Shown: one piece after another, positions 1-64,000 of the stretch
How the letters are laid out: each line of letters begins with the position of its first letter
Position numbering within the stretch: position 1 is the first letter of the stretch
Source of the DNA: Escherichia coli
GTDB lineage: Bacteria; Pseudomonadota; Gammaproteobacteria; Enterobacterales; Enterobacteriaceae
Assembly (NCBI RefSeq): GCF_003019035.1
Contig: NZ_CP027447.1
Strand: one strand, 5' to 3'
Length of the DNA: 64,000 nt
Position numbers and translations under genes: made by a program
The notes under the pieces: generated by a model
The model's input: the letters and a program-made list of their open reading frames with translations, nothing else
Databases searched by the model: none
What the model was told of the DNA's origin: nothing

Positions 1-123
1 CGTTAGACGTATTATTTTTCATTAAAAATGCTTAAGTATGCATTTCAATGCACCACGATAGTGCAACAAACCTGGCGTGCACCATGATGATCATTCCATC
101 AGGTACAGCTTCCCTGCGACGTA

Positions 124-906
124 TCAGTCACCGTAGACATTAAAGTCGAAATACTTTTTCGCCATCTTGTCGTAGGTGCCGTCCTGACGCAGCTCGTTAA
201 GCGCCTTATTGAAGGCCGCCGTCAGTTCAGCATCATCTTTACGCAGCCCTACACCGGTGCCGTCACCGAAGTATTTTTTGTCTTTCACTGATGGGCCTGC
301 AAAGGCGAAATCTTTACCGGCGGGTTGCTTAAGGAAACCTTCGCTGGCAGCAACTTCATCTTGTAACGCAGCATCCAGACGTCCTGCAGCCAGATCGGAA
401 TAGACTAAATCCTGGTTGGCATAGGCCACCACATCCACGCCTTTGCTACGCCAGGTCTCGTTAGCGTATGCTTCCTGGGTTGATCCCTGCAGCACACCAA
501 CATGTTTACCTTTCAGTGAATCCAGCGTTGGCTGAATCGGTGAACCTTTGGCGGCAATCAAACGAGAATCTGCGGCGTACAGCTTGTCGGAGAAAGCAAT
601 CTCCTGCTGACGTTTATCGGTAATGGAGAGCGACGAAATAATGGCGTCGATTTTTTTCGCTTTCAGTGAGGGGATCAGCGCGTCAAAGTCGCTGGCAACC
701 CAGGTACATTTCACCTGCATCCGTTTGCACATCTCGTTACCGAGATCGATATCAAAGCCAACAAAATCACCTTTAGCATCTTTCGACGAGAACGGCGCAT
801 AGGTGGTATCGGTTCCGATACGTACCGTCTCCGGTAGCGCCGCATAGCTGGAAGCCGCTGCGGAGAGACCGACTAACAAAGACAGAGCGAGAATCGACTT
901 CTTCAT
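124..906 (-). CDS. argT: Lysine/arginine/ornithine-binding periplasmic protein (ABC transporter substrate-binding)
   Basis: 260-aa ORF with signal peptide and periplasmic amino-acid-binding protein fold; matches remembered ArgT sequence; followed by ubiX-purF as in E. coli. Confidence 0.9.
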
Positions 907-974
907 ACATAACCCTCAAGTGAAAATGGCTTTTTTATGTTGTGTATTGTGTTGTGTGTTTGCAGGCTCTTTCA

Positions 975-990
975 TGCAGGTCTTATGCCA
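975..990 (-). promoter_or_regulatory. Candidate sigma54 -24/-12 promoter upstream of argT
   Basis: minus-strand TGGCAT-N5-CTGCA (GG-N10-GC spacing) about 60 nt upstream of argT start; argT is known to be nitrogen regulated. Confidence 0.45.
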
Positions 991-1171
991 TCTTGACGAC
1001 AGCAGTAACATTCAACGTTAAATATGTTAATAAGACGTTGCATTATTGTCCTGAAGTTGAAGATAGCAGGTATAGCGGTTGAATCGCAGCGTTTCGATTG
1101 AATGGCAGAAACAAAATGTCGAGGATTTGATCGCGGTTGCAAAATTGCCCTGAAACAGGGCAACAGCGGAG

Positions 1172-1741
1172 TTATGCGCCCTGCCAGCGGGCAAAGAGAT
1201 CTTCAGGAAGGGTTATTGCAAACTGGTCAAGAACACGATTAACCGTCTGATTTATCACATCATCAAGGGATTGCGGGCGATGATAAAACGCCGGAACGGG
1301 AGGCATAATCACCGCACCGATTTCTGCTGCCTGAGTCATTAAACGCAGATGGCCTAAGTGCAGTGGCGTTTCACGCACGCAGAGCACCAACGGGCGACGC
1401 TCTTTCAGCACAACATCTGCCGCACGGGTCAGTAAGCCATCAGTATAGCTATGGACAATGCCGGACAGGGTTTTGATTGAACAGGGTAAAATCACCATCC
1501 CCAGTGTCTGGAAAGAACCGGAAGAAATGCTGGCAGCAATATCGCGCGCATCGTGCGTCACATCGGCTAATGCCTGCACTTCGCGCAGGGAAAAATCCGT
1601 TTCGAGGGATAAGGTCTGGCGCGCTGCCTGGCTCATCACCAGATGCGTTTCGATATCTGTGACATCGCGCAGAACCTGTAATAAGCGCACGCCATAAATC
1701 GCACCGCTGGCACCGCTGATGCCTACAATGAGTCGTTTCAT
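1172..1741 (-). CDS. ubiX: Flavin prenyltransferase UbiX
   Basis: 189-aa ORF, N-terminal GISGASGA flavoprotein motif; position downstream of purF. Confidence 0.9.
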   Translation of the reverse strand: MKRLIVGISGASGAIYGVRLLQVLRDVTDIETHLVMSQAARQTLSLETDFSLREVQALADVTHDARDIAASISSGSFQTLGMVILPCSIKTLSGIVHSYTDGLLTRAADVVLKERRPLVLCVRETPLHLGHLRLMTQAAEIGAVIMPPVPAFYHRPQSLDDVINQTVNRVLDQFAITLPEDLFARWQGA

Positions 1742-1835
1742 AAATAGTTGCCCTGTCAGACTTGCAGGCAGACTTTGCAGGATTTCGGCGGGAGTTGCAA
1801 GTCAGGGTGCCAGAACGGCACCCTGAGCGAAGGCA

Positions 1836-3353
1836 TCATCCTTCGTTATGCATTTCGAGATTTTCCACTTCGTTCTGACGTTGCACTGCTTTGGCGTCGT
1901 CATTACGTAACGTATCGAGGAAATCGAGGTAGCCCTGATCAACATCTTTGGTGACGTAGACGCCGTTGAATACCGAGCATTCAAACTGCTGGATATCCGG
2001 GTTTTCAGCGCGAACGGCTTCGATCAGATCGTTCAGATCCTGGAAAATCAACCCGTCAGCACCGATGATCTGGCGAATTTCATCTACTTCGCGACCGTGA
2101 GCGATCAGTTCCGTGGCGCTCGGCATATCAATACCATAAACGTTCGGGAAGCGAATTTCCGGTGCCGCAGAAGCGAGGTACACTTTCTTCGCTCCGGCTT
2201 CGCGTGCCATCTCGATAATCTGCTCAGAAGTGGTGCCACGGACGATGGAGTCGTCGACCAGCAGGACGTTTTTATCGCGGAACTCGGCGCGGTTGGCGTT
2301 CAGTTTACGGCGCACGGACTTACGACGCAGCTGCTGACCCGGCATGATGAAGGTGCGGCCAACATAGCGGTTTTTAACGAAGCCCTGGCGGTACGGTTTG
2401 CCCAGAATACGCGCAATTTCCAGCGCGATATCACACGAGGTTTCCGGGATCGGGATCACCACGTCGATATCCAGATCTTCCCATTCGCGGGCAATTTTCT
2501 CGCCCAGTTTGGTGCCCATATTCACGCGCGCGCTGTAAACGGAAATTTTGTCGATGAACGAGTCCGGGCGAGCAAAGTATACATACTCAAACAGGCACGG
2601 ATTGCTGACCGGATTGTCAGCACATTGACGGGTAAACAACTGCCCTTCTTCAGTGATGTAAATCGCTTCGCCAGGCGCGACGTCACGCAGGAAATCAAAG
2701 CCCAGCGTATCGAGCGCAACGCTTTCGGAAGCGACCATATATTCTGTGCGGTTCTCGTCAATATCACGTTTTCCCAGTACCAGCGGACGAATCCCGTTAG
2801 GATCGCGGAAAGCAACCATACCGTGGCCGATAATCATCGCCACGCAGGCATACGCGCCGCGGATTAAGCGGTTTGTGGCAGCAATGGCAGCGAAAATATT
2901 GTCGGCTTCCAGCGGGTAGTGGCGGAAGTTGTCCAGCTCGCTGGCGAAGATATTAAGCAGAATCTCCGAGTCGGAAGTGGTGTTGATGTGGCGGCGTTTT
3001 TCTTCAAACAGTTTTTTACGCAACTCGTGAGCGTTGGTCAGATTGCCGTTGTGGGCAAGCGTAATGCCATACGGAGAGTTAACGTAAAACGGCTGCGCTT
3101 CAGAGGCGCTGGAGCTACCAGCCGTAGGGTAACGCACATGACCAATGCCCATATTGCCCTGCAAACGCTGCATATGGCGAGCTTCAAATACATCGCTCAC
3201 CAGCCCGTTCGCTTTACGCAAACGGAAGCAGTTATTGGCATCAATGGTGATGATGCCGGCGGCATCCTGACCGCGATGCTGAAGCACCGTTAAGGCATCA
3301 TAAATCGACTGGTTAACCGGCATAACACCGGCGATACCGACAATACCGCACAT
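1836..3353 (-). CDS. purF: Amidophosphoribosyltransferase
   Basis: 505-aa ORF starting MCGIVGI (N-terminal nucleophile Cys), PRTase motif. Confidence 0.95.
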
Positions 3354-3389
3354 ACGTCTTTTTCCTCGTTAAGCCACATCTCAGAGCAC

Positions 3390-3878
3390 TTACGCTCTGG
3401 GCAAGAAACTTGACGAGCTTTGCAGATAATCAAAAAACCATCTGATGATAAAACTGAACTGCGGGATCAGCTGTGATTTGCTCCAGTCTTCGCTTTTCGA
3501 CACCCCGGTAAAGGAGTCGAGAAAGAAGAGAATGGCAGCAACAATCAACACACCGCGCAACGCACCGAAACAGACGCCCAACACCCGATCGGTGCCTGAC
3601 AACCCCGTTTTCTCCACCAGCTGGCCTATCACGAAGTTCACGATAGCACCAACAATCAGGGTAGCGATAAACAGTACCGCGATGGCAATCCCATTTCGAA
3701 CCAGTTCGTCTTCAAAGCCCGTAAACCAGACTGACAGGTAAGTGTAGTAATGACTGGCAACAAAGAAAGCACAACCCCATGTCACCAGCGATAACGCTTC
3801 ACGAACAAAGCCGCGGATCAGGCTAACCAGAGAGGAAAAAGCAATCACCGCGATTATGGCGTAATCAATCCAGACCAT
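3390..3878 (-). CDS. cvpA: Colicin V production membrane protein
   Basis: 162-aa multi-TM ORF immediately upstream of purF. Confidence 0.9.
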   Translation of the reverse strand: MVWIDYAIIAVIAFSSLVSLIRGFVREALSLVTWGCAFFVASHYYTYLSVWFTGFEDELVRNGIAIAVLFIATLIVGAIVNFVIGQLVEKTGLSGTDRVLGVCFGALRGVLIVAAILFFLDSFTGVSKSEDWSKSQLIPQFSFIIRWFFDYLQSSSSFLPRA

Positions 3879-3934
3879 ATGTGTCCCACGATTTTACGCC
3901 CTGTCATCCTGTTCGGGGCGCATTCTAACAGAAA

Positions 3935-3950
3935 AAGAAAACGTTTGCGT
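3935..3950 (-). promoter_or_regulatory. PurR operator (pur box) of the cvpA-purF operon
   Basis: minus-strand reads ACGCAAACGTTTTCTT, a palindromic pur-box-like sequence about 60 nt upstream of cvpA. Confidence 0.6.
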
Positions 3951-4039
3951 AGGGATTTCCTTCCCACGCATCAATAAAAATGGCGCTGAAAAAATATTCA
4001 ACGCCATCGACTTTTTATGCCTTTGCGGCATCGTGCAAT

Positions 4040-4106
4040 GCGTGTCGGATGCGGCGTGAACGCCTTATCTGTACCAGATAAGACGCGTTAGTATCGCATC
4101 AGGCAA
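4040..4106. repeat. REP (repetitive extragenic palindromic) element cluster
   Basis: GTCGGATGCGGCGTGAACGCCTTATC ... AGATAAGACGCG...GCATCAGGC palindromic units between cvpA and dedD. Confidence 0.5.
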
Positions 4107-4113
4107 GACCGTA

Positions 4114-4776
4114 TTAATTCGGTGTATAACCCATTACCACGCCGCTTAAGCCAGAAAGTTGCTTCAACTCACCCAGCGAACCTTTCAGCTTATCTTTCGA
4201 GGCATCCGGCCCAACCAGAATACGGGTAATTTTACCCTGCACTGGCGTGGATGGCGACGTATAAACCCGATAACCGGCACCGCGCAGCTTACCGACAATC
4301 TCATTCACTTTATCGGCATTTTTCAGCGCCCCCAGTTGTACAACATAGGCTTTACCCGTTGGCGCTGCTTTTTCTTCCACGACCGGCTTCGGTTCTGGCT
4401 TCGGCGCAGGTGGTGCTTCAACCTTCGGTTTCGGCGGCTCCACCGGTTTCGGCTTCGGTGGGGCGACCGGTGCAGGTTCCGGTTCAAACTCGGTGTTATT
4501 GGCTGCAATAGTGGCCGGATCGAGCGACGGTGCTGCGGCATCACCTGCCCGCACCTCTTCCGCTGCGCCTTCCGGCGGCTGCGTCGGCAACGCCTGGGTG
4601 GCGGCTGGCATCATATCAGGCTCATCGCGATCGCCCGCTTTCGGCACCAGCGGGATAGCCGCGAACTCATCCTGATAATGTTTTTTCTGCCCGTCCAGCA
4701 GCCCTGGAAGTACTATCACCCCCAGCGCCACCAGCACGATCGTGCCCACTAACCGATTCTGAAACTTACTTGCCAC
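4114..4776 (-). CDS. dedD: Cell division protein DedD (SPOR domain)
   Basis: Pro/Glu/Lys-rich linker and C-terminal SPOR-like domain; start taken at internal MASKFQNRL. Confidence 0.85.
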   Translation of the reverse strand: MASKFQNRLVGTIVLVALGVIVLPGLLDGQKKHYQDEFAAIPLVPKAGDRDEPDMMPAATQALPTQPPEGAAEEVRAGDAAAPSLDPATIAANNTEFEPEPAPVAPPKPKPVEPPKPKVEAPPAPKPEPKPVVEEKAAPTGKAYVVQLGALKNADKVNEIVGKLRGAGYRVYTSPSTPVQGKITRILVGPDASKDKLKGSLGELKQLSGLSGVVMGYTPN

Positions 4777-6034
4777 CGCTTCTCCTCGCGTCAATCACTT
4801 CCATGACATGTGCGACCGTGTGGAACGAACCACACACCAGCACGGTATCTTCCGCTTTAGCGTCCGCCATTGCGGCATCCCATGCCTGCGCCACGCTATC
4901 AAATGATTTGCCGTTACCCAAATGCTCAAGCAGTTGTTCTGCCGTGGCACCGCGCGGCCCTTCCAGTGGCGCACAATACCAGTCATCAACCACGCTTTTC
5001 AACCAGGCCAGAGTTCCGGCAATATCTTTATCATGTAGCATACCGATAACCGCCAGCACGCGCCCGTTTTTCGGTAGCGCTTTCATACGCCCGGTGAGAT
5101 ATTCCGCCGCATGTGGATTATGCGCGACATCAAAAATAACGCGTGGCGACTCGCTCACAATCTGGAAACGTCCCGGCAAAATTGCGCTGGCAATCCCGTC
5201 GCGAACGGCATTTTCACTGACCTCCAGCCCGCTGGCACGCAGTGCCGCCAGCGCCGTTGCGGCATTCGGTTGCGGGACAAGCGGCAACGGCAGATTTTCC
5301 AGCGTGCCGTGAGCATCGCTAAACGTCCAGTCATGATCGGTGACGGAATAGTTCCACTCAACGCCCCGACGTTGTAACAGTGCACCTTTTTCCTGCGCCA
5401 CATCAGCAATGGTAGAAGGCATTTCCGGCTCACCGACAATTGCCGGTTTTTCGCTGCGGAAGATGCCTGCTTTCTCGCGACCAATACTTTCGCGATCTGG
5501 CCCCAGCCAGTCGGTATGATCCAGCGCAATGCTGGTTACTACCGCGACATCGGCATCGACAATATTGGTTGCGTCCAGACGACCGCCCAGCCCTACTTCC
5601 AGAATCACCACGTCAAGTTGTGCCTGTTTGAACAGCCACAACGCCGACAGCGTACCGTACTCGAAATAGGTCAGGGAAATATCACCGCGTGCCGATTCAA
5701 TCTCCGCAAAAGAGGCGGTGTGGGCCGATTCCGGCAATTCCTGGCCCTGCACACGAACGCGCTCGGTATAACGCACCAGATGCGGTGAACTGTAGACGCC
5801 CACTTTGTACCCTGCCGCCATCAGAATCGACTCCAGCGTACGGCAGGTGGTGCCTTTGCCATTCGTACCCGCAACGGTAAACACAAATGGCGCTGGTTTC
5901 AGAATGCCAAGACGCGCCGCGACCTGGCTCACGCGCTCAAGGCCGAGATCGATAGTTTTACTGTGCAGGTTTTCCAGATAAGAAAGCCACGAAGCCAGAG
6001 GCGACGCGGCTTGAGGAGTGCGTTTGATAATCAT
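4766..6034 (-). CDS. folC: Dihydrofolate synthase / folylpolyglutamate synthase
   Basis: 422-aa ORF, Mur ligase family P-loop (GTNGKGTT). Confidence 0.95.
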   Translation of the reverse strand: MIIKRTPQAASPLASWLSYLENLHSKTIDLGLERVSQVAARLGILKPAPFVFTVAGTNGKGTTCRTLESILMAAGYKVGVYSSPHLVRYTERVRVQGQELPESAHTASFAEIESARGDISLTYFEYGTLSALWLFKQAQLDVVILEVGLGGRLDATNIVDADVAVVTSIALDHTDWLGPDRESIGREKAGIFRSEKPAIVGEPEMPSTIADVAQEKGALLQRRGVEWNYSVTDHDWTFSDAHGTLENLPLPLVPQPNAATALAALRASGLEVSENAVRDGIASAILPGRFQIVSESPRVIFDVAHNPHAAEYLTGRMKALPKNGRVLAVIGMLHDKDIAGTLAWLKSVVDDWYCAPLEGPRGATAEQLLEHLGNGKSFDSVAQAWDAAMADAKAEDTVLVCGSFHTVAHVMEVIDARRSGGK

Positions 6035-6103
6035 GGTATCCGCTGATTCGTTACGGTGAGAATAGCAAAAGGGCAGAGCCAGTGGCCCTGCCCTTATCAG
6101 TTA

Positions 6104-7018
6104 TCAGGCCTCAGGTTCCTGATCTGGTACCGGTGGCACCACTACGCCTTCACGCGGCGCTTCAGGATTCGGCGCTGGCAGATTCATCAACTTCGCCAGA
6201 ATGCTCGCCAGTTTCAGGCGCATTTCCGGACGACGGACGATCATGTCGATCGCGCCTTTCTCGATCAGGAATTCACTGCGCTGGAATCCTGGCGGCAGTT
6301 TTTCGCGAACGGTCTGTTCGATAACACGCGGACCGGCAAAGCCGATTAACGCTTTCGGTTCAGCGATGTTGAGATCGCCCAGCATGGCGAAACTTGCAGA
6401 AACACCACCCATGGTCGGGTCGGTCAGCACGGAGATGTACGGCAAGCCGCGCTCCTGCATTTTTGCCAGCGCCGCAGAGGTTTTCGCCATCTGCATCAGC
6501 GACATCAGTGCTTCCTGCATACGTGCGCCACCAGAGGCGGAGAAGCAGATCAGTGGGCAGTTATCTTCCAGCGCCTGCTCAACGGCACGCACGAAACGTG
6601 CACCCACAACAGACCCCATTGAACCGCCCATAAAGGCGAACTCGAATGCCGCAGCGACAACCGGCATTCCATACAGAGTGCCTTTCATCACCACCAGCGC
6701 ATCTTTTTCGCCGGTTTCTTTCTGCGCAGATGCCAGACGGTCTTTATACTTCTTGGAGTCACGAAACTTCAGCACATCTTTCGGCTCAAGCTCGCTACCC
6801 AGCTCCACAAGGCTTCCTTCATCTAACAGGCTATGCAGGCGATTACGCGCTGTCATACGCATGTGATGGTCACACTTCGGACAGACCTCAAGATTACGTT
6901 CCAGCTCAGCGCGGTATAAAACCTGACCGCAGCTATCACACTTAGTCCACACCCCTTCAGGAATGCTCGCCTTGCGGGTGGGAGTAATGTTGCTTTTAAT
7001 TCGTTCAATCCAGCTCAT
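6104..7018 (-). CDS. accD: Acetyl-CoA carboxylase carboxyltransferase beta subunit
   Basis: N-terminal Cys4 zinc finger (CDSCGQ...CPKCDHH) and carboxyltransferase domain; start set at internal MSWIERIK rather than the extended ORF. Confidence 0.9.
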
Positions 7019-7173
7019 TAGGGACCTTTCTGTCTGAACCTGGTTCGATGCCAGTTTTATCTTTGGGGACGCATAATGCCATTTTTGCCCCCAACAGACC
7101 ATGAATGTTGCACATTAAAACATAACAGCCCGAAACTTTGGATAAAAAAGTGGTCGAACCGCGGAGTTACTTT

Positions 7174-7833
7174 TTATTTTGCGGCGCGTGCCGCAGCGCG
7201 TTTGTGGCGAATAAATTCGAAAACACCTGGCAATATTGAAACAAAAATAATGCCAACAATCATCAGTTTAAGGTTGCTCTGAATGAAGGGGAGCGTTCCG
7301 AAGAAATAACCCGCGTAGGTAAAAATCAGTACCCATAGCAACGCGCCGATGACGTTAAAAGCGGCGAAATGACGGTACGACATGTGGCCCATTCCCGCAA
7401 CAAACGGCGCGAACGTTCTGACGATCGGCACAAAACGGGCGAGAATAATCGTTTTGCCGCCATGTTTCTCATAAAACTGATGGGTTTTGTCGAGATAACT
7501 GCGACGAAAGATTTTCGAATCCGGATTACTGAACAGTTTGTCACCAAATAACCGTCCAATGGTGTAGTTCACCGCGTCACCCACAATCGCGGCGATCAGC
7601 ATCAGCACCACCATCATATGGACGTTGAGATCGTTGGTTTCCAGTGATGCCAACGCACCGGCAACAAACAGCAATGAATCACCCGGTAAAAACGGCGTTA
7701 CCACCAGACCGGTTTCACAGAACAAAATTAAGAACAAAATGGCATAAACCCAGACGCCATACTCCGCGACCAGTTCTGCCAGATGCACGTCAATGTGCAG
7801 GATAAAATCGATGAGGAAATAAATCAGGTCCAT
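7174..7833 (-). CDS. dedA: DedA family inner membrane protein
   Basis: 219-aa multi-TM ORF, conserved position between accD and truA. Confidence 0.9.
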
Positions 7834-7915
7834 ATTTGCCTATGCCTTGTACTCGTCATCTATCAGGCTGTAACTACGTTGGCTACAGCCTGAAATGTTC
7901 CGAGCATTATTCTCG

Positions 7916-8728
7916 TTAGTCCGCCAGAAATAGCGGGCCCATTGGCGGTTTTGGAAGATCATACCGGTCAGGGTAATCCACCGCGACCAGATACAGCCCT
8001 TCCGCTTTTGCCGTTGCTGCCGCCAGCGTTCTGTCCTTTGCCGCTAGCAACTCTGCTATCCAGCTCTCCGGCTGGTTGTGGGCACCGACTTCCATCAGGC
8101 TGCCGACAATATTCCTGACCATATGATGTACAAAGGCATTCGCTTTGATATCTACCACCACATAAGGACCGTGACGCGTGACATTAATATGCATAACGTT
8201 GCGCCACGGGGTCCGGGACTGACACTGCACCGCACGGAACGAGGTGAAATCATTCTCGCCCAGCAAGCATTGCGCAGCCCGATGCATCCGTTCAGCGTCC
8301 AGCGGTTCGTAAAAATGGGTTACCCCTTTACTCAGTACCGCCGGGCGCAGCCGATGATTGTAGATGATGTAGCGATAACGGCGAGCCGTGGCGCTAAATC
8401 GGGCATGAAAATCATCAGGTACAGCTTTAACCCAACGCACGGCGATGTCACCAGGTAAATTCGCATTTACGCCCAACGTCCACGCAGCGTCTTTGCGCTG
8501 CGCGGTCGTTTCGAAATGCACAACCTGCCCGGTGCCGTGTACACCTGCGTCAGTACGCCCGGCGCAGAAGACGGTGATGGGTTCGTTCGCCACCTGGGAG
8601 AGCGCCTTTTCCAGCTTCTCCTGCACACTGCGTACTTCATTCTGCCGTTGCCAGCCGTAATACTTACTGCCGTCGTACTCAATGCCCAGCGCAATTTTAT
8701 AAACTGGCGGTTGTTGCTGGTCGGACAT
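7916..8728 (-). CDS. truA: tRNA pseudouridine(38-40) synthase
   Basis: 270-aa ORF; RTDAGVH catalytic Asp motif. Confidence 0.95.
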
Positions 8729-9741
8729 TAGTACAGATACTCCTGCACCAGTTTCTCGGCGATTTTTACTGCCATCAGCGCGCCGCCAAAGCGAACGTTA
8801 TCGGCCACCGACCAGAACTGAACTTGCTCCGGCATACCGTAGTCATTACGTACGCAGCCAACGGAAAGATGCGGCGTACCAGAAGCATCCCCCACCTGAG
8901 TCGGGAATTCGTTCTCTTCAGAGAGCACAATATCTTCGCCCTGAGCAAACGCATCACGCGCTTCTTCTGCTGCCAGCGGACGCAGTGCTTCAAAGTTGAC
9001 CATCTGGGCATGACCGTAGAATACCGGTGCCTGGACGACGCTTGCCGAAATCATCAGCCCTTCGTCCTGCAGGATTTTGCGTACTTCGTCAACGATACGA
9101 CGTTCTTCACGCACGCTACCTTCGCTATCCGGCAGTAACGGCAGCATGTTGAACGCCAGCTGACGCCCGAAGAAATCTTCTTCATCAATCGGAATGCCGT
9201 TGAGCAATTTCGCACTCTGCCCCGCTAACGCATCGACCGCTTTTTTACCCTGGGCGGAGGCTGAAATCAGGCTGGTAACGCTGATACGTGATAAACCGCC
9301 CTGATCAATTAGCGGTTTCAGTGCCGCCAGCAGTTGGCTGGTCAGACTGTCCGGTACGGCGATGACATTCCGGTTGCGGTAATCGGTCAGTACAAACGGG
9401 TTTACTTCCGGCACCACCAGCGGTACGTCAGGTTCGAGAGCAAACAATCCGCTGCTATCGATCACCAGGCAACCTGAGTTGGTCGCTTCTTCAACCCAGG
9501 CAGCGGTAGCTTCTTTGCCTGCGACAAAAAATGCCAGCTGCGCCTGCGTCCAGTCGAATTCAGCGGCATCCTGCACGGTGATTGTCTTACCACCAAAGCG
9601 CAGTTGTTCGCCTGCGCTTTCGTTACGTGCCAGTGCATAAATTTCCCCAACCGGGAACTGACGTTCAGCCAGCGTTTCAAGCAGGGCTTCGCCCACAGCG
9701 CCAGTTGCGCCCAGGACGGCAATGTTCCAGCCTTCAGACAT
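8728..9741 (-). CDS. usg: USG-1 protein (aspartate-semialdehyde dehydrogenase homologue)
   Basis: 337-aa ORF with N-terminal Rossmann GATGAVG; translationally coupled to truA. Confidence 0.85.
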
Positions 9742-9806
9742 GGTGGTTTACTCCAGAAATAGCAAAGCTCCCTGCCAATATTACAGCAGAGAGCATGAAG
9801 AAGAGA

Positions 9807-10964
9807 TTAACGTGCCGGATGATGGACGGCGTTAAAACCCAGTTTACACAGCAATGATGCCGCACTGGCGTCATCACAAATTACATACAGAGATGACCAT
9901 TCACGGCGCTCAAGATAGTTTTTGCGCAGCTTATCGAACTCACCCGGTATTCCGGCGACTTTACGCAGCGGCGCGTCATCGCGGCGCACATCATACACCA
10001 AATGCACCAGCCTTTTCAGCGTCGGTTGATCGAGCGGGCCATGCAGCGTAATGCGACCAAACTCTGGCGCGGGCAGCAACGTATCCAGCGCAACGTGTTG
10101 TTCATGCCCAATAAACTTGCTATAAGCTTCAAACACTTGCGTAGTACCGCGTGCTTTACCTTCCAGGGTATAGCCTGCGATATGCGGCGTGCCGATATCC
10201 ACTTTTTTCAGCAATTCCACGTTAAGTTCCGGTTCGCCTTCCCAGACATCCAGCACTACGCTTAACTTCTGGCCTTCGTTCAGGCAGGTCAGCAGGGCGG
10301 TATTATCGACGACTGCGCCACGGCAGGCGTTAATCAGAATCGCTCCTGGTTTCAGGCTGCGGATCAGTTTTTCATCCGCCAGATGCAGCGTTTTGTACGG
10401 ACCATCTTTAAAGAGTGGCGTATGGAAAGTCAGAATATCCGCATGCTGAACTAATTCATCCAGCGAGCGGAAATCCCCCTCATCCCCACGGTCGGCGCGG
10501 GGCGGATCGCAAAGTAAGGTTTTGATCCCTAAAGCTTCCAGTCGCGCCTGTAAACGACGACCAACGTTACCAACGCCAACGATCCCCACGGTACGCTCGT
10601 GCAGTGAAAATCCATCGCGTTCGGCAAGCATCAGCAGGGAGGAGAAAACATATTCCACCACCGCAATCGCATTACAGCCAGGTGCCGCGGAAAAACCAAT
10701 TCCCGCCTGCTTTAACCACGCTTCATCGACATGGTCGGTCCCCGCGGTGGCAGTGCCAACAAATTTAATGGGTTTTCCTGCCAGCAAAGATTCATTCACT
10801 TTCGTGACCGAACGCACCATCAGCGCATCCGCGTCTGCCAGTTGAGCGACGGGGATTGGACGCCCGGGAACCGCGGTCACCTCACCCAAACGGCTAAATA
10901 AGTCGCGGGCATAAGGCATATTTTCATCAACAAGGATTTTTAACCCTTTTTCAGTCTCTGACAA
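9807..10964 (-). CDS. pdxB: Erythronate-4-phosphate dehydrogenase
   Basis: D-2-hydroxyacid dehydrogenase fold; matches remembered PdxB ([15 protein letters not shown]...). The codon at the canonical start position is TTA here, so the start is uncertain; the ORF track's TTG at 10964 is used. Confidence 0.9.
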
Positions 10965-11122
10965 TCTAAGGCTCCTTTATTAACAAACGCCCATTTGCAA
11001 ACTGCTGTTTAATCTGAAAAAACATTCATAATCATACAGATAACAACATAACCATTTAGACGGGCAATACTGAAAAATTGTTATTCAGTATCGCCCTTTA
11101 AGCCGTTTCAGGCTATATAAAA

Positions 11123-12142
11123 TTAATCCCCCGTGGACACTGCGTGGACACTCACGCCACCTTTCAGCGGATTAAGGGCCACCGCATCCTGCAGGTAATC
11201 CGGTGCAAAATGTGCATATGCCATTGTTTGCTGAATGGTTGCGTGGCCAAGAATCTTCTGAAGCGCAATAATGTTTCCTCCGTTCATCACAAAATGGCTG
11301 GCGAACGTATGCCGCAGCACATGTGCAGCTTGGCCTTTTGGCAAATCGGGCTTAACTCTTTTCAGCGCCAGGCAGAATTCCCGGTACTTCACCTCAAACA
11401 AGCCGCCTGTTTCTCTGGTTTTGATCGCCTCACAAACTGCCTGCGAAATTGGCACTGTTCTCTTTCGGCCATTTTTGGTTTCAAGAAACGTTACACGGTT
11501 ATGAACTATCTGTTCACCACGAAGCTTACAAGCTTCACTCCAGCGCGCCCCCGTGCTTAAACACAAAAGCGCAACACGCCAGTAATCGCCCTCCAGTGTA
11601 TCGAGCAATAGCGCCACTTCCTTCTGGGACAGGAAAGCCATTTCTCGTGGAGATACATAAAGAATAGAAATTCCCCTTACCGGATGTTCTGCATCCCAGA
11701 GGCCTATTTTCTTCAGTATGGTAAACATTCCGGATAACCGATTCATGTATCTGTTAGCAGATGACGGTTTCAATCCATCAGCTATCTTTTGAGAACGCCA
11801 CGCGATAATTTTTAGCTTATCAAGATCCACAGCCTGCATATCAGCGCCAAGCTCATTGATTATGTTGCGCAGTTGTTTTCGGTCTTCTTCCGCCTTACGC
11901 CTGTGCTGGCCGTGATACATCCACCACAACTCAAGCAAATCATTTAGCGTTCGACGATCACGGTAGCCCTGTATATATTCCCGCTTTTCAGCGTTCGCCA
12001 TGATGTAGCGTTCAGTGGCCACCGCTACCGATTTTTTGTCAAATACCTTACGCACGCGCTTTCCCTTGCGTCCGTTCGGCCTGATGTCCAGCAAATAACG
12101 ACCATCTTCGAGCTTCTTAATCGACATTGCGAAGCCCTCCAA
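11123..12142 (-). CDS. int: Phage integrase (tyrosine recombinase, P2 Int-like)
   Basis: 339 aa; C-terminal catalytic HxxR ... Y motif (HVLRHTFAS ... MAYAHF); adjacent to att core. Confidence 0.9.
   Translation of the reverse strand: MEGFAMSIKKLEDGRYLLDIRPNGRKGKRVRKVFDKKSVAVATERYIMANAEKREYIQGYRDRRTLNDLLELWWMYHGQHRRKAEEDRKQLRNIINELGADMQAVDLDKLKIIAWRSQKIADGLKPSSANRYMNRLSGMFTILKKIGLWDAEHPVRGISILYVSPREMAFLSQKEVALLLDTLEGDYWRVALLCLSTGARWSEACKLRGEQIVHNRVTFLETKNGRKRTVPISQAVCEAIKTRETGGLFEVKYREFCLALKRVKPDLPKGQAAHVLRHTFASHFVMNGGNIIALQKILGHATIQQTMAYAHFAPDYLQDAVALNPLKGGVSVHAVSTGD
11138..11150. repeat. attL core (CACTGCGTGGACA), inside the last codons of int
   Basis: exact 13-bp repeat (17/18 with flank) also at 46825-46837. 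Confidence 0.5.
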
Positions 12143-12223
12143 TGAACCGCTCTACAATTTCTCCAGCCTCTTTCCAGCAATAATCAGACCAGACAAAAAG
12201 CAGGTCTAACCAGTTTTCTGGCC

Positions 12224-12544
12224 TCAGCGGGATAATTTTTGGATTGTTTCGGTTGAAACACGATCTCCCTCCGAATTGCAGGAACCATCAAGAGAGAGAG
12301 CCGGAGAAATTTGCCCAACCTCCGGCATCGTTTCATCTGTTGATAACCAATAAGCATATTTCTTAAATTTAGGGTGTTTAGTAACCTTAAGTAAGGCACC
12401 CTCTGTTACTTGCTTCCCCCTCACCTCATAGTTAGTTACCGTCCCATAAGGCAGCCCAACACAATCCGCAAACTCCTGGCGGGTCATACCTTCTGCTTCA
12501 CGAATCAGGCGAAATTTTTCACCCATGCTTGACAAAGATGCCAT
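12224..12544 (-). CDS. P2 C-type immunity repressor (HTH)
   Basis: HTH MTRQEFADCVGLPYGTVTNYE and C-terminal KYAYWLSTDE...GQISPALS resemble P2 C; start taken at MASLSS (extended ORF runs to 12598). Confidence 0.8.
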   Translation of the reverse strand: MASLSSMGEKFRLIREAEGMTRQEFADCVGLPYGTVTNYEVRGKQVTEGALLKVTKHPKFKKYAYWLSTDETMPEVGQISPALSLDGSCNSEGDRVSTETIQKLSR

Positions 12545-12657
12545 ATCGGGCATATCCTCCATCGCAACATGCCACATCGGGCATAAACATAAAAACACTC
12601 AAATAAGCCGATATAAGCCATTTTGAGCCATTCGAACGAATTAGGGAGATTACCACA

Positions 12658-12945
12658 ATGAGCGAATCAGAGCTTGGGGGCTTCATTCAGGTAGCACCAT
12701 ATCCACTTGAAGCGGTGCCATATCAACTATTCGCCAAGATGATCGGCCGCAAGGAATCCACAGTCAGAACCATGATTGACGCAGCAAAGCTACCGACAAT
12801 TGACTTTGTGAAACCAGGTTCAGTAAAGACGCGTGCATCAGAAAACTGGGTATATCTGCCAGCATTTAACGAAGGCATGCGCAAAGCGTTTTTTGAGCAA
12901 CCGAAAGAACGCCGCGATGCATGGTTGTTGTGGCTGGGGCTTTAG
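12658..12945 (+). CDS. cox: Cox-like excisionase / transcriptional switch protein
   Basis: 95 aa, divergent from repressor; WVYLPAFN ... WLLWLGL resembles P2 Cox. Confidence 0.8.
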   Translation: MSESELGGFIQVAPYPLEAVPYQLFAKMIGRKESTVRTMIDAAKLPTIDFVKPGSVKTRASENWVYLPAFNEGMRKAFFEQPKERRDAWLLWLGL

Positions 12946-12951
12946 CCATAA

Positions 12952-13158
12952 ATGACCAGCCATATCATCAGCGCCATTCTGACCCTTGTTTTTATTGAGA
13001 CAGACGTAATAGCGATCTATTTGTTTCGTAAGTTAACGGGACATGAAGAACGCTTTATTGAACTCAGCATTAAATATATCGCCGCTTATACCAAAGGGCT
13101 TTTCCCGGCAGCTATTGGGGCGATGTTTATAGTGTTTGTTATCTGGTTTATCGGGTGA
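12952..13158 (+). CDS. Hypothetical small membrane protein (early region)
   Basis: 68-aa ORF with two hydrophobic segments; position after cox. Confidence 0.4.
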   Translation: MTSHIISAILTLVFIETDVIAIYLFRKLTGHEERFIELSIKYIAAYTKGLFPAAIGAMFIVFVIWFIG

Positions 13159-13410
13159 GAAACCTGATAAACCACAACTACTGCAATGAGGGTAATTATG
13201 TGTGGCATGGACAAATTGGACCTTATGTTAATTGTAATACTATCAATTAACTTCGGTTACCTCTTAAGCGGCGTAATTCTCATGTGCGGAGGCAAACGAA
13301 AATGAACCAGCAGTCCGCAAAACGTGAAAACAATGCGATGCGATTTAATCGCAAATATTTTGAGTTTGGCCGCTATGCCGGAATAATTAAATCTGTACAG
13401 AGTCTTTAAC

Positions 13411-13752
13411 ATGAAACAGCAACGTAATTCACGCTTTCGTAATGGTGCTGAACGTCACGCTAACCGTTTCGCTACCAGTGCATCACGCAACAACATTCGC
13501 TACAGCCTGAGTGATACACACGCAACGCCGGATGGCTACCCAGTAAAACAAATCGGCGAGCATGCCTGGCTAATTGAGAAAGCTGGAATCGTGGTCCACA
13601 AATGCCCACGCAATCCGTTTACTGGAAACCGCATTTTTGCTCTAAGCAGCGGCGACAATCAGTTCGGGCAGGATTTCACATTATACGAAGCACTACGCAC
13701 GGTTGATCGTCTGCTTCGCGGACAAAGTTTTATTAAACAGGCTGATTTATAA
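13411..13752 (+). CDS. Hypothetical protein (early region)
   Basis: 113-aa ORF in early operon, same strand. Confidence 0.45.
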   Translation: MKQQRNSRFRNGAERHANRFATSASRNNIRYSLSDTHATPDGYPVKQIGEHAWLIEKAGIVVHKCPRNPFTGNRIFALSSGDNQFGQDFTLYEALRTVDRLLRGQSFIKQADL

Positions 13753-13762
13753 CAGGTGCTTT

Positions 13763-14050
13763 ATGACCAAAGACCATGCACAAGGTGTATTTATCCGTTT
13801 TATTGATTTTCGCGGTGAACTGTTATTACGCGCATCCGCTATTGATGGAGTGGCTCCGGCGGGTAAAAACGGAGCCGACGAAGCCACTTACGTTTATCTG
13901 AACGGCACGCGACTGCTTGTGGAACTTCCGTACCAGACCGTACGAGAAATCATTAGCAAAGCTGAAAAAGCGCGCCAGGCTAATGGCAATGAACCCTATA
14001 TCGAAATTATTTGCATGGATTCAGAAGCTAAAATTCAGAAAGCAGATTAA
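13763..14050 (+). CDS. Hypothetical protein (early region)
   Basis: 95-aa ORF (MTKDHAQG...) with upstream AGGTG. Confidence 0.45.
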   Translation: MTKDHAQGVFIRFIDFRGELLLRASAIDGVAPAGKNGADEATYVYLNGTRLLVELPYQTVREIISKAEKARQANGNEPYIEIICMDSEAKIQKAD

Positions 14051-14061
14051 AGGGTGTTGCA

Positions 14062-14304
14062 ATGGACAAAGAATATAAAACACTCATCAACAAAGCACTT
14101 GAGCGTTTTTATTTTCGCTTAAGTGCATCAGGCGCTCATGCTGAACGTGCAGCCCGTGACTCATTGACCAGGGCAATCCGGAGTCTGTATGACGTGGCTT
14201 TTTACGCTGATGATCTGGATGCACTTAACGAACTTTCCGAGCTAATCTGTGCCGCAGAATGCGGGGAACATATTGAACCGTATAAGCTGGGGAATATCGC
14301 ATGA
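14062..14304 (+). CDS. Hypothetical protein (early region)
   Basis: 80-aa ORF, tight spacing with neighbours. Confidence 0.45.
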   Translation: MDKEYKTLINKALERFYFRLSASGAHAERAARDSLTRAIRSLYDVAFYADDLDALNELSELICAAECGEHIEPYKLGNIA

Positions 14305-14499
14305 GTATATTTATCTCATGGCTTGTTCTGATTATTTCTGTGGCCTGCGCCATTGGGATTATGCGAATTATTCATTCAGTAAAAAAGATTGAACGCTTTT
14401 CACTGGCGAATAACAGAGCAAATAAAACCACAGGTTAAATAAGAAAATGTAAAAACAATCCGCATTCGCGGAGGTATTCGCATACGCCAAGGAGGCGTA

Positions 14500-14703
14500 A
14501 TGGCAATTAAGCATTTTCCTGTCGTTCGTTTTACCTCCAGAGGACGTGAATACGAAGTCGACGAACGCCTGATTACCACAATCGACAAACACCGTTCAGA
14601 AAAGGATGCACATCACATCTATCTCACTGACGGCACTTACTTCTGCGCCACGAATGTGGTGCAGGTGAACCTTATCCGACAGGTACAGGAGTCACGCAGA
14701 TGA
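14500..14703 (+). CDS. Hypothetical protein (early region)
   Basis: 67-aa ORF with strong AGGAGG Shine-Dalgarno. Confidence 0.5.
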   Translation: MAIKHFPVVRFTSRGREYEVDERLITTIDKHRSEKDAHHIYLTDGTYFCATNVVQVNLIRQVQESRR

Positions 14704-14945
14704 CCATTCTGGATTATATCGCTGCCAATCCGGGGTGTAGCGGTGGAGAAATCGCCGCAGCACTGAATACCCCAACCACAGCCATTAATGCGGAGTTACG
14801 CCGACTCTGGCGCAGCGGTTCAGTCATAAGAAAAGAGCGCAAAACAGGCGGTCGCTTTTCTTACCAGATAAACCCGATGCCGTTCGGGTGCGGCAATCCA
14901 CTTACCAACATGTTTAACCAGCTACTGAAGGAAGCCAGAGCATGA
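14700..14945 (+). CDS. Hypothetical protein, possible winged-helix DNA-binding
   Basis: 81-aa ORF, start overlaps previous stop (ATGA); helix-turn-helix-like segment. Confidence 0.5.
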   Translation: MTILDYIAANPGCSGGEIAAALNTPTTAINAELRRLWRSGSVIRKERKTGGRFSYQINPMPFGCGNPLTNMFNQLLKEARA

Positions 14946-15241
14946 GCGCCATCAACCACCAGGAATTACGCGAACTGGCAACTGACCTTCAACGAATGGC
15001 AACGCATCAAAAATTACTGGCGTTTCGCGCAACGCTCTCGCCGTCTGCTGTGCTGGCACTGCTGGATGAGCTGGAGCACGCCAGAACCACGGCTCCTGCC
15101 ATTCGCCTGACACTCCATCATGAAATCGCCGATTTCTGCGCGACGTTGGAGGCACCAGGCGAACCGGAAACGCCGGAAGCAATACAGCAAGAGCTGCTGC
15201 AACGCATTGACAAGGTTTTTGATTTTTTTCTGAACCAGTAA
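14942..15241 (+). CDS. Hypothetical protein (early region)
   Basis: 99-aa ORF, start overlaps previous stop. Confidence 0.5.
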   Translation: MSAINHQELRELATDLQRMATHQKLLAFRATLSPSAVLALLDELEHARTTAPAIRLTLHHEIADFCATLEAPGEPETPEAIQQELLQRIDKVFDFFLNQ

Positions 15242-15563
15242 GAAACCAGAACATGCACACACAAAAAAACCGCTTGCCATGCCGCAATCAGTCAGGTTAC
15301 ATTTCCGCTGCACCTCACAAAACGGGTGCCGGGTTTCGCAGCCTGCTGACTACACAAGCGCACAACCGCGCCAGCGGTTTTTTTGTGCGTACTGTATTGC
15401 CACGTTTTTTTCGCGTCAGAATTATGGCGGGGCGTACGGGGCCGACTTCGGTCGGGCCGGGTTCTTGTGTAGCCGGTACTGCGAACCTCGTACGTCTCGC
15501 CACCCACAGTTTCGCAGCTCTGGATGGTGAGTTTTCACAACTTACTACACAAGGGGCCACACC

Positions 15564-15794
15564 ATGGCAAACCGCAAACCACACCGCGCTATCGCGGAGC
15601 GTCGTCACATCCAGACTGAAATCAACCGCAGACTTTCCCGCGCATCACGCGTCGCGCAAATCATGCACATCAATATGCTGCATGAGCGCAGCCACGCACT
15701 ATCAAACATTTATTCCGCCTCTGTTTTCAGCTATCTGGCGGATGATCTGCACGAGCTTCAACAGCTCATCCAGCAGCAAAACAAACTCCATTAA
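15564..15794 (+). CDS. Hypothetical protein (early region)
   Basis: 76-aa basic ORF. Confidence 0.4.
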   Translation: MANRKPHRAIAERRHIQTEINRRLSRASRVAQIMHINMLHERSHALSNIYSASVFSYLADDLHELQQLIQQQNKLH

Positions 15795-15866
15795 TTCCTG
15801 TTCCGGGCCTTTCCTGCACCTTGCGGCGGGAGGCCTTCGCACATCTGTAGTAAAGAGAATTGCAGC

Positions 15867-16256
15867 ATGATTGACGCTCATGACTTCACAAGATGGGTGC
15901 GCACACAGGACACCCGTCTGGCTCCCGTTCTTCAGGGATTATTTGATCTCTACATCCGTGGTCGTGACAACAGAGCACGCACCACAAAACCAGAGAATGC
16001 AGACACCCTTTATTTCACAGTAGACGACTGCTACCGCGTGGACTTCACACCACACGGGCTGGCGTTGCACTGCCTGACACCACACGGCGAATCACTACTG
16101 GCTTATTACGACTCCCCGGCCTCCGTATTTGCGGCAATGCTGGCGCATCGCACTGCTGGCGGGTGTGCCTCGCTGAGTGAATACACCGCTGAATTTAACC
16201 GCCTTTCCACCCTCTTCTCGCAGGAGTGGCAGCGCGTGACGGGATACCAGCCATGA
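15867..16256 (+). CDS. Hypothetical protein (early region)
   Basis: 129-aa ORF, stop overlaps gpA start. Confidence 0.5.
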   Translation: MIDAHDFTRWVRTQDTRLAPVLQGLFDLYIRGRDNRARTTKPENADTLYFTVDDCYRVDFTPHGLALHCLTPHGESLLAYYDSPASVFAAMLAHRTAGGCASLSEYTAEFNRLSTLFSQEWQRVTGYQP

Positions 16257-19093
16257 GTGAGTTTGCATGGAGCTGGAATGAACCACGGCCAGCCATTGAT
16301 CCAGCCAGATTTACGGAGCACAGGCAGGAAACTGAAACCGACCTGCAACGCGCCATCCGTTACTACCTTGAGGCGGACAAAAGGGCACAGAAAGAACAGG
16401 AAGCAAAGGAAGAAGCCTTTTTCGCACAATCCGCCATGGGTAAAAAACTCATGGCATCCCATGAGGAAGCCGGACAGCGTGAAAAGCTGGCACAGAGCAT
16501 CATCAGTAAGCGCCGGGCAACAGAACAAGACCCGGTAGCCCGTGCCTTTGCCACACTGAAGGCGCTTCCCGTTTATCTGCGAGAACCTCTGAGCCGCCAC
16601 CTCTCTTTCCTGCGCAAGAAGCAGGAAGCCGATCGTCAGAAAGGCAAAAAGAGCTGGCAGGCGGAACGCTATGCACGCGGAACCCTGCGCAAAATATTCG
16701 AACGTCTGGACCGCACCGACAGCCGCTGGCTGACACCGGGTTATCGCTCTCTTGCCGGACGCGAACGCCTGGACGATTTGCTTTACCTGCCGCAGCTCAA
16801 CAAACACCAGATACAGACGCTGGCCACCATGACGGCGGCGATGTTCAGCAGCACCTTCGAAAAACTCTGCGATGGCTTTGGCGCGACTGATGGCGAACTG
16901 ACCATGGATGTAACGCTGAAGGCGTATCAGATGCTGGCCCGCATGGCGTTACACCTGCACATCATGCCTCCACATTATGACGCACTGACAACAGATAAAG
17001 ACCGGAGGAACGAACCGGACACGGAGCTGCTGCCGGGCGCAATCCTTCGCCTGACCTGTGCGGAATGGTGGAAACGCAAACTGTGGCTGTTACGTTGCGA
17101 GTGGAGAGAAGAACAACTCCGCGCCGCCTGTCTGGTTTCCAGAAAAACATCACCCTATCTGAGCCAGGACGCGTTAAGCGAGTTTCGCGCACAGCGCGAG
17201 AAAACACGCGATTTCCTGAAAAGTTTCATGCTGGAAAATGAAGACGGGTTCACGATTGATCTCGAGACGGTGTATTACGCGGGAGTAAGTAACCCGGTTC
17301 ACCGTAAGGCAGAAATGATGGCCACCATGAAGGGACTGGAACTTCTGGCCGAAGCCCGTGGCGACAGAGCGGTGTTTCTGACTGTCACCTGCCCGTCAAA
17401 ATACCACGCAACAACGGAGAACGGTCATCCGAACCCCAAATGGAACGGGGCCACCATGCGCGACTCCAGCGATTACCTGGTTAACACGTTTTTTGCGGCG
17501 GTCCGCAAAAAACTGAACCGCGACGGCCTGCGCTGGTATGGCATCCGCACGGTGGAGCCTCACCATGACGGCACCGTGCACTGGCACATGATGGTCTTTG
17601 CTCATCCAGAAGAAATCGACAGCATCGTGGCCATCACCCGCGATATTGCCATTCAGGAAGACCGCCACGAGCTGGGCAATGATATTACTCCGCGCTTTAA
17701 GGTGGAGTATGTCGACGGCTCAAAAGGCACACCAACCAGCTACATCGCCACCTACATCGGAAAGAACCTGGACAGCCGCGCCGTGGATGGCATCGACCCG
17801 AAAACGGGCAAGCCACGCGTTGACCACGAAACCGGAAAATCAATGGCCGAGAGCGTGGAACGCGCCATCGGCTGGGCGCGCCTTCACCGGGTCCGCCAGT
17901 TCCAGTTCTTTGGTATCCCCTCCCGTCAGGTGTGGCGTGAACTGCGCCGCCTTGCCAGCCAGATGGCACGCAACCCGGAAGGCCCGCAACGGCTGAAGGA
18001 TGACGCAATGGACGCGGTACTCGCTGCCGCTGATGCCGGATGTTTTGCCACCTACATTGAGAAACAGGGTGGCGTACTTGTTCCACGCAAAGACTACCTG
18101 ATTCGCACCGCCTACGACCTCGCAGATGAGCTGAACGATTACGGCGAGCAGAGTGTACAGATTTACGGGATCTGGTCGCCGCTCATCGGGGAGTCTTCCC
18201 GCGTGTGCACGCACCCGGATAACTGGAAGCTGGTAAGACGTAAACCGGAAGCGGAAGACAGCGCCCGCGAAAATGGTTTTGACCTTCAGGGCGGCCCTGC
18301 CGCCCCTTGGACTCGTGGCAATAACTGTCCCCGTGTACAGGAAACGGACAACAACGGGACAGAACAGCCGGAAGAACGGCCAGCACCGTGGCCGCAGCTC
18401 CCTGACGGCGTTGAAGTGAACGAATGGATGCGCTCACTGAAACGGCACGAACGCCGGGCGCTGATGCGTTCGCTTCGTGACAAACAGGCAAAAAACAGCA
18501 GTGATGAAATGCAGAGCTGGACACAGAGCCGCAAACAGCAGCGGCCTTTGCCTGATAACCACGAATTACTCGCTAAAGAATGGCGGGAGTCTGCTGAATC
18601 TCTCGGCCTGCATATCGGTGAACAGCAGATGCAGCACCTGTTACGGGGCGGCAGTCTGTACGTTGACGGCAGCATCATTGCACCGCAGGGATTTGAAATT
18701 GTACGCAAACCGGATACCCGACCGGACAGCCGGATCACGCAGCTCTGGCAGCGCCTGAGCCGTAACCACGGCGTAAGCAGCACGGAGATCCGCCATAACC
18801 CGGTCGCCAGCTATCTGGAACAGCTGGCGGCATCAGACCCCGAAGCCGCCGCACGCCTGGCATCCACACTTCAGCAAGACCAGAACACCATGAAAACACC
18901 CGTTACCGTGCTTTCTGACATGCTGCGCGCCATCCGCGACGCAGAGCACGCACAGAGAATCAGTGAAACCACTGAACGCGCCCGCCGCAAAGCAGACCTG
19001 CTGCGGGGTGGCCTGACCATTGGAAACAAAAAACAGACAGAAACGGGATTCACAAATCCCGTAAATGAGCAAAAAACGCGCCGCGATATATGA
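16253..19093 (+). CDS. Replication initiation endonuclease (P2 gpA-like rolling-circle initiator)
   Basis: 946 aa from MSEFAWSW; conserved HHDGTVHWHMMVF region of the phage replication endonuclease family; longer than P2 gpA (C-terminal extension). Confidence 0.85.
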   Translation: MSEFAWSWNEPRPAIDPARFTEHRQETETDLQRAIRYYLEADKRAQKEQEAKEEAFFAQSAMGKKLMASHEEAGQREKLAQSIISKRRATEQDPVARAFATLKALPVYLREPLSRHLSFLRKKQEADRQKGKKSWQAERYARGTLRKIFERLDRTDSRWLTPGYRSLAGRERLDDLLYLPQLNKHQIQTLATMTAAMFSSTFEKLCDGFGATDGELTMDVTLKAYQMLARMALHLHIMPPHYDALTTDKDRRNEPDTELLPGAILRLTCAEWWKRKLWLLRCEWREEQLRAACLVSRKTSPYLSQDALSEFRAQREKTRDFLKSFMLENEDGFTIDLETVYYAGVSNPVHRKAEMMATMKGLELLAEARGDRAVFLTVTCPSKYHATTENGHPNPKWNGATMRDSSDYLVNTFFAAVRKKLNRDGLRWYGIRTVEPHHDGTVHWHMMVFAHPEEIDSIVAITRDIAIQEDRHELGNDITPRFKVEYVDGSKGTPTSYIATYIGKNLDSRAVDGIDPKTGKPRVDHETGKSMAESVERAIGWARLHRVRQFQFFGIPSRQVWRELRRLASQMARNPEGPQRLKDDAMDAVLAAADAGCFATYIEKQGGVLVPRKDYLIRTAYDLADELNDYGEQSVQIYGIWSPLIGESSRVCTHPDNWKLVRRKPEAEDSARENGFDLQGGPAAPWTRGNNCPRVQETDNNGTEQPEERPAPWPQLPDGVEVNEWMRSLKRHERRALMRSLRDKQAKNSSDEMQSWTQSRKQQRPLPDNHELLAKEWRESAESLGLHIGEQQMQHLLRGGSLYVDGSIIAPQGFEIVRKPDTRPDSRITQLWQRLSRNHGVSSTEIRHNPVASYLEQLAASDPEAAARLASTLQQDQNTMKTPVTVLSDMLRAIRDAEHAQRISETTERARRKADLLRGGLTIGNKKQTETGFTNPVNEQKTRRDI

Positions 19094-19138
19094 AGCGCGC
19101 ATAAAACAGGCAAAAACGGGATTTCAGAATCCCGTAAA
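19041..19138. repeat. Two copies of a 25-bp palindromic repeat (AAACGGGATTNNNNAATCCCGTAAA)
   Basis: copies at 19041-19065 (inside gpA 3' end) and 19114-19138 (just upstream of parM-like gene); each has a 7-bp perfect stem. Confidence 0.5.
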
Positions 19139-19169
19139 CGATTAATTAATCAACATAAGGAAAAGCGAC

Positions 19170-20129
19170 ATGAAAATTTGTATCGATGACGGCTCCACCA
19201 ACATCAAGCTGGCATGGACTGAGAACGGCGAACGCCGCAACGCCATCAGCCCGAACAGCTTCAAGTCGGAATGGTCTGCGCCGTTCGGTGGCACGCAGCC
19301 CGCGAACTACATGCTTGATGGCGTGCGCTATGGTTTTGATCCGGTCAGCGATCGCTTTGTCCAGACGACCGACACGCAATACCAGTACAGCGATGTGAAT
19401 GTCATTGCCATTCATCACGCGCTGGTCAAATCAGGCATCACACCACAGGAAGTGGATGTGGTTGTCACCCTGCCACTGAGCGAATATTTCGACACAAACG
19501 CACAGCCGGACATGGCCAACATCAACCGCAAAAAAGCAAACGTCATGCGCCCGGTGGCGTACCAGAACGGAAAAGCATTCACTATCCGTAACGTACGGGT
19601 TATGCCTGAATCCATTCCGGCTGGTTTTAAAGCACTGGCTGACATGAGTCCGTTTGAATCCCTGCTGATTGTGGATTTAGGCGGAACCACGCTGGATGTG
19701 GCAAAGGTTCAGGGACAACTGGCAGGTATCAGCCAGGTGTTTTGCGATCCACACGTAGGCGTTTCCCTGATGGCCGATGCCGTACTGTCGGTGATGGCCA
19801 CTAACGGTATGCGCACCAGTCACCACATCGCCAATACCATTATCGAACATCGCCATGATGAAGCCTGGCTGCGCCAGCACATCCACAATGACGCGCATTA
19901 CGCCAGCCTGATGGCGGTTATTCGTGAAAAGGAAGAAACACTGAAACAACGCGTGATCCGCGCGCTGGCGGTTTTTTCGGGTTACGGGCGGGTGATGGTT
20001 GTCGGTGGCGGGGCGGAGATTGTGGCACCCGCTATCCGCGAAGCCTGCGGAGTTAATGCGACTTTCATCGCGGACGGGGTGCCACAATTTGCTCTGGTTA
20101 ATGGGCTGTACGCAATGAACAAGGAGTAA
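19170..20129 (+). CDS. ParM/StbA-family actin-like segregation ATPase
   Basis: 319 aa; IDDGSTNIKL, ISPNSFK, YSDVNV.A.HHAL, VMPESIPAG, LIVDLGGTTLD, VMVVGGGAE closely parallel plasmid R1 ParM. Confidence 0.85.
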   Translation: MKICIDDGSTNIKLAWTENGERRNAISPNSFKSEWSAPFGGTQPANYMLDGVRYGFDPVSDRFVQTTDTQYQYSDVNVIAIHHALVKSGITPQEVDVVVTLPLSEYFDTNAQPDMANINRKKANVMRPVAYQNGKAFTIRNVRVMPESIPAGFKALADMSPFESLLIVDLGGTTLDVAKVQGQLAGISQVFCDPHVGVSLMADAVLSVMATNGMRTSHHIANTIIEHRHDEAWLRQHIHNDAHYASLMAVIREKEETLKQRVIRALAVFSGYGRVMVVGGGAEIVAPAIREACGVNATFIADGVPQFALVNGLYAMNKE

Positions 20130-20133
20130 ACCA

Positions 20134-20445
20134 ATGACGACACCAACCAGAAGAATAAGTTTCTATCTGAAGCCAGCTGCCGTCAAGAACGAAGGAGAAG
20201 CATGCGCCTGGCTGGACAGTCTTACACCAGAAGCCCGCAAAAGCGGCCAACGCGTGGCTTTTCTGGCCGGGCTGGCACTTCTGAAGACGAATCCGGCAGA
20301 GGCTTACCGACTGGCCGCATGGGCTGATGATGAGATGTTACCTGTGACACAAATCAGCTCAAAAAAGTTTGAAGCACAGTCTGCACCAGTGGCTAAGATA
20401 ACCAGCCAGATGGCTGGGAATATCCGGGCGTTATTTCCTGAGTAA
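20134..20445 (+). CDS. ParR/StbB-like small DNA-binding adaptor
   Basis: 103 aa directly downstream of the ParM-like gene; ISFYLKP and LDSLTPEARKSGQRVAFLAGLAL parallel R1 ParR N-terminus. Confidence 0.7.
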   Translation: MTTPTRRISFYLKPAAVKNEGEACAWLDSLTPEARKSGQRVAFLAGLALLKTNPAEAYRLAAWADDEMLPVTQISSKKFEAQSAPVAKITSQMAGNIRALFPE

Positions 20446-20573
20446 AAGCATCTGCGCGAAAAATGCTCACGTTTATAGAGACAGTATCATTCCATTTGGC
20501 ACACTTACTTCAATAATCGATCTGTTAAACAAATAGATTGTCTATTATCTATCGATTAAAACGATCAATTATC

Positions 20574-20601
20574 TTGACAGTAATGTGCCTTTTTGTAAGA
20601 T
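20574..20601 (+). promoter_or_regulatory. Sigma70-like promoter (TTGACA-16-TAAGAT) with GATC overlapping the -10
   Basis: near-consensus -35/-10; three GATC sites at 20519, 20563 and 20599. Confidence 0.45.
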
Positions 20602-20707
20602 CGTTCGCATTGTGAGCGACAAGATAATTGCGCGGCATTGTCCATGCAAAACGCCCCAATAGCAGCAACTATTGGGGCGTAAAACTCGGTCGGACTCACT
20701 TAACCTG

Positions 20708-20793
20708 ATATGCGTGCCTTCCGAAGTAAATCAAAATGTGCGTCGTATATTTTATTGCTTACACGCACCTCTGTAAAGGCACGCATATTTTTC
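20708..20793 (+). terminator. Long hairpin (13-bp perfect stem, nested 6-bp inner stem) followed by T-run; attenuator or terminator
   Basis: ATATGCGTGCCTT (20708-20720) pairs with AAGGCACGCATAT (20776-20788), then TTTTT; lies between the promoter and the GTG start at 20810. Confidence 0.4.
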
Positions 20794-20809
20794 CTATGAG
20801 GTAAATAAA

Positions 20810-21079
20810 GTGCGGGCTAAAACAGGTATTTGCAAGAACCCTCATCGTTATAATCCAACATTTCTGTCTCTCCCTGAATATCAAGGACAAGAAGGTCGGC
20901 ACAAATGCGCTGCCTGTGCTTTTGAGCTAGGCATAAAAGATGCGCTTGAAGGACGCGCTATGGCTCAGAATGATTTAGTTTTAGCTAACATTCCGTTTAG
21001 CCAGGCTGGAACTGTAAGGCACAGAGATGCCTATGAAGCATATGTTCGTGGTTGGCGATTAATACACAGCAACAATTGA
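20810..21079 (+). CDS. Hypothetical 89-aa Cys/His-containing protein (prophage cargo)
   Basis: GTG start with GAGG 8 nt upstream; CKNPHRY...HKCAACAF suggests metal binding; followed by a clean intrinsic terminator. Confidence 0.5.
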   Translation: MRAKTGICKNPHRYNPTFLSLPEYQGQEGRHKCAACAFELGIKDALEGRAMAQNDLVLANIPFSQAGTVRHRDAYEAYVRGWRLIHSNN

Positions 21080-21087
21080 TACTTTTG

Positions 21088-21112
21088 AAGCGCCGATAAG
21101 GCGCTTTTTTTG
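21088..21112 (+). terminator. Rho-independent terminator
   Basis: AAGCGCC-loop-GGCGCTT stem followed by TTTTTTT directly after stop at 21079. Confidence 0.6.
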
Positions 21113-21565
21113 TTTGCACGATAGTGCACAAGTTTGCACAATTTTTTTGAACGACTTTTTGTACTTCCGGCCCGCGTGGTGGCTGGATCCGTCAAGGATC
21201 CGTACGTGCACAAAAATACGCGTTTTTTCTGCGCGCAGGTGACGGGGGAACAGCCCGCGTTTCAGGGGGTAAATAGCATTCCCTTAACGATGTCGCAGCG
21301 ACATGACAGAATGGCCGTATTTCTCACGCTGAGCGTGAAAAATACGTGAGGGATTCTGCTTTGATGGGGTGAAAGGTAAGGCCGTCAAAATCGCACTGAG
21401 GCGGCGAGAACATGCAGTCAGCGCAGTGGGATTGCGTAAGAGTCTGACCGTCGATGATGGCAATAAGCAGGAAAGCGTCGTGAAATTATCTGACTGATAC
21501 AGGAGCTGGAGAGTCGGGGCATAAATTTTTTATGCCCCGGCGAAGCAGCAGACAAGCGAAGCGCG

Positions 21566-22612
21566 TCAGGATGTGGGCTGGGTATCTAACAGTGCGTAAG
21601 GGTTAAAGCGGATCACCTCTTCGCCAAGCCAGTCATTGATGTGCTTCATGGCCTCCATGACGGGCATCAGCTCGTTAATTGCGTAAACCCGCGCGGCCTT
21701 CTCCACATCACCAAACGCACTTTTTTCGCCCGGCATCGCCCCCATCAGTTGCGGCGGAACGCGGTGCGCAGCCAGCACATCATCACGGGATGCCGCCTTA
21801 ACATTCATGAACTCATCTTTTGCGGTGATCTGCTGGAACGGCAAAATTTGCACCCCCTCTTTGCCCCCGTTGGGCGCATGAATGAGCACGTTTTTAAACG
21901 CACCACCACCACGTGCCCCCTGTAGCGTTTCTTTCAGGGAGTCCATGCTTTCGCGGTTTACCTGCGCTGCACCGATGTAGATGATGCACCCGGCGTGGGA
22001 TCCGTTGTCGTAGTACAGTTTTCTGAACATGTCCGCTGAATGAGAAAGGCTGGCCGAGAGTAATGCGCCAAGATATTCCGGCATGCCGTAGATTTCCTGG
22101 TTAATATCCGGATTCATCAGGTGGCACACTTTGCCAGGACGAAACTGGAACGCGTCCTTGCCATCCTGCACATACCACCATGATTCAAGATCGCTTCCGC
22201 GTCGCATGTATTTCGCCAGGGCGTGCCGTAATTTAAGCGGTTCGCCGAGCATATTGCTTCGAAGCTCAAGGAATGCGTTACCGAACACAAACCAGTCCAG
22301 CGCCAGCGCCGAGAAATCCTGCCGGGAAAGCAGCGGGTGCGGGATGTAGCAACCGAGTAATACATTGCGCTTAAAGTAAAGCGCAGACTGATGCCAGGAC
22401 GTTTGCCGGGCAGCTCTTGCCAGACCGTACCAGTCCACCGGGGTTTCATACCACCGCCCGTTATCAGCACAGTACATATTGTCCAGCAGGTCATGCCCGG
22501 TCAGGCGATAAGGACCATCAAATGTGAATGCACTGAGCGATGATTCTTTCCTGAGCGCATCAGCGAGATCAATGCGTGAACTCATGCGCACTTTTTTATT
22601 TTTTCTGCTCAT
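21566..22612 (-). CDS. Portal protein (P2 gpQ-like)
   Basis: 348 aa; position and size as P2 Q, co-oriented and coupled with terminase gene. Confidence 0.9.
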   Translation of the reverse strand: MSRKNKKVRMSSRIDLADALRKESSLSAFTFDGPYRLTGHDLLDNMYCADNGRWYETPVDWYGLARAARQTSWHQSALYFKRNVLLGCYIPHPLLSRQDFSALALDWFVFGNAFLELRSNMLGEPLKLRHALAKYMRRGSDLESWWYVQDGKDAFQFRPGKVCHLMNPDINQEIYGMPEYLGALLSASLSHSADMFRKLYYDNGSHAGCIIYIGAAQVNRESMDSLKETLQGARGGGAFKNVLIHAPNGGKEGVQILPFQQITAKDEFMNVKAASRDDVLAAHRVPPQLMGAMPGEKSAFGDVEKAARVYAINELMPVMEAMKHINDWLGEEVIRFNPYALLDTQPTS

Positions 22613-24363
22613 CAGAACTCCATAACCGTGAAACGCTCGTTTTCTCCTTCGCCGCCAATCGGTTCGTTAATGACAGCAAGCATGGTTGCCCACGCAAGGT
22701 CGCCGTGGCTGATCCCCCTCGCTCGGTCCGTTTCGTAAGTGATAAAGCCGCCCGGTGTTTTCACCTTACGCACGGCGTTAAAGGCCGCGACCAGCTCGCG
22801 TTCGGCGCGATCGTATTCCCACCGCCCGGCACGCATTATTTGCAGCATTTTCAGTACCAGCGACCGTTTTGATGACAGCGTGAAGGTGTACGGAATAGCA
22901 GCAGGGAAAAACCGCTTCACTATCTGATAAACAGCCTCCCCGTTCCCGCCCGTCACATCAATGCCGATGTGTTCCACGTTGTAGCGATACGTGAACTCTT
23001 CAATGACTCTGGCCTGTTCTTCAAACTCCAGCCCCTGAACGCGTCGCGTCTCCACCGTTCGAAAACGGCCACCAGGAACAGCCGGAGGAACCACCACGGA
23101 CACAGCGCCGCTGTCGCCGTTGCCACTACTGCCGTTTGCGTCATACCCAATCCATACCGGACGATTCCCCATCGGGCGGGGAGCAAAAGGTTTCCAGTCT
23201 TTCCAGTCGTCGTATCCGTCAACACCACAGCCAATCAGGATATTCAGGTTAAATGCCGATTCCCCTTCGCGGACAAACTCACACATATAGAGATTGAGGA
23301 ACTCGTCTTCGGTGTTTTCATCACGAATTTCATCAATATCGGTGTGTTTCCAGCCGTGATTAACCACATCTTCCAGCGTGACAATTTGCCGCCACGTCCG
23401 GTCAGGGCAGATAAGCCCGTTATGCAGCGTTTTCCAGTCCACAGAAAAACGCTGGCGTTTATGCGTGGCCTTTTTCTCGTTCCAGCGGTCGCCGTTCCAG
23501 TAGGCGTATGCCTCGTGCGTTTCGGTGGATGGCGTGGAGAAGTAGGTGCGCCGCAGTCCGCTGAGGGTTGCCATAGCGCCAGCCACCTTGCGCAGTTCAG
23601 CAAAGCGACTGACCCAGAAAAATTCATCAAAATAAAAATTGCCCGTATAGGACTGTGCCGACGCAGCAGAAGTGCCGAGAAAATGCAGCTCTGCGCCGTT
23701 GGAGAGGATGATTTTATCACCCCCTTTCAGCTCCACATCAACTTCAGCCGCGGCCTTCTGAATAATGCTTTTAAACTGGAACGCCTGACGACGCGACGCA
23801 GACAAAAAAATCTGGTTACGCTGGTAAGGTTGCGCCACATCGTCACGCAGCGCCATCAGCAGCGCTTCCTGTGCAAAATACCAGGTCGCCCCAATCTGTC
23901 GGGATTTCAGGATCATCCTGTTACGTATCCCGGCTTCCCTGCAAAGGGTCAGGGAGTCAAACCAGCCCCGCTGATGCCACTCCAGCCTGCTGATGATTTT
24001 TTCCCGCAGTGCGGCAATCTGTTCCGGCGTGAAATGATTTTTGAGTTTTTTCGCCCGGCCTTTCTTTCCTGCGGCCATCACATCCGGCTGGCCATCATGC
24101 AGCTTTTTAAGCTGCCGGGTCAGCAGGTCTATTTCCTTAAAGTCACCGCCTGTTTTATTCTGTTTTTCAGTAAGCTGGATGAGGCGCGCATCGATGGACT
24201 GCGTGACACGCTGCACGGGTGGCGTTTCATCCCACTGGTCACGTTTTTTCCACGCATAAATCGTGTTCGGGTTTATTCCCATCAGACGTGATATTTCTGC
24301 GGGCGGATAACCCTGCCAGTAAAGTTGCCGCGCACGCTGGCGCACAAAAGCGTCCTGAATCAT
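22612..24363 (-). CDS. Terminase large (ATPase) subunit (P2 gpP-like)
   Basis: 583 aa; P-Q leftward operon divergent from capsid operon as in P2. Confidence 0.9.
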   Translation of the reverse strand: MIQDAFVRQRARQLYWQGYPPAEISRLMGINPNTIYAWKKRDQWDETPPVQRVTQSIDARLIQLTEKQNKTGGDFKEIDLLTRQLKKLHDGQPDVMAAGKKGRAKKLKNHFTPEQIAALREKIISRLEWHQRGWFDSLTLCREAGIRNRMILKSRQIGATWYFAQEALLMALRDDVAQPYQRNQIFLSASRRQAFQFKSIIQKAAAEVDVELKGGDKIILSNGAELHFLGTSAASAQSYTGNFYFDEFFWVSRFAELRKVAGAMATLSGLRRTYFSTPSTETHEAYAYWNGDRWNEKKATHKRQRFSVDWKTLHNGLICPDRTWRQIVTLEDVVNHGWKHTDIDEIRDENTEDEFLNLYMCEFVREGESAFNLNILIGCGVDGYDDWKDWKPFAPRPMGNRPVWIGYDANGSSGNGDSGAVSVVVPPAVPGGRFRTVETRRVQGLEFEEQARVIEEFTYRYNVEHIGIDVTGGNGEAVYQIVKRFFPAAIPYTFTLSSKRSLVLKMLQIMRAGRWEYDRAERELVAAFNAVRKVKTPGGFITYETDRARGISHGDLAWATMLAVINEPIGGEGENERFTVMEF

Positions 24364-24517
24364 TGCTCCCCCTGAGTAATTACAGGAAGATTACCCGCGC
24401 GCGAAACTGTTCTCCTTAACCCCCTGTTCTGGCCGTTTTCTTACAACAAAAGCCCTTTGTATCAGCCTGTTACGCTTTGCCATCATGACTGAAGAACCAG
24501 TCAGAGGGGCAAAAACT

Positions 24518-25354
24518 ATGGCTAATGAAAAAAAGACATCCCGCAAAAAGTTTCGCGTGGCTGTCTCCGGATCAACTGTTGATGGCCGTGAAATCAGTCC
24601 GGTGCATCTGCGTGAAGCCGCCGAGAACTTCAACCCGGATGTTTACGCTGCCCGCGTGAACGTTGAGCACTATCTCTCGCCATGCCCGTCAAGCGAATTT
24701 TCCGCAATGGGCGATGTCACCGCACTGAGTACGGAAGACATTACGGAAGGTCCGCTGGCCGGACGTACTGCGCTGTATGCAGAAATCGAACCGACCGAGC
24801 GCATGAAGCAGCTTGTCGCGGACGGCAAGAAAATCTATTCCAGTATCGAACTGCACCCGCAGTTCTCCGTTAACGGGCGCGCCTATCTGGTCGGGCTGGC
24901 GATGACCGACACCCCGGCAAGCCTGGGCACTGAGCGCCTGAAATTCACGGCACAGCAACGTCAGGCGGTAATGACGTTCAACAGTATCCAGGGTGAAGCG
25001 CCGCTTATTTCCGAAGCCATCGAGTCTGAAATCATCGAAATGGCAGAACAACGCCAGGAAGAAGGCACCCAGTGGTTTAACCGCGTAATGGGGATTATTG
25101 GCCGTGGCCGCAAAGCGGATGACGCCAGTTTTTCCCGTATTCAGGAAGCGGTGGAAGGCGTCGCAACGTCACAGGCCGACATTATCGACCGTTTTAATGT
25201 GCTGGAAACCCGCCATCAGCAGGACAGCCAGAAAATTACGTCACTGACCACAGAGCTGGCAGCACTGAAGGAAAAACTGCGCACGCAGGACGGCGATCCG
25301 CAGAACCGGTTCACCGCAACAGGTGCAGCCTCCGACCAGCTGGCTGACTTCTGA
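24518..25354 (+). CDS. Capsid scaffolding protein (P2 gpO-like)
   Basis: start at MANEKK with upstream GAGGGG; first gene of rightward capsid operon. Confidence 0.85.
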   Translation: MANEKKTSRKKFRVAVSGSTVDGREISPVHLREAAENFNPDVYAARVNVEHYLSPCPSSEFSAMGDVTALSTEDITEGPLAGRTALYAEIEPTERMKQLVADGKKIYSSIELHPQFSVNGRAYLVGLAMTDTPASLGTERLKFTAQQRQAVMTFNSIQGEAPLISEAIESEIIEMAEQRQEEGTQWFNRVMGIIGRGRKADDASFSRIQEAVEGVATSQADIIDRFNVLETRHQQDSQKITSLTTELAALKEKLRTQDGDPQNRFTATGAASDQLADF

Positions 25355-25377
25355 TAAGACAAAGGAGCAAATTTTTT

Positions 25378-26430
25378 ATGAATCTGGTGATGTCAGATAT
25401 TACCCGCAACAAGCTGGGTTGCTATATGGCGCAGCAGGCGTCGCTTAATAATATTCCGGTTTCCGCACTGGTATCGCGATTTACCGTGGAACCCTCGGTG
25501 CAGCAGCGTTTTGAAAACGCCTCAAAGGAAAGCACCGAATTTACAAAAAGAATTAACGTGATCGGCGTGACCGACCAGAAAGGCGAAAAAATCCTCCCGG
25601 ACACCACCGGGCCAATTGCACGCACGAATACCAGTTATGACGGCACAAAACGCCGTAACCCGAATAACGTGGTTGATCTGAAAAACCGCAAATACCAGTG
25701 CGAACAGGTGAACTACGACACGTTTATTTCATATCCGCAGCTTGATGCCTGGGCGGCACATCCTGATTTTCAGTCCCGCATCAGCGCACAGATTGCCCGA
25801 CAGGTGGCGCTTGACCGCATCATGATCGGTTTCAACGGCACGTCTCACGCGGATGAGTCCAACTTCAGCACCAACAAGCTGCTTCAGGACGTTAACGTGG
25901 GATGGCTGGAGCACATCAGAACCGACGCCAGCGAACGCGTTATGAATGACGTGACGCTGACCTCCCGCAACATGGACAACACCGTGGCGCACGCGGGTAA
26001 GTATGCGAACGCTGATGCACTGGTACAGGACGCGCGTTCATCCCTGCTGGATGAATGGCACAAGGAAGCTGACGACCTTGTGGTGATTATGGGGCGCAAC
26101 CTGTTTAACTCGCTGCGTCTGCCCGTGCTGAACAGCATCAGCGGCCAGAATCCCAATGCGGAATTACTTGCCGGGCAGCTCATCCTGTCATCGCGCACCA
26201 TTGGCGGGCTGGGCGTGTTCCTTGCGCCGTTCTTCCCGGATGCAACGATGCTGATCACCTCGTTCAACAACCTGTCGATTTACTGGCAGAAAGGTTCAAT
26301 GCGTCGCCTGATGAAAGACGAGCCGGAATACAACCGCATCGCCACCTACCAGTCCATCAATGACGCTAATGTCGTTGAAGACTATGGCAAGTGCGCGATG
26401 GTCACTGGCCTGAAGTTCGCCGACAGCTAA
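25378..26430 (+). CDS. Major capsid protein (P2 gpN-like)
   Basis: 350-aa ORF (true start may be an internal Met); RFTVEPSV...RINV motifs as in P2 N. Confidence 0.9.
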   Translation: MNLVMSDITRNKLGCYMAQQASLNNIPVSALVSRFTVEPSVQQRFENASKESTEFTKRINVIGVTDQKGEKILPDTTGPIARTNTSYDGTKRRNPNNVVDLKNRKYQCEQVNYDTFISYPQLDAWAAHPDFQSRISAQIARQVALDRIMIGFNGTSHADESNFSTNKLLQDVNVGWLEHIRTDASERVMNDVTLTSRNMDNTVAHAGKYANADALVQDARSSLLDEWHKEADDLVVIMGRNLFNSLRLPVLNSISGQNPNAELLAGQLILSSRTIGGLGVFLAPFFPDATMLITSFNNLSIYWQKGSMRRLMKDEPEYNRIATYQSINDANVVEDYGKCAMVTGLKFADS

Positions 26431-26475
26431 TCAACTCACGGCGGGCATCATGCCCGCCAGTAACGGAGAGAACAA

Positions 26476-27276
26476 ATGATTACTCCTGCACAGCAACACT
26501 GGCAGAACGTGATGGCACAGCGCGCAGGCCGGGCGAATGAAGGCGTGGACCACGCCGCGCGTACCGCGCATGAAGAGGTGCTGTATCGTCTGCGTCTGGC
26601 ACAGGCCCGGCTTAAGGGCGTACAGGCCAGAAGCGCGAAAGCCGCCATCAAAAAAGAGTTGTTGCCGGATTTTTCCGGCTGGATTGAGGGAACGCTGGAG
26701 GCTGACGGCGGGCAGCAGGATGAAGTGATTGCCACGCTGATGGTGTGGGCGATTGACTGTGGCGATCTTCCGCTTGCGCTGCGTATCGGCGCGTATGTGG
26801 TCCGTCACAACCTCATCATGCCGGATAACTTTGGCCGTACTGCTGCCACGGTACTGACCGAAGAAATCTGTAATCCGGTACTGACGCAGGCCGGGACGGA
26901 TGCCGACGCGGATTTGTCCGCCTTTATCGAACCACTGGACACCCTCCGGGAGATTGTCACCGACCAGGACATGCCGGACGAAGTGCGCGCCAAATTATGC
27001 AAAGCGTGCGCCTTTGCCCGCCGTGGCCTGAGTGATGCGGACAGCATGGCCCTGTCACTGAAGCTGCTGCGCGAAGCAATGCACCTGAACCCGAACGCAG
27101 GTGTGAAACGCGAGATTGCAACCCTTTCCCGCGCCCTGAAAAAAGCCGATTCCGCAGCCGCACCAGAAGACGCCAGCGCACAGCAGGCGCAGGACGAAAG
27201 CAGCAAAAGTAAAAAGACAACGCGGAAGCCTGCAACACGAAAAACCACCGCGACGCAGAAGGCGAAGCGCGGTTAA
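26476..27276 (+). CDS. Terminase endonuclease (small) subunit (P2 gpM-like)
   Basis: 266 aa; ELLP.F..W......L...GG.QD and DMPDEVRAKL resemble P2 M; basic C-terminal tail. Confidence 0.85.
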   Translation: MITPAQQHWQNVMAQRAGRANEGVDHAARTAHEEVLYRLRLAQARLKGVQARSAKAAIKKELLPDFSGWIEGTLEADGGQQDEVIATLMVWAIDCGDLPLALRIGAYVVRHNLIMPDNFGRTAATVLTEEICNPVLTQAGTDADADLSAFIEPLDTLREIVTDQDMPDEVRAKLCKACAFARRGLSDADSMALSLKLLREAMHLNPNAGVKREIATLSRALKKADSAAAPEDASAQQAQDESSKSKKTTRKPATRKTTATQKAKRG

Positions 27277-27368
27277 CGACTGACCCCGTCAGCGGGCGGC
27301 GTGCGCGGTGTTCCGGTTTGACTCCGTGACCGTTTACACCGCGCACCCACCGCCCGATTTTTTCAGGA

Positions 27369-27872
27369 GTGAACCCCATGAGTATGGTTGCCAGAACCAA
27401 CCCCGGACCCGCAGAGGACGACATCACCGATACCGATGATGGTGATACCCGTATTTCAGCGGGTGCATTCTGGCCGGATATTGTGCTGCGTGAACTGCGT
27501 CTGGCGGTACGACTGCCGGGGCGCGTGACCACCTCCCGCCTGCTGCATACCGCCACCGGAGCTGTGGCACACGTTACCCGCGAGCTGGAAGCATGGCAGC
27601 AGGAACAGCAGGCGGCTGGCCATCAGACGCTGGCCGATGTTCCGGCACCCGTAATTAACGGAGAAAGCGTCAATCTCTGGCACTGGCGCAATGCTGTTTA
27701 TACCGCCACACGCGCCCTGATTCTGGAGCGTTACCGCGATGCGGACACAACGGACAAGGGCGACCGCCGGGCGGACGCACTGGATATACAGACATCGGAT
27801 TTGTGGCGCGATGTGAGCTGGGCCATCTCTGACATTCTGTGCCGCCCGCGAATCTTTGCGGAGTTGTGCTGA
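27369..27872 (+). CDS. Head completion/stabilisation protein (P2 gpL-like)
   Basis: 167 aa, position after gpM. Confidence 0.8.
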   Translation: MNPMSMVARTNPGPAEDDITDTDDGDTRISAGAFWPDIVLRELRLAVRLPGRVTTSRLLHTATGAVAHVTRELEAWQQEQQAAGHQTLADVPAPVINGESVNLWHWRNAVYTATRALILERYRDADTTDKGDRRADALDIQTSDLWRDVSWAISDILCRPRIFAELC

Positions 27873-28072
27873 TGAAAGTGAAGGCACTGGAAGGCGACAC
27901 CGTGGATTCGCTCTGTTTCCGGTACTACGGCACGACGCAGGGCGTCACCGAAAAGGTGCTGGATGCCAACCCCGGACTCTGTCAGCAGGTATTTCTGGAC
28001 GCCGGGCAGGAAGTGGAGATGCCGGAGCCGGAGAAGAAGAAACGAGAAATGATTCAGTTGTGGGGGGAGTAG
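27872..28072 (+). CDS. Tail protein X (P2 gpX-like)
   Basis: 66 aa from MKVKALEGDTVDSLCFRYYG, resembles P2 X; ATG overlaps gpL stop. Confidence 0.7.
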   Translation: MKVKALEGDTVDSLCFRYYGTTQGVTEKVLDANPGLCQQVFLDAGQEVEMPEPEKKKREMIQLWGE

Positions 28073-28074
28073 CA

Positions 28075-28398
28075 GTGAGCACCATTCAAACAGGGATCAC
28101 AGAGCAGGTTATTGCGTGGCTCTTTGACCACCTGCCAACGGTGTATGCAGTAGGCGCGGCGGTCAGCATTTCCGCGCTGATGAGTCTTTATGACGGACGA
28201 ACACTGGTTCAGACCGTAACGGGATCGCTGGCGTGCGGCGTTCTTGCCATGGCCGTGGCCGGGTCGTTGCGCTTCTTCGGTTTTCCTGAAGATGCCGTGA
28301 CGTTTATTGGCGCATCAATCGGTTTTATGGGCGCAGAGAAAGCACGCGACAAGGTTATTGCAGCCTTTAATCGCAGGGTGAAGGAGAAGGACGAATGA
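28075..28398 (+). CDS. Holin (P2 gpY-like)
   Basis: about 107 aa from GTG, two or three TM segments, charged C-terminus; precedes endolysin. Confidence 0.55.
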   Translation: MSTIQTGITEQVIAWLFDHLPTVYAVGAAVSISALMSLYDGRTLVQTVTGSLACGVLAMAVAGSLRFFGFPEDAVTFIGASIGFMGAEKARDKVIAAFNRRVKEKDE

Positions 28399-28787
28399 GC
28401 AACACATTTAAATTCAGCAGCCGGAGCGAAAAGAATTTGCAGGGCGTAAATCCTGATCTGGTGAAAGTGACCCGACGGGCACTGGAAATTTCGGAAGTGG
28501 ATTTTGGTATCACCGAAGGGTTGCGCAGCCGTTACCGCCAGAAGCAACTTGTGGCCACAGGTAAGAGCCAGACCATGAACAGCCGCCACCTTACGGGGCA
28601 TGCCGTGGATGTTGTGGCTTATATCGGCAGCCAGGTGTCATGGGAATGGCCGCTGTACGAAAAAATCGCAGCAGCATTCAGACAGGCCAGCCGGGAGCTG
28701 AATATTCCGGTGGAATGGGGCGGCGACTGGAAGACCCTGAAAGACGGACCGCATTTTCAGTTGCCACACGGAGCCTATCCGGCATGA
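28395..28787 (+). CDS. Endolysin, peptidase M15-type (L-alanyl-D-glutamate peptidase-like)
   Basis: 130 aa with SRH...D...H zinc-peptidase arrangement; replaces the lysozyme K of P2. Confidence 0.8.
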   Translation: MSNTFKFSSRSEKNLQGVNPDLVKVTRRALEISEVDFGITEGLRSRYRQKQLVATGKSQTMNSRHLTGHAVDVVAYIGSQVSWEWPLYEKIAAAFRQASRELNIPVEWGGDWKTLKDGPHFQLPHGAYPA

Positions 28788-29311
28788 AGCTCTGGCCCAC
28801 GCTTGGCGTCGCTTTCCTTCTGATTGCCGGATGGGGAACATCCATGCGTCTGTCGTGGTCACTGGGCCGGGAGAACGCCAGAAACGAAGCGCAGGCCAGC
28901 GCCCTGAAAAGCACCGTCGACACCCTGAATATCATCAGCGCCGGGGTACAGGATATGCAGCAGGTGCTGGCGCAACTCCGCGTGGAAAATCAACAGAGAA
29001 ATCAGGACGGAGAGGCCAGACGTGAACAGCTACGCAACGATATTGCAAAAGATGAATGCGCCCACGCTTTGCCTGACGCTCGTTTTACTGACAGGTTGCG
29101 CAGGCACGCAGAACGCGCCACTGCCAGCGCCGTCAGTCCGGCTTATACCGCAGACGCTGACCATACCGGTAACGCCTCCCCCCCTTCCCTGACACTCCCA
29201 CATGGGGAAATCTCGGTATATGGGGCGACCGCCTTCTGGATGCACTGGAAACCTGTAACGCTGATAAACGGGCCATTGAATTACTGGAACAGCGCAGGCT
29301 GCAACGACTGA
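28784..29311 (+). CDS. Rz-like i-spanin
   Basis: start MKLWPTLGVAFLLIAG (N-terminal TM), coiled-coil-rich; ATG overlaps endolysin stop. Confidence 0.6.
   Translation: MKLWPTLGVAFLLIAGWGTSMRLSWSLGRENARNEAQASALKSTVDTLNIISAGVQDMQQVLAQLRVENQQRNQDGEARREQLRNDIAKDECAHALPDARFTDRLRRHAERATASAVSPAYTADADHTGNASPPSLTLPHGEISVYGATAFWMHWKPVTLINGPLNYWNSAGCND
29051..29191 (+). CDS. Rz1-like o-spanin lipoprotein, embedded in +1 frame of the i-spanin gene
   Basis: 46 aa, lipobox LLTGC, Pro-rich mature part; not in ORF track because under 60 aa. Confidence 0.45.
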
Positions 29312-29329
29312 ACAACGAGGATAACAACC

Positions 29330-29797
29330 ATGCTGAAAACTGATTCCCTGCGTGAAGCCATGACCCGTTCATGCCGATGGTGTCAGGCCAACCCGGAAAA
29401 ATTCACCATTTTCGTGGAGAGCGGCAACATTGAAACGACCGGAGAAACCCCATCGTTTGTTTACCACTATCAGATGGTGATGTTTGTCATGGATTACGCC
29501 GGAGAGCTGGACGACCTCACGCTGCCGCTGCTGGCGTGGTTATCCGAAAATCAGCCACAGTTGTTGCTCAATCCGGAGCGTAATCAGGACATCAAATTTT
29601 CTGCCGTTATCAATGACGATGACAGCGCCGATCTCCTGTTTACGCTCCCCCTGCGGGAACGCGTTCGCATCACGCGCAGCAGTCAGGGTACACCGCAGGC
29701 AGAACACCTGCCGGAGCCAAAACCCCGCCTGCCCTCTTCCGAAGGCGACTGGTCGCATGTATTCCAGGATGTGACGTGGAGTGAAAGCGATGGATAA
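29330..29797 (+). CDS. Tail completion protein R (P2 gpR-like)
   Basis: 155 aa, same length and position as P2 R. Confidence 0.8.
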   Translation: MLKTDSLREAMTRSCRWCQANPEKFTIFVESGNIETTGETPSFVYHYQMVMFVMDYAGELDDLTLPLLAWLSENQPQLLLNPERNQDIKFSAVINDDDSADLLFTLPLRERVRITRSSQGTPQAEHLPEPKPRLPSSEGDWSHVFQDVTWSESDG

Positions 29798-30425
29798 GGC
29801 ATTCATCCGCGTGGATAAAACCTTTGAGGCCATCCGCGACAGCCTGAATCAGCAGGCCATCAATAACATCGCCAGAAAGCTGGCACAGGATTTACGCCGC
29901 GCCCAGCAGGCGCGCATCCGGTCACAGAAAGCGCCAGACGGGACCGCATGGACACCACGCAGACGCCGCGCAACCCGGATACAGGAACGCATTCGCTTTA
30001 TCTGGAATAACGAAGCACGCACGCTGAAAAACTGGCATCACGACACGGGGAAATACGGGCGAACCATTACCGGGTGGGATGAGGATAAAAACAATATCCG
30101 CACGTTTTATCGGGATGACATCGACCGTTTTCTGGAAATACGCACCCGGCGCATCAACCAGGACAGCACAAAGCGCGTCCCCATGTTCGTAAAACTGCGC
30201 ACCGCCCGCTACCTGAAAGCCCGTGCAGATGCTTCCGGTGTGACGGTGGGTTACAGCGGCGTAGCCGCACGTATTGCCCGCGTTCATCAGTACGGTGAGC
30301 GCGATCAGGTTGCGCCGGGCATTTTCACCGATTACCCGGTACGTGAGCTGCTGGGTATCAGCCAGGCAGATGAGCGCCTGATTTATAACACGGTGCTGGG
30401 CCGGATTGCGGAGGCTGTACGGTGA
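29781..30425 (+). CDS. Tail completion / virion morphogenesis protein S (P2 gpS-like)
   Basis: position between R and V; basic N-terminal region. Confidence 0.75.
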   Translation: MKAMDKAFIRVDKTFEAIRDSLNQQAINNIARKLAQDLRRAQQARIRSQKAPDGTAWTPRRRRATRIQERIRFIWNNEARTLKNWHHDTGKYGRTITGWDEDKNNIRTFYRDDIDRFLEIRTRRINQDSTKRVPMFVKLRTARYLKARADASGVTVGYSGVAARIARVHQYGERDQVAPGIFTDYPVRELLGISQADERLIYNTVLGRIAEAVR

Positions 30426-31003
30426 GCGCAGAACTCATGCGACTGCTGAGCAATATCATCCGCACCGGGATCATCTCTGAAGTTGATGAGAAGTCCTGGC
30501 GCGTGCGCGTTCGCAGCGGCGAACTGGAAACAGGCTGGTTGCGCTGGAACACCACGCGCGCGGGAGCCTTCAATGTGTGGCTGCCGCCATCAGTGGGCGA
30601 ACAGGTGGTAATTGCCTGCATTGGCGGCAACCCGGAAACCGCCATGATAATTGGCAGCCTGTGGAGTGATGCCAATCCGGCCCCCGGCAAAAGCCTGAAA
30701 GAAATCGTGGTCAGCGCGCCGGATGGCGCGGTGTTCCGCTACGACGCGGACGCAGGCGCACTGAGCGCCAGCGGCATGAAAACGGCCACCCTGCAGGCAT
30801 CCGTCAGTGTGACACTGGACACACCTGTCGTGGAATGCACAGACCTTCTGAGAACAGCGACGCTTGACGTCACAAAAGGAGGAAAGATGAGCGGCAATAT
30901 CACGCACAGCGGCGGCAACTTCACCTCAAACGGCATTACCGTGCATACGCATAAACACGGTGGCGTGAAAGGCGGCAGCGATTCGACAGGAGGCCCGCAG
31001 TGA
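30422..31003 (+). CDS. Baseplate assembly protein V (spike)
   Basis: 193 aa; gpV-type OB-fold region; order V-W-J-I as in P2. Confidence 0.85.
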   Translation: MSAELMRLLSNIIRTGIISEVDEKSWRVRVRSGELETGWLRWNTTRAGAFNVWLPPSVGEQVVIACIGGNPETAMIIGSLWSDANPAPGKSLKEIVVSAPDGAVFRYDADAGALSASGMKTATLQASVSVTLDTPVVECTDLLRTATLDVTKGGKMSGNITHSGGNFTSNGITVHTHKHGGVKGGSDSTGGPQ

Positions 31004-31350
31004 CAACCCGCTACACAGGAATGAATCCGGACGGGACGGGAAACCTGAACGATATGGAGCACCTGAAACAGTCAGTCAGGGATATCCTGACCACCCCGCT
31101 GGCAAGCCGGGTTATGCGACGGGAATATGGCAGCCTTGTGCCTGATTTGATTGACGAACCCATGAATAACACCACGCGTCTGCAATGCATGAGTGCTGCC
31201 GTGATTGCGCTGACACGATGGGAACCCCGCATTGCCCTGGATGCCATCGACGTTGTCTGGAAAGCGGGAGGCCGCGCCGGGGTGACGCTGTCGGGCACTG
31301 TCATGCAGACCATGCAGAATGTTGAGTTAACCATCACGCTGAGGGAGTAA
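31000..31350 (+). CDS. Baseplate protein W (gpW/gp25 family)
   Basis: 116 aa, size and position match P2 W. Confidence 0.85.
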   Translation: MTTRYTGMNPDGTGNLNDMEHLKQSVRDILTTPLASRVMRREYGSLVPDLIDEPMNNTTRLQCMSAAVIALTRWEPRIALDAIDVVWKAGGRAGVTLSGTVMQTMQNVELTITLRE

Positions 31351-31353
31351 ATC

Positions 31354-32250
31354 ATGCCCGCCGTTGACCTTTCCCAGTTACCGGAACCCGCCATCATCGC
31401 GGAGCCTGACTTTGAGGCAATTCTGGCTGACACAAAGGCCATGATGATTGCGGCTTATCCCGCCGAACAGCGTGAAGCCGTCTCCGCCGCGCTGGAGCTG
31501 GAATCGGAACCCCTGAACGTTATCGCCCAGACAACAGCGTTTCGTGAAATGCTGTTACGCCAGCGGGTCAATGAGGGGGCACGCGCCTGCATGTTAAGCC
31601 ACAGCGCCGGGACAGACCTGGACAACCTCGCGGGCAATATGAACACAAAGCGCCTGACCATCACTCCGGCAACGGATACCACCGACGCAGTGATGGAAAG
31701 TGACACCTCGCTGAGACTGCGGGCGCAGCGGGCGTACGATGGCCTGAGTGTTGCTGGCCCGTCAGGTGCATACGAGTATTTTGCCCGCAGCGCCAGCGGT
31801 CTGGTGCGTGATGCGCGGGCTATCAGTCCGTCTCCGGCAAATGTGACGGTTTCCATCCTGTCCACTGAAGGCGACGGCACAGCAACGGAGGCGTTGCTTA
31901 ATACCGTTCGCGCCGTTCTGAATGCAGAGGATACCCGCCCGGTGGCCGACCGCCTTACTGTACAGAGCGCCAGCATCGTGACATGGCGGCTGAATGCAAA
32001 ACTGTACTTTTACCCCGGCCCGGAATCCGAACCTATTCTGGCCGCGGCTGAATCGTCGTTCAGGAAGTGGCTGGCTGAGCAGGGGCTTATCGGTCAGGAC
32101 GTGGCGTTGTCCGCCATTGCTGCCGCACTGCATGTGCACGGTGTGCAACGCGTGGAGATAATCGAACCCACACAGAATATGGCCATCAGCGACATACAGG
32201 CGGCGCGCTGTGAGTCATTCACCATCAGCGAAGGTGGGCGCAATGAGTAA
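31354..32250 (+). CDS. Baseplate protein J
   Basis: 298 aa, size and position match P2 J. Confidence 0.85.
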   Translation: MPAVDLSQLPEPAIIAEPDFEAILADTKAMMIAAYPAEQREAVSAALELESEPLNVIAQTTAFREMLLRQRVNEGARACMLSHSAGTDLDNLAGNMNTKRLTITPATDTTDAVMESDTSLRLRAQRAYDGLSVAGPSGAYEYFARSASGLVRDARAISPSPANVTVSILSTEGDGTATEALLNTVRAVLNAEDTRPVADRLTVQSASIVTWRLNAKLYFYPGPESEPILAAAESSFRKWLAEQGLIGQDVALSAIAAALHVHGVQRVEIIEPTQNMAISDIQAARCESFTISEGGRNE

Positions 32251-32851
32251 TTCGTTGTTACCACCATCAGCCAGCAATTTCATGCGTTGTGCCGAAGCCG
32301 TCGGAACACGCATTACAGACATTCCGGTAGACCTCAACACGCTGTGGTCGCCGGACACCTGCCCGGTGCATCTGCTGCCTTATCTCGCCTGGGCGTTTTC
32401 CGTTGACCGCTGGGATCGCAACTGGCCGGAAGAGACAAAGCGACAGGTGATTCGTGATGCATGGCTGATACACCGACACAAAGGGACCATCAGCGCACTG
32501 CGAAGAGCCGTGGAGCCTCTCGGCTACCTGATTGAAGTAAAGGAGTGGTGGCAACTCAACGAGGAGCCGGGAACATTTCGCATTGTTGTCGGAGTACTTG
32601 ATCAGGGCATCACCGATGAAATGTATCAGGAACTTGAGCGCCTTATTGCGGATGCAAAACCAGTAAGTCGCCATCTGACAGGGCTGGCGATCAGCCTGAG
32701 TGTGAACGGAAAGATTTTCGTTGGTACGGGATGCTATCACGGCGATGCCCTGACGGTTTATCCCTACACCCCGGAGTCCATTATTGTCGAAGGGGATTAT
32801 TTCCCTGCCCCGGCCATTCATTTAATTGATAATCTGAGAGTAAACGCATGA
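32243..32851 (+). CDS. Baseplate/tail protein I
   Basis: start at MSNSLLPP overlapping gpJ stop; position matches P2 I. Confidence 0.8.
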   Translation: MSNSLLPPSASNFMRCAEAVGTRITDIPVDLNTLWSPDTCPVHLLPYLAWAFSVDRWDRNWPEETKRQVIRDAWLIHRHKGTISALRRAVEPLGYLIEVKEWWQLNEEPGTFRIVVGVLDQGITDEMYQELERLIADAKPVSRHLTGLAISLSVNGKIFVGTGCYHGDALTVYPYTPESIIVEGDYFPAPAIHLIDNLRVNA

Positions 32852-34353
32852 CAGTGAAATACTACGCCATTCTGACTAATCAGGGCGCGGCACGACTGGC
32901 TAACGCGACGATGCTCGGCAGTAAGCTGAATCTGACGCAAATGGCCGTTGGTGATGCAAATGGTGTGTTACCAACACCAGACCCTGCACAAACAAAACTG
33001 ATTAACCAGAAACGCATTGCACCGCTGAATCTTCTGAGTGTTGACCCTAACAATCAGAGCCAGATTATTGCGGAACAAATCATCCCTGAAAACGAGGGAG
33101 GATTCTGGATCCGTGAGATTGGTCTTTATGATGATGAAGGCGTACTTATTGCGGTGGCAAACTGCCCGGAAACGTACAAACCGCAGTTGCAGGAAGGCAG
33201 TGGACGCACCCAGACTATCCGCATGATTCTGGTTGTCACGAACACCGAAGCCATCACGCTGAAAATCGACCCGTCAGTGGTTCTGGCAACCCGCAAATAT
33301 GTGGATGATAAAATCTCAGAGCACGAACAGTCACGACGTCACCCGGACGCCTCGCTGACCGTAAAAGGTTTTACTCAGTTAAGCAGTGCAATTAACAGTG
33401 AATCAGAAACACTGGCCGCAACACCGAAAGCGGTTAAGGCTGCATATGACCTGGCTAACAGGAAATATACCGCCCAGAACGCCACCACTACACAAAAAGG
33501 GATTGTTCAGCTCAGTAGCGCCACGAACAGCACGTCTGAAACGCTGGCAGCGACACCAAAAGCTGTTAAGGCGGTAATGGATGAAACGAACAAGAAAGCA
33601 CCATTAAACAGCCCGGCACTGACCGGAACGCCAACAACACCAACAGCGCCACAGGGGACTAATAATACCCAGATCGCAAGCACGGCTTTCGTTATGGCTG
33701 CGATTGCCGCACTTGTAGATTCGTCCCCTGATGCACTGAACACGCTGAACGAACTGGCTGCGGCGCTGGGCAATGACCCGAACTTTGCGACTACCATGAC
33801 TAACGCGCTTGCGGGTAAGCAATCGAAGGATGCCACCCTGACGGCGCTGGCGGAGCTTGCTACATCAGCAGATAAACTCCCATATTTTACAGGGGCAGAT
33901 CGTGCCGCGTTAACCGCGTTGACAAGTGTTGGACGTGCCATTCTTGGTAAAACCAGCACTCAGGGAGTTCTTGATTACCTTGGTTTGGGGGAAGGCTCTG
34001 CGCTGCCCGTTGGTGTACCTGTTCCATGGCCCTCAGCCACACCGCCAACGGGGTGGCTAAAATGTAACGGAGCAGCATTTTCTTCTGAAAAATACCCCAA
34101 ACTGGCAAAGGCTTACCCAACGTTAAAATTACCGGATTTACGGGGTGAGTTTATCCGTGGCTGGGATGATGGGCGCGGGATTGATGCGGGACGTACCCTG
34201 CTTTCTGGGCAGGATGGTACAAGTTTTTCTCATTACGGAGGTAATTTCGACATTGGGTCTGGTCATTCAATCAATAACTATGACCAAATTGTTTCTAACC
34301 AACCAGGCTTTTCCCGTTTTTCATTTGCGGGCCTTCACGAGGTGATGGGTTAA
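32848..34353 (+). CDS. Tail fibre protein H, constant region fused to a C-terminal cassette that carries a frameshift
   Basis: 501 aa; contains crossover site at 33968-33993 and the conserved GEGSALPVGVPVPWP...RGEFIRGWDDGRG block; ORF ends before the conserved cassette terminus, which is out of frame at 34364-34411. Confidence 0.85.
   Translation: MTVKYYAILTNQGAARLANATMLGSKLNLTQMAVGDANGVLPTPDPAQTKLINQKRIAPLNLLSVDPNNQSQIIAEQIIPENEGGFWIREIGLYDDEGVLIAVANCPETYKPQLQEGSGRTQTIRMILVVTNTEAITLKIDPSVVLATRKYVDDKISEHEQSRRHPDASLTVKGFTQLSSAINSESETLAATPKAVKAAYDLANRKYTAQNATTTQKGIVQLSSATNSTSETLAATPKAVKAVMDETNKKAPLNSPALTGTPTTPTAPQGTNNTQIASTAFVMAAIAALVDSSPDALNTLNELAAALGNDPNFATTMTNALAGKQSKDATLTALAELATSADKLPYFTGADRAALTALTSVGRAILGKTSTQGVLDYLGLGEGSALPVGVPVPWPSATPPTGWLKCNGAAFSSEKYPKLAKAYPTLKLPDLRGEFIRGWDDGRGIDAGRTLLSGQDGTSFSHYGGNFDIGSGHSINNYDQIVSNQPGFSRFSFAGLHEVMG
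33968..33993 (+). repeat. Invertase crossover site 1 (hix/gix-like 26 bp), inside H
   Basis: TTCTTGATTACC-TT-GGTTTGGGGGAA; left half resembles hix TTCTTGAAAACC; right half shared with five other sites. Confidence 0.7.
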
Positions 34354-34404
34354 TTATGTAACCATTCGTCCTCGTAATATTGCGTTTAATTACATCGTAA
34401 GGGC

Positions 34405-34430
34405 AGCATAAAAACGTTGGTTTGGGGAAG
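34405..34430 (+). repeat. Invertase crossover site 2
   Basis: AGCATAAAAACG-TT-GGTTTGGGGAAG, same orientation as site 1. Confidence 0.65.
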
Positions 34431-34897
34431 GCTCTGCGCTGCCCGTTGGTGTACCTGTTCCATGGCCCTTAGAAACACCGCCAACGGGGTGGCTAAAATG
34501 TAACGGAGCAGCATTTTCTTCTGAAAAGTACCCCAAGCTGGCAAAAGCCTACCCCACCAATAAATTACCGGATTTACGGGGTGAATTTATTCGTGGCTGG
34601 GATGATGGGCGAGGAATTGATGCAGCACGCGCTTTATTGAGCATTCAAACCGGGATGTTGGAAAAACACCGCCATATTGTTGTAGCTAACGATGGATATG
34701 ACACAAAGGATGAATGGGAGTTGGCCACGATTTTCAAAAAAACATATACACAAGGCAGGGGGCTTGATGCCACAAATACAGGAGGGAGTTTGATTCCATC
34801 ACCAACGCTTCATTCACGAGGAAGTATTGGTAACACAGGTGGTAGTGAAACCCGCCCCCGCAATATTGCATTTAACTATATCGTGAGGGCGGCTTAG
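34431..34897 (+). other. Promoterless alternative tail-fibre C-terminal cassette (cB)
   Basis: begins with conserved GEGSALPVGVPVPWP... block right after site 2, ends with conserved ...ETRPRNIAFNYIVRAA; no start codon of its own. Confidence 0.6.
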
Positions 34898-34903
34898 TTA
34901 TAT

Positions 34904-35515
34904 TCAACTGGCTGCTGCCAGTGGTATTTCCGGCCAGTTGATATCTGATGCCATGTTTATATCCATTGCGTTCAGTGCGTCTATATAATCCAGCACGGCG
35001 TTAAGCCGGGTGGTTTCTGCCTGCGTCAACTTCCGCCCGGCCCGCAACTTCAACTGAATCAGACTAATGGAAGCCATTGCAGTATCAATCAGCGACTGGC
35101 GCTGTGTTTCTGCCGCTTCTACTGCGGCGCTATGCTGTGCCTCGGTATCCGTCACCCATTTTTCACCATCCCATTTATCGTATGGTGTTAACGGGGCGAT
35201 AGTGGTTGTATTTTTCGGGTAGTCACCCAGCGTCGTGATTTCTTCGGTGTTTCCCGTATCAGTGCTATAGACGGTTTCACCACGATGATCTGGCGTATAC
35301 TCCCATGAATTTAAATTCTCCGAACGGCGGATAGCATAGCCCGCTTTATGTGCGCCCGGGGCATCTAAACAGGAATTTGCCGGAATACCGACACCCGCAG
35401 CAAGATATTCAGTTGATTCGGAAATATATTCCCGTGTCTCACCATCATAGTTATAAACGACGATGTTTCCTGCCTGTACGGCAATAAGGTCATCATTTAA
35501 TATCGCGTTATTCAT
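34904..35515 (-). CDS. Tail fibre assembly protein (Tfa; P2 gpG / Mu U family)
   Basis: 203 aa; typical Tfa size and composition; directly follows cassette c1 on the minus strand. Confidence 0.85.
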   Translation of the reverse strand: MNNAILNDDLIAVQAGNIVVYNYDGETREYISESTEYLAAGVGIPANSCLDAPGAHKAGYAIRRSENLNSWEYTPDHRGETVYSTDTGNTEEITTLGDYPKNTTTIAPLTPYDKWDGEKWVTDTEAQHSAAVEAAETQRQSLIDTAMASISLIQLKLRAGRKLTQAETTRLNAVLDYIDALNAMDINMASDINWPEIPLAAAS

Positions 35516-35964
35516 TATGCGGTTCTCACAATATAATTGAAGGCAATATTGCGTGGGCGGGTTTCATTCCCCTCTGAGGATTCCGTTCTGTATTGACTGG
35601 TAAATCTACCGTTAATTGCACCTTGCCGGACGGCGTTATCTGTCGACAACAGACTATCCCCTCCTTTGTCATTTGGCACCAGTACCGTGTTATCCCACGC
35701 ATCCCATGACCGAATATTATGATAATGACTTCCTGTTAACCACCCCTGCATGCTTAAGATGCCCCTTCCGGCATCCACCCCGCGCCCATCATCCCAGCCA
35801 CGAATAAATTCACCCCGTAAATCCGGTAATTTTAACGTTGGGTAAGCCTTTGCCAGTTTTGGATACTTTTCAGAAGAAAATGCTGCTCCGTTACATTTTA
35901 GCCACCCAGTTGGCGGCGTGGCTGAGGGCCATGGAACGGGCACACCAACGGGCAGCGCAGAGCC
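35515..35964 (-). other. Alternative tail-fibre C-terminal cassette c1 (minus strand)
   Basis: GEGSALPVGVPVPWP...RGEFIRGWDDGRGVDAGR..., variable middle, ends ...ETRPRNIAFNYIVRTA. Confidence 0.65.
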
Positions 35965-35990
35965 TTCCCCCAAACCAACGTTTTCATGCT
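35965..35990 (-). repeat. Invertase crossover site 3
   Basis: minus strand AGCATGAAAACG-TT-GGTTTGGGGGAA. Confidence 0.65.
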
Positions 35991-36442
35991 GCCCTTACGA
36001 TGTAATTAAACGCAATGTTATGGGGGCGTGTTTCAGATGCTGTGCGAACTGAGCGAGAGGCGTCGAATGTCCATACAGAAGCACCATATCCTTCAATGAT
36101 CTCAGTTGGTTGTAAGCCTACTGATAATATAGAGTCAGTTTGACTAAATGGTCCTGAATTAAACGCATCTTTAAAAAGCTGAGTACGCCCAAAAGTGCCA
36201 ACTATATTCTGAATAGCGTCAGACTGTGCAGACAGTAGGTTGCGCCCATTATCAACGCCCCGTCCGTCATCCCAGCCGCGAATAAATTCGCCCCGTAAAT
36301 CCGGTAATTTATTGGTGGAGTAGGCCTTTGCCAGATTGGGGTACATTTCAGAAGAAAATGCTGCGCCGTTACATTTCAGCCACCCCGTTGGCGGCGTGGC
36401 TGAGGGCCATGGAACGGGCACACCAACGGGCAGCGCAGAGCC
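35984..36442 (-). other. Alternative tail-fibre C-terminal cassette c2
   Basis: same conserved 5' block, distinct variable region, ends ...RPHNIAFNYIVRAA. Confidence 0.65.
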
Positions 36443-36468
36443 TTCCCCCAAACCAACGTTTTTATGCC
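36443..36468 (-). repeat. Invertase crossover site 4
   Basis: minus strand GGCATAAAAACG-TT-GGTTTGGGGGAA. Confidence 0.65.
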
Positions 36469-36881
36469 GCCCTTACGATGTAATTAAATGCGATATTTCG
36501 CGGCCTGACAGCAACAAAATTTATACCATCACCTACAGAGTTACTGGTGAAATTAAATCGTGAAAATCCTGGCTGATTTCCGACGATGCCATCATGAAAA
36601 TTAATTGCGTGCCCCGCACCATCACCTATATTTCCGGCACGCTGAGAAAAATTTGTAGCCTCTTGGCTGCTTAATAATGCTCGCCCATTGTCCACACCTC
36701 GTCCATCATCCCAACCTCGAATAAATTCGCCCCGTAGATCCGGCAATTTATTGGTGGGGTAAACCTTTGCCAGATTTGGGTACTTTTCAGAAGAAAATGC
36801 TGCTCCGTTACATTTCAGCCACCCCGTTGGCGGTGTGGCTGAGGGCCATGGAACAGGTACACCAACGGGCAGCGCAGAGCC
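36462..36881 (-). other. Alternative tail-fibre C-terminal cassette c3
   Basis: same conserved 5' block, distinct variable region, ends ...VRPRNIAFNYIVRAA; the cassette currently fused to H looks like a frameshifted relative of this one. Confidence 0.65.
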
Positions 36882-36907
36882 TTCCCCCAAACCAACGTTT
36901 TCATGCG
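36882..36907 (-). repeat. Invertase crossover site 5
   Basis: minus strand CGCATGAAAACG-TT-GGTTTGGGGGAA. Confidence 0.65.
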
Positions 36908-37398
36908 GCTCTTACGATGTAATTAAACGCAATGTTACGAGGACGGTTTTCGTTTGCAGTTGGAACAATTCTTGAAGCATCAAGGCCAATCACTTTTGGG
37001 TAAACAGCGCCATCTGTTCTTTCTGTCACCATACTTCTGACTAAGGAGAAATAACTATTGTTCGTTGAGGGGCTCAAAGGCACTACTGCCCCCTTAAACG
37101 AACCTACTGATTCCCATATTGAATAATTTTCGGTGTTTACAGTCTTGAACTCACCATAGATATTACGTATGGCATCGCCCTGAGCGGATAATATTGCCCT
37201 CCCCGTATCCATACCACGTCCGTCATCCCAGCCACGAATAAATTCACCCCGTAAATCCGGTAATTTTAACGTTGGGTAAGCCTTTGCCAGTTTTGGATAC
37301 TTTTCAGAAGAAAATGCTGCTCCGTTACATTTTAGCCACCCAGTTGGCGGCGTGGCTGAGGGCCACGGAACGGGCACACCAACGGGCAGTGCAGAGCC
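36901..37398 (-). other. Alternative tail-fibre C-terminal cassette c4
   Basis: same conserved 5' block, longest variable region, ends ...NRPRNIAFNYIVRAA. Confidence 0.65.
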
Positions 37399-37424
37399 TT
37401 CCCCCAAACCAACGTTTTCGTTTT
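37399..37424 (-). repeat. Invertase crossover site 6
   Basis: minus strand AAAACGAAAACG-TT-GGTTTGGGGGAA. Confidence 0.6.
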
Positions 37425-37478
37425 TATCCCTACCTATACCAACTATGTATTTTTCACGAAACAAAGAGGATGTTTTTT

Positions 37479-38078
37479 ATGCAAATTGGCTATATTCGTG
37501 TGTCAACAAATGACCAGAACACGGATTTACAACGCAATGCACTGAACTGCGCAGGATGTGAACTGATTTTTGAAGATAAAATCAGCGGAACGAAATCAGC
37601 CAGACCGGGATTGAAAAAACTGCTCAGAACGCTATCAGAAGGAGATACGCTGGTTGTCTGGAAGCTGGACAGACTGGGCAGAAGTATGAAACACCTGATT
37701 ACGCTTATTGAGGAATTGCGGGAAAAAGGTGTTAATTTCCGTAGTCTGACGGACAGCATTGACACATCAACACCCATGGGGCGTTTCTTTTTTCACGTCA
37801 TGGGGGCTTTAGCCGAAATGGAACGTGAATTAATTGTAGAGCGTACACTGGCCGGACTGGCAGCAGCACGCGCACAAGGACGCATTGGCGGACGTCGCCC
37901 GAAGTTGACAAAAGAACAACACGAGCAAATAGCGAGGCTGATTAAAAACGGTCATGACAGGAAACAACTGGCGATCATTTACGACATCGGCATATCGACG
38001 ATTTATCGTTATCACCCTGTAGGCGATATACAGGCTGAAGAAACAACCAGGCAGACTCAGGAAAATGAAAACCGCTAA
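37479..38078 (+). CDS. Serine DNA invertase (Hin/Gin/Cin/Pin family)
   Basis: 199 aa; N-terminal GYIRVSTNDQ catalytic Ser motif, resolvase core, C-terminal HTH; AGAGGA Shine-Dalgarno. Confidence 0.9.
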   Translation: MQIGYIRVSTNDQNTDLQRNALNCAGCELIFEDKISGTKSARPGLKKLLRTLSEGDTLVVWKLDRLGRSMKHLITLIEELREKGVNFRSLTDSIDTSTPMGRFFFHVMGALAEMERELIVERTLAGLAAARAQGRIGGRRPKLTKEQHEQIARLIKNGHDRKQLAIIYDIGISTIYRYHPVGDIQAEETTRQTQENENR

Positions 38079-38098
38079 TCTGACCATTAGCGGTTTTG
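38066..38098. terminator. Bidirectional hairpin terminator between convergent invertase and gpU genes
   Basis: AAACCGCTAAT-loop-ATTAGCGGTTT with flanking T/A runs. Confidence 0.5.
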
Positions 38099-38104
38099 CG
38101 TTAA

Positions 38105-38599
38105 TCAAAACAGCCCTTTAACGGAGCTGGCCGCGCTGTTAAGGGATGATGTGACCTTATCTTTGAAGCCGGACAGCATATCACTGAACGATGAGGATTG
38201 CAGGCGCTCCCGCAAATCCTCATCACAGCGTTCAAGAGTCAGTGAAAATTCTATCTTTTTCGCCTTACCGTAGCGATCAAACTCGGAGCGGGTCGTATTC
38301 GTTTCAGTCAGTACATACATGCCGTAAATCTGCCCGACACCATCAATCAGAGGCCAGGGGCGTCCTGTATATGCCTGCGTGGTCAGCAGCGAAAGCGACA
38401 CTTCGCCACCTGTAATTTCAGGATAAAGCACGCCAGAAAGCACGATGCGATCATCACCTGCACCGATATACTGCCAGCTTGCTGAGCGGTTTACGCGCTC
38501 ATTTTTCACATGCCGCCAGCTTTTGTTTTGCTGTAACTGCTGATGCGGCAGTGTGCGCAGCTCAAAAACAAACATGCCGTAGATCATCATCATGACCAT
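38105..38599 (-). CDS. Tail protein U (P2 gpU-like)
   Basis: 164 aa; FVFELRTLPHQQLQ N-terminus resembles P2 gpU. Confidence 0.8.
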   Translation of the reverse strand: MVMMMIYGMFVFELRTLPHQQLQQNKSWRHVKNERVNRSASWQYIGAGDDRIVLSGVLYPEITGGEVSLSLLTTQAYTGRPWPLIDGVGQIYGMYVLTETNTTRSEFDRYGKAKKIEFSLTLERCDEDLRERLQSSSFSDMLSGFKDKVTSSLNSAASSVKGLF

Positions 38600-38605
38600 G
38601 ACTCC

Positions 38606-49441: not shown

Positions 49442-50662
49442 TTAATCTTTCAGCTTACGCATTACCAGCGTGGCGTTGGTGCCGCCGAAGCCGAAGCTGT
49501 TAGACATAACGGTAGTCAGTTCGCGATCGGTCGTTTCGGTCACAATGTTCAGACCCGCAGCCTGCTCGTCCAGCTCTTCAATGTTGATGCTCGGTGCGAT
49601 AAAGCCGTGTTCCAGCATCAGCAGAGAGTAGATAGCTTCCTGTACGCCAGCAGCGCCCAGAGAGTGACCGGTCATTGCTTTGGTTGCAGAAATCGCCGGG
49701 CTCTTATCGCCGAACACTTCACGGATAGCCGCCAGCTCTTTCACGTCGCCAACCGGAGTCGAAGTACCGTGGGAGTTCAGGTAGTCGATTGGGGTATCAA
49801 CACCGTGCATCGCCATCTTCATGCAGCGCACTGCACCTTCGCCAGACGGAGCAACCATGTCTGCGCCATCAGAGGTTGCGCCGTAGCCAACGATTTCAGC
49901 ATAGATGTGAGCACCACGCGCCAGCGCGTGTTCCAGCTCTTCAACCACTACCATACCGCCACCGCCAGCGATAACGAAACCGTCACGGTGAGCGTCGTAA
50001 GTACGGGAGGCTTTTTCCGGGGTGTCGTTGTATTTAGTAGACAGCGCACCCATCGCGTCGAATTCACAAGCCATTTCCCAGCACAATTCTTCGCCGCCAC
50101 CAGCAAACACGATGTCCTGTTTGCCCAGTTGGATCTGCTCTACTGCGTTACCGATACAGTGTGCGGAAGTCGCACACGCGGAGCTGATGGAGTAGTTAAC
50201 GCCGTGAATTTTAAACGGCGTGGCGAGGCAGGCAGAAACGCCGGATGCCATCGCTTTGGTGACCACATACGGGCCAACCGCTTTCAGGCCGCGCGGGCCG
50301 CGCATTGCGTCAGCGCCGAAAACCTGGAAACGCGGGGAGCCGCCGCCGGAACCTGCAATCAGGCCAACGCGCGGGTTATTCTGGTAAGCTTCCGGGGAGA
50401 GGCCAGCATCTGCAATTGCCTGCTCCATAGAAAGGAATGCATAAATGGATGCGTCGCTCATAAAGCGCACAACTTTGCGGTCAATGAGGCCAGTGGTATC
50501 CAGTTTTACGTTGCCCCAGACGTGGCTACGCATGCCGGAATCCTTCAGCTCCTGAGAGAAAGTGATCCCTGAACGTCCTTCACGCAGAGATGCCAGGACT
50601 TCCTGCTGGTTATTACCGATGCTGGAAACAATGCCCAGGCCAGTAATCACTGCACGTTTCAT
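49442..50662 (-). CDS. fabB: 3-oxoacyl-ACP synthase I
   Basis: 406 aa, condensing-enzyme Cys-His-His architecture; matches remembered FabB. Confidence 0.95.
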
Positions 50663-50754
50663 TCAATACCTCTGTAAGTCGCACATAGAGTAAGTTTCGC
50701 ATGCACAATAGCGTACACTTGTACGCCGAACAAGTCCGATCAGCCAATTAATAG

Positions 50755-52827
<2,073 letters not shown>

Positions 52828-52845
52828 TCTGCTCTGGCATTGCTT

Positions 52846-52875
52846 GCCGGATATGGCGTGAACGCCGCATCCGGC
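52846..52875. repeat. REP-like palindrome
   Basis: GCCGGATATGGCGTGAACGCCGCATCCGGC. Confidence 0.4.
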
Positions 52876-52882
52876 ACATTAC

Positions 52883-53161
52883 TTACTGCTGTGACGCCTG
52901 CTGAAACAGGTGTTCCCACATATCGGTCACCAGCGCCTGGTCACGCGGCGACAATTCACCGGCACCAATGGCTTTTTCCAGACTCTGGCTAACGGTTGTA
53001 TGTACCGCCTGAGCGGAGTGGTCGTCACCACTTTCCAGTTCTGCGATGGCTAATGTCAGGTGGCCACGCAAATACCCACTGGCAAACAACTCATCATCAC
53101 TGGCATGGTCAACCATACCGTCGATTAATGCCAGAATGCGTGATTCAAACTCCGCGATCAT
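52883..53161 (-). CDS. yfcL: YfcL (DUF1493-type small protein)
   Basis: 92-aa ORF at conserved position. Confidence 0.8.
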
Positions 53162-53194
53162 CTTCTTTCCTCATTGTAAAACGTGGCGCTGGCT

Positions 53195-53743
53195 TCAGTT
53201 GAGCGCTTCCGGCCACGGGAACTGTTCCGCCGTAAGTTCCGGCGTGTGATAATAATTTTGTAGTGCTTTAATGAAGCGTGCCGGACGTTCGGGAATGCCG
53301 TTTGCCAGATAATCCATCACCTGCGCATGTACCCGCCGTTGAAATACCACGCGGTCCGGTTCGAAATCCCCTTCCAGATTGTCGCAGCTAACATTAAACG
53401 GATATCCCGCCGCCACGCAGAACAACCAGTCCAGCGCCTGCGGCTTCACTTCAACATCTTCAAACTGGCTTTGCGTTTGGGCATCGCGTCCGTCGGGACA
53501 ATACCAGTAGCCGAAATCAACCAGCTCACGGCGCGCTTTCCCGGCAATACACCAGTGCGAAATCTCATGAATTGCGCTGGCATAAAAGCCATGAGCAAAG
53601 ACGATTCGGTTATACGGTACTTCCGCATCAGCAGGAAGATAGATCGGTTCGTCGTCGCCTTTAATCAGACGGGTATTAAAATCATCGGCAAAGCAGCTAT
53701 TAAAAATTTCAATCAACTGCTCATAGTGGTGTGTACTGTTCAT
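53195..53743 (-). CDS. epmC: Elongation factor P hydroxylase
   Basis: 182-aa ORF with His-rich metal-binding motifs (HGFYASAIHEISHW); conserved position. Confidence 0.85.
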   Translation of the reverse strand: MNSTHHYEQLIEIFNSCFADDFNTRLIKGDDEPIYLPADAEVPYNRIVFAHGFYASAIHEISHWCIAGKARRELVDFGYWYCPDGRDAQTQSQFEDVEVKPQALDWLFCVAAGYPFNVSCDNLEGDFEPDRVVFQRRVHAQVMDYLANGIPERPARFIKALQNYYHTPELTAEQFPWPEALN

Positions 53744-54552
53744 TAGTTCATCCCCAACCAGTGGAGGATCTCCTGTCCATGGCTATCGTAAAGTAATTTG
53801 GCACTCATCACCGCCGAGACGATAACGATCATCGGGCGGATCAGCTTTTGTCCTTTGCTCAACACCAGTCTTGACCCCATGCGCGCGCCGAGGAACTGCC
53901 CCACCAGCATCACAAATCCTGTCGCCCAAATCACTTTGCCGCCGAGAATAAACAGCAGCAAACCACCGATGTTTGACGTTGCGTTGAGTAATTTGGCGTG
54001 GGCCGTGGCTTTGGCGAGGTTGAATCCGCACAGCGTAACAAAGGCCAGCGCGTAAAACGACCCAGCAGCCGGGCCAAAGAATCCATCGTAAAAACCGACG
54101 CAGCCCCCCGCCACCAGCGCAAATGGCAGTCCATACATCCGGCGCTGGCGATCTTCTTCTCCCAGTTTTGGCATCAGCAAAAAATAGAGGCCGATACAAA
54201 TCACCAGGATCGGTAAAATCTGCCGTAAGACATCGGCCTGAACATACTGCACCAACAGCGCGCCGCTCATTGAGCCGACAAAGGTCATGGCGATATTGAG
54301 TTTCTGATCGCTTAAGCTAACCACTTTGCGCCGAATAAAGTAGATAGTGGCGGAAATAGAGCCGCCGCAGGCTTGCAGTTTATTAGTTGCCAGCGCGTTA
54401 GCCGGAGACATCCCCGCCGCCATCAATGCCGGAATGGTGAGTAACCCACCGCCACCGGCAATCGAGTCGATAAATCCCGCCAGCATGGCGACAAAAAAGA
54501 GAACTCCCAGCAACAGCGGGGAAACCATAAACAGGCTATTAAACGTTTCCAT
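53743..54552 (-). CDS. yfcA: TauE/SafE-family membrane protein YfcA
   Basis: 269 aa, multi-TM, Gly-rich. Confidence 0.85.
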   Translation of the reverse strand: METFNSLFMVSPLLLGVLFFVAMLAGFIDSIAGGGGLLTIPALMAAGMSPANALATNKLQACGGSISATIYFIRRKVVSLSDQKLNIAMTFVGSMSGALLVQYVQADVLRQILPILVICIGLYFLLMPKLGEEDRQRRMYGLPFALVAGGCVGFYDGFFGPAAGSFYALAFVTLCGFNLAKATAHAKLLNATSNIGGLLLFILGGKVIWATGFVMLVGQFLGARMGSRLVLSKGQKLIRPMIVIVSAVMSAKLLYDSHGQEILHWLGMN

Positions 54553-55376
54553 TAGATCACGTGCTCATCCAGTAGCGCCTGGCAGGAAGGCGGCAACGGA
54601 GGCGGTGTCTTCTTCTCAGGCTTTGTTGTTCCCGGTTTTGGTGGTTCAAACCAGCTTTGCAGTTCTGCCCCGCAACCATCGCCTGGTGGTGGTAAAGGTT
54701 GATCTTCACACTCCAGACTATCGGCAGGACAACGTAATCGTACATGCATATGCGCGCGATGCTGGAACCAGGGTCGCACTTTACGTAACCAGTCGCGATC
54801 GGTGCCCGCATCAAGGCAAAGTTGTTGTTTAATCGCCGGATTAACAAAAATGCGCGTGACGTCTTTGTCCTGGGCGGCGAGTTTGATCAAGCTGAAAATT
54901 TCTGGCTTCCACAGCGCGGGGACAACGTGTTTACCGTCGCGGGATACTAAGTCCAGTGCTTGCGGGCGCAAGAGTTGCGCGGAGGTCCAGCGTGTTTTCG
55001 GCAGTTGCAGGAAGATATCGACATCCAGCCCGGTCTGGTGGCTGGCGTGACCGCCGTTGAAACGACCACCAGCGGGCATCCCCATATCGCCAATCAGCAC
55101 CGTACCCATGCCCAGATTGCCCACCTGGCGACTCAGACGCTGGATAAACATCACCAGATCCGGGTGCCCGAAATAGCGACGCTGATCGGTACGCATGACC
55201 TGATAATGCTCGGACTGTATCGGCAGCGTGTCAGCGCCGACGATACAACCATTGGAAAAGCTGCCTATCGATTGTGCGCTACCCGGCACAGGTTGGGTTA
55301 TTTTTTGCCACGGCGTCGCTGCCAGGCTGGCACTACTGGCAAGCAGGGCCAGCAGCGCAATCGCGGTTTTGTTCAT
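54552..55376 (-). CDS. mepA: Penicillin-insensitive murein DD-endopeptidase
   Basis: 274 aa, signal peptide, His/Asp zinc-peptidase motifs. Confidence 0.9.
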
Positions 55377-55379
55377 TTT

Positions 55380-56465
55380 TTACCAGCGTGGAATATCAGT
55401 CTTCACATCGGCATTTTGCGCCCGTTGCCGTAACAGGTGATCCATTAAAACGATCGCTAGCATCGCTTCCGCGATCGGCACCGCGCGGATCCCAACACAA
55501 GGATCGTGACGACCTTTGGTGATCATCTCAACTTCTTCGCCAAAGCGGTTAATGGTGCGCCCCGGCACGGTAATACTGGAGGTTGGCTTCAGCGCCATAT
55601 GGGCAATGATTTGCTGCCCGCTGCTGATACCGCCAAGAATGCCGCCCGCATGGTTGCTCTGGAATCCGTCTTTGGTGATTTCGTCGCGGTTCTGGCTGCC
55701 ACGCAGCGCTACCACGTCAAAACCATCACCAATTTCTACGCCTTTCACCGCGTTGATGCTCATCAGCGCATGGGCGATGTCGGCATCCAGGCGATCAAAG
55801 ACCGGCTCGCCAAGTCCGGCGGGGACGCCACTGGCAACAACGGTGACTTTCGCGCCGATGGAGTCGCCCTCTTTTTTCAGCGCGCGCATCAGTTCATCTA
55901 ACGCGTCGATTTTGTCCGGGTCCGGGCAGAAAAACGGATTTTGCTCGACCTGCGACCAGTCTTTGATTTCCAGCGGAATGTCACCCATCTGGGTCAGGCA
56001 GCCGCGGATTTCAATACCAAATTTCTCGGCGAGATATTTTTTGGCAATCGCCCCTGCCGCCACGCGCATGGCGGTTTCTCGGGCGGAAGAGCGCCCGCCG
56101 CCGCGATAATCGCGCAGGCCGTATTTTTGTTCGTAAGTGTAATCGGCATGACCTGGACGGAAAACGTCCTTAATCGCACTATAATCCTGAGAACGCTGGT
56201 CGGTATTTTCGATCAACAAACCGATGCTGGTGCCGGTAGTAACACCTTCAAAAACACCGGAGAGAATTTTGACCTGATCCGGCTCACGGCGCTGGGTGGT
56301 ATAGCGCGATGTCCCAGGGCGACGACGATCAAGGTCATGTTGCAGGTCCGCTTCCGTCAGCGGAATGCCTGGCGGAACACCATCGACGATGCAGCCGAGC
56401 GCCAGCCCGTGCGATTCGCCGAAGGTGGTTACGCGAAAGAGTTGTCCAATTGTGTTTCCAGCCAT
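55380..56465 (-). CDS. aroC: Chorismate synthase
   Basis: start [20 protein letters not shown], canonical chorismate synthase N-terminus. Confidence 0.95.
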
Positions 56466-56499
56466 CACGGCTCCGTTATTGTTGTGTTTGCGTGTTTAC

Positions 56500-57432
56500 T
56501 TAATCTTTATAAATCGCGAAATGTTCACGGGCCGCCAGCAGCTGCTCTTTGGTGAGCATAAACACACCATCGCCGCCGTTATCAAACTCCAGCCAGGTGA
56601 ACGGAACATTCGGATATTGTTCCATAAGATGTACCATGCTGTTGCCCACTTCACAAATCAGTACGCCGTCATCCGCAAGGTAATCAGCCGCATTACCGAG
56701 AATGCGACGCGTCAGTTTCAGGCCGTCGGTGCCAGACGCCAGACCCAGTTCCGGCTCGTGGCGGTATTCGTTTGGCAGGTCGGACATATCTTCCGCATCG
56801 ACATACGGCGGGTTAGTGACAATCAGGTCGTACTGCACTTTCGGCAAGTCGCGGAACAGATCGGACCGAATAGGAATGACGTTGTGGATCAGACCGTGTT
56901 CTTCGATATTCTGTTCGGCAACCGCCAGCGCGTCGGGAGAGATATCTACCGCGTCGACTTCTGCATCCGGGAAGGCATAAGCACAGGCAATCGCAATGCA
57001 GCCGCTACCGGTACACATATCTAAAATATGCTGCGGTTGCTTGCTGATGAGTCCGGCAAATTTATTGTTGATCAGTTCACCAATCGGCGAGCGCGGCACC
57101 AGCACGCGTTCATCGACGTAAAATTCATGGCCGCAGAACCAGGCTTTGTTGGTCAGGTAAGCCACCGGAATGCGTTCGTTGACGCGGCGGATCACGCGCT
57201 CAACAATACGGTGTTTTTCGCTGGAGGTCAGACGCGCGGTGCGCATGTCTTCTGGGATATCCAGCGGCAGGTAGAGCGAAGGCAACACCAGTTGCACGGC
57301 TTCATCCCACGGATTATCGGTGCCGTGACCATACCAGATATTTGCCGCGCTGAAGCGGCTCACCGACCAGCGCAACATGTCCTGAATGGTTTGCAGCTCA
57401 TTTACTGCTTCATCAACGAAAATTTTATCCAC
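56500..57432 (-). CDS. prmB: Ribosomal protein uL3 glutamine methyltransferase
   Basis: NPPY motif (VTNPPYV); GTG start at 57432 ([13 protein letters not shown]) rather than the extended ORF. Confidence 0.9.
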
Positions 57433-57597
57433 GTATTCCTCCAGGGCATGATCGCAATAATTTCGGCGGCTAGTTTGCCATGAAGATGACGATAAATCAG
57501 CATTCACACGCGGTGAGTGAGGAAAAATACGTTTTAAGCGATCGATTGTACGGTGAGTCGGGTAAACTGTAGGAAAATTAGAAATAGAGACAGTTAA

Positions 57598-58149
57598 ATG
57601 AAAAAGAAAACAACACTTAGCGAGGAGGACCAGGCGCTGTTTCGCCAGTTGATGGCGGGGACTCGCAAGATTAAGCAGGACACGATTGTCCACCGACCGC
57701 AGCGTAAAAAAATCAGCGAAGTGCCGGTCAAGCGGTTGATTCAGGAGCAGGCCGATGCCAGCCATTATTTCTCTGACGAGTTTCAACCATTATTAAATAC
57801 CGAAGGTCCGGTGAAATATGTTCGCCCGGATGTCAGCCATTTTGAAGCGAAGAAACTGCGGCGCGGTGATTATTCACCGGAGCTGTTTTTGGATTTGCAC
57901 GGTTTGACGCAGCTGCAAGCCAAGCAGGAGTTAGGCGCATTGATTGCCGCCTGCCGCCGCGAACATGTGTTTTGCGCCTGTGTGATGCATGGTCATGGTA
58001 AGCATATTTTGAAGCAGCAAACGCCGCTGTGGCTGGCGCAACATCCCCATGTAATGGCATTTCATCAGGCACCGAAAGAGTACGGTGGTGATGCGGCATT
58101 GCTGGTGTTGATTGAAGTGGATGAATGGCTGCCGCCGGAATTGCCCTGA
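57598..58149 (+). CDS. smrB: Ribosome rescue endonuclease SmrB (Smr domain)
   Basis: 183 aa, C-terminal Smr domain ([15 protein letters not shown]). Confidence 0.9.
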
Positions 58150-58234
58150 CATCATGACGGGCATACGCTTTCACTGACAGACGTCGACGGTTAAGTGTAA
58201 GATTATCCAAACAGAACTCAACGCAGGGCACTCA

Positions 58235-59593
58235 ATGATGAATATCCGCACGCTTAAGCTCACTAATCTGGGGCGGTTTGAAGAACTTGACGTTCATCTG
58301 GCTCCAGTGGAGGAGTTCAAGAGCAATGTGACCGTTTTTATTGGTAATAATGGTGCAGGTAAAACATCAATATTAAAATCGTTGGCAACCAGCCTGAGTT
58401 GGTTCGTTGCCCGAGTTCGTACTGAAAAAGGTAACGGTAGCCCTATTCCTGAAGACGCTATTCTGAACGGTAGGAGTTCGGCGACAATTGAACTTCAGGT
58501 ACTGAATACGCATCCAGCGACGGAGGTCGCTACGCCCTACCGTTGGTTGCTTGCCAGAACGGCCAGTGGGAAAAAATCGACCACCGCCTCCAGCCTGCAA
58601 GAGGCCAGCCAATTGGCTGCGTTTTATCGAGATCAATACACCCAGAATAGCGGGGCATCCTTCCCGCTTATCGCCTTCTATCCCGTAGAACGTGTCGTGC
58701 TGGATGTGCCGTTGAAAATAAAAGAACGTCATAATTTTTTGCAACTGGATGGCTACGATAACGCCCTGAATCAGGGTATTGATTTCCGCCGTTTCTTTGA
58801 GTGGTTTCGCAATCGCGAAGATGCAGAAAATGAATCGGGCTTACCGCAAGACGTTCTGGATAAGCTCAGTACCAGGATAGATCTCGATAACGCCGTCTTA
58901 AATGCATTAACGGCAATCATGGCCTCGTCCCGGGATCGCCAGTTGACCGCCGTCAGAACGGCCATTAGTCGCTTTATGCCAGGGTTCAGCAACTTACGCG
59001 TCAGGCGTAAACCTCGCCTGCATATGTCGATAGATAAAAATGGCCAGACACTGAATGTGCTGCAATTATCGCAGGGTGAAAAATCACTGATGGCGTTAGT
59101 CGGCGATATTGCTCGCCGCCTGGCAATGATGAACCCGATGTTAGAAAACCCGCTAAACGGCGAGGGAATTGTATTAATTGATGAAGTGGACATGCACCTG
59201 CATCCAACATGGCAGCGTACAATCATCCAGCGTCTGACGACAACATTCCCACATTGCCAGTTTGTCTTAACAACCCACTCTCCTTTAGTGATCAGTGATT
59301 GCAAAGATGTGCTGGTTTATTCTCTGGATGATGGCGAATTAACGCAGCTCCCGTCTCTGTATGGGCAAGATGCGAATACTGTGCTTTTGAATGTGATGGA
59401 TACGGATATTCGCAATGCGACAGTGGCAGAAAAACTTAACGATCTTTTGGATCTGATTCAGAAAAACGACTTTATCAACGCTAACGCTCTTCTGAATACG
59501 CTAAGCCTGGAACTTCCTGAAAACCATCTTGAACTGGTGAAAGCCAGAATGCTTCTGCGCAAACAGGAAATTAAACATGCGCGAAATAACTAA
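58235..59593 (+). CDS. ABC-type (AAA_15/21-like) ATPase, PtuA-like
   Basis: Walker A GNNGAGKTS near N-terminus; Walker B LIDEVDMHLHP and H-loop TTHSP near C-terminus. Confidence 0.7.
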   Translation: MMNIRTLKLTNLGRFEELDVHLAPVEEFKSNVTVFIGNNGAGKTSILKSLATSLSWFVARVRTEKGNGSPIPEDAILNGRSSATIELQVLNTHPATEVATPYRWLLARTASGKKSTTASSLQEASQLAAFYRDQYTQNSGASFPLIAFYPVERVVLDVPLKIKERHNFLQLDGYDNALNQGIDFRRFFEWFRNREDAENESGLPQDVLDKLSTRIDLDNAVLNALTAIMASSRDRQLTAVRTAISRFMPGFSNLRVRRKPRLHMSIDKNGQTLNVLQLSQGEKSLMALVGDIARRLAMMNPMLENPLNGEGIVLIDEVDMHLHPTWQRTIIQRLTTTFPHCQFVLTTHSPLVISDCKDVLVYSLDDGELTQLPSLYGQDANTVLLNVMDTDIRNATVAEKLNDLLDLIQKNDFINANALLNTLSLELPENHLELVKARMLLRKQEIKHARNN

Positions 59594-60236
59594 AGGGCAA
59601 CCGCCGGCCAGTTTGCAACAGTGGGTGAGAGCAAAACCACGGGATAAAAATGCCAATCAGTGGTTTCAGGAACTTTATGCGCAAAAAAAATGGGATATCG
59701 TTGGCGATCTCAGCCAGCAGTGCGCTCAGGAGCAATTTTATCTCTGTGCTTATTGCTGCGATCGCGTGACAGGTACAAACCGCGATACCGTTAATGAACA
59801 TGTCGAAGCCAGGGATTTAGCCCCTGCTCGCAGTCTGGAATTCACCAATATCGTTGCAAGCTGCAAAACAAAAGGCCAGTGTGACGACTCGCATAAGAAC
59901 CAGCCATTGCTGTTAACGCCGCTTATGCCGGAATGTGAAACCGAGTTTATCTTCAAGATCAGTGGTCGAATTGAAGGGACGACGCCGAAAGCTATCGATG
60001 CGATTAAGGTACTCAACCTTGGCGATAGTGAACGTAATAATCGGGCATTGATTGAAAAACGTAAGCAGCTTTCCGACAGCCTTCTGTGGGCTAATGGCAT
60101 TGACCCTTCAGAGGGGCTTGAGGATGACGACCTGCTGCAAGCGGTTATCGACGAATTACTCACCCCCGTCGACGGTTATCTGGCACCTTTCGCTCCCGTG
60201 GTGGCGAATATTCTAAAAAACTGGATGACCGCATGA
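59577..60236 (+). CDS. HNH-family nuclease, PtuB-like
   Basis: CAYCCDR ... NEHVEA ... ASCKTKGQCDDSHKN fits the HNH Cys/His/Asn signature; overlaps the ATPase gene by 17 nt. Confidence 0.7.
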   Translation: MREITKGQPPASLQQWVRAKPRDKNANQWFQELYAQKKWDIVGDLSQQCAQEQFYLCAYCCDRVTGTNRDTVNEHVEARDLAPARSLEFTNIVASCKTKGQCDDSHKNQPLLLTPLMPECETEFIFKISGRIEGTTPKAIDAIKVLNLGDSERNNRALIEKRKQLSDSLLWANGIDPSEGLEDDDLLQAVIDELLTPVDGYLAPFAPVVANILKNWMTA

Positions 60237-60247
60237 CATAACGGACA

Positions 60248-60265
60248 ACGGGGCCAGATGGCCCC
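60248..60265. terminator. Hairpin between convergent HNH gene and yfcO
   Basis: CGGGGCC-AGAT-GGCCCCG GC-rich stem. Confidence 0.45.
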
Positions 60266-60284
60266 GCGTCGTGTGGTGTATGCG

Positions 60285-61130
60285 CTACAGTTCGTTGAGC
60301 GTGTACTGGAAGCGGCAAGTAGAATCAATCGGCTGCCTGCTGCTGGTATCCACCTGCACCACCATGTCGTGCAGTTGTTTGTCCGTAATGGGGTGCCGGT
60401 TGGGCGTAACCGTAACGCTTGAACTGTCGCAGCCGGAGGTGGAGAACGTGATCATCTCTGCCACAAAGCGGCAGTACGCACCGCGTTCATCCATCTGGCT
60501 GCCGTCGCAAAGCCTGCCGTTTTCCATCAGGAAGGTCGGGAGCGTTTTCTCAATTATGCCGCCCGTCGACTGTAATGACAGCACCTTCGTATACGAAATG
60601 TAATCCTCACTCCACGAAATATCATAGGTGGCCACTGAGACCGGGCAGGTCGAGTTACGCGCCTGCGGGCCGATATAGGGGCCCATTGTTTTTTCTAACG
60701 GCGCAGAACTCTCATTATACGTTGTGACCAGCCATGGGCAGCCATGCACGTCGGCATCATAATAAACGTCGATAGGCATATCGTAACAATCCCACTTGGT
60801 TTTATCCGATTGTTGATCATACTCAGCAAGCCCAGGACAGTTTGACAACGATGTTAAAACAAAATAATTCGAATATAAACTGGGCGGGGTATCACTCCCT
60901 GTCCAGCTAATATTTTCCAGATAACCCACTTGCAACGTGGTGGTGGAGTTCTTATACACACCATGCATAACACCGTCGGGGGTAAGAATATCAAGGTGGT
61001 ATCTGATTTGCGTATTGTAACTGGAAATGCCCGAAATCGTATGCAACGTGGCAATCTTTTTCGCCGCCTGCGCGCCCTCCCCCGCAAACATCAGCAGTAA
61101 CAAACAGGTTATCAAACGGAATATTTTCAT
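60285..61130 (-). CDS. yfcO: YfcO (DUF2544 fimbrial-cluster protein)
   Basis: signal peptide; last gene of the yfc fimbrial operon; start taken at MKIFRL. Confidence 0.7.
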   Translation of the reverse strand: MKIFRLITCLLLLMFAGEGAQAAKKIATLHTISGISSYNTQIRYHLDILTPDGVMHGVYKNSTTTLQVGYLENISWTGSDTPPSLYSNYFVLTSLSNCPGLAEYDQQSDKTKWDCYDMPIDVYYDADVHGCPWLVTTYNESSAPLEKTMGPYIGPQARNSTCPVSVATYDISWSEDYISYTKVLSLQSTGGIIEKTLPTFLMENGRLCDGSQMDERGAYCRFVAEMITFSTSGCDSSSVTVTPNRHPITDKQLHDMVVQVDTSSRQPIDSTCRFQYTLNEL

Positions 61131-61131
61131 A

Positions 61132-61662
61132 TCAAAGGTACTCAAACGTTGCGGTTAAAGAAGCGGTAAACTCACCCATCGTCACTTCCCGGCCGCTTTT
61201 CGCCTGGAGCCAGGCATTAAAATTCAGATTGTTATCACCGTTACTCAGCACAAAGGTCGCGCCGCTGGTGTTGTTAATCGGCACCGCCGTTCCGTCGGTT
61301 TTTTCCATCCCAATCCCCACGCCCTGCGCCCCAGAGGAGGCATCCAGCGCCAGAAAACCGGGCTGCTCGCTGTCTTCCGTACCGGTCAGCGTCACCCGGA
61401 CCTGATACTCGGCTGGCCCTTTACAATCTTTCAGCTGAAACACCACCGGCACCCGCGCCGACTGCCCGGTCACCATCAGGTCTTTACGGCTGATGGTGGG
61501 GAAATGCACCTCCGCCAGCGTTTCGCCCTGAATCACCAGCGTGCAGGACTTACTGAGTAAATTGCCGTAGAAATGCAGGTTGTCAGCCGCCTGTGTCGTG
61601 CCGCCGTACGCCAGCAGCGCCGCCAGCGCCGCGTAGCGGTAATGTGTGCGAGTCAGATTCAT
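61132..61662 (-). CDS. yfcP: Fimbrial-like protein YfcP
   Basis: 176 aa, signal peptide, pilin-like size, C-terminal beta-strand ending in aromatic residue. Confidence 0.75.
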   Translation of the reverse strand: MNLTRTHYRYAALAALLAYGGTTQAADNLHFYGNLLSKSCTLVIQGETLAEVHFPTISRKDLMVTGQSARVPVVFQLKDCKGPAEYQVRVTLTGTEDSEQPGFLALDASSGAQGVGIGMEKTDGTAVPINNTSGATFVLSNGDNNLNFNAWLQAKSGREVTMGEFTASLTATFEYL

Positions 61663-62138
61663 TGGTAATCCACCGTTAAGGTTGCCCAGGCAGAGAAGTT
61701 CCCTTCACTGAGCGCCGCGTCGCTGGCTTTTACCGGCACCGCGGTCAGCGTCGGCGGGCTCGCCGGGTCTATTTTCAACTGTTCGCCCACTTTAAACGGC
61801 TGGCCGTTTTGCTGAAGCTCAATCCCCAGGCCAGCGACGTCGGTTTCAATGGCGGCGTCATCGTAACTGGTCTGGTGACCCGTCCAGGTCAGGCTCATCT
61901 CCCAGGCGTCGTCGCGCACATCAGGATCGCAGGTGATGGTGTAAGGCACGTCCTGGCGGAAGTTGTCGCCGTTGATGTTGTCGATGATCACGTTGCTGAA
62001 CGCCACTTCAATGCTCTTACCGTCGCTGATGGTACAGGCGGGCGGCGAAACCAGCGTGCCGTGAAAAGTAACGTCGTTAACCGCGGCCTGCGACAGGCCA
62101 GCAAAACCGTAAAGTAAGCACCACGCGAGTCGTTTCAT
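61659..62138 (-). CDS. yfcQ: Fimbrial-like protein YfcQ
   Basis: 159 aa pilin-like with signal peptide. Confidence 0.75.
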   Translation of the reverse strand: MKRLAWCLLYGFAGLSQAAVNDVTFHGTLVSPPACTISDGKSIEVAFSNVIIDNINGDNFRQDVPYTITCDPDVRDDAWEMSLTWTGHQTSYDDAAIETDVAGLGIELQQNGQPFKVGEQLKIDPASPPTLTAVPVKASDAALSEGNFSAWATLTVDYQ

Positions 62139-62638
62139 TGGTAGTCCACCACCATGGTCATGGTCGCGTTAAACTCCGATGCCATCAGTTCCACACCGCT
62201 CTGCTTCACCGGAACAGCTTCGAAGTCTGGCTGAGTACTGGTTTTGAACGGCAGCCAGCTGCTGTTGCCCACGGCCACCAGCGAATGGTCGGTGGCATTC
62301 TGAATGCGAATGCCGAAGCCATCGATCCCGGTACTCAGTACCGTTTCACCATTAATTGTGGTGGTGGTGGCCTGAAGCTGCATTCGCAGGTCGTCGCTGA
62401 CGCTGTTTGAACAGTTCATGGTGTAGCCCACCGGCTGACGGTAGTTAGTGCCATTAATGCCTTTAATGACCACACTGCCGAACTCCACCGCGCTTCCCTG
62501 TATCGAGCAGGGCGGTGGCCCATCCACCAGCACGCGCAGCGTCAGGTTGACGATTTTGCCGCCCGCCATTGCCGGGGAAACGGTCGCGCCACAGGCCAGC
62601 AGTAGCGCGGCAGACCCGGCCAGAAAGAACGCTTTCAT
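62135..62638 (-). CDS. yfcR: Fimbrial-like protein YfcR
   Basis: pilin-like; start taken at MKAFFLAGSAALL. Confidence 0.75.
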   Translation of the reverse strand: MKAFFLAGSAALLLACGATVSPAMAGGKIVNLTLRVLVDGPPPCSIQGSAVEFGSVVIKGINGTNYRQPVGYTMNCSNSVSDDLRMQLQATTTTINGETVLSTGIDGFGIRIQNATDHSLVAVGNSSWLPFKTSTQPDFEAVPVKQSGVELMASEFNATMTMVVDYQ

Positions 62639-62654
62639 GTTGCTTCTCCCGTTA

Positions 62655-63407
62655 TCAGCCTTTGCTGCTTTGATCTTCATCCACCTTGCAGGTGTCCCCT
62701 TCACAGCGGAAGATCAGCGGCAGGCGCGCGCCGTAGTCGTTGATGTAGGTCAGCACCGGGGCGCTGTCCATTTTTGCCTTTAACGGCTGTGACGTTTTCG
62801 GCGACATCACCAGCGGTTTAAACCCGGCGGCGGTCGGCCCTTTCTTCTGTGTGCTGGCATCGCTGATGATGACGTGGTATGGCGTCGGGTTATTGACGGT
62901 ATAGTCCTGGCCGCTGCGCGTGAGCGTCACCTTAAACTGCCACGGTTTTCTCATGTCGATCTTCTCCAGCGCCTTTGGTCGCCAGAACAGCTTGATGCGC
63001 GTTTGCAGGGCAATTTGCAGAGTGTTGGCTTTCCCGGTCTTTGGCGGGATCTCACGCACGTTGTAGTAGAACAGGCTTTCGCGGTCAGACGGCAGCGTGT
63101 GAATGTCCGGCAGCGCCTGAATCTTCACCTGGCCGTTCATCATGGCGTCAATACGCTGCACCGGCGGCAGTACCGCCAGCGGCGAGGTGATTTTGTTGCC
63201 CTTCTCGTCTTCCAGCCAGCTTTGCGCCAGGTAAGGCAGCTTTTCGTTGTTGTTACGCAACGTCACGCTGATCGATTTATCGCCTTCGTTAAACACCAGA
63301 CGGGTGCGGTCCGGGGTGACCGAGGCGTGCGCCGCCAGGCTGACGGTGGAAAGCAGTGCCGCCAGCGCCGTGCTGACGACCATTGAACTGGATAATTTAT
63401 AAGACAT
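62655..63407 (-). CDS. yfcS: Periplasmic pilus chaperone (PapD-like)
   Basis: 250 aa from MSYKLSSS; immunoglobulin-like chaperone fold signatures. Confidence 0.8.
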   Translation of the reverse strand: MSYKLSSSMVVSTALAALLSTVSLAAHASVTPDRTRLVFNEGDKSISVTLRNNNEKLPYLAQSWLEDEKGNKITSPLAVLPPVQRIDAMMNGQVKIQALPDIHTLPSDRESLFYYNVREIPPKTGKANTLQIALQTRIKLFWRPKALEKIDMRKPWQFKVTLTRSGQDYTVNNPTPYHVIISDASTQKKGPTAAGFKPLVMSPKTSQPLKAKMDSAPVLTYINDYGARLPLIFRCEGDTCKVDEDQSSKG

Positions 63408-63426
63408 TGATCGTTCCTTAATCAGA

Positions 63427-64000
63427 TTATTGAGTAGCTGAAATTGACGTCGGCGCTTCCGTTGGTGTGACTTGCCGCGTCTGGTCCTGAATAACAGGTT
63501 TAATTTCTGGCGCTGAAGAATCAGGGGCTGCCGTTCCCTTTTGTTCACACGGCAACAACAGGCCGCTGAACAGATCGGCAGGTAGCGGCTTCGGCAATAC
63601 GATCTCGCATTGTGCGCTGCCTTCCCAGAATACCGTCATATGCTCACCCGCATTGACTCCCGCCAGATAGACATTGCCTTCATCATCCACAATGCCAACC
63701 TGCTGCTGCTCGTCGTTTTTCACTTCCGCGCCAAACGGCGGGTAGCTGCCGTCACGCAACCGCAGTACCGCCATCGCTTTTTGCCCGCTGATCACTTTGA
63801 ATTTGCGATAGCCAATTGCACCTTCCGTCAGGGTTGCCTGTACCACCGACTGGGTGGCTTCCGCATCTTCCGGCAGGTTGTTTAAATCGATATACGCCTG
63901 ATTGCGATAGTAGTTGTTAATATCGGCGACCACCGCCTTGCCAAACATATTGGTGTACACCGGCGCGCCGTTGCTTTCGACCGGCACGTCAGCAATCCCG
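63427..64000 (-). CDS. yfcU: Fimbrial usher, C-terminal part (gene continues beyond window end)
   Basis: usher C-terminal domain directly upstream of the chaperone gene; truncated by the window. Confidence 0.7.
   Translation of the reverse strand, partial: GIADVPVESNGAPVYTNMFGKAVVADINNYYRNQAYIDLNNLPEDAEATQSVVQATLTEGAIGYRKFKVISGQKAMAVLRLRDGSYPPFGAEVKNDEQQQVGIVDDEGNVYLAGVNAGEHMTVFWEGSAQCEIVLPKPLPADLFSGLLLPCEQKGTAAPDSSAPEIKPVIQDQTRQVTPTEAPTSISATQ

Follow-up and report, generated by a model that had tools for sequence, protein, structure and literature searches.

In phages of the P2 family, the stretch between the regulatory genes cox/apl (with cII in phage 186) and the replication genes is occupied by small, non-essential early genes. 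Phage 186 has fil, which encodes an inhibitor of cell division, and dhr, which encodes an inhibitor of host replication; P2 has orf78 in the equivalent slot. In the P2 model, the early promoter Pe is shut off by the immunity repressor C. In phage P88, a 37-residue protein annotated as 'membrane protein' (gp07, YP_009113050.1; WP_000021656.1) is encoded directly after a DUF4754 gene, with an overlap of 4 nt.

Membrane proteins of several other kinds offer further points of comparison. AcrZ, MgrB, MgtS, KdpF and CydX are small inner-membrane regulatory proteins of Escherichia coli, each with a single transmembrane (TM) helix and no enzymatic domain. The type I toxins, including Hok/Gef, Ldr, TisB, Ibs, ShoB and DinQ, combine a hydrophobic helix with a charged end. 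Phage T4 makes the exclusion membrane proteins Imm and Sp early in lytic infection.

The window analyzed here is a stretch of 64,000 nucleotides of E. coli DNA (NZ_CP027447.1), in which a P2-family prophage occupies approximately 11.1 to 47.0 kb, between pdxB and flk; the latter begins at 47005. Positions 12600-15300 are 100% identical to Escherichia phage PhiR44_2 and 97% identical to Xuanwuvirus P88_4B11, and it is because of these sequence identities that the prophage is assigned to the P88-like phages (Xuanwuvirus, Peduoviridae). The two short open reading frames considered here, ORF1 and ORF2, lie in its early (Pe) operon, which runs rightward. Both are encoded on one strand, in the compact series of genes between cox and gene A, downstream of a Pe-like promoter (Table 1).

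Table 1. Features of the prophage early region, in window coordinates
Feature	Position	Strand	Basis
Integrase gene	11123-12142	-	
C-type repressor gene	12224-12598	-	
Pe-like early promoter, TTGACA-18-TATCCT, upstream of cox	12529..12558	+	Consensus scan; position analogous to P2 Pe
cox	12658-12945	+	
Gene directly 5' of ORF1 for a hydrophobic 68-aa protein (phrog_14475; two hydrophobic segments)	12952..13158	+	
Shine-Dalgarno GAGGG, 5 nt before the ORF1 start codon	13188..13192	+	
ORF1, gene for 35-aa predicted single-pass membrane peptide	13198..13305	+	
ATGA shared by the stop of ORF1 and the start of the gene after it	13302..13305	+	
Basic 35-aa ORF after ORF1	13302-13409	+	
DUF4761 gene	13411-13752	+	
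95-aa ORF	13763-14050	+	
DUF4754 gene, 80 aa, stop overlapping the ORF2 start	14062..14304	+	Pfam PF15946, E 2e-54
ORF2, 45-aa allele of a normally 37-aa predicted single-pass membrane peptide	14301..14438	+	
ATGA shared by the DUF4754 stop and the ORF2 start	14301..14304	+	
T4 run in ORF2 (T5 or T6 in relatives)	14389..14392	+	Alignment
67-aa ORF after ORF2	14500-14703	+	
MarR-like winged-helix protein, then Ead/Ea22-like protein, 3' of the 67-aa ORF			
C4/isrK RNA module, between the Ead/Ea22-like gene and gene A			
Replication endonuclease gene A	16226-19093	+	

A preliminary description of this DNA had pointed to the two ORFs as small hydrophobic peptides of the early operon, and this has held up. 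Each has one strongly hydrophobic segment, with a best 19-residue Kyte-Doolittle mean of 2.26 for ORF1 and 2.68 for ORF2, and both frames are under selection, as described below. The extent given for ORF2 was exact, and its start does overlap the preceding gene, as had been stated, through an ATGA shared with the DUF4754 stop codon. That of ORF1 (13199-13306) was one base off. Both ORFs are annotated as hypothetical proteins in PhiR44_2 and P88_4B11. In RefSeq, ORF2 is present as WP_000021656.1, and calls of ORF1 by the NCBI pipeline, PGAP, were never found. Size alone does not set these ORFs apart from chance, as 90 ORFs of at least 25 aa overlap positions 11000-17000, and comparison with relatives was therefore needed as a test.

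ORF1 runs from ATG to TGA and encodes 35 residues, MCGMDKLDLMLIVILSINFGYLLSGVILMCGGKRK. The N-terminus has the form MCGxDKxDL; it is followed by a TM segment in which S16, N18, F19 and G20 are invariant, and by a basic C-terminus. An in-frame ATG at 13186 was considered as an alternative start. It is AAG in relatives, and the start is therefore placed at 13198.

The distribution of ORF1 is narrow. The segment was found in 8 of 83 P88-like loci, and its DNA, at 97% identity or above, in about 234 of 5426 complete E. coli genomes. DNA searches returned no copies below 97% identity, and a word-indexed protein search returned no clusters below 94%. An exhaustive HMMER profile search of 1.84 billion representatives recovered only its own cluster and one spurious repeat protein, so that by this search ORF1 forms a single 50%-identity cluster worldwide. 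A provisional reading that it has no diverged relatives was nevertheless overturned. Locus L030 encodes, in the same place, a 35-residue homolog that is 60% identical, MCGLDKMDLFLIITLSVNFGVLLGLAVVMQGYKRK, and two more diverged versions, in lineages L111 and L113, emerged when an alignment of the 68-aa protein encoded upstream was used to seed a scan.

The comparison of these four lineages is informative. Although they differ at 34-35 of 108 nt (about 32%), ORF1 is exactly 35 codons long and starts with MCG in all four. The ATGA overlap at its end is also kept in all four, whether the basic 35-aa ORF or the DUF4761 gene follows. A GGAG-type Shine-Dalgarno sequence (AAGGAG in the diverged lineages) is retained upstream, whereas the remaining spacer has diverged. 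Between lineages pS is approximately 0.6 and pN approximately 0.25, and dN/dS is 0.23-0.34, similar to the range of 0.19-0.29 for the neighboring 68-aa gene. In each of the four lineages, stops interrupt both other forward frames; the antisense frame with the same third positions is interrupted by a stop in the lineage of the window. When 34-35 substitutions were placed at random on 108 nt, 3% of trials left ORF1 intact, and no more than 1 in 20,000 preserved as much amino-acid identity as is observed. Variable columns fall 14/8/19 by codon position, a bias that is not significant alone (p = 0.11), and the selection test as a whole draws on only four lineages, which are not independent.

ORF1 is present only behind one clade of the 68-aa gene; the other clades lead directly into the next gene. 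Phage P88 has neither the 68-aa gene nor ORF1, and most P88-like phages are without ORF1, which is therefore dispensable. On this comparative evidence, ORF1 is a real, narrow, accessory orphan gene that has been omitted from RefSeq annotation.

ORF2 is the more widely distributed of the two. In the window it encodes 45 residues, MSIFISWLVLIISVACAIGIMRIIHSVKKIERFSLANNRANKTTG. Two main length classes are apparent among the protein clusters, with residues 1-33 common to both. Among 84 sequences, comprising the window and 83 fetched loci, the product at this position has 37 aa in 75, 45 aa in 8 and 30 aa in 1. Most of the 56 distinct DNA sequences have T5 or T6 in the context GAACG[C/T]TTTTTCACTG and encode the 37-aa form, which ends in FFTGE, FFSDE or FFTEE; FTGE is the commonest tail. 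The window has a 1-nt deletion in this run of T, so that reading continues in another frame past residue 33 and ends in SLANNRANKTTG instead of FTGE. It therefore lacks the canonical length of 37 aa and the acidic C-terminus. When a 37-aa query composed of window residues 1-33 plus FTGE was used in tblastn, it was 100% identical to P88 2931-3041. As judged from these alignments, the ORF2 of the window is a C-terminal frameshift allele of the 37-aa protein, with the 33-residue core intact. Its ortholog is P88 gp07, which has an identical 33-residue core and the same position directly after DUF4754 with a 4-nt overlap, and which differs in ending with FTGE at 37 aa rather than with SLANNRANKTTG at 45 aa.

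The deletion in the T-run is seen in at least three sequence backgrounds and is therefore recurrent. The tails of the 45-aa forms vary widely between backgrounds, as expected if this stretch is normally untranslated. Programmed -1 frameshifting at the run was considered and rejected, since the slippery heptamer U UUU UUC is confined to lineages in which CGT precedes the run, and the 45-aa form is read in the +1 rather than the -1 frame.

The relatives of ORF2, and almost all homologs of DUF4754, come from Escherichia in protein searches. The ORF2 search gave 63 clusters, nearly all named Escherichia or unnamed, and one 'MULTISPECIES' Enterobacteriaceae. A candidate for a diverged homolog, in phage 503458 (57% identity), was set aside as a degraded, frameshifted copy. 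Codons 1-32 were compared across 32 distinct DNA variants. Of the columns that vary, 6, 5 and 17 are at the first, second and third codon position, respectively (chi-square p = 0.009); pN/pS is 0.20, and none of the 32 variants has an internal stop. Among the other five reading frames, pN/pS reaches at least 1 in four, and these are interrupted by stops in almost all variants; the remaining one, the antisense frame with shared third positions, has a pN/pS of 0.26, yet contains stops in 22 of 32. The family, all from Escherichia-type prophages, has a low overall divergence, and recombination or hitch-hiking could therefore inflate the apparent conservation.

The association of ORF2 with the gene that precedes it is invariant. 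ORF2 directly follows DUF4754 in all 89 sequences (the window and 88 loci), and the ATGA overlap is conserved in 56 of 56 distinct sequences, drawn from the window and 83 loci, as well as in 5 further loci. Where DUF4754 is only 78-79% identical, ORF2 is still 37 aa long and retains the overlap, and its core is 89-100% identical. The substitution pattern indicates that ORF2 is a real, strongly constrained gene. Conservation of the reading frames in related phages, on which the preliminary description had staked its proposal, is thus found for both ORFs, together with purifying selection, and both are very probably genuine protein-coding genes.

Searches for similarity to known families were uninformative. 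Scans of ORF1 and ORF2 against Pfam, PHROGs, NCBIfam and PADLOC, with E up to 1, gave nothing meaningful, and a comparison of the two families with hhalign indicated that they are unrelated to each other. An AlphaFold (AF2) model of DUF4754 is a generic three-helix bundle (pLDDT 88.5) that matched no PDB structure at E of 0.001 or better. No relevant publication came up in literature searches on Xuanwuvirus, DUF4754, WP_000021656 or the peptide sequences.

With respect to the timing of expression, the Pe-like promoter is the presumed source of the transcript that carries both ORFs. The only other plus-strand promoter-like site, at 13360-13387, lies 3' of ORF1 and precedes ORF2 by about 900 nt, and the consensus scan detected no separate promoter adjoining either ORF. 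The scan is a weak one, with 2 sites found compared to a mean of 4.4 in shuffled sequence, and a weak promoter could be missed by it. Since both ORFs follow a Pe-like promoter on the lytic strand, and C turns Pe off in P2, they are expected to be silent in the lysogen. Early-lytic rather than lysogenic expression is accordingly the likelier pattern on this analysis, and we regard it with reasonable, not high, confidence. The preliminary description had proposed to look for the peptides by proteomics of the lysogen. Given the predicted silence there, proteomics of an uninduced lysogen probably would miss both.

The reading that we favor is that ORF1 and ORF2 are translated early-lytic genes for accessory single-TM peptides that bind a partner in the membrane; as an overall explanation it has the somewhat better part of the probability. 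Each gene would encode a peptide of approximately 35-37 aa with a single TM helix. By the positive-inside rule, the very short N-terminus of both peptides would be outside and the short basic tail, GGKRK in ORF1 and RIIHSVKKIERF in ORF2, in the cytoplasm. This inner-membrane, single-pass topology is predicted with good confidence. The peptides would be made from the Pe transcript after infection or induction, and not in the repressed lysogen. Since the ORF2 start and the ORF1 stop each overlap a neighboring gene, termination-reinitiation may tie ORF2 to DUF4754 and ORF1 to the gene that follows it. The invariant coupling of ORF2 and DUF4754 suggests a two-protein unit, and these two probably work together.

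The residues that are retained in the TM segments bear on the mode of action. Substitutions in the ORF2 helix are mostly conservative (A/V/I/L/T), with S13, A17 and G19 nearly invariant, and ORF1 keeps Asn18 in mid-membrane within S16-x-N-F-G20. In both peptides, these residues point to specific helix-helix contacts over bulk hydrophobicity. The peptides may therefore act by sequence-specific packing of their helices with an inner-membrane partner. The candidate contacts would be Asn18 and S16xxxG20 in ORF1, and S13, A17 and G19 together with the amphipathic tail RIIHSVKKIERF in ORF2. That both act through binding of a membrane partner, rather than through generic membrane damage, is nonetheless a tentative proposal, to which we give a little less than an even chance.

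In several respects the two peptides resemble the AcrZ/MgrB/MgtS/KdpF/CydX class. They are similar in size, they have conserved small or polar residues in the helix, and they are proposed to bind a larger membrane protein. A predicted single TM helix, a length below 50 aa and purifying selection are found in both ORF1 and ORF2, as in small membrane regulatory proteins. They differ from that class in having no sequence relationship to it and in being phage-encoded, within a lytic operon. More generally, Enterobacteriaceae abound in hydrophobic microproteins that are under purifying selection, with 67,297 clusters, and protein-protein interaction is considered their main mode of action (PMC11188072).

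The functions of ORF1 and ORF2 would be accessory early ones, as is suggested by the operon slot that they share with the non-essential fil and dhr of phage 186. None of the proteins Fil, Dhr and Orf78 is hydrophobic; their best 19-residue hydropathy is 0.17-1.26, compared to 2.26-2.68 for the peptides described here, and they have no similarity to ORF1 or ORF2. The analogy thus concerns the role, that of dispensable early genes directed at the host, and not the mechanism.

A more elaborate form of this proposal, which we consider very doubtful, is that the 68-aa membrane protein, ORF1 and the DUF4754-ORF2 pair constitute an early membrane module specific to the P88 lineage, with the ORF2 T-run as a contingency site. 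Such a module might shut a host inner-membrane function by sequence-specific helix packing, for example a route of DNA entry or the machinery of division or transport. The T-run would then toggle the ORF2 tail between an acidic end of 4 residues and a polar end of 12 residues, altering partner binding.

The preliminary description had also suggested, on evidence that it called weak, that the peptides may be superinfection-exclusion or toxin-like factors. As exclusion factors they would block the DNA entry of incoming phages, either in the lysogen or during early lytic growth. The predicted inner-membrane location of both, the accessory, patchy distribution typical of competition genes, and a strongly conserved TM sequence suggestive of a specific target are all consistent with such a role. 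Against it, PHROGs and PADLOC gave no informative exclusion or defence match for either ORF, and there was none to a Pfam family of that kind; the known conversion and exclusion genes of P2, tin and old, are located elsewhere; and T4 Imm and Sp are larger and unrelated in sequence. Exclusion in the lysogen, in particular, fits poorly with the placing of both ORFs on the lytic strand after a Pe-like promoter, where the consensus scan showed no separate promoter beside either one and silence in the lysogen is predicted. Exclusion by ORF1 or ORF2 during lytic growth is possible, but as a whole the exclusion reading is unlikely.

Another reading, a special case of the partner-binding explanation, is that ORF2 has no target of its own and is a mere inner-membrane anchor for soluble DUF4754. 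The invariant ATGA overlap and gene order would be explained in this way, as would the predicted amphipathic basic helix of the ORF2 cytoplasmic tail and the modelled structure of DUF4754, a small bundle with no obvious activity. A passive anchor would not be expected to have a core that is better conserved than its cargo, as is the case where the ORF2 core is 89-100% and DUF4754 78-79% identical, and the extreme C-terminus of ORF2 is freely replaced by frameshifts. We hold this possibility, too, to be improbable.

A role as small membrane toxins, type I toxin-like or holin-like, serving in abortive infection, addiction or the timing of lysis, is still less probable. The size of the peptides and their combination of hydrophobic helix and charged tail do resemble Hok, TisB, Ldr and DinQ-type toxins, a resemblance that is no more than general. 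In scans with E up to 1, Pfam and NCBIfam matched no toxin family, whether of the Hok/Ldr/TisB/Ibs type or other, and PHROGs and PADLOC gave no such match. Type I toxins differ further in their stand-alone loci with a long leader, whereas ORF1 and ORF2 belong to a polycistronic operon in which each overlaps a neighbor by 4 nt. No minus-strand (antisense) promoter-like site was detected at 12500-15300, again by the weak scan, and no antitoxin RNA by Rfam. With respect to lysis, a late cassette of its own is present in a near-identical prophage of E. coli O145, at the equivalents of 28.8-30.1 kb; it consists of a holin, an M15 peptidase (endolysin), DUF2570 and LysC (Rz/Rz1-like). ORF1 and ORF2, in contrast, are early. 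As a contrast within the window, a Hok/Gef gene at the distal end of the prophage was considered, but it proved to belong to the O145 relative and is absent from the window. Taken together, these comparisons favor accessory partner-binding microproteins over exclusion, a pure anchor or toxin-like action, each of which is less likely.

That the ORFs are chance frames in an AT-rich spacer, or functionless translated peptides whose conservation is that of DNA or RNA and not of protein, is exceedingly improbable: T-rich sequence readily gives rise to short hydrophobic ORFs, ORFs of at least 25 aa are abundant in these 6 kb, and ORF1 is uncalled by PGAP, but the substitution patterns are frame-specific, length, start and stop are preserved in diverged lineages, and the spacer upstream of ORF1 diverges freely while ORF1 does not.

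ORF2 was already known in RefSeq, and both ORFs are an ordinary kind of finding with modest stakes. What is added here is the evidence for purifying selection, the recognition that ORF1 is conserved yet unannotated by RefSeq, and two points that matter for any follow-up: expression is predicted after induction and not in the lysogen, and the 45-aa ORF2 is a frameshift allele of a 37-aa protein. The targets, if found, could show how the host envelope is manipulated by P2-family phages in the early stages of infection. Both peptides would enlarge the catalogue of phage-encoded membrane microproteins. ORF1 does so as a selected gene consistently missed by the NCBI pipeline, and ORF2 as one that is present, with its highly conserved 33-residue core, in 1339-1383 of 5426 complete E. 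coli genomes, or approximately a quarter.

Between ORF2, the gene of a 45-aa allele of a normally 37-aa peptide, and the following gene lies a short hairpin that is kept even in relatives in which the downstream gene is a different one. Among 18 distinct variants, 98.9% of the cells in its stem are paired. Compensatory changes from C-G to U-A are found at two of the five pairs, and G-U or U-G wobbles, compatible with the + strand only, at two of the five; the fold z-score is -3.8. The + strand is without a U-run, and the - strand resembles a weak terminator. The hairpin could act within the early transcript as an RNA element for processing, stability or attenuation, or it could be a palindromic site bound by a protein. 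In the early operons of phages 186 and P2, terminators are annotated at comparable positions.

Features of the early region, with their coordinates in the window
Feature	Coordinates	Strand	Position or source
68-aa protein, two hydrophobic segments (phrog_14475)	12952-13158	+	directly 3' of cox
Basic 35-aa ORF, MNQQSAKRENNAMRFNRKYFEFGRYAGIIKSVQSL	13302-13409	+	ATGA overlap with the ORF1 stop; ends 1 nt before DUF4761
T-run of ORF2	14389-14392		near the ORF2 3' end
Hairpin TCCGC-ATTC-GCGGA	14459-14472 (conserved flanks about 14443-14485)		between ORF2 and the following gene
205-aa ORF	15253-15870		annotated CDS in PhiR44_2
C4 antisense RNA (P1/P7-type) and preceding isrK	15297-15507	+	Rfam
76-aa protein	about 15564-15794		PGAP

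Further downstream, Rfam identified a P1/P7-type C4 antisense RNA (RF01695, 83 bits) and, upstream of it, isrK (RF01394, 64 bits), with a weak a1/b1 target match. Both RNAs fall within the 205-aa ORF that is annotated as a CDS in PhiR44_2, the Escherichia phage identical to the window over 12600-15300; PGAP calls only a 76-aa protein there instead. The copy of the 205-aa gene in one related locus (L087) has a weak match to the Pfam family 'Derepression', and the type phage P88 carries an annotated 'derepression protein' at the equivalent place. Probably the 205-aa CDS has been over-called and spans an RNA-based immunity/antirepressor module.

The early operon contains further small ORFs. The 68-aa phrog_14475 protein is conserved among P88-like phages (57-96% amino-acid identity; dN/dS 0.19-0.29) and brings the small hydrophobic early proteins to three; it is absent from the list of such ORFs in the preliminary description. 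The basic 35-aa ORF that follows ORF1, the 35-aa membrane peptide gene, was not annotated by PGAP. It has diverged homologs of 48-62 aa in other P88-like loci, which have in common the motif RF-R[KR]YF-x-x-GRY, and is probably another real small gene.

At the T-run of ORF2 and the homologous sites of related loci (L004-L090), one base has been lost independently in at least three lineages. Alleles that recur on dozens of contigs cannot be put down to homopolymer sequencing error. Further length variants of ORF2 have 30, 38, 40, 41, 50 and 51 aa. Either the tail is dispensable and the T-run in it is a mutational hot spot, or the T-run serves as a contingency site. In the RefSeq record of Escherichia phage 503458 (NC_049341.1; L084) the homologs of DUF4754 and ORF2, at 125-470, are both frameshifted or degraded, which points either to decay or to errors in the assembly of this record.

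At its right end the prophage of the window stops just before flk (47005-48000), whereas the near-identical prophage of E. coli O145 RM8988-C1 (L132, 44400-48400; window counterpart about 46950-48000) has additional cargo encoding a PIN-domain protein, Hok/Gef and a Com/Mom-like methyltransferase. The right arm, next to the attachment site, therefore carries variable cargo.

Follow-up and report, generated by a model that had tools for sequence, protein, structure and literature searches.

What is encoded by positions 15242-15563 of the stretch of Escherichia coli DNA analysed here (64 kb, subsequently designated the window), which are located just 5' of an anti-repressor-like (epsilon-like) gene and a replication gene? 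The initial annotation had described a non-coding, structured region without any plausible ORF and had suggested a terminator/antiterminator, an sRNA or a regulatory site. We conclude, with a probability of roughly 75%, that the region represents a P4-type RNA immunity cassette within a P2-like, P88-type prophage (genus Xuanwuvirus). As judged from its predicted parts, the cassette is a known kind of phage regulator, consisting of an antisense RNA (C4/CI type), decoy sites, target sites and a terminator. All three suggested functions coexist as parts of this one known system and do not have to be treated as alternatives. The following RNA features and sites were assigned:

15274-15303, + strand: promoter-like site TTGCCA, 18-nt spacer, TACATT (consensus scan, 9/12 matches)
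15310-15384, + strand: IsrK/seqA-type RNA with two hairpins (Rfam RF01394, 64.1 bits, gathering score 50)
15335-15341, + strand: site a1 (TTCGCAG) inside the IsrK/seqA-type RNA, complementary to a'
15350-15358, + strand: site b1 (CTACACAAG) inside the IsrK/seqA-type RNA, complementary to b'
15364-15379 (stem) and 15378-15384 (T run), + strand: intrinsic terminator (terminator scan), at which the IsrK/seqA-type RNA ends
15420-15507, + strand: C4/CI-type antisense RNA (Rfam RF01695, 83.2 bits, gathering score 45, E = 7e-15)
15425-15441 with 15486-15502, + strand: closing stem of C4, 17 bp
15442-15455, + strand: UUCG hairpin of C4
15456-15477, + strand: second hairpin of C4, whose loop holds b'
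15464-15472, + strand: site b' (CTTGTGTAG) in the loop of the second hairpin, complementary to b1 and b2
15479-15485, + strand: site a' (CTGCGAA), single-stranded, complementary to a1 and a2
15511-15517, + strand: site a2 (TTCGCAG), downstream target of a' (complementarity and covariation)
15545-15553, + strand: site b2 (CTACACAAG), downstream target of b', overlapping the Shine-Dalgarno sequence AAGGGG at 15551-15556

Both Rfam families, isrK and C4, score above their gathering thresholds within the window, the C4 match spanning the full model (positions 1-87), and the same two families match P88, prophage Sp13 of strain Sakai, P4 itself and four lambdoid phages. The P2 genome and positions 20000-30624 of phage 186 (its immunity and early region) yielded neither a C4 nor an isrK match, and therefore the cassette is not common to P2 and the scanned part of 186, i.e. 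to both type phages. Folding of residues 15420-15507 yielded -47.7 kcal/mol (z = -4.5 compared to shuffles), and the MFE fold of C4 agrees with the family consensus, i.e. a long closing stem around two hairpins. A 13-bp long-range stem that had been noticed previously is indeed present, with GGCGGGGCGTACG at 15426-15438 pairing with CGTACGTCTCGCC at 15489-15501, and belongs to the 17-bp closing stem. The GC-rich hairpin is correct as a string (GGGCCGACTTCGGTCGGGCC, 15439-15458) but contains a G.G mismatch in the form in which it had been written; the part supported by covariation is a 5-bp stem, CCGAC/GUCGG, with a UUCG loop.

The three reported copies of CTACACAAG were retrieved at 15350 and 15545 on the + strand and, inverted, at 15464-15472. 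Exactly three copies exist in the 64-kb window, in which 0.24 are expected by chance, and three copies were reached in 0 of 100 shuffles. A second complementary triplet, namely TTCGCAG at 15335 and 15511 and CTGCGAA at 15479, had been overlooked, and so had the nature of the repeats, which are antisense RNA recognition elements, the downstream copy covering a ribosome-binding site. Taken together, the two triplets yield the order a1, b1, b', a', a2, b2 along the + strand, in which b' and a' are exact complements of both the upstream and the downstream pair, over 9 nt and 7 nt, respectively.

The terminator-like hairpin with its T7 tail, previously placed at about 15358-15385, was confirmed as AACCGC-GCCA-GCGGTT followed by seven T residues at 15364-15384. 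This canonical element raises the question whether the region, lacking any trans-acting RNA, serves only to stop or attenuate transcription on its way from the early accessory genes into the replication genes. Terminators that are overcome in lytic growth have been annotated for phage 186 in its equivalent of this early region. We consider such a mere stop signal very improbable. A terminator alone explains neither the conserved 88-nt fold downstream nor the Rfam scores and the three-way covariation of the two recognition sites (see below), whereas the terminator stem itself is invariant across variants and hence neutral in this respect.

The promoter-like site at 15274-15303 is well conserved. 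Transcription from this site would start near 15310, which is the position where the Rfam isrK model begins, just 3' of the site. By position it is the analogue of PLE in P4, where TTGCCT ... TATAGT is found at the same relative location. A separate promoter for C4 (TTGCCA-17-AATTAT, 15397-15425) was considered and rejected: transcription would begin inside the closing stem, the -35 element reads TCGCCA in many alleles, and nothing similar is present there in P4. Location inside the closing stem and an unconserved -35 element rather fit processing of C4 from an upstream start. As expected of a member of the C4 family, the RNA would be excised from a longer transcript, with RNase P acting at the 5' end, and would be stable.

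To assess the recognition sites, we compared 59 unique variants, derived from 84 loci of P88-like prophages. The differences between them cluster in the six a and b sites, which occur as 9 b and 5 a alleles and change together. In 20 variants, all three stems of C4 were 100% paired; both partners had changed in 2 pairs each of the closing stem and of hairpin 1. The a1:a' and b1:b' duplexes were also 100% paired in 20 variants, and both sides had changed in 4/7 and 6/9 pairs, respectively. On the downstream side, a':a2 was 100% paired (both-side changes in 4/7 pairs) and b':b2 was 95.6% paired (5/9 pairs). Covariation scores reached 0.279 and 0.662 as compared to 0.093 and 0.131 in shuffles, with 0 of 500 shuffles attaining the observed values, and controls with slid registers were only about 40% paired. 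The cognate duplex between C4 and its target was the best one in every row (mean of -24 kcal/mol versus -10.7 kcal/mol for non-cognate combinations). Finally, all viral contigs carrying the a'/b' allele of the window (39/39) possess the matching targets wherever sequence is present. The covariation of the sites is strong evidence for RNA-RNA recognition, and from it we infer that the sites pair. Putative roles in repression of the downstream operon in trans and in immunity specificity are supported indirectly, as the 9 b and 5 a alleles match within the element.

The label "non-coding" and the claim that no plausible ORF exists proved wrong. An ORF of 205 codons starting with ATG crosses the entire region and continues towards the replication genes:

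15253-15870, + strand: eta-like ORF, 205 codons (ORF listing; RefSeq "ash family protein"; Pfam PF10554)
15564-15794, + strand: epsilon-like "derepression protein" gene, 76 codons (Pfam PF25738, 32.5 bits, cut-off 27)
15867-16256, + strand: 129-codon gene (PHROG 3237, function unknown)
16253-19093, + strand: replication initiator gene A, P2 gpA family (Pfam PF05840, E = 4e-131)

The ATG of the eta-like ORF is located 11 nt past the stop codon of the upstream gene and 5' of the internal promoter (-35 at 15274), which consequently lies within the ORF, and its stop codon overlaps the ATG of the next gene (ATGA). The ORF reads C4 in the register used by P4 eta and by the long ORF of mEp460; the AUG at the 5' edge of C4 (15424 in the window) is in frame in all three. 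The match to PF10554 comprises residues 16-109, corresponding to nt 15298-15579, and is marginal (26.5 bits, cut-off 26). BLASTP comparison of the 205-codon ORF with P4 eta returned nothing significant, and therefore the relation is visible only through PF10554 and the shared register. NCBIfam contained no match for the eta-like or the epsilon-like ORF.

In some genomes RefSeq annotates the ORF as "ash family protein" or "antirepressor protein", and the region could accordingly be regarded as a plain protein-coding gene for a 205-aa product, whose RNA-like features are incidental. Such a gene would be in line with the PF10554 score just above the cut-off, with a frame that is open in most of the 59 unique variants, and with a start ATG that is retained downstream of three different sequences (116 of 121 loci). 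Nevertheless, we give this explanation hardly any credence, because variation tracks RNA complementarity and not codon position. Variable columns per codon position were uninformative as a result of mosaic flanks and were replaced by synonymous/non-synonymous counts and resampling. The frame shows 17 synonymous versus 48 non-synonymous changes, a ratio at the random level, and the amino-acid sequence is not conserved and differs widely between alleles. Moreover, an intrinsic terminator lies inside the ORF, and six natural variants (L028, L074, L081, L067, L077 and L083) have a broken frame but intact RNA features. In the window as well as in P4 and mEp460, the PF10554 match coincides exactly with the nucleotides of isrK and C4. 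It also counts against a protein gene that Ghisotti, Deho and colleagues reportedly showed the immunity factor of P4 to be an RNA.

The eta-like frame is open in most variants all the same. No interruption occurs across two epsilon alleles (synonymous resampling, P = 0.05 and P = 0.01), and 0 stops were found among 67 observed substitutions as compared to about 2.7 expected. As the frame is broken in 6 of 59 variants, translation through the cassette cannot be indispensable in every prophage, unless these copies are defective.

Among the downstream genes, the epsilon-like one is the first to have its ribosome-binding site covered by a target of C4: AAGGGG stands 7 nt before its ATG at 15564, which is out of frame with the 205-codon ORF and falls on its third codon position. 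Its product shares 29% identity with P4 epsilon over 66 aa (BLASTP, E = 4e-9), and P4 epsilon itself scores 170 bits with PF25738. The gene is intact in 58 of 59 variants, and its frame is enriched in synonymous changes (27:38 versus 17:48 and 12:50 in the other two frames). Hence, the gene behind b2 is an epsilon homologue and neither an in-frame, kil-type terminal part nor a Kil/Rha-like N-terminus. P4 epsilon targets the C repressor of P2. The resident prophage encodes a P2 C-type repressor (37% identity, E = 3e-23), which is thus the right kind of target for the epsilon-like protein and may be bound by it. Further downstream, ATGA overlaps join the 129-codon gene to the eta-like ORF on its 5' side and to gene A on its 3' side. 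The latter overlap results from the start of gene A as given in the RefSeq annotation of the RM8988-C1 locus, which is 100% identical over the 601-nt query. Gene A is the probable final output of the cassette.

Element by element, the cassette is homologous to the immunity region of P4 (PLE, seqA, terminator, CI RNA, seqC) and to the C4 systems of P1/P7. The P4 region matches the same two Rfam families in the same order, with a promoter just 5' of the first RNA and an intrinsic terminator after b1, as in the window. The sites a1, b1, b', a', a2 and b2 also share order and spacing, b2 being placed on the Shine-Dalgarno sequence of the first downstream start, which is that of kil. In P4, too, a long ORF begins 5' of the promoter, its register across C4 being that of the ORF in the window, and the P4 "cI" ORF matches PF10554 as the latter does. 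According to a summary of the P4 system, CI is located within eta, the promoter is internal to eta, and translation of eta prevents termination (PMC10111431). In both elements an epsilon-family gene and then a replication gene follow downstream. However, the host element in the window is a complete P2-like phage of the helper type with a C/Cox switch and not a satellite. Behind b2, the window has the epsilon homologue, out of frame with the eta-like ORF, whereas P4 has kil in frame and epsilon thereafter. The replication gene encodes gpA, a rolling-circle nickase, in contrast to the alpha primase-helicase of P4; the spacer between terminator and C4 amounts to about 35 nt as compared to about 105 nt in P4, and the a and b alleles differ. 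There is no synteny with P4 beyond epsilon: the 129-codon gene resembles neither orf151 nor orf106 of P4, and P4 orf88 has no similarity to the 99-codon gene located upstream.

The immI regions of P1 and P7 (c4, icd, ant) employ an RNA of the same family, RF01695. Citron and Schuster in 1990 and Hartmann et al. in 1995 are said to have found a1/b1 upstream and a2/b2 downstream of c4, with b2 covering the ribosome-binding site of the first ORF and the RNA controlling an anti-repressor; differences in the a and b sites reportedly determine heteroimmunity of P1 and P7. The covariation of alleles observed here plays the role of these differences. The effector is Ant in P1/P7 and an epsilon-type protein in the window, whose cassette, unlike that of P1/P7, is part of the early replication operon in a P2-like phage.

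Starting from the complementarity and covariation observed here, we infer all functional steps of the cassette mechanism, which would probably proceed as follows. In the lysogen, the internal promoter at 15274-15303 would fire and most transcripts would stop at the terminator at 15364-15384, giving rise to an IsrK/seqA-like RNA of roughly 75 nt that bears a1 and b1 as decoy sites. Transcripts reading through would be processed to a C4/CI RNA of roughly 80-90 nt; as the terminator is located between b1 and C4, read-through is required for C4 production. The exposed b' and a' sites of C4 would then base-pair with b2 and a2, whether these are carried by read-through or by incoming transcripts, and hide the ribosome-binding site of the epsilon-like anti-repressor gene. 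The untranslated transcript would terminate early, leaving the 129-codon gene and gene A silent. During lytic growth, transcripts from an early promoter further upstream would include the eta-like start codon at 15253, and ribosomes on the eta-like ORF would traverse the terminator, C4 and the target sites, thereby overriding the RNA control. These ribosomes would be passed via the two ATGA overlaps to the 129-codon gene and then to gene A. The many a and b alleles would set mutual immunity between phages. Of note, the gene behind b2 is in another frame than the eta-like ORF, unlike kil in P4, and therefore the P4 model is not transferable unchanged.

A different sign of regulation is suggested by the Gifsy-1 system of Salmonella (IsrK, STnc1160, orf45, AnrP), in which the upstream RNA IsrK acts as activator in trans, involving Hfq binding and increased downstream translation (PMC4825925). 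The sign and the main regulator in the window may consequently differ from the P1/P4 picture. Activation of this type could even dominate: the IsrK-like RNA carrying a1 and b1 would bind a' and b' in the folded C4 in trans and free the AUG at 15424; an ORF of 148 codons would then be translated, switching on the 129-codon gene and gene A through the ATGA overlaps, and the upstream RNA would play the part of an inducer and not that of a decoy. Much of the module is compatible with this scheme. It has matches to isrK and C4, which are the two Rfam families fitting Gifsy-1, and also in Gifsy-1 the isrK match comes with a terminator and read-through and is followed downstream by an RNA of the C4 family (PMC4825925); we take C4 to be the STnc1160 of that paper. 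The AUG at the C4 edge is in frame with a long ORF ending in ATGA on the next gene, similar to orf45/anrP, where the ORF starting at the 5'-edge AUG of C4 likewise ends with AUGA on the next gene (PMC4825925). As reported for orf45, the nucleotide sequence is conserved but the protein sequence is not (PMC4825925), and the frame is open across two divergent epsilon alleles. However, the ORF from the C4 edge comprises 148 codons in the window versus 45 codons in Gifsy-1 and overlaps the epsilon-like gene, and the coupled gene encodes the 129-codon protein, followed by gpA, instead of a Rha/Bro-type anti-repressor. The published Gifsy-1 model makes no use of a2/b2 sites. It therefore leaves unexplained why a2 and b2 covary with C4 as tightly as a1 and b1 and why b2 is positioned on the Shine-Dalgarno sequence of the epsilon-like gene. 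In addition, the ORF from 15424 is shortened to 16-64 codons in variants L028, L074, L081 and L067. We regard dominance of Gifsy-1-type activation as possible, with somewhat less than an even chance. The two models are not exclusive, and activation of the Gifsy-1 type may constitute the induction arm of the same switch.

In the lambdoid phages mEp460, ST64B, Stx2a_1447 and 1720a-02 an IsrK-C4 module is present 5' of Rha-type anti-repressors and exhibits about 70% nucleotide identity with the window over isrK and C4. The same Rfam matches and the same a/b layout were found in these four phages, with b2 on the Shine-Dalgarno sequence of the downstream start, and ORFs called in the databases cross the RNA module in the same register as in the window. 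Unlike in the window, the gene downstream codes for a protein with a Rha domain and shares its frame with the through-ORF. The lambdoid cassette is located between a cII-like gene and the replication genes of the early-right operon, and its alleles differ from those of the window.

For lambdoid prophages with IsrK-C4 systems, Barquist et al. have raised the idea of defence or cross-talk (PMC3632133). Transferred to the P4-type cassette studied here, this idea would mean that the cassette mainly acts against P4-like satellites or other phages with the same RNA system and not in control of the own lysis-lysogeny decision. A cassette and an epsilon homologue that are common to a helper-type phage and its satellite type would suit such a role, and the high diversity of alleles would fit an arms race. 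However, 0 of 5 a alleles and 0 of 9 b alleles equal those of P4 (a, GTGAGAA; b, TTCACAGG) or those of the four examined lambdoid phages, and the targets always match C4 of the same element, as expected for self-regulation. Defence as the main function thus appears unlikely.

Returning to immunity control of the P4 type, we tentatively propose that P88-like phages, which are of the helper kind, might run the RNA immunity logic of P4 as a second layer over their C/Cox switch, although the odds for this wider view are below even. C4 would gate an epsilon-type anti-repressor and, via the coupled ORFs, gpA, and the eta-like frame would be kept open solely for override by ribosomes. The a'/b' combinations of C4, at least 11 in number and built from freely recombining sites, would then define RNA-based heteroimmunity groups. 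Since P88-like phages also have partition genes of the ParM type, the choice between silent integration and an episomal or replicative state may be made by this second layer. We found no account of such a cassette in P2-like or P88-like phages in our literature searches. SOS control of the cassette was considered and rejected: no site CTGT-N8-ACAG (one mismatch allowed) is present in or near 15200-15600, and the total of 17 such sites in the window compares to a chance level of 19. P2 itself is not known to be SOS-inducible. An RNA-controlled anti-repressor of the epsilon type would provide a candidate route for induction in phages with a P2-type C repressor.

The region was detected in 1267 of 5426 complete E. 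coli genomes (about 23%), including prophage Sp13 of O157 Sakai, whose copy is found in NC_002695.2 near 2,598,550-2,599,100. As a P4/P1-type cassette, it would connect P2-like prophages of a very common family with a regulatory logic that is already well studied, would predict immunity groups that are defined by RNA, and would make both the cassette and epsilon common property of a helper-type phage and its satellite type. Annotation of the RNA is absent from every record examined, in which the region is left blank or labelled "ash family", "antirepressor" or "transcriptional regulator". PF10554 and several PHROG families named "transcriptional regulator" represent, to a large extent, the conceptual translation of an RNA module.

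The region 15242-15563 is flanked by two genes, one of 99 codons with its stop at 15241 and one of 76 codons with its ATG at 15564. Scanning of the window with the Rfam covariance models, a check proposed in the initial annotation, detected two RNA families above the curated thresholds and nothing else, i.e. the C4 antisense RNA and the short isrK RNA. RNA folding, likewise proposed, yielded -47.7 kcal/mol for 15420-15507 (z = -4.5). The structures recognized beforehand in the sequence are indeed present: the terminator-like hairpin followed by seven T (15364-15384) forms the 3' terminus of the isrK-type RNA, the GC-rich hairpin GGGCCGACTTCGGTCGGGCC at 15439 is the first inner hairpin of C4, and the 13-bp long-range stem, in which GGCGGGGCGTACG at 15426 pairs with CGTACGTCTCGCC at 15489, belongs to the stem of 17 bp that closes C4. 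The repeat CTACACAAG occurs at 15350 and 15545 and, as reverse complement, at 15464; these are its only three sites in 64 kb (chance expectation 0.24), a number reached in 0/100 shuffles.

Features of the cassette (window coordinates)
15274-15303: promoter-like site TTGCCA-18-TACATT; predicted start coincides with base 1 of the isrK model
15310-15384: isrK (RF01394), 64.1 bits (Rfam threshold 50)
15335-15341: a1, complementary to a'
15350-15358: b1, complementary to b'
15420-15507: C4 antisense RNA (RF01695), 83.2 bits (Rfam threshold 45)
15464-15472: b', CTTGTGTAG, loop of the second C4 hairpin; complements b1 and b2
15479-15485: a', CTGCGAA, single-stranded, 3' of the second C4 hairpin; complements a1 and a2
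15511-15517: a2, complementary to a'
15545-15553: b2, complementary to b'

As the sites are ordered a1, b1, b', a', a2, b2, antiparallel pairing of C4 is possible with either flank. The downstream b2 site overlaps the Shine-Dalgarno sequence AAGGGG, which is located 7 nt 5' of the ATG at 15564. A 9-bp hairpin between a2 and b2 (15525-15547) reaches with its 3' strand into the first bases of b2 and may control access to this site; in the type-2 allele the equivalent sequence differs, and a shorter stem GGUGA/UCACC is still possible.

The P4 genome was scanned directly with the isrK and C4 models. The isrK match (8692-8615) corresponds to seqA plus a terminator, with a -35/-10 pair immediately 5' of its start, and the C4 match (8507-8420) corresponds to the CI RNA; a1, b1, a2 and b2 follow each other as in the window. 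P4 b2, TTCACAGGA, overlaps the Shine-Dalgarno sequence of ATG 8365, where kil begins, a frame of 65 codons in register with the eta ORF (199 codons). The P4 CDS formerly annotated as 'cI protein' matches Pfam PF10554 (Ash) and P4 epsilon matches PF25738. In the window, PF10554 is matched by a 205-codon ORF, its residues 16-109 representing exactly the isrK and C4 nucleotides, and PF25738 by the 76-codon ORF, which shares 29% identity with P4 epsilon (E = 4e-9). Taken together, the shared RNA families, layout and PF10554/PF25738 matches identify the cassette as equivalent to the immunity region of P4. Unlike in P4, the epsilon-like gene is placed directly behind b2, and it does not share the reading frame of the eta-like ORF. 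Four lambdoid phages carry the same module upstream of a Rha-type anti-repressor.

Covariation was assessed using 80 viral contigs retrieved with the 76-codon protein plus four annotated loci, among which the 700-nt region exists in 59 distinct versions. Variation among these versions clusters at the a and b sites, six in all, which vary together; nine b and five a alleles are combined as mosaics. In a 20-sequence alignment, pairing reached 100% for a1:a', b1:b' and a':a2 and 95.6% for b':b2, as compared to only ~40% in slid controls. Both sides had changed in 4/7 (a1:a'), 6/9 (b1:b'), 4/7 (a':a2) and 5/9 (b':b2) pairs. Covariation scores were well above those of shuffles, 0/500 of which equalled them, and in each row the cognate combination had the most favourable summed duplex energy (mean -24 vs -10.7 kcal/mol). 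The exact a'/b' of the window occurs in 39 viral contigs, with matching targets in 39/39 wherever the sequence is present. This pattern is the hallmark of RNAs that recognize each other specifically. A terminator and nothing more would account for the hairpin with its T-tract, but leaves C4 and the covariation unexplained. An anti-satellite role of the cassette, an idea taken from PMC3632133, is not supported so far, as comparison with P4 and the four lambdoid phages has revealed no shared allele to date.

In locus L074 a 17-nt insertion (~2900-2920, corresponding to window 15458-15462) puts a type-2 b' CTTTGCTCT beside the type-1 b', so that this C4 may recognize two b alleles; the insertion also disrupts the eta-like frame. 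In mEp460 (L086) and Stx2a_1447 (L088), the lambdoid a element has the target GTGGAAA and the a' sequence TTTCCAC, which is exactly the P88-like type-3 allele of L051 and L084 (target TTTCCAC, a' GTGGAAA) with its strands exchanged.

The initial annotation had seen no plausible ORF in the region, which is wrong: the 205-codon ORF (15253-15870, + strand) spans all of it. A purely protein-coding interpretation is contradicted by the substitution pattern. In the part shared with the epsilon-like gene, synonymous to non-synonymous changes amount to 27:38 in the epsilon frame (enriched), 17:48 in the 205-codon frame and 12:50 in the third frame. The lack of synonymous enrichment, the wide divergence of the 205-codon product among alleles and six natural variants, in which the ORF is disrupted and the RNA features are intact, argue that its protein sequence is unimportant. 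Four observations suggest that the open frame itself matters. Its ATG is found 171 or 174 nt 5' of the C4 AUG in 116/121 loci despite three different upstream sequences, and the frame stays open across two epsilon alleles 78% identical (synonymous resampling, P = 0.05 and 0.01). An ATGA stop/start overlap at 15867-15870 links it to a 129-codon gene, and another at 16253-16256 links the latter to replication gene A. Finally, C4 is read in one register by the 205-codon ORF, P4 eta and the lambdoid through-ORFs. The epsilon-like gene stands outside the ATGA chain, ending 72 nt 5' of the 129-codon gene. In P4, CI lies within eta, which contains a constitutive internal promoter, and eta translation prevents termination on transcripts initiated upstream (PMC10111431, summary). 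In Gifsy-1, activation of the coupled downstream gene requires translation of the ORF starting at the equivalent C4 AUG, and this ORF is conserved in nucleotide rather than protein sequence (PMC4825925). The data suggest that the 205-codon ORF is an eta-like frame, for which being translated is more important than the protein made. The epsilon-like gene has a 54-nt in-frame deletion in three loci (L095, L099, L104) and a divergent central allele (78% nucleotide identity) in L110 and L127; in L117 a deletion has created a fusion of its N-terminal portion with the C-terminal portion of the eta-like frame that overlaps it.

As judged from P4, P1 and Gifsy-1, the short a1/b1 RNA would arise from the internal promoter, and read-through plus processing would yield C4. 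Pairing of C4 with a2/b2 would block translation of the epsilon-like gene and end transcription early, ahead of gene A. Transcripts from the early promoter would evade C4 control because the eta-like ORF is proposed to be translated through the cassette, delivering ribosomes to gene A. A decoy or activator role of the short RNA, through titration of C4, is possible, and the a and b alleles would set immunity groups. Activation by the short RNA as in Gifsy-1 may represent the arm by which this switch is induced; it leaves a2/b2 unexplained. Systems of this kind are well known (P1/P7 c4, P4 CI/seqA, Gifsy-1 IsrK, all in Rfam); our literature search found no account of such a cassette in P2-like or P88-like phages.

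The window is E. coli chromosome, in which a P2-like prophage adjoins pdxB. This prophage, integrated beside usg and pdxB (stretch 8728-12598), is a member of the P88 group (genus Xuanwuvirus) and has a repressor of the P2 C type.

Prophage genes (window coordinates)
11123-12142, minus strand: integrase
~12224-12598, minus strand: P2 C-type repressor
12658-12945: cox
19170-20129 and 20134-20445: plasmid partition genes of the ParM/StbA type, immediately 3' of gene A

P88 is among the phages proposed as possible phage-plasmids (PMC7969092), and the ParM-type genes together with a P4-type cassette possibly gating gene A hint at an episomal state. The C4 and isrK models gave no match in the P2 genome or in the scanned immunity and early region of 186.

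The region is present in 1267/5426 complete E. coli genomes. None of the records examined, including RefSeq/GenBank entries L001, L002, L003, L004 and L085, carries an ncRNA feature here; in these five, one and the same locus is left blank or annotated as a minus-strand hypothetical, an 'ash family protein', an 'antirepressor protein' overlapping a 'derepression protein', or a 'transcriptional regulator'. PF10554 ('Ash protein family') aligns exactly to the isrK and C4 module as conceptually translated, and so do several PHROG families labelled 'transcriptional regulator', as seen at window 15253-15870, P4 (L090) 8168-8767 (minus strand) and mEp460 (L086) 1141-2292. The 383-aa 'Rha/antirepressor' annotated in the lambdoid phages combines a DUF4222 ORF with the RNA module and the genuine Rha-type protein; the latter begins 3' of b2.

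Follow-up and report, generated by a model that had tools for sequence, protein, structure and literature searches.

The 64-kb window analysed here (the whole stretch of 64,000 nucleotides of E. coli DNA, from NZ_CP027447.1) carries a P2-like temperate prophage that falls in the P88-like lineage (Xuanwuvirus), the locus DNA being 95–98% identical to P88 and its relatives. PGAP annotation places an integrase on the prophage and its integration site beside pheL/pheA; a Hok/Gef-family gene is also present. On the plus strand, a 955-residue ORF at 16226–19093 (stop codon 19091–19093; PGAP start 16268) encodes a gpA-type rolling-circle replication endonuclease, which matches PHROG 91 ('nicking at origin of replication', 8.5e-279) and is named 'replication endonuclease' by PGAP in a genome 100% identical over 18900–20700. 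Directly downstream on the same strand lie parM (19170–20129, 319 residues), encoding an R1-type actin-like partition ATPase, and parR (20134–20445, 103 residues), encoding a ribbon-helix-helix adaptor, with 4 nt between them in the ORF list. The far boundary of the gpA-Q interval is the minus-strand portal gene at 21566–22612, the gpQ homologue in the ORF list and a 'phage portal protein' according to PGAP. The position of the pair between replicase and portal gene, proposed in an earlier reading made without database searches (the sequence-only reading), is confirmed by ORFs, PHROGs and PGAP alike.

The same reading likened the two products to the partition proteins of plasmid R1, and this homology is borne out by structure and profile searches. 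The match of ParM to its R1 counterpart spans the entire protein (PDB 1mwk_A by phmmer, E=1.3e-92) at 46–50% identity; ParM also contains the Pfam StbA_N (9.5e-82) and ParM C-terminal (9.8e-69) domains and yields an AlphaFold model that superposes on 4A62_A with an rmsd of 1.4 Å (TM 0.96). The nucleotide-binding motifs DDGS, PESIPAG, DLGGTTLD and GGGAE are kept in 84–85 of 85 loci, and the parM reading frame is intact in all 85 related loci, with a pN/pS of 0.067 that indicates strong purifying selection. ParR belongs to the R1 StbB/ParR family (Pfam Plasmid_stab_B, PF10784, 1.3e-23; PHROG 2515, 2.3e-59) and has three parts, a DNA-binding domain at the N-terminus and a conserved tail at the C-terminus being joined by a hypervariable linker. 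At 103 residues it is shorter than R1 ParR (117 residues) and lacks the middle segment of the latter, but the two align across the strand and both helices, and the N-terminal strand MTTPTRRISFYLKP is unchanged in 45 of 46 distinct ParR sequences. The tail aligns with the C-terminus of R1 ParR and contains an invariant Asn96; in a ParM-linker-tail fusion model it forms a helix (pLDDT 62–83, against ∼35 for the linker). Distinct ParR sequences fall into deep allele classes, with pN/pS values of 0.13 in the head, 0.70 in the linker and 0.04 in the tail. By this alignment ParR keeps the DNA-binding head and a putative ParM-binding tail, and both parM and parR are maintained by selection. An actin-fold ATPase with intact motifs, followed directly by a small ribbon-helix-helix adaptor, is the arrangement of a type II (ParMRC) system.

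Upstream of parM are two 42-nt direct repeat units, 81% identical and 73 bp apart, each holding a 20-bp hyphenated inverted repeat (8-4-8) of the form ACGGGATT-N4-AATCCCGT. Unit 1 (19027–19068, core ACGGGATT-CACA-AATCCCGT at 19043–19062) is situated within the last codons of gpA, while unit 2 (19100–19141, core ACGGGATT-TCAG-AATCCCGT at 19116–19135) ends 34 nt before the parM start. The sequence-only reading had described two 25-bp palindromes (19041–19065 and 19114–19138) immediately upstream of the operon; the repeats exist, but they are 20-bp hyphenated inverted repeats and the first is inside gpA, not intergenic. A search of the window that tolerated up to three mismatches recovered the motif at these two sites and nowhere else, against 0.27 matches expected by chance, and at least two sites were found in 5 of 100 shuffles of the sequence. 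Pairs of GGG-N10-CCC sites, spaced 73, 73 and 72 bp, are found in E. coli, Hafnia and Plesiomonas, the second centred ∼45–52 nt before the parM start and the flanks unrelated; chance estimates for this pattern are only indicative, because it was defined after viewing all three genera. The layout differs in Serratia and Enterobacter, and in Hafnia and Enterobacter one or two ORFs intervene between gpA and parM, with the repeats remaining by parM. Within E. coli the palindrome arms are as diverse (0.060) as 4-fold degenerate sites (0.061), and only the CGGGA/TCCCG cores are less so (0.035). The suggestion that the repeats form a parC-like centromere is a credible one, given the same two-site layout beside parM in distant relatives: judged by its conserved layout, the cis site goes with the par module, and it is a candidate ParR target.

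Neither a sigma-70-type promoter able to drive parM nor a plus-strand terminator was found between the upstream gene and parM in the five lineages scanned. Since consensus promoter and terminator signals are absent there, we infer that gpA and parMR are co-transcribed, and expression of parMR looks linked to that of the replicase.

The pair is not peculiar to this prophage. ParM is present in ∼1,302 of 5,426 complete E. coli genomes and the matching gpA type in 1,319, and the two genes are a fixed component of P88-like phages; the claim that they are variable cargo therefore fails, variability starting only after parR. Nor is the arrangement undescribed, as had been supposed: PGAP names both genes, PHROGs 691 and 2515 are each labelled 'partition protein', and Rousset et al. 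(2022, PMC9122126) report a 'putative plasmid partitioning system' in E. coli P2-like phages, roughly one in four of which have StbA and Plasmid_stab_B in the gpA-gpQ interval. Their system and ours are the same thing, with no difference in kind, and are treated there in one sentence without analysis. The same par genes are seen in phages P88, PhiSM, 520873 and others. parMR is, then, a known, annotated, published and lineage-fixed module of a phage lineage that is very common in E. coli; although the pair is common and already reported, our literature search found no paper testing its role. The present analysis adds the linkage to the lineage, the evidence on selection, the candidate sites and the kin found in other genera. 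Of 1,450 parMR places in complete E. coli genomes, 1,448 are chromosomal, and we therefore did not assign the lineage to the phage-plasmid class (P1, N15, SSU5 and D6 types), which is marked by extrachromosomal maintenance.

A tblastn search of 50,697 phage records recovered R1-type ParM only in P88-like phages and in D6, a 91-kb P1-like phage whose StbA-type ParM is 48% identical to that described here. P1-like phages such as D6 persist as plasmids, for which partition is obligatory, whereas P88-like phages integrate. Outside E. coli, the next ParM relatives (62, 62, 58 and 54% identity) belong to P2-like prophages of Plesiomonas, Hafnia, Serratia and Enterobacter, and all four are located between gpA and the portal gene, as in E. 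coli. Two relatives at ∼50% identity whose context was checked have a plasmid-like or ICE-like setting, and the nearest true plasmid parM is only ∼66% identical in DNA. The phage-borne sequences form two subclades, each with a bootstrap of 100/100. Retention of ParM by phages is, by these comparisons, ancient.

R1 ParMRC (parA/stb) shares with the phage locus the order repeats-parM-parR, the fold and motifs of ParM and the Pfam family of ParR, but serves a low-copy plasmid and not an integrating tailed phage. The R1 centromere, parC, comprises ten 11-bp direct iterons flanking a promoter, unlike the phage candidate, which has two hyphenated palindromes 73 bp apart and no recognisable promoter of its own. 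With only two ParR-type sites against ten iterons in R1, the phage repeats could be a mere operator. The best functional analogy for phage parMR is srpMRC of the SXT/R391 ICEs, which stabilises the excised, replicating form and makes the element less prone to loss (Carraro et al. 2015, PMC4489591). Both are type II modules on a normally integrated element whose excised circle replicates from a rolling-circle-type initiator and, judged by gene content, the P88-like prophage resembles such integrative elements in holding integrase, gpA replication endonuclease and parMR together. srpMRC differs in being only distant kin of R1 ParMR, to which the phage pair is close, in belonging to a conjugative element, and in having an experimentally shown function. 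In the Corynebacterium prophage CGP3, AlpAC/alpS is induced soon after excision, and the circular phage replicates efficiently only with its help (Donovan et al. 2015, PMC4446434). This system involves another actin-like family and a Gram-positive host, with the adaptor gene first, and its role is in replication and positioning, not in classical segregation.

It is probable, in our judgement, that the locus is a working type II (ParMRC-like) DNA partition module, core to the P88-like lineage and acting on circular replicating phage DNA. ParR dimers would sit on the pair of palindromes that precedes parM, and the ParR C-terminal tail would capture the ends of ATP-dependent ParM filaments, the growth of which would push phage DNA copies apart. 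An integrated prophage segregates with the chromosome, and the substrate must therefore be the circular extrachromosomal phage genome, which would be present after infection before integration and again after excision, while gpA makes monomeric circles by rolling-circle replication. parMR is apparently the tail of the early replication operon, so that its products would be made exactly during this circular phase. The benefit would be that circles, as they replicate, are spread across the cell and reach both daughters, so that dividing cells lose the phage less often (while it lysogenises, while lysis is delayed or when it excises transiently), and/or that replication is spatially organised. 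In P2-type regulation the early operon is off on the lysogenic path; if such regulation applies, the supply of ParMR before integration would be limited, which counts against the proposal. P2 and 186 also thrive without such a module.

More tentatively, it is possible that in P88-like and related P2-like phages, across at least five enterobacterial genera, an actin-like motor works on rolling-circle products. This might create a short-lived partitioned episomal phase, provide an AlpAC-like spatial organisation of replication, or allow ParMR to stimulate the gpA nickase; ParM and ParR of R1 are reported to stimulate the conjugative relaxase TraI (PMC4949242). These P2-like phages would then be the first example, among integrating tailed phages of Gram-negative hosts, of a demonstrated dependence on a ParMRC machine.

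Rousset et al. (2022, PMC9122126) speculated on a plasmid-prophage lifestyle, in which ParMRC would keep P88-like phages long-term as plasmids of low copy number, in a carrier or phage-plasmid state. We find this unlikely as an account of the lineage, although PLSDB includes one 34,461-bp circular 'plasmid' (NZ_CP148288.1) consisting of an entire P88-like genome, closed at attP and with intact parMR, and the Hok/Gef-family gene of our prophage would fit, hok/sok being the second stability locus of plasmid R1. Against such a lifestyle stand the almost exclusively chromosomal location of parMR, the retention of the integrase in every complete element inspected, and the integration of this prophage by pheL/pheA; the phage of NZ_CP148288.1 is itself found integrated in another strain. 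P2-like circular plasmid records also exist in which tblastn finds neither ParM nor ParR (pENTAS02, 32.6 kb, and pOSUCZ140_3, 35.4 kb), and such records are therefore independent of ParMR. No plasmid-type replicon is annotated, the gpA-type endonuclease being the only annotated replication initiator, and the P2 homologue of gpA belongs to the lytic early operon. Still less likely, though not negligible, is that the palindromes serve the replicase (as ori/ter signals) or act as intrinsic terminators on the minus strand, with ParR binding elsewhere or acting only as a regulator. Both E. coli palindromes do score on the minus strand as a terminator-like hairpin followed by a T run, and unit 1 is within gpA, just as the P2 replication origin lies within gene A. 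However, the counterpart sites in Hafnia and Plesiomonas are terminator-like on neither strand, no gene on the minus strand finishes close to the E. coli palindromes (the portal operon stops 2.4 kb off), and the Hafnia and Enterobacter repeats stay with parM even where ORFs part them from gpA. In three genera the 72–73-bp spacing is conserved, as is how far the sites lie from the start of parM, which also counts against this reading.

A role in competition, whether as hotspot cargo that excludes other phages or by incompatibility that destabilises rival plasmids or phages with a related centromere, seems to us very unlikely. The gpA-Q interval is the site of P2 old and tin and of many defence systems, and the deep allele classes and hypervariable linker of ParR could fit an arms race. 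Yet the defence function raised by the sequence-only reading has left no sign: PADLOC matches neither ParM nor ParR, and the pair shows neither the variable presence among close phages nor the likeness to defence proteins that typify anti-phage cargo at this hotspot, which begins only after it. The DNA-reading strand of ParR is nearly invariant and has not diversified, and the identities of the nearest true plasmid parM (only ∼66% in DNA) and of the checked plasmid or ICE relatives (∼50% in protein) are low. Nor is the pair named among the systems that Rousset et al. (PMC9122126) describe testing. That the locus is a decaying plasmid remnant without current function can be almost wholly discounted. 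Partition is of no obvious use to an integrated prophage, but the intact parM frames and the low pN/pS of parM and of the ParR head and tail contradict decay, as does the fact that five genera retain the pair in one and the same position, at 54–62% identity.

About one in four complete E. coli genomes carries parMR. Action on the transient circle would extend to tailed phages the finding from ICEs that integrated elements actively manage their excised state, and would help explain the success of the P88-like lineage.

The variable hotspot of the prophage (20446–21565) is located outside the par module, between the parR stop and the portal gene. Similarity to phage P88 stops at the parR stop codon, and downstream of parR at least 20 unrelated sequence types occur in 76 loci; from the P2 arrangement, cos is presumably also positioned in this interval. 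The actual cargo at this prophage is a small plus-strand ORF of 89 residues downstream of parR (20810–21079; PHROG 3941, unknown function), for which scans identify a promoter-like site at 20574–20601 and a terminator-like site at 21087–21107.

The sequence-only reading had proposed an actin-like segregation pair of two genes, and the ORF list contains both, parM at 19170-20129 (+, 319 aa) and parR at 20134-20445 (+, 103 aa). Its homology assignments hold under profile and structural comparison. ParM is related to plasmid R1 ParM along its full length: a phmmer search of PDB sequences matched 1mwk with E=1.3e-92 across residues 2-316, Pfam returned both StbA_N (9.5e-82) and the ParM C-terminal domain (9.8e-69), and the AlphaFold2 model of ParM superposed best on 4A62_A, the R1 ParM structure that includes the C-terminal peptide of ParR (rmsd 1.4 Å, target-normalised TM 0.96, 46% identity). 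ParR matched the StbB/ParR family of Pfam (Plasmid_stab_B, PF10784) at 1.3e-23. No match to ParR was found among PDB sequences, where the R1 ParR peptide of 4A62 is shorter than the 20-residue cut-off of the search. NCBIfam gave sub-threshold matches only for ParM (PRTRC_D, 22 bits; PRK13917, 19 bits) and none for ParR, a result that is uninformative since homology is settled by Pfam and the PDB sequence search.

The prophage is ordered integrase, C/Cox-type switch, gpA-type replication endonuclease (16226-19093, +), parM, parR, ~1.1 kb of further sequence and then, on the opposite strand, the portal (21566-22612) and terminase genes, followed by the late genes. In a genome carrying a 100% identical copy of 18900-20700 the prophage is integrated beside pheL/pheA. 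Over this segment, identity is 95-98% with phage P88 (genus Xuanwuvirus, family Peduoviridae) and likewise with phages 520873, 503458, PhiR44_2, Chuche, P884B11 and Citrobacter phage PhiSM, which forms plaques on E. coli K-12 (PMC6456863); the similarity to P88 ends exactly at the parR stop codon. Consensus scans of five lineages revealed no sigma-70-type promoter able to drive parM between the upstream gene and parM, the promoter-like matches in Serratia and Enterobacter overlapping the start codon, and a promoter of its own for parMR was rejected. Nor did a scan of the five lineages find a plus-strand terminator between the upstream gene and parM, while a GC-rich hairpin lies directly 3' of parR in many E. 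coli loci. The simplest reading of this layout is that parMR comes last in the early replication operon, in which case it would be made while phage DNA is extrachromosomal and replicating.

A search with parMR DNA located the pair in 1,302 of 5,426 complete E. coli genomes, at 1,448 chromosomal and 2 plasmid places, and a matching gpA segment (at least 80% coverage) is present in 1,319 E. coli genomes, so nearly every prophage with this replicase carries parM. The arrangement had been thought undescribed, which is incorrect: PGAP names the products "plasmid segregation protein ParM" and "plasmid partitioning/stability family protein", PHROGs holds "partition protein" families 691 and 2515, and Rousset et al. 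2022 (PMC9122126), in surveying what lies between gpA and gpQ in P2-like prophages of E. coli, list StbA + Plasmid_stab_B arrangements in the supplementary tables; we cite Magaziner et al. beside them for the pair being already on record. We found no study testing parMR function in the literature on ParM in P2-like phages, P88, Xuanwuvirus, PhiSM and CP-933T.

Across 85 loci, of which 80 are IMG/VR contigs and the others the window plus records from phages and E. coli, parM is intact without exception (69 distinct DNA sequences, 49 distinct proteins), with a pN/pS of 0.067 and nucleotide-binding motifs kept in 84-85 of the 85, and parR is intact at every locus with enough sequence. When 76 loci are compared over the first 400 nt 3' of the parR stop codon, their sequences form at least 20 mutually unrelated clusters, and the variable hotspot therefore starts after parR. 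The pair is not the unexpected variable cargo it was initially taken for; it is a known, routinely annotated and lineage-fixed module. The actual hotspot content of this prophage is 20566-21107, with an 89-aa ORF (20810-21079; PHROG 3941, function not assigned) that has a terminator-like site (21087-21107) and a sigma-70-like promoter (20574-20601), the promoter lying between the two arms of a perfect 11-bp inverted repeat (20566-20576, 20620-20630). No significant Pfam match and no PADLOC match was obtained for this ORF.

The N-terminal strand of ParR, MTTPTRRISFYLKP, is unchanged in 45 of 46 distinct ParR sequences, and the strand together with two helices (residues 1-62) has a pN/pS of 0.13; the linker that follows (~residues 63-90) is hypervariable, with a pN/pS of 0.70. 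Two deep allele classes, diverging from about codon 18, are seen across the compared loci L002-L085, the window's class being found in ~710 E. coli genomes and the other in roughly 590. The parM gene adjoining this variable parR stays ~98% conserved. Conservation returns in the C-terminal motif NI(R/Q)x(L/F)FP, where pN/pS is 0.04 among alleles of the window's class, and alignment to R1 ParR matches the tail to the R1 C-terminus ...KKNAMKLIN, the Asn being invariant; in 4A62 the R1 C-terminal peptide is the ParM-binding part. In a modelled fusion joining ParM through a 30-residue Gly/Ser linker to ParR residues 82-103, the linker was disordered (pLDDT ~35) and the tail formed a helix (fusion residues 354-368, pLDDT 62-83), a prediction that supports a docked tail but is no proof of it, since contacts are not reported. 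The phage-borne ParRs of all five genera share the C-terminal end N[AI]xxLFPx, an ending that none of the three ParRs compared from plasmids or ICEs, R1 included, possesses.

The two 25-bp palindromes described 5' of parM are real as repeats, but each is a 20-bp hyphenated inverted repeat, ACGGGATT-N4-AATCCCGT (19043-19062 and 19116-19135), and not a 25-bp palindrome. Around them lie 42-nt direct repeat units (19027-19068 and 19100-19141), 81% identical and 73 bp apart, of which the first falls inside the 3' end of the replicase gene (stop codon 19091-19093). With up to 3 mismatches allowed, the motif matches only these two places in the 64-kb window, compared with 0.27 expected. Divergence within E. 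coli is too low to decide on palindrome conservation (arm diversity 0.060 and 4-fold sites 0.061, with the CGGGA/TCCCG cores alone lower at 0.035 and the loops higher at 0.18), so a cross-genus comparison was used. A pair of GGG-N10-CCC sites lies 5' of parM in each of E. coli, Hafnia and Plesiomonas, at spacings of 73, 73 and 72 bp, the second centred ~45-52 nt 5' of the start codon within unrelated flanks, against a background density of ~1-2 per 10 kb for a pattern defined post hoc, with all three genera already seen. The Plesiomonas repeat was also found independently, as a 26-nt direct repeat with 72-bp spacing. The repeats remain adjoining parM even in Hafnia and Enterobacter, where gpA and parM are set apart by one or two additional ORFs, an arrangement arguing that the repeats are part of the par module and not of the replicase.

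Serratia and Enterobacter have a different upstream layout, consisting of a long inverted repeat whose ends carry GGGAAC, and their ParR strand reads NRKISFYLKP in place of TRR(I/V)SFYL, a weak hint that ParR may co-vary with its candidate site. While R1 parC has ten iterons, the phage loci here have two candidate sites only. The minus strand of the E. coli palindromes resembles weak terminators; no terminator likeness was found at the Hafnia and Plesiomonas sites, and since the terminator reading fails there it was rejected. In one IMG/VR locus (among L006-L085) the 73-bp inter-repeat interval, at the equivalent of window 19040-19115, is deleted, leaving a single hybrid site and an intact parM, a natural variant comparable with the two-site phages. 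A stretch TTAATCAA(A/C)..TAAGG is conserved just 5' of the parM start in E. coli, Hafnia and Plesiomonas (window 19141-19160, L087 5975-5992 and L086 5972-5992, respectively), and could belong to the ribosome-binding region or serve as another site for protein binding.

When 5.8 billion proteins were searched, ParM identity fell from 91-100% in the E. coli clade directly to 62% in Plesiomonas shigelloides and Hafnia, followed by Serratia (58%) and Enterobacter (54%), in all of which parM-parR lies between the Phage_GPA gene and the portal/terminase genes of a P2-like prophage. Two relatives at ~50% whose genomic context was looked up occur in Dickeya beside tra genes (ICE-like) and in Mangrovibacter beside Rep3/ParAB genes (integrated plasmid); the nearest true plasmid parM has ~66% DNA identity, and among 50,697 phage records this ParM is found only in P88-like phages and the P1-like phage D6 (48%). 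A neighbour-joining tree sets phage-borne ParMs apart from plasmid ParMs, R1 included. E. coli, Hafnia and Plesiomonas group together in 100 of 100 bootstraps, as do Serratia and Enterobacter, and the two groups are joined in 41 of 100; we do not claim a single origin, and the tree would be compatible with either one or two ancient acquisitions.

The reading best supported by these data, and one we regard as probable, is a working ParMRC module acting on circular phage DNA. The integrated prophage has no need for partition, and the substrate would be the circles present following infection or excision, with parMR expressed from the early replication operon at that extrachromosomal, replicating stage. 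Monomeric circles are the product of P2-type replication. The nearest parallels to such a module are srpMRC, by which SXT/R391 ICEs are stabilised in their excised, replicating form (PMC4489591), and AlpAC, which prophage CGP3 needs to replicate efficiently once excised (PMC4446434). A stable plasmid-prophage state is a weaker explanation that we think unlikely: the 34.5-kb circular PLSDB record NZ_CP148288.1, from E. coli strain Z1323PEC0009, is a P88-like genome closed at attP and carrying ParMR, but its phage is also integrated in another strain, all but two of the 1,450 parMR places are chromosomal, the integrase is kept in the complete elements inspected, and the circular P2-like 'plasmids' pENTAS02 and pOSUCZ140_3 are tblastn-negative for ParM and ParR.

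Complete P2-like genomes of 32-35 kb have been deposited as circular 'plasmids' both with ParMR (NZ_CP148288.1) and without it (NC_015969.1 and NZ_CP066556.1). Such records may reflect the assembly of circles that were replicating or had been excised, and circular P2-like assemblies do not depend on ParMR. The defence function also suggested from sequence, or a role in incompatibility, finds no support, as PADLOC returned no match and the pair is common, already annotated and lineage-fixed under selection, and the same selection data contradict a decaying remnant. We add to the record details that may help later functional work, on the candidate sites and ParR architecture, on relatives from five genera and on linkage to the replicase operon, together with the ParMR-free circular-assembly control.

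Two further loci of the prophage were observed. Rfam matches the isrK Hfq-binding sRNA (15310-15384, +, 64 bits) and C4 antisense RNA (15420-15507, +, 83 bits) in the early region, where they are flanked by a truncated ORF of the 'ash family' and a gene for a 'derepression protein'; this looks like a P1/P7/P4-style C4-RNA antirepressor switch within a P2-like phage. A 46-aa Hok/Gef-family ORF (45452-45592, +) lies between ogr (45000-45260) and com/DNA-methyltransferase genes, where Rfam gave no match at gathering threshold over 42000-46000. The stability loci of R1 are parMRC and hok/sok, and the prophage thus carries relatives of both. The same hok region is found in P88, Chuche, PhiSM, PhiR44_2 and P884B11; a further 175 phage records, including many Stx-converting phages, have it at 80-90% identity.

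Follow-up and report, generated by a model that had tools for sequence, protein, structure and literature searches.

A probable parC-like site of an R1-type parM-parR cassette at the 3' end of gene A in P88-like prophages

The parC centromere of plasmid R1 consists of two sets of five 11-bp repeats and a 39-bp promoter core, and is bound by ParR (PMC2241845). In the srpMRC cassette of the SXT/R391 ICEs, the SrpR protein binds repeat pairs, not half-sites (PMC4489591). The AlpAC/alpS system of the Corynebacterium glutamicum prophage CGP3 has been reported to aid the transport and replication of viral DNA once the prophage is induced (PMC4446434, PMC5539076) and is thus a precedent, at the level of function, for ParMR-like systems in integrated prophages. 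In P2 and 186 themselves, the position just downstream of gene A is occupied by cargo genes, orf91/tin/old in P2 and tum in 186. The parM-parR cassette described here lies at this same position.

A P2-like prophage of the P88-like (Xuanwuvirus) type is present in the window analyzed, a 64-kb stretch of Escherichia coli DNA. This locus was found in 1370 of 5426 complete E. coli genomes, Sakai Sp13 included, so that the carriers of this prophage module, among them O157:H7 Sakai, E2348/69 and ST131, make up about a quarter of the complete genomes of the species. One complete P88-like genome has been deposited as a 34.4-kb circular "plasmid", a record of anecdotal value only. The genes of the module are annotated by homology only, and a search of the literature returned no description of its cis site. 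The reading proposed below, that the palindromes are most likely a partition site, is an ordinary one: a plasmid-type cassette residing in a very common P2-like prophage, with the replicase gene reading into it.

Gene A, its origin and its 3' end

The replicase gene and its successive parts are as follows.

16253..19093, + strand: gpA homologue, rolling-circle replication initiator, 946 aa from the ATG, Phage_GPA family
18295..18336, + strand: probable ori (gpA nick block) inside gene A, aligning with the annotated P2 nick site
18338..18769, + strand: post-origin gpA, alignable with the C-terminal region of P2 and SEN8 (alignments; pN/pS 0.12)
18770..18993, + strand: lineage-specific gpA tail, NHGVSS...ERARRKADLL, mostly helical (conservation; pN/pS 0.28)
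18994..19093, + strand: cargo-dependent read-through end of gpA, last 32 codons and stop, overlapping the left half of the parC-like site (pN/pS 1.40)

The frame, which has an alternative GTG start at 16226, matches Phage_GPA in Pfam (PF05840, E=4e-131, aa 194-518 of the GTG ORF), and its product is 89% identical to gpA of P88, 44% to that of SEN8 and 33% to that of P2. It has the two marks of a P2-type gene A, a catalytic core and an internal nick site. Alignment to the annotated P2 nick (P2 29892) places the nick near 18310; positions 18301-18336 are 97% identical across P2-like phages of Klebsiella, Salmonella and Yersinia, with divergent flanks. An earlier note on this DNA had described a gpA of about 946 aa, longer than its P2 counterpart by some 180 residues at the C terminus. 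The lengths are right (946 aa against 761 in P2; the protein of 186 has 694), but the idea of a single C-terminal extension is not: only ~118 of the 185 extra residues follow the origin, and ~67 precede it, mainly at the N terminus and in small inserts. The alignment with P2 and 186 gpA and the mapping of the origin that the note had proposed put the nick block at 18295-18336, followed by 261 codons here, 143 in P2 and 84 in 186, with ~108 residues lying past the aligned P2 C terminus. Nor is the tail of low complexity or markedly basic, as had been stated. Residue entropy is 4.02 bits against 4.15 in the rest of the protein (3.32 against 3.35 in sliding windows), net charge is +2 over 251 aa, and the pI is 8.9 against 8.8 for the whole protein.

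The segment alignable with P2 contains a small helix/beta-hairpin domain, modelled with confidence (AF2 pLDDT 83-89, aa 770-820). The tail that follows persists irrespective of the cargo downstream, in Hafnia at 52% identity as well as in the O169 variant and MS20654; as far as about 18993 it truly belongs to the gpA of the P88-like and Hafnia clade. The extension is common, as one half of the refuting outcome named in the note would have it, occurring in the 1370 E. coli genomes as well as in Hafnia, Citrobacter and E. albertii. The AF2 model of the gpA C terminus, of low confidence overall (pLDDT 60, pTM 0.27) and left out of the fold search, has a long helix at aa 883-924 and disorder in the last 24 residues. 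Searches with the tail returned no Pfam domain apart from a spurious Death-domain match (E=0.03), E. coli fragments only at the protein level and, by tblastn in phages, nothing outside Xuanwuvirus but a weak match between the P2-like part and Salmonella phages. Derivation of the tail by fusion with a downstream ORF was considered and rejected: the ORF between gpA and parM in Serratia encodes a Dam methylase dissimilar to the tail.

Beyond ...KADLL the gpA sequence is wholly different among the window, Hafnia and MS20654. Over the last 32 codons pN/pS rises to 1.40 with a pS of only 0.025, against 0.08-0.28 and 0.07-0.16, respectively, in upstream gpA. In Hafnia the gpA stop falls inside the spacer of the first palindrome described below, in another reading frame. 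The final ~30 residues are a cargo-dependent read-through, unconstrained as protein; the change of frame in Hafnia with the DNA core kept, together with the pN/pS of 1.40 and the low pS, argues that constraint at the gpA end acts on the DNA and not on the peptide. As a point of annotation, the last ~30 residues of these "replication endonuclease" proteins should be taken as read-through, not as functional protein.

The palindromes and the parM-parR cassette

The features at and beyond the gpA end are these.

19027..19141, no strand assigned: parC-like element with two 42-nt direct repeats (repeat finding; repeats conserved, same spacing in Hafnia)
19043..19062, no strand assigned: palindrome 1, ACGGGATT-CACA-AATCCCGT, proposed ParR site in the gpA frame
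19116..19135, no strand assigned: palindrome 2, ACGGGATT-TCAG-AATCCCGT, proposed ParR site, 35 nt upstream of the parM ATG (19170)
19170..20129, + strand: parM (stbA), actin-like partition ATPase, 319 aa (Pfam StbA_N and ParM C-terminal domain)
20134..20445, + strand: parR (stbB), adaptor, predicted centromere-binding protein, 103 aa (PF10784 Plasmid_stab_B, E=1e-23)

Two 25-bp palindromes had been noted near the gpA end and parM, the first within the last 50 nt of the gene. There are indeed two exact copies, ACGGGATT-N4-AATCCCGT, of 20 bp rather than 25 (8-bp arms, 4-nt spacer), and the first lies where it was said to lie (19043-19062, 31-50 nt ahead of the last base of the stop at 19091-19093). 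These are the only two matches to the pattern in the window at up to three mismatches, both exact, where 0.27 would be expected by chance. The 42-nt direct repeats, one palindrome in each, span 19027-19068 and 19100-19141, are 81% identical and stand 73 bp apart, start to start; the variable 31-bp centre between them contains the gpA stop codon (TGA 19091-19093). Both palindromes are present in 103 of 104 distinct sequences upstream of parM, and across 103 distinct sequences the arms and the A-rich flanks are conserved and the spacers and the 31-bp centre vary.

The downstream genes point to a type II (R1-type) partition locus, with an actin-like ParM, a ParR adaptor downstream of it and a cis repeat array upstream of parM. 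ParM matches StbA_N (E=7e-82) and the ParM C-terminal domain (E=6e-69) in Pfam, and R1 ParM (1MWK) by phmmer (E=1.3e-92 over residues 2-316). ParR is 34% identical to R100 ParR over the N-terminal 56 aa (residues 5-60, BLASTP E=2e-8). Its AF2 model shows an extended N terminus, helices, a disordered linker and a C-terminal helix, an order of elements compatible with ribbon-helix-helix proteins; the monomer model had no significant Foldseek match in the PDB, the sequence matched none of the solved ParR chains, and it is membership in the family that points to a ribbon-helix-helix fold. Among ParR variants the N-terminal RRISFYLKPAAVK and the C-terminal NIRALFPE are conserved and the linker is variable; variants only 43-56% identical have the same N-terminal RRISFYLKPAAVK strand and the same palindromes.

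In viral contigs, the double core motif has parM 37 nt downstream in 72 of 72 loci, and in metagenomes parM is likewise downstream in 30 of 30 enterobacterial-type motif matches, a perfect linkage that does not stand for many independent events, all element-bearing loci being one lineage. (Phage 503458 was ignored: its record is ridden with frameshifts and its annotation splits gpA and parM.) A plasmid search found the palindromes on no plasmid and matched parM within the coding sequence only, at ~66%. The gpA of the O169:H41 prophage is a different one and stops 400 nt upstream; there, homology to the window sets in at ~19029, where repeat 1 starts. In MS20654 the gpA tail is the same as in the window as far as 18993 and is followed by Dam and an AAA ATPase, without the palindromes. 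Hafnia, whose ParR is 75% identical, has kept both the repeats of 42 nt and their 73-bp spacing, along with the core GGGATT-N4-AATCCC. Because the O169:H41 prophage keeps the palindromes with parM and MS20654 loses them with other cargo, we assign them to the parM-parR cassette: they are parts of one ~115-bp element that travels with these genes, not of gpA. Cargo is exchanged by recombination at a junction directly after gene A, and the recombinants, the Hafnia frame and the unconstrained last 32 codons together indicate that the overlap of gpA with the site is a junction artefact of cassette insertion. The suggestion of an element common to the replicase 3' end and the segregation module finds no support, both palindromes moving with parM-parR, and the overlap is not a device that ties replication to segregation.

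A repeat-bearing region precedes parM in all 25 ParM relatives examined (31-99% identity). Most plasmid-type relatives have two clusters of ~11-bp repeats around a promoter-like centre, and the repeat sequence differs wherever the N-terminal strand of ParR differs. In Serratia, the closest outgroup (ParM 58% identical, ParR head RKISFYLKPA), the order is gpA, dam, an inverted-repeat region sharing GGCAAAAACGGGA, then parM, and the site is separate from gpA.

A partition site and its alternatives

Since the palindromes lie where every ParM/ParR relative has repeats, a centromere is the best-supported reading, and to this extent the earlier note's idea of a centromere element holds up on sequence grounds. 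We consider it likely that the palindromes and their A-rich flanks form the parC-like cis site of an R1-type (type II) parM-parR cassette carried as gene A cargo in P88-like prophages. The same site could possibly serve as operator for a ParR of ribbon-helix-helix type, whose binding we infer. Against a centromere one must count an architecture unlike that of R1 parC, with two palindromes in place of ten direct iterons and no recognizable internal promoter. The best sigma-70 match in 19000-19175 has 7 of 12 positions, none being recognizable as a promoter in a scan that would not exclude weak or non-canonical ones; we found no autoregulated par promoter inside the element, whereas plasmid relatives have clear TTGACA/TATAAT centres. 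On the + strand the stems are followed by AAATGAG and AAACGAT, with no T-run and hence no intrinsic terminator. Because the element has neither a sigma-70 promoter nor a + strand T-run after the hairpins, parMR is probably transcribed together with gene A as part of the early operon.

One could envision the following sequence of events. ParR, whose N-terminal strand RRISFYLKP is invariant in the clade, would bind each 20-bp palindrome as two dimers on inverted ACGGGAT half-sites. The 73-bp spacing of the sites (~seven helical turns) and the phased A-tracts would allow a compact folded segrosome, from which the conserved C-terminal helix of ParR (NIRALFPE) would capture growing ParM filaments, and these would separate or position excised or replicating circular phage genomes. 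ParR binding may also tune the read-through expression of parMR. The overlap of the gpA frame with the left half of the site has no other cause than a cassette junction that falls inside the 3' end of gene A.

Alternatively, the palindromes might work at the RNA level, as hairpins in the transcript of gene A and parM, setting the level of parMR relative to gpA through processing, stability or translational coupling. Each folds into a stable hairpin with a stem of 8 bp (-10.7 to -11 kcal/mol, z -3.4 to -4.6) in a region which, no promoter having been found, is probably transcribed through, and a frequent palindrome 2 variant, GCGGGATT-TAAA-AATCCTGT, retains G-U pairs on the + strand. However, palindrome 1 variants such as ACGGGACT give C-A mismatches on that strand, the two outer pairs are lost in Hafnia, and a compensatory double change occurs in no variant; the natural arm variants carry single, uncompensated changes only, which do not discriminate a protein site from a hairpin. 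Rfam at permissive thresholds returned nothing over 18200-20700 (sub-threshold matches only over 20400-21700), hairpins would leave the conserved A-rich flanks and the 73-bp spacing without a role, and family-wide the repeats at this position are ParR-binding sites. We regard this explanation as unlikely. Long-range RNA pairing of palindrome 1 with palindrome 2 was discounted as evidence, such pairing being automatic for two copies of one palindrome. On the minus strand the T-rich runs TTTTTGCCTGT and TTCTGTCTGT follow the stems, both hairpins are called terminator-like by the terminator scan, and the T-rich tails are kept in Hafnia too; the palindromes could then be intrinsic terminators shielding gene A and the origin from antisense transcription out of the cargo or late region. 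Yet there is no minus-strand gene or promoter from parR to the palindromes, a much stronger minus-strand terminator is already present at 20651-20680, and the short stems have a G+C content of only 50%. A-tracts of a curved centromere would explain the T-runs equally well, and two copies at exactly 73 bp, strictly linked to parMR, would be unexpected for terminators, so that such a shield seems to us quite improbable.

A role in the gpA replicon, as a hairpin priming or second-strand signal or as an auxiliary gpA site shared with the partition module, would suit the location of palindrome 1 within gene A and that of both palindromes some 730-800 bp past the nick block, in a stretch that becomes single-stranded during rolling-circle replication. 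It is nonetheless very improbable: the same gpA and tail with other cargo lacks the palindromes (MS20654), a diverged gpA ending 400 nt upstream retains them with parM (O169:H41), P2, 186 and SEN8 have nothing comparable, and in Serratia the par region is split from gpA by dam. Finally, the GGGATT-N4-AATCCC core also occurs in 86 unrelated GC-rich interspersed palindromes from environmental metagenomes, such REP-like elements making up most of what the metagenome pattern scan turned up, as might be seen if the pair were a chance or selfish REP-like repeat without function for the phage. Those palindromes, however, have GC-rich extended stems and lack both A-rich flanks and parM; the 64 kb hold exactly two copies and no others, and E. 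coli and Hafnia have kept the same spacing and core while nearby non-coding positions vary. We give this last interpretation hardly any credence.

Comparison with known partition systems

Taken as a partition site, the pair of 20-bp palindromes provides a concrete probe for ParR binding, incompatibility and stabilization, and its definition lets one ask why an integrating phage that replicates by rolling circle keeps a plasmid partition machine. It is tempting to speculate that ParMR and a palindromic centromere abutting the gene A origin support a plasmid-like phase in which ParM filaments would actively separate or position circular genomes, excised or in rolling-circle replication, maybe allowing a heritable episomal carrier state or improved replication or packaging upon induction, and that the gpA read-through could couple translation of the gpA end to the occupancy of the site by ParR; we hold this to be rather doubtful.

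The closest described relatives are the parMRC loci of R1 and R100. They share with the prophage cassette the order cis site, parM, parR, a homologous ParM and a ParR of PF10784; their parC, too, lies directly upstream of parM, has two repeat blocks around a centre and an A-rich coding strand, and has the same ribosome-binding context, CATAAGGA, at its end. In contrast, R1 parC is 159 bp long, with 2 x 5 direct 11-bp iterons and the par promoter in its 39-bp core, whereas the prophage site is ~115 bp long, has one 20-bp palindrome per 42-nt repeat and a 31-bp centre that is without a recognizable promoter and carries the stop codon of the upstream gene. R1 parMRC is on a plasmid, the present cassette in an integrating P2-like prophage. 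With P2 and 186 the locus shares the Phage_GPA core and the origin nick block within gene A; these phages have neither a par cassette nor such palindromes, and relative to theirs the gpA described here adds a ~75-aa lineage-specific helical tail and ~32 read-through codons.

Like the prophage cassette, srpMRC of the SXT/R391 ICEs is a type II system on an integrating element that replicates by rolling circle when excised, with the centromere, srpC, placed ahead of the actin-like gene (PMC4489591). It differs in that SrpR has no sequence similarity to ParR, SrpM falls in another branch of ParM, srpMR is under SetCD control and an ICE instead of a phage is the host element. AlpAC likewise pairs an actin-like filament protein, encoded by a prophage, with an adaptor that binds DNA and with cognate sites, but it belongs to an unrelated actin-like lineage in an actinobacterial host, with another adaptor, other sites and no link to a gpA-type replicase. 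Should a plasmid-like phase prove true, roughly one E. coli genome in four would carry, in the P88-like cassette, a phage counterpart of srpMRC and of CGP3 AlpAC.

The prophage locus and the end of gpA

An integrated P2-like prophage carries the gpA gene, the palindromes, parM and parR in its early region. The features discussed here are:

16226/16253-19093, gpA open reading frame (Phage_GPA domain, E=4e-131)
18338-18769, gpA tail, part 1: aligns with the P2-type C-terminal region; pN/pS 0.12
18770-18993, gpA tail, part 2: lineage-specific, NHGVSS...ERARRKADLL; pN/pS 0.28
18994-19090, gpA tail, part 3: last 32 codons; pN/pS 1.40, with pS only 0.025
19170-20129, parM (StbA_N and ParM C-terminal domain)
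20134-20445, parR (PF10784, 'Plasmid_stab_B')
20574-20601, plus strand, promoter-like TTGACA-16-TAAGAT
20651-20680, hairpin with a perfect 12-bp stem, T-run on the minus strand
20777-20749, minus strand, promoter-like TTTACA-17-TAAAAT

Across positions 18300-20500, the window shares 96-97% identity with Escherichia phages P88, 520873, PhiR44_2 and Chuche and with Citrobacter phage PhiSM (genus Xuanwuvirus, Peduoviridae). Annotation in those phages names the three products replication endonuclease, ParM and partition protein. A 401-nt junction probe (18850-19250) matched 1370 of 5426 complete E. coli genomes, including O157:H7 Sakai, in prophage Sp13 (parM annotated stbA), and E2348/69. This makes it a very common locus, one whose genes already carry annotation.

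Sakai Sp13 (L322, 5119-6188) has an IS629/IS1203 copy directly 3' of parR and keeps the gpA-parM-parR block with both palindromes despite a rearranged, ~21-kb annotated prophage region. The 34,461-bp circular, non-mobilizable "plasmid" NZ_CP148288.1 of an E. coli isolate consists of a whole P88-like phage genome, with integrase, cox, gpA and parMR and, in the stretch examined, late genes; either an episomal form or induced phage DNA assembled as a circle could account for this record. Two genes 5' of gene A, the ORF at 15253-15870 gave a match to the Ash protein family (PF10554, E=9e-6); its neighbour (15867-16256, 129 aa), which runs into the start of gene A (ATGA), had no match in a Pfam search.

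Counted from the ATG at 16253, gpA has 946 aa, against 761 in P2 and 694 in 186. The earlier note attributed the surplus to a single long C-terminal extension, low in complexity and basic. Alignment with P2 and SEN8 gpA instead spreads it over an N-terminal insertion, small inserts and a longer post-origin part. The P2 nick site aligns to ~18310, within a block (18295-18336) near-invariant across P2-like phages of Klebsiella, Salmonella and Yersinia, after which 261 codons remain in the window, 143 in P2 and 84 in 186. Nor is the tail of low complexity (entropy 4.02 versus 4.15 bits), and it is basic only marginally (net +2 over 251 aa; pI 8.9 versus 8.8 for the whole protein).

The 36 nt at 18301-18336, at the place of the P2 ori nick site, are 97% identical in the Klebsiella, Salmonella and Yersinia phages, with unalignable flanks. 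They encode the conserved peptide APWTRGNNCP, whose constancy is probably due to DNA-level selection for the origin.

The three parts of the tail were delimited by aligning C-termini (window, Hafnia, two E. coli recombinants, Serratia, SEN8, P2) and by pN/pS over 99 distinct sequences. AF2 models the first as a small helix/beta-hairpin domain (pLDDT 83-89) and the second, which is conserved in E. coli and Hafnia irrespective of the downstream DNA, as mostly helical; the last 24 residues are modelled as disordered. The final 32 codons differ wholly in sequence among the window, Hafnia and MS20654, and constraint there acts on the DNA, not on the protein.

Linkage of the palindromes to parMR

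A repeat search found 42-nt direct repeats at 19027-19068 and 19100-19141, 81% identical and 73 bp apart, each holding an exact ACGGGATT-N4-AATCCCGT palindrome (19043-19062 and 19116-19135), with the gpA stop codon (19091-19093) between the two. At up to three mismatches these are the only matches in the 64-kb window, both exact, against a shuffle expectation of 0.27. The palindromes are thus real and placed as first described, though 20 bp long rather than 25. In the E. coli clade conservation covers their arms and A-rich flanks, and variation falls in the 4-nt spacers and the 31-bp centre; along both repeats, A-tracts are spaced at roughly helical intervals.

Recombinants separate the palindromes from gpA. 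An O169:H41 prophage has a diverged gpA (877 aa) ending 400 nt upstream; its identity to the window starts at ~19029, in the first bases of repeat 1, and runs on through parM and parR. Conversely, MS20654 carries the window's gpA, with the tail as far as 18993, joined to genes for a Dam methylase and an AAA ATPase, and no palindromes follow the tail at that locus. Hafnia loci, with a ParR 75% identical, retain the 42-nt repeats with their GGGATT-N4-AATCCC cores and keep them 73 bp apart, yet the gpA TGA falls inside the palindrome 1 spacer, in a different reading frame. In Serratia quinivorans (ParM 58% identical; ParR head RKISFYLKPA) the order is gpA (822 aa), dam, an inverted-repeat region sharing GGCAAAAACGGGA with the window, and parM-parR. 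In viral contigs parM lies 37 nt downstream in 72/72 loci with the double core motif, and all 30 enterobacterial-type matches in metagenomes show this arrangement too. Both palindromes are present in 103 of 104 distinct upstream sequences; in the exception, L032 (IMGVR_UViG_2657245439_000011), loss of 73 bp between the 42-nt repeats has left one hybrid palindrome.

Together, the recombinants, Hafnia, Serratia and the linkage counts show that it is parMR with which the palindromes move, rather than gpA or the origin; their overlap with gpA is an artefact of the cargo junction. The earlier observation is thereby confirmed in part: the palindromes stand, the single low-complexity, basic extension does not, and an element common to replicase and partition module finds no support, since the palindromes follow parMR in recombinants.

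The L032 deletion also removes the usual gpA stop, so that gpA ends ...TGFKNPVTD at a TAA in GATTAATTAA and repeat 2 becomes readable in the same frame as repeat 1. More generally, cargo is exchanged directly after gene A: that position is occupied by parMR in the window, Dam methylase and AAA ATPase in MS20654 (L006, 4433-6993), dam and parMR in Serratia (L170, 2664-3335), orf91/tin/old in P2, and DinI/tum in SEN8 and 186. Because the junction lies within the ~30 final codons of gene A, exchange of cargo also changes the C-terminus of gpA. Variable cargo also occupies 20446-20800, 3' of parR, where the promoter-like and hairpin features listed above could together define a ~95-nt minus-strand small RNA; Rfam gave sub-threshold matches only for this region.

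A candidate centromere and its alternatives

Repeats lie upstream of parM in every retrieved relative of this ParM, the plasmid-type relatives having two clusters of ~11-bp repeats around a promoter-like centre. Among the relatives compared, the repeat sequence changes where the ParR N-terminal strand changes: RRTIAFKLNP goes with AAACAAAACCC-type iterons (R1/R100), NRKCSFYIYP with GTATTTTTCT-type iterons (IncL/M type) and RRKITFYLNP with TTCTC-type iterons. The strand RRISFYLKPAAVK does not vary within the phage clade: ParR variants only 43-56% identical overall still have it, and these carry the same palindromes. In R1, the repeats upstream of parM form parC, the ParR-bound centromere and operator (PMC2241845), and at srpC of SXT/R391 ICEs the adaptor binds repeat pairs, not half-sites (PMC4489591). 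The repeats in relatives, the strand-repeat match, the conservation pattern and the srpC precedent argue for 19027-19141 as a parC-like centromere, the best-supported reading of the palindromes and, judged from sequence, a probable one. Each palindrome would be occupied by a pair of ParR dimers. A promoter search detected no sigma-70-like promoter within the element, and no T-run follows either hairpin on the plus strand, which suggests that parMR is probably expressed by read-through from the early operon.

The palindromes might instead act as RNA hairpins in the gene A-parM transcript. The hairpins are stable; compensatory changes, however, are absent, no Rfam family corresponds, and flanks and spacing are left without a role, making this unlikely. 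T-runs on the minus strand would suit minus-strand terminators, but there is no minus-strand transcription unit running into the region, and 20651-20680 already offers a stronger terminator, so we regard such a function as quite improbable. A role in replication is contradicted by the recombinants and hardly to be expected. Least credible is a REP-like nature: the core motif does occur in unrelated GC-rich REP-like repeats of environmental metagenomes, but those have neither flanks, spacing nor parM.

The latter repeats, on 86 environmental contigs (loci L207-L321, e.g. L211, L241, L296), are interspersed GC-rich palindromes, GCGGGGGATT-N4-AATCCCCCGC, often arranged in tandem every 70-100 bp and sharing the GGGATT-N4-AATCCC core; no parM accompanies them, and they are unrelated repeats of a REP-like or array-like kind.

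Comparison with known partition systems

The ParM matches R1 ParM at E=1e-92, and the ParR falls in PF10784, with 34% identity to R100 ParR over the DNA-binding part. ParM, ParR and a repeat site upstream of parM make the cassette a type II ParMRC locus by sequence-level criteria, with binding and stabilisation predicted; the internal promoter of the type was not found here. The P88 and PhiSM papers mention the genes merely as annotation, and the literature searched contained no description of the cis site. The more interesting question is why so common a prophage retains a plasmid partition machine beside its origin.

The host element, an integrating, rolling-circle-replicating phage, is unusual, and the centromere layout somewhat so. 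Probable read-through expression of parMR is a difference from R1, while the A-tract phasing recalls the intrinsic curvature that has been reported for R1 parC. With srpC (PMC4489591) there is an earlier case of a centromere composed of a few inverted repeat pairs, and actin-like segregation in integrated elements has functional precedents in SXT/R391 srpMRC (PMC4489591) and CGP3 AlpAC (PMC4446434, PMC5539076).

Follow-up and report, generated by a model that had tools for sequence, protein, structure and literature searches.

A putative self-contained control region with opposing promoters, a folded leader and GATC sites before a prophage accessory gene of Escherichia coli

The stretch between positions 20505 and 20810 raises the question of how the small gene that follows it is controlled, and from which strand a regulatory RNA would be made. 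It belongs to a P2-like (Xuanwuvirus) prophage, in a cassette flanked by parMR and cos, within the window, by which we mean the whole 64-kb stretch of DNA that was analysed. The original prediction saw here a strong promoter feeding either a plus-strand small RNA of roughly 190 nt or an attenuated leader, under the control of Dam methylation. Based on comparison with its relatives, we consider it likely (with a probability of about 0.7) that 20505-20810 controls an accessory ("moron") gene of the prophage as a self-contained region, comprising a sense promoter, P(+), a folded leader, an opposing antisense RNA and tuning by Dam. The plus-strand features and the GATC sites are the following:

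20574-20602, plus strand: sense promoter P(+), with -35 TTGACA (20574-20579), a 16-nt spacer and -10 TAAGAT (20596-20601), 10 of 12 positions matching
20519, 20563 and 20599: GATC sites, the last (20599-20602) overlapping the P(+) -10 (TAAGATC, 20596-20602)
20608-20809, plus strand: 5' leader of the 89-aa gene, about 200 nt from a predicted transcription start
20607-20641, plus strand: SL1, the 5'-proximal hairpin
20708-20788, plus strand: SL3, a long nested hairpin with arms 20708-20720 / 20776-20788 and inner stem 20738-20743 / 20763-20768
20778-20818, plus strand: SL4, an alternative hairpin over the translation start, formed when the SL3 3' arm GGCACGCAU pairs with the region of the GUG start, GUGCGGGCU
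20810-21079, plus strand: cargo gene for the 89-aa phrog_3941 protein, GTG start
21087-21107, plus strand: intrinsic terminator ending the cassette, an 8-bp stem with 5 GC pairs and a T-run

The same control anatomy is present in 35 of 38 distinct cassettes, carried by unrelated phages and plasmids in Enterobacterales and Orbales, a count that, like the others given here, comes from related sequences and does not represent independent events. The cassette was found in 172 of 5,426 complete E. coli genomes and also on phages and plasmids from several enteric genera, and its promoters, GATC positions and hairpins are retained in lineages with just 47-63% protein identity. In our reading it is this comparison with relatives that makes every element significant; within the window alone, promoter-like matches are not enriched (2 found, 2.5 expected). 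We found no described equivalent of the cassette in the literature, where the matches were unrelated prophage antisense RNAs such as STnc6030, and a scan of the region and 11 related loci against Rfam in E-value mode returned only sub-threshold, terminator-like matches and no family that fits. On the side of annotation, some homologues are unannotated in RefSeq, with what is probably a spurious ORF called across the leader. Two minus-strand ORFs beneath the predicted antisense RNA, of 44 aa and 39 aa, are not conserved with the L002 lineage and were dropped as genes.

P(+) was present exactly where predicted, as were the GATC over its -10 and the two GATCs upstream, and its conservation across lineages supports the proposal of a genuine promoter driving the structured leader of the 89-aa gene. 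When 19 lineages are aligned, the invariant columns for P(+) are precisely its key bases: T, G and A in the -35, and T1, A2 and T6 in the -10. The P(+) pattern lies 200-270 nt 5' of the start codon in 35 of the 38 cassettes, and no second conserved promoter for the gene was found across them. The homologous cassette sits, with its strand reversed, between the Q antiterminator gene and the lysis genes in two lineages (L005, L007), and 3' of cI in another (L006). Because homologous cassettes stand alone in such other phage contexts, P(+) can be taken to be the 89-aa gene's own promoter.

The three GATCs in 85 bp are unexceptional when viewed in this window: about 8 loci in the 64 kb have at least three per 90 bp, and the two densest loci inspected (2022-2040 and 55439-55520) fall inside long ORFs. 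Across the 19 lineages, 70 GATCs were observed against 16.3 expected, a 4.3-fold enrichment. Four positions are fixed, namely 5' of the -35, at the -10/start of P(+), in the spacer of the antisense promoter P(-), and at +4 to +8 of the predicted antisense RNA. A GATC is found at or adjoining the P(+) -10 in about 11 of the 19; the lineage of the window is without both of the P(-)-associated sites. Genome loci that bear the leader hold 3-5 GATCs per 300 nt, and leaderless homologues stay near the composition-based expectation, with means of about 0.3 in Dam+ taxa and about 0.9 elsewhere and a few reaching 2-3. With all homologues pooled, GATC density did not differ significantly between Dam+ and other hosts (p = 0.11). 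The GATC enrichment is specific to loci carrying the leader.

Further support for a mom-like arrangement comes from the DNA immediately upstream of P(+), which resembles a second site in the same prophage:

20513-20572: upstream GATC element, a 26-nt imperfect dyad (20513-20538 / 20547-20572, 73% complementary) that holds GATCs 20519 and 20563
45740-45800: sister element, with three GATCGAT units

An 18-nt motif, TCGATTAAAACGATCAAT, abuts the P(+) -35 at 20552-20569 and has only one other copy in the 64 kb, at 45780-45797 within the sister element, where 0.00 copies would be expected. To the 3' side of the sister element lie a homologue of Mu Com (from 45842) and then a DNA adenine methyltransferase (45984-46775), genes to which the annotations of phage Chuche and RefSeq give the names Com and DNA methyltransferase. 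The upstream element aligns with the upstream regions of com-methyltransferase and of Mu mom in a four-way alignment with 25 invariant columns; counted manually, 18 of 21 positions match between the upstream and com-methyltransferase elements and 17 of 21 between the latter and Mu. The DNA upstream of Mu mom is a region of the same kind as the sister element. The OxyR consensus has no match within 3 mismatches at the upstream element, and the same search also misses the com-methyltransferase element. The idea of Dam control as at Mu mom has gained comparative support from the GATC enrichment, the fixed positions and the alignment with a mom-type element, with Dam sensitivity itself standing as what these features would predict.

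The upstream dyad is kept only in P2-like lineages (L002, L044). These are linked to ParMR, and the locus lies directly 3' of parR, as might be expected if 20500-20573 were part of the ParMR module, either a parC-like centromere or a ParR-controlled promoter. We regard this as very improbable: the obvious ParR-type sites are two 28-nt palindromes of unrelated sequence 5' of parM (19041-19068 and 19114-19141), the dyad motif recurs 5' of com-methyltransferase and not near parM, and the cassette occurs in many phages without ParMR. The assignment of 20500-20573 as parC was rejected, the palindromes 5' of parM being better candidates.

The leader folds at -71.4 kcal/mol (z = -3.9), better than shuffled sequences, of which 0 of 200 were as good, and folding each sequence separately revealed a common plan across the 19 lineages. 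SL1 stands directly after the predicted start in all 19, though its sequences differ. The 13-nt perfect inverted repeat of SL3, with arms 55 nt apart, and the second repeat that it encloses (GTGCGT / ACGCAC) are both as first described; of the five T reported after the stem (20788-20792), the first belongs to the arm and four follow it. SL3 forms in the minimum-energy fold, with internal loops of 17 nt and 7 nt, and P(-) is located within it. A long-range stem of unrelated sequence (GAGGUGUCAUCU / AGAUGAACACCUC) takes its place in L002/L044, and among other lineages its form varies. From plain MAFFT alignments, whether of SL4 or of the leader as a whole, RNAalifold returned no structure, the stems being mis-registered between lineages, and it was replaced by covariance-model realignment, lineage-restricted alignment and per-sequence folding. 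In SL4, which also takes in the Shine-Dalgarno sequence GAGG (20798-20801), the U-run at 20788-20792 falls in the loop. Among lambdoid lineages 93.9% of SL4 cells are paired, with a covariation score of 0.49 against at most 0.13 when slid; the partner of the AUG is C(G/A)U, immediately 3' of UGUAAAG.

These structures bear directly on whether a plus-strand transcript ends at the long hairpin and T-run, near 20793, to give a small RNA of about 190 nt or an attenuator gating the 89-aa gene. A perfect 13-bp stem, present in the minimum-energy fold, is indeed followed by U4-5 just 5' of the ribosome-binding site, and the L002 lineage likewise has a long stem and then AUUUUAUU. However, the two arms are separated by 55 nt that include large internal loops, and the terminator scan makes no call at 20776-20793. 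The hairpin and T-run are kept as a possible terminator in P2-like lineages only; Providencia-type and lambdoid lineages have no U-run after SL3, and the T-rich stretch there is the SL4 loop. No Rfam family matches. Finally, there is no other conserved promoter to serve the downstream gene, and therefore the transcript must mostly read through. Termination at this point is thus unlikely, and the T-run would rather correspond to the loop of a plus-strand hairpin that, as modelled, can sequester the Shine-Dalgarno sequence and the start codon.

The self-contained control region that we favour places its small RNA on the other strand, for which three features were identified:

20749-20777, minus strand: antisense promoter P(-), with -35 TTTACA (20777-20772), a 17-nt spacer and -10 TAAAAT (20754-20749)
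20644-20680, minus strand: SL2, predicted terminator of the antisense RNA, comprising the hairpin 20651-20680 and the minus-strand tail UUUUGCAUGG
20644-20743, minus strand: predicted antisense RNA of about 95-100 nt, deduced from P(-) and SL2, starting near 20741-20743 and ending after SL2

P(-) is the sole match to TTTACA-N17-TAnnnT in the 64-kb window. The pattern TTTAC[AT]-N17-TAnnnT occurs in 35 of the 38 distinct cassettes as compared with 0.17% of shuffles, and the spacer is always 17 nt. Although ten different -10 hexamers are used, T1, A2 and T6 are kept in all of them and form invariant columns in alignment A2. The sequence thus points to an opposite-strand promoter inside the 5' region of its target, as cis-antisense control requires.

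SL2 had been noticed as a separate 12-bp perfect hairpin with a T-tract on the minus strand only. Both observations hold: the arms are 20651-20662 and 20669-20680, and the 8 nt after the hairpin contain 3.7 T on the minus strand versus 0.7 on the plus. The window contains a single match to covariance model R1, at SL2 (E = 1.4e-10); the cassette loci that were searched, among them lineages outside those used for building the model, have their match at this same offset. In an alignment fitted to the covariance model, 10 of 12 SL2 pairs show compensatory changes, the covariation score is 0.51 as against at most 0.12 when slid, and 101 cells are changed on both sides, compared with 38.9 +/- 4.4 in shuffles (0/500). 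In 25 of 31 sequences the minus-strand form of the RNA hairpin is the more stable one (p = 6e-5), with 44 G.U wobbles versus 7, and a pyrimidine/U-rich tail follows it on the minus strand only. SL1 and SL4 provide an internal control, with the reverse, plus-strand bias in 15 of 19 lineages each (p = 0.0017 and p = 0.004, respectively; for SL1, 28 G.U wobbles versus 10). SL2 is therefore selected as a minus-strand RNA hairpin. The U-tract after it is short, with C breaking it up in most lineages (UUUCCCUU), and SL2 of the window narrowly misses the terminator scan; it is most likely the terminator of an antisense RNA of about 100 nt. In L047, L050 and L053, model R1 has additional matches where a cII-like gene ends, inside coding sequence. 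The predicted antisense RNA folds at -35.8 kcal/mol (z = -3.35) and could pair along its entire length with the central leader, the SL3 5' arm included. Thus, the small RNA of this locus is most likely made from the minus strand.

Could the conserved features be protein sites in DNA instead, with no antisense RNA at all? TGTAAAG and the inverted repeats (SL3 and the upstream dyad) would then be operators at which a dimeric regulator binds; the 89-aa protein itself and a host factor sensitive to GATC methylation would be candidates, and SL2 would be merely a sense-RNA or DNA structure. SL3 shows no strand asymmetry (11 versus 8, p = 0.16), as a DNA-level operator might, and in many lineages is centred on perfect GATC-containing palindromes (GAGATCTC, GTGATCAC); protein sites are also suggested by the look of the upstream dyad and of the 18-nt motif that recurs at the com-methyltransferase promoter. 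Yet such operators leave unexplained why T1, A2 and T6 are invariant exactly 17 nt from TTTACA across ten hexamers, or why the wobbles and U-rich tail of SL2 are minus-strand-specific. We therefore hold a locus of operators with no antisense RNA to be quite unlikely, while noting that operators and an antisense promoter are not mutually exclusive.

For the favoured control region, we infer the transcripts and the direction of regulation as follows. P(+) would produce an mRNA with a leader of about 200 nt containing SL1, a central domain (the SL2 region and SL3) and SL4, which is able to close the start site. P(-), inside the central domain, would produce the opposing RNA of about 100 nt, ending at the 20651-20680 hairpin. 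This RNA (20743-20644) does not overlap the Shine-Dalgarno sequence (20798-20801) or the start codon, and therefore its effect must be indirect. By pairing with the central leader, including the SL3 5' arm, it would deprive the SL3 3' arm of its anti-sequestering partner; the freed 3' arm would then close over the start site, turning translation off. Indeed, when the antisense target was masked in modelled folding, accessibility of the start region fell in 15 of 19 lineages (0.39 to 0.29, p = 2.7e-4), and it was higher with the native than with a shuffled target in 16 of 19 (p = 1.6e-4). The thermodynamic effect of masking as modelled is modest, and duplex cleavage and interference between the convergent promoters would likely add to it. 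The methylation state of the GATCs may in turn tune the firing of the promoters, in the manner of IS10 pIN and Mu mom, and expression would thereby be tied to the element's replication or arrival.

What the cargo protein does bears on why it would be held in check. The AlphaFold2 model of the 89-aa protein (mean pLDDT 84) predicts a soluble helical protein with conserved Cys and His. C8, H12, H31, C33 and C36 are invariant, as is an SQAGxVRHK-type motif (S64, Q65, A66, R70, H71), and the Cys/His pattern would be consistent with zinc binding. It matches no Pfam, NCBIfam or PADLOC family, and nothing in the PDB by sequence or by fold. The family is very widespread, with more than 1,500 clusters, and outside enterics its homologues lie between Dam-family methylases and DpnII endonucleases. 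An autonomous cassette that moves with prophages and plasmids, in which the start site is sequestered and a predicted antisense RNA opposes the leader as in hok/sok, brings to mind a type I toxin-antitoxin or addiction module, in which an 89-aa toxin, such as a small nuclease, is silenced by the antisense RNA and a translation-inactive leader. The invariant His, Arg and Cys, along with the label HNH endonuclease given to one homologue in UniProt, would fit. However, the protein is not a small hydrophobic peptide and has no nuclease fold or sequence match, and homologues embedded with methylase and endonuclease in restriction-modification operons suggest a regulatory or accessory role rather than a toxin. 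Addiction is thus improbable in our estimation. A more tentative proposal, which we think unlikely, is that phrog_3941 is an unrecognised accessory or regulatory part of GATC-specific (DpnII-type) restriction-modification, captured by the temperate phages of Dam+ enterics, with the fixed GATCs at both convergent promoters and the mom-type element making its expression report the methylation state of the element. The GATCs may be the protein's own operators, and phrog_3941 may co-regulate the com-methyltransferase module of the prophage through the 18-nt motif.

The cassette offers an RNA regulatory system with unusually clean comparative support, in which two promoters and four hairpins are conserved, covariation is seen and a strand is assigned for each hairpin. 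It is also a natural system with Dam sites on both partners of a sense/antisense promoter pair, and makes ideas of replication-coupled expression, in the style of IS10 and mom, testable on a prophage cargo gene. If the more tentative proposal for phrog_3941 is true, Dam sites, an antisense RNA and leader refolding would together make an epigenetic self-sensing switch, whose methylation read-out would tell a freshly replicated or newly arrived element from a resident one. In addition, a widespread uncharacterised small protein family is linked to GATC-specific restriction-modification operons, where the order Dam methylase, X, DpnII provides a concrete functional hypothesis for phrog_3941. The annotation errors described above, homologues missed in RefSeq and a probable spurious ORF over the leader, are also flagged.

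Several known systems share parts of this anatomy. Restriction-modification genes are reportedly subject to antisense control. In operons with C-protein control or, as for EcoRI, antisense RNAs, the likeness is that homologues of the cargo hold the position of an accessory or control gene; the 89-aa protein differs from C protein in having no helix-turn-helix or Pfam domain, and in the prophage its gene stands alone, with no adjacent methylase or endonuclease. Countertranscript attenuation (pT181, pIP501) likewise uses antisense RNA to oppose a leader whose final hairpin and U-run stand immediately ahead of the ribosome-binding site. The only Rfam matches of that kind, ctRNA_pGA1 (RF00236) and sar (RF00262), are weak, cover the SL2 hairpin only at 22.1 and 22.0 bits against gathering thresholds of 45 and 43, and do not recur in 11 related loci. 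Here, in contrast, the terminator-like hairpin is not conserved as a terminator, and the antisense RNA would disrupt the long hairpin rather than induce it.

With hok/sok, other type I toxin-antitoxin leaders and FinP/traJ of F-like plasmids the cassette shares a long, highly folded leader, a sequestered start and, as predicted here, an opposing cis-antisense RNA in the range of 60-100 nt; traJ/finP of pSLT is also reportedly Dam-responsive. A difference is that FinP masks its target's ribosome-binding site and Sok the one belonging to mok, an upstream frame to which hok translation is coupled. The soluble Cys/His-rich cargo and the lack of an Rfam family match also set our cassette apart. The Mu mom/com region has three upstream GATCs, where Dam blocks OxyR repression, and Com activates translation. 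The -10 reads TAAGAT at both P(+) and mom, and the element upstream of the 89-aa gene aligns with the mom-type GATC element. However, only one of the three aligned units here keeps its GATC (20563), units 1 and 2 reading ATAGAT and TATCGAT; an extra GATC lies further 5' (20519), and three clustered GATCs 5' of the -35 are absent. Unlike mom, P(+) is a near-consensus sigma-70 promoter that is not C-dependent, no com gene precedes the 89-aa gene, and the antisense RNA predicted here has no counterpart there.

Finally, transposase control in IS10/Tn10 reportedly involves a promoter, pIN, with a Dam site in its -10. As with pIN and pOUT, two promoters oppose each other in the cassette, and a short stable antisense RNA with a terminal hairpin (RNA-OUT there, predicted here) would keep a mobile-element protein very low. 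For IS10, the pairing of a -10 Dam site with antisense RNA has been described (PMC5006887). The two systems have no sequence relation, and the promoters lie about 165 bp apart here but overlap in IS10; our predicted antisense RNA reaches neither the start codon nor the Shine-Dalgarno sequence and would work by refolding the leader, and the cargo is not a transposase. In both, a GATC lies over the sense -10, and in most lineages of the cassette GATCs mark the antisense promoter as well.

The control region lies in an E. coli chromosome with a P2-like prophage (Xuanwuvirus, P88-type). The 376 nt around it are 100% identical in O157:H7 FRIK2455 and are found in 172 of 5,426 complete E. coli genomes, in every case on the chromosome. 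Together with the 89-aa gene that it precedes it forms a cassette at the P2 cargo position, occupied by tin and old in P2 itself.

Genes and features around the cassette
16226-19093, replication endonuclease
19170-20129, ParM
20134-20445, ParR/StbB-like protein
364 nt between the ParR/StbB-like gene and the 89-aa ORF, intergenic region, the control region
20810-21079, 89-aa ORF
21087-21107, terminator 3' of the 89-aa ORF
3' of the terminator, cos region, then the portal gene on the opposite strand

Two 28-nt palindromic units spaced 73 bp (19041-19068 and 19114-19141; AAACGGGATT..AATCCCGTAAA) straddle the 3' end of the replication gene (19093), just 5' of parM, and are a likely candidate for a parC/ParR-binding centromere. 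A direct repeat, GGATCCGT(CAA)GGATCCGT at 21185-21201, holds two GATCs; it lies past the cassette terminator, ahead of the conserved cos-proximal region.

The promoter, GATCs, inverted repeats, hairpin and T-run listed in the original prediction are all present, the last being five T at 20788-20792 with only four past the stem. On their own, the promoter match and the three GATCs in 85 bp are ordinary for the window, unlike the folding energy of the leader (z = -3.9). The weight of the evidence lies in sequence comparison with relatives. Unrelated elements carry solitary homologues of the 89-aa protein (phrog_3941; 40-63% identity). In a Providencia phage and an Arsenophonus phage-plasmid the gene sits on the opposite strand, flanked by the Q antiterminator gene and the lysis genes; in a P22-like Salmonella phage it is 3' of cI; plasmids have it too. 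The divergent P2-like prophages L002 and L003 preserve the same layout, with the gene lacking RefSeq annotation (4281-4559 and 4269-4547, both in E. coli), such that their 650-750-nt "intergenic" stretch is leader plus homologue. L002 carries an extra 95-aa gene (4626-4913; phrog_33929, with a weak PADLOC PDC-S02 match, E = 0.005) between cassette and portal gene. Among viral contigs, 80 loci with 45 distinct upstream regions were found; de-duplication on the last 150 nt left 38 distinct cassettes. In related loci, an annotated "hypothetical protein" of Salmonella phage BIS08P22 (L006, 2665-2901) covers the cI terminator, the sense promoter and part of the leader, and is probably a spurious call; Rfam matches to C4 antisense RNA, its a1/b1 targets and isrK lie ~1-2 kb from the cassette (L062, 1259-1457; L007, 5145-5341), the a1/b1 targets exceeding the gathering score in L062 only; and L071 holds a tmRNA gene (533-895).

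Across 19 divergent representatives, the sense promoter P(+) stands 200-270 nt 5' of the start codon, and a minus-strand promoter, P(-), 29-42 nt 5' of it with a 17-nt spacer without exception. A plain MAFFT alignment leaves these columns invariant: in P(+), the -35 T, G and A and the -10 T1, A2 and T6; in P(-), the -35 TTTACA (GTAAAG on the plus strand) and the -10 T1, A2 and T6 (plus-strand A...TA). The pattern TTTAC[AT]-N17-TAnnnT occurs in 35 of the 38 distinct cassettes, with ten different -10 hexamers, versus 0.17% of shuffles, and TTTACA-N17-TAnnnT has a single match in the 64-kb window, at 20749-20777. An 11-nt perfect inverted repeat (20566-20576 / 20620-20630; CAATTATCTTG / CAAGATAATTG) flanks P(+) from the -35 to ~+20; no conservation of it was found in the L002 lineage.

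The leader has four hairpins (SL1 to SL4, 5' to 3'), which differ in strand preference. The covariance model of SL2 (20651-20680) matches the window once (E = 1.4e-10); in the cassette loci searched, some of them from lineages outside model building, its match falls at the same offset. Compensatory changes affect 10 of its 12 pairs, cells with both sides changed number 101 against 38.9 +/- 4.4 in shuffles (0/500), and its covariation score of 0.51 falls to at most 0.12 when slid. When each distinct sequence was folded on both strands, the minus-strand RNA was stabler in 25/31 (p = 6e-5); G.U pairs number 44 on the minus strand versus 7 on the plus, and a T-rich tail follows on the minus strand only (3.7 versus 0.7 T in the 8 nt past the hairpin). 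SL1, the 5' hairpin, and SL4, the start-site hairpin, serve as an internal control with the opposite bias, the plus strand being stabler in 15/19 for each (p = 0.0017 and p = 0.004). SL4 of the lambdoid lineages is 93.9% paired, has many G.U pairs on the plus strand only, and pairs the AUG with a C(G/A)U located after UGUAAAG. The plus-strand small RNA or attenuated leader ending at a terminator, as first proposed, is not supported: its supposed T-rich tail is the SL4 loop. The long nested hairpin of that proposal, SL3, is real in the window and has a counterpart of wholly different sequence in L002; its form varies among other lineages, comparison of both strands across lineages found no stability bias, and it may act at either the RNA or the DNA level.

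In two cases SL2 has the same stem as in close relatives but the reverse complement of their loop (UUGCCG in L050 versus CGGCAA in L006; UUGACG in L074 versus CGUCAA in L075); these look like independent hairpin-loop inversions. A minus-strand hairpin at the 3' end of a cII-like gene also matches the SL2 model (E ~1e-5; L047 779-826, L050 718-765, L053 721-768) and may be an OOP-type terminator region.

An antisense RNA from P(-) would start near 20741-20743, run through the 5' arm of SL3 and end past SL2 after ~100 nt, stopping short of the Shine-Dalgarno sequence (20798-20801). The 3' arm of SL3 (GGCACGCAU) can pair alternatively with the GUG start region in the window, and that of L002 holds ACCUCA, complementary to the Shine-Dalgarno UGAGGU. 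In partition-function modelling, masking the antisense target lowered start-site accessibility from 0.39 to 0.29 (15/19 lineages, p = 2.7e-4), and with the native target region the start site was more accessible than with shuffled ones (16/19, p = 1.6e-4). From this modelling we infer that antisense pairing would lock the start site shut; duplex cleavage and promoter interference are plausible further effects.

GATC occurs 70 times in the 19 leaders, where dinucleotide shuffles predict 16.3, and lies at four fixed positions.

GATC positions in the 19 leaders
Position 1, just 5' of the P(+) -35, 17/19
Position 2, at or adjoining the P(+) -10, ~11/19
Position 3, +4 to +8 of the antisense RNA, 15/19
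Position 4, P(-) spacer, 11/19

The lineage of the window has lost both P(-)-associated GATCs and has an additional one at 20519. When one genome per species was scanned, the leader appeared in 11 loci, only in Pantoea, Citrobacter, Rahnella, Yersinia, Proteus and Gilliamella, all of which we take to be Dam+ groups, with 3-5 GATCs each in the 300 nt upstream. Leaderless homologues, whatever the host, have GATC counts close to what composition predicts (means ~0.3 and ~0.9, a few with 2-3). Taken by itself, GATC clustering is weak evidence, because the densest clusters of the window (5 per 90 bp at 2022-2040 and 6 per 90 bp at 55439-55520) fall within long ORFs and not control regions, the second in a 362-aa ORF (55380-56468). 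Comparison of the leaders supports the proposal that Dam would control the promoter.

The 89-aa protein is of unknown function, and no family match was found in Pfam, NCBIfam or PADLOC. It has invariant C8, H12, H31, C33 and C36 and an SQAGxVRHK-type motif, and its AlphaFold2 model is confident (pLDDT 84), with no counterpart found in the PDB. The family exceeds 1,500 clusters, every one named hypothetical, and includes fusions to WYL and GmrSD-N domains. Outside enterics, homologues lie within restriction-modification loci and share their strand. The order in L116 (2-2363) is methylase of the Dam family (TIGR00571, 284 bits), homologue, DpnII endonuclease (PF04556, E = 3.6e-112), with gaps of 8 and 32 nt, and L120, L127, L129, L136, L137, L141, L142 and L158 also have methylase, homologue and DpnII on one strand. 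A Dam-like methylase adjoins the homologue in 16 loci, a beta-class N6-methylase in at least 11 and a DpnII-type enzyme in 11; other loci have further defence-type neighbours. The homologue has the look of a third, hitherto unrecognised gene in GATC-specific restriction-modification operons, and it is unlikely to be coincidence that a GATC-studded phage leader precedes a member of this family.

At 45740-46775 of the same prophage, three GATCGAT units stand 5' of genes for a Mu Com homologue and for a DNA adenine methyltransferase. The window has two copies of the 18-nt motif TCGATnAAAACGATCnAT and no more (0.00 expected), one at each locus.

Shared motif and com-methyltransferase module
20552-20569, TCGATnAAAACGATCnAT copy 1, abutting the P(+) -35
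45780-45797, TCGATnAAAACGATCnAT copy 2, in the element upstream of the module
From 45842, Com zinc-finger homologue, annotated as Com in phage Chuche and RefSeq
45984-46775, DPPY DNA adenine methyltransferase, annotated as DNA methyltransferase in phage Chuche and RefSeq

Cassette and module are 25-26 kb apart in at least two other genomes, as in the window. Both motif sites can be aligned with the upstream region of Mu mom, and the suggested analogy with mom therefore has a sequence basis for the upstream element of the P2 lineage. However, of the three homologous units at the cassette a single one retains its GATC, the promoter is strong and a com gene is absent.

The observation holds up and is of more interest than its first description suggested. 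The stretch is a cargo gene's control region and, judged from sequence, would unite a promoter marked by Dam sites with a leader able to switch and with a conserved antisense promoter that has a predicted terminator. The cassette family and its specific combination of features appear undescribed; the kind of system, that of IS10, mom and hok/sok-type control, is already known. IS10 has a Dam site in its -10 and an antisense RNA (PMC5006887), a pairing likewise predicted for the cassette.
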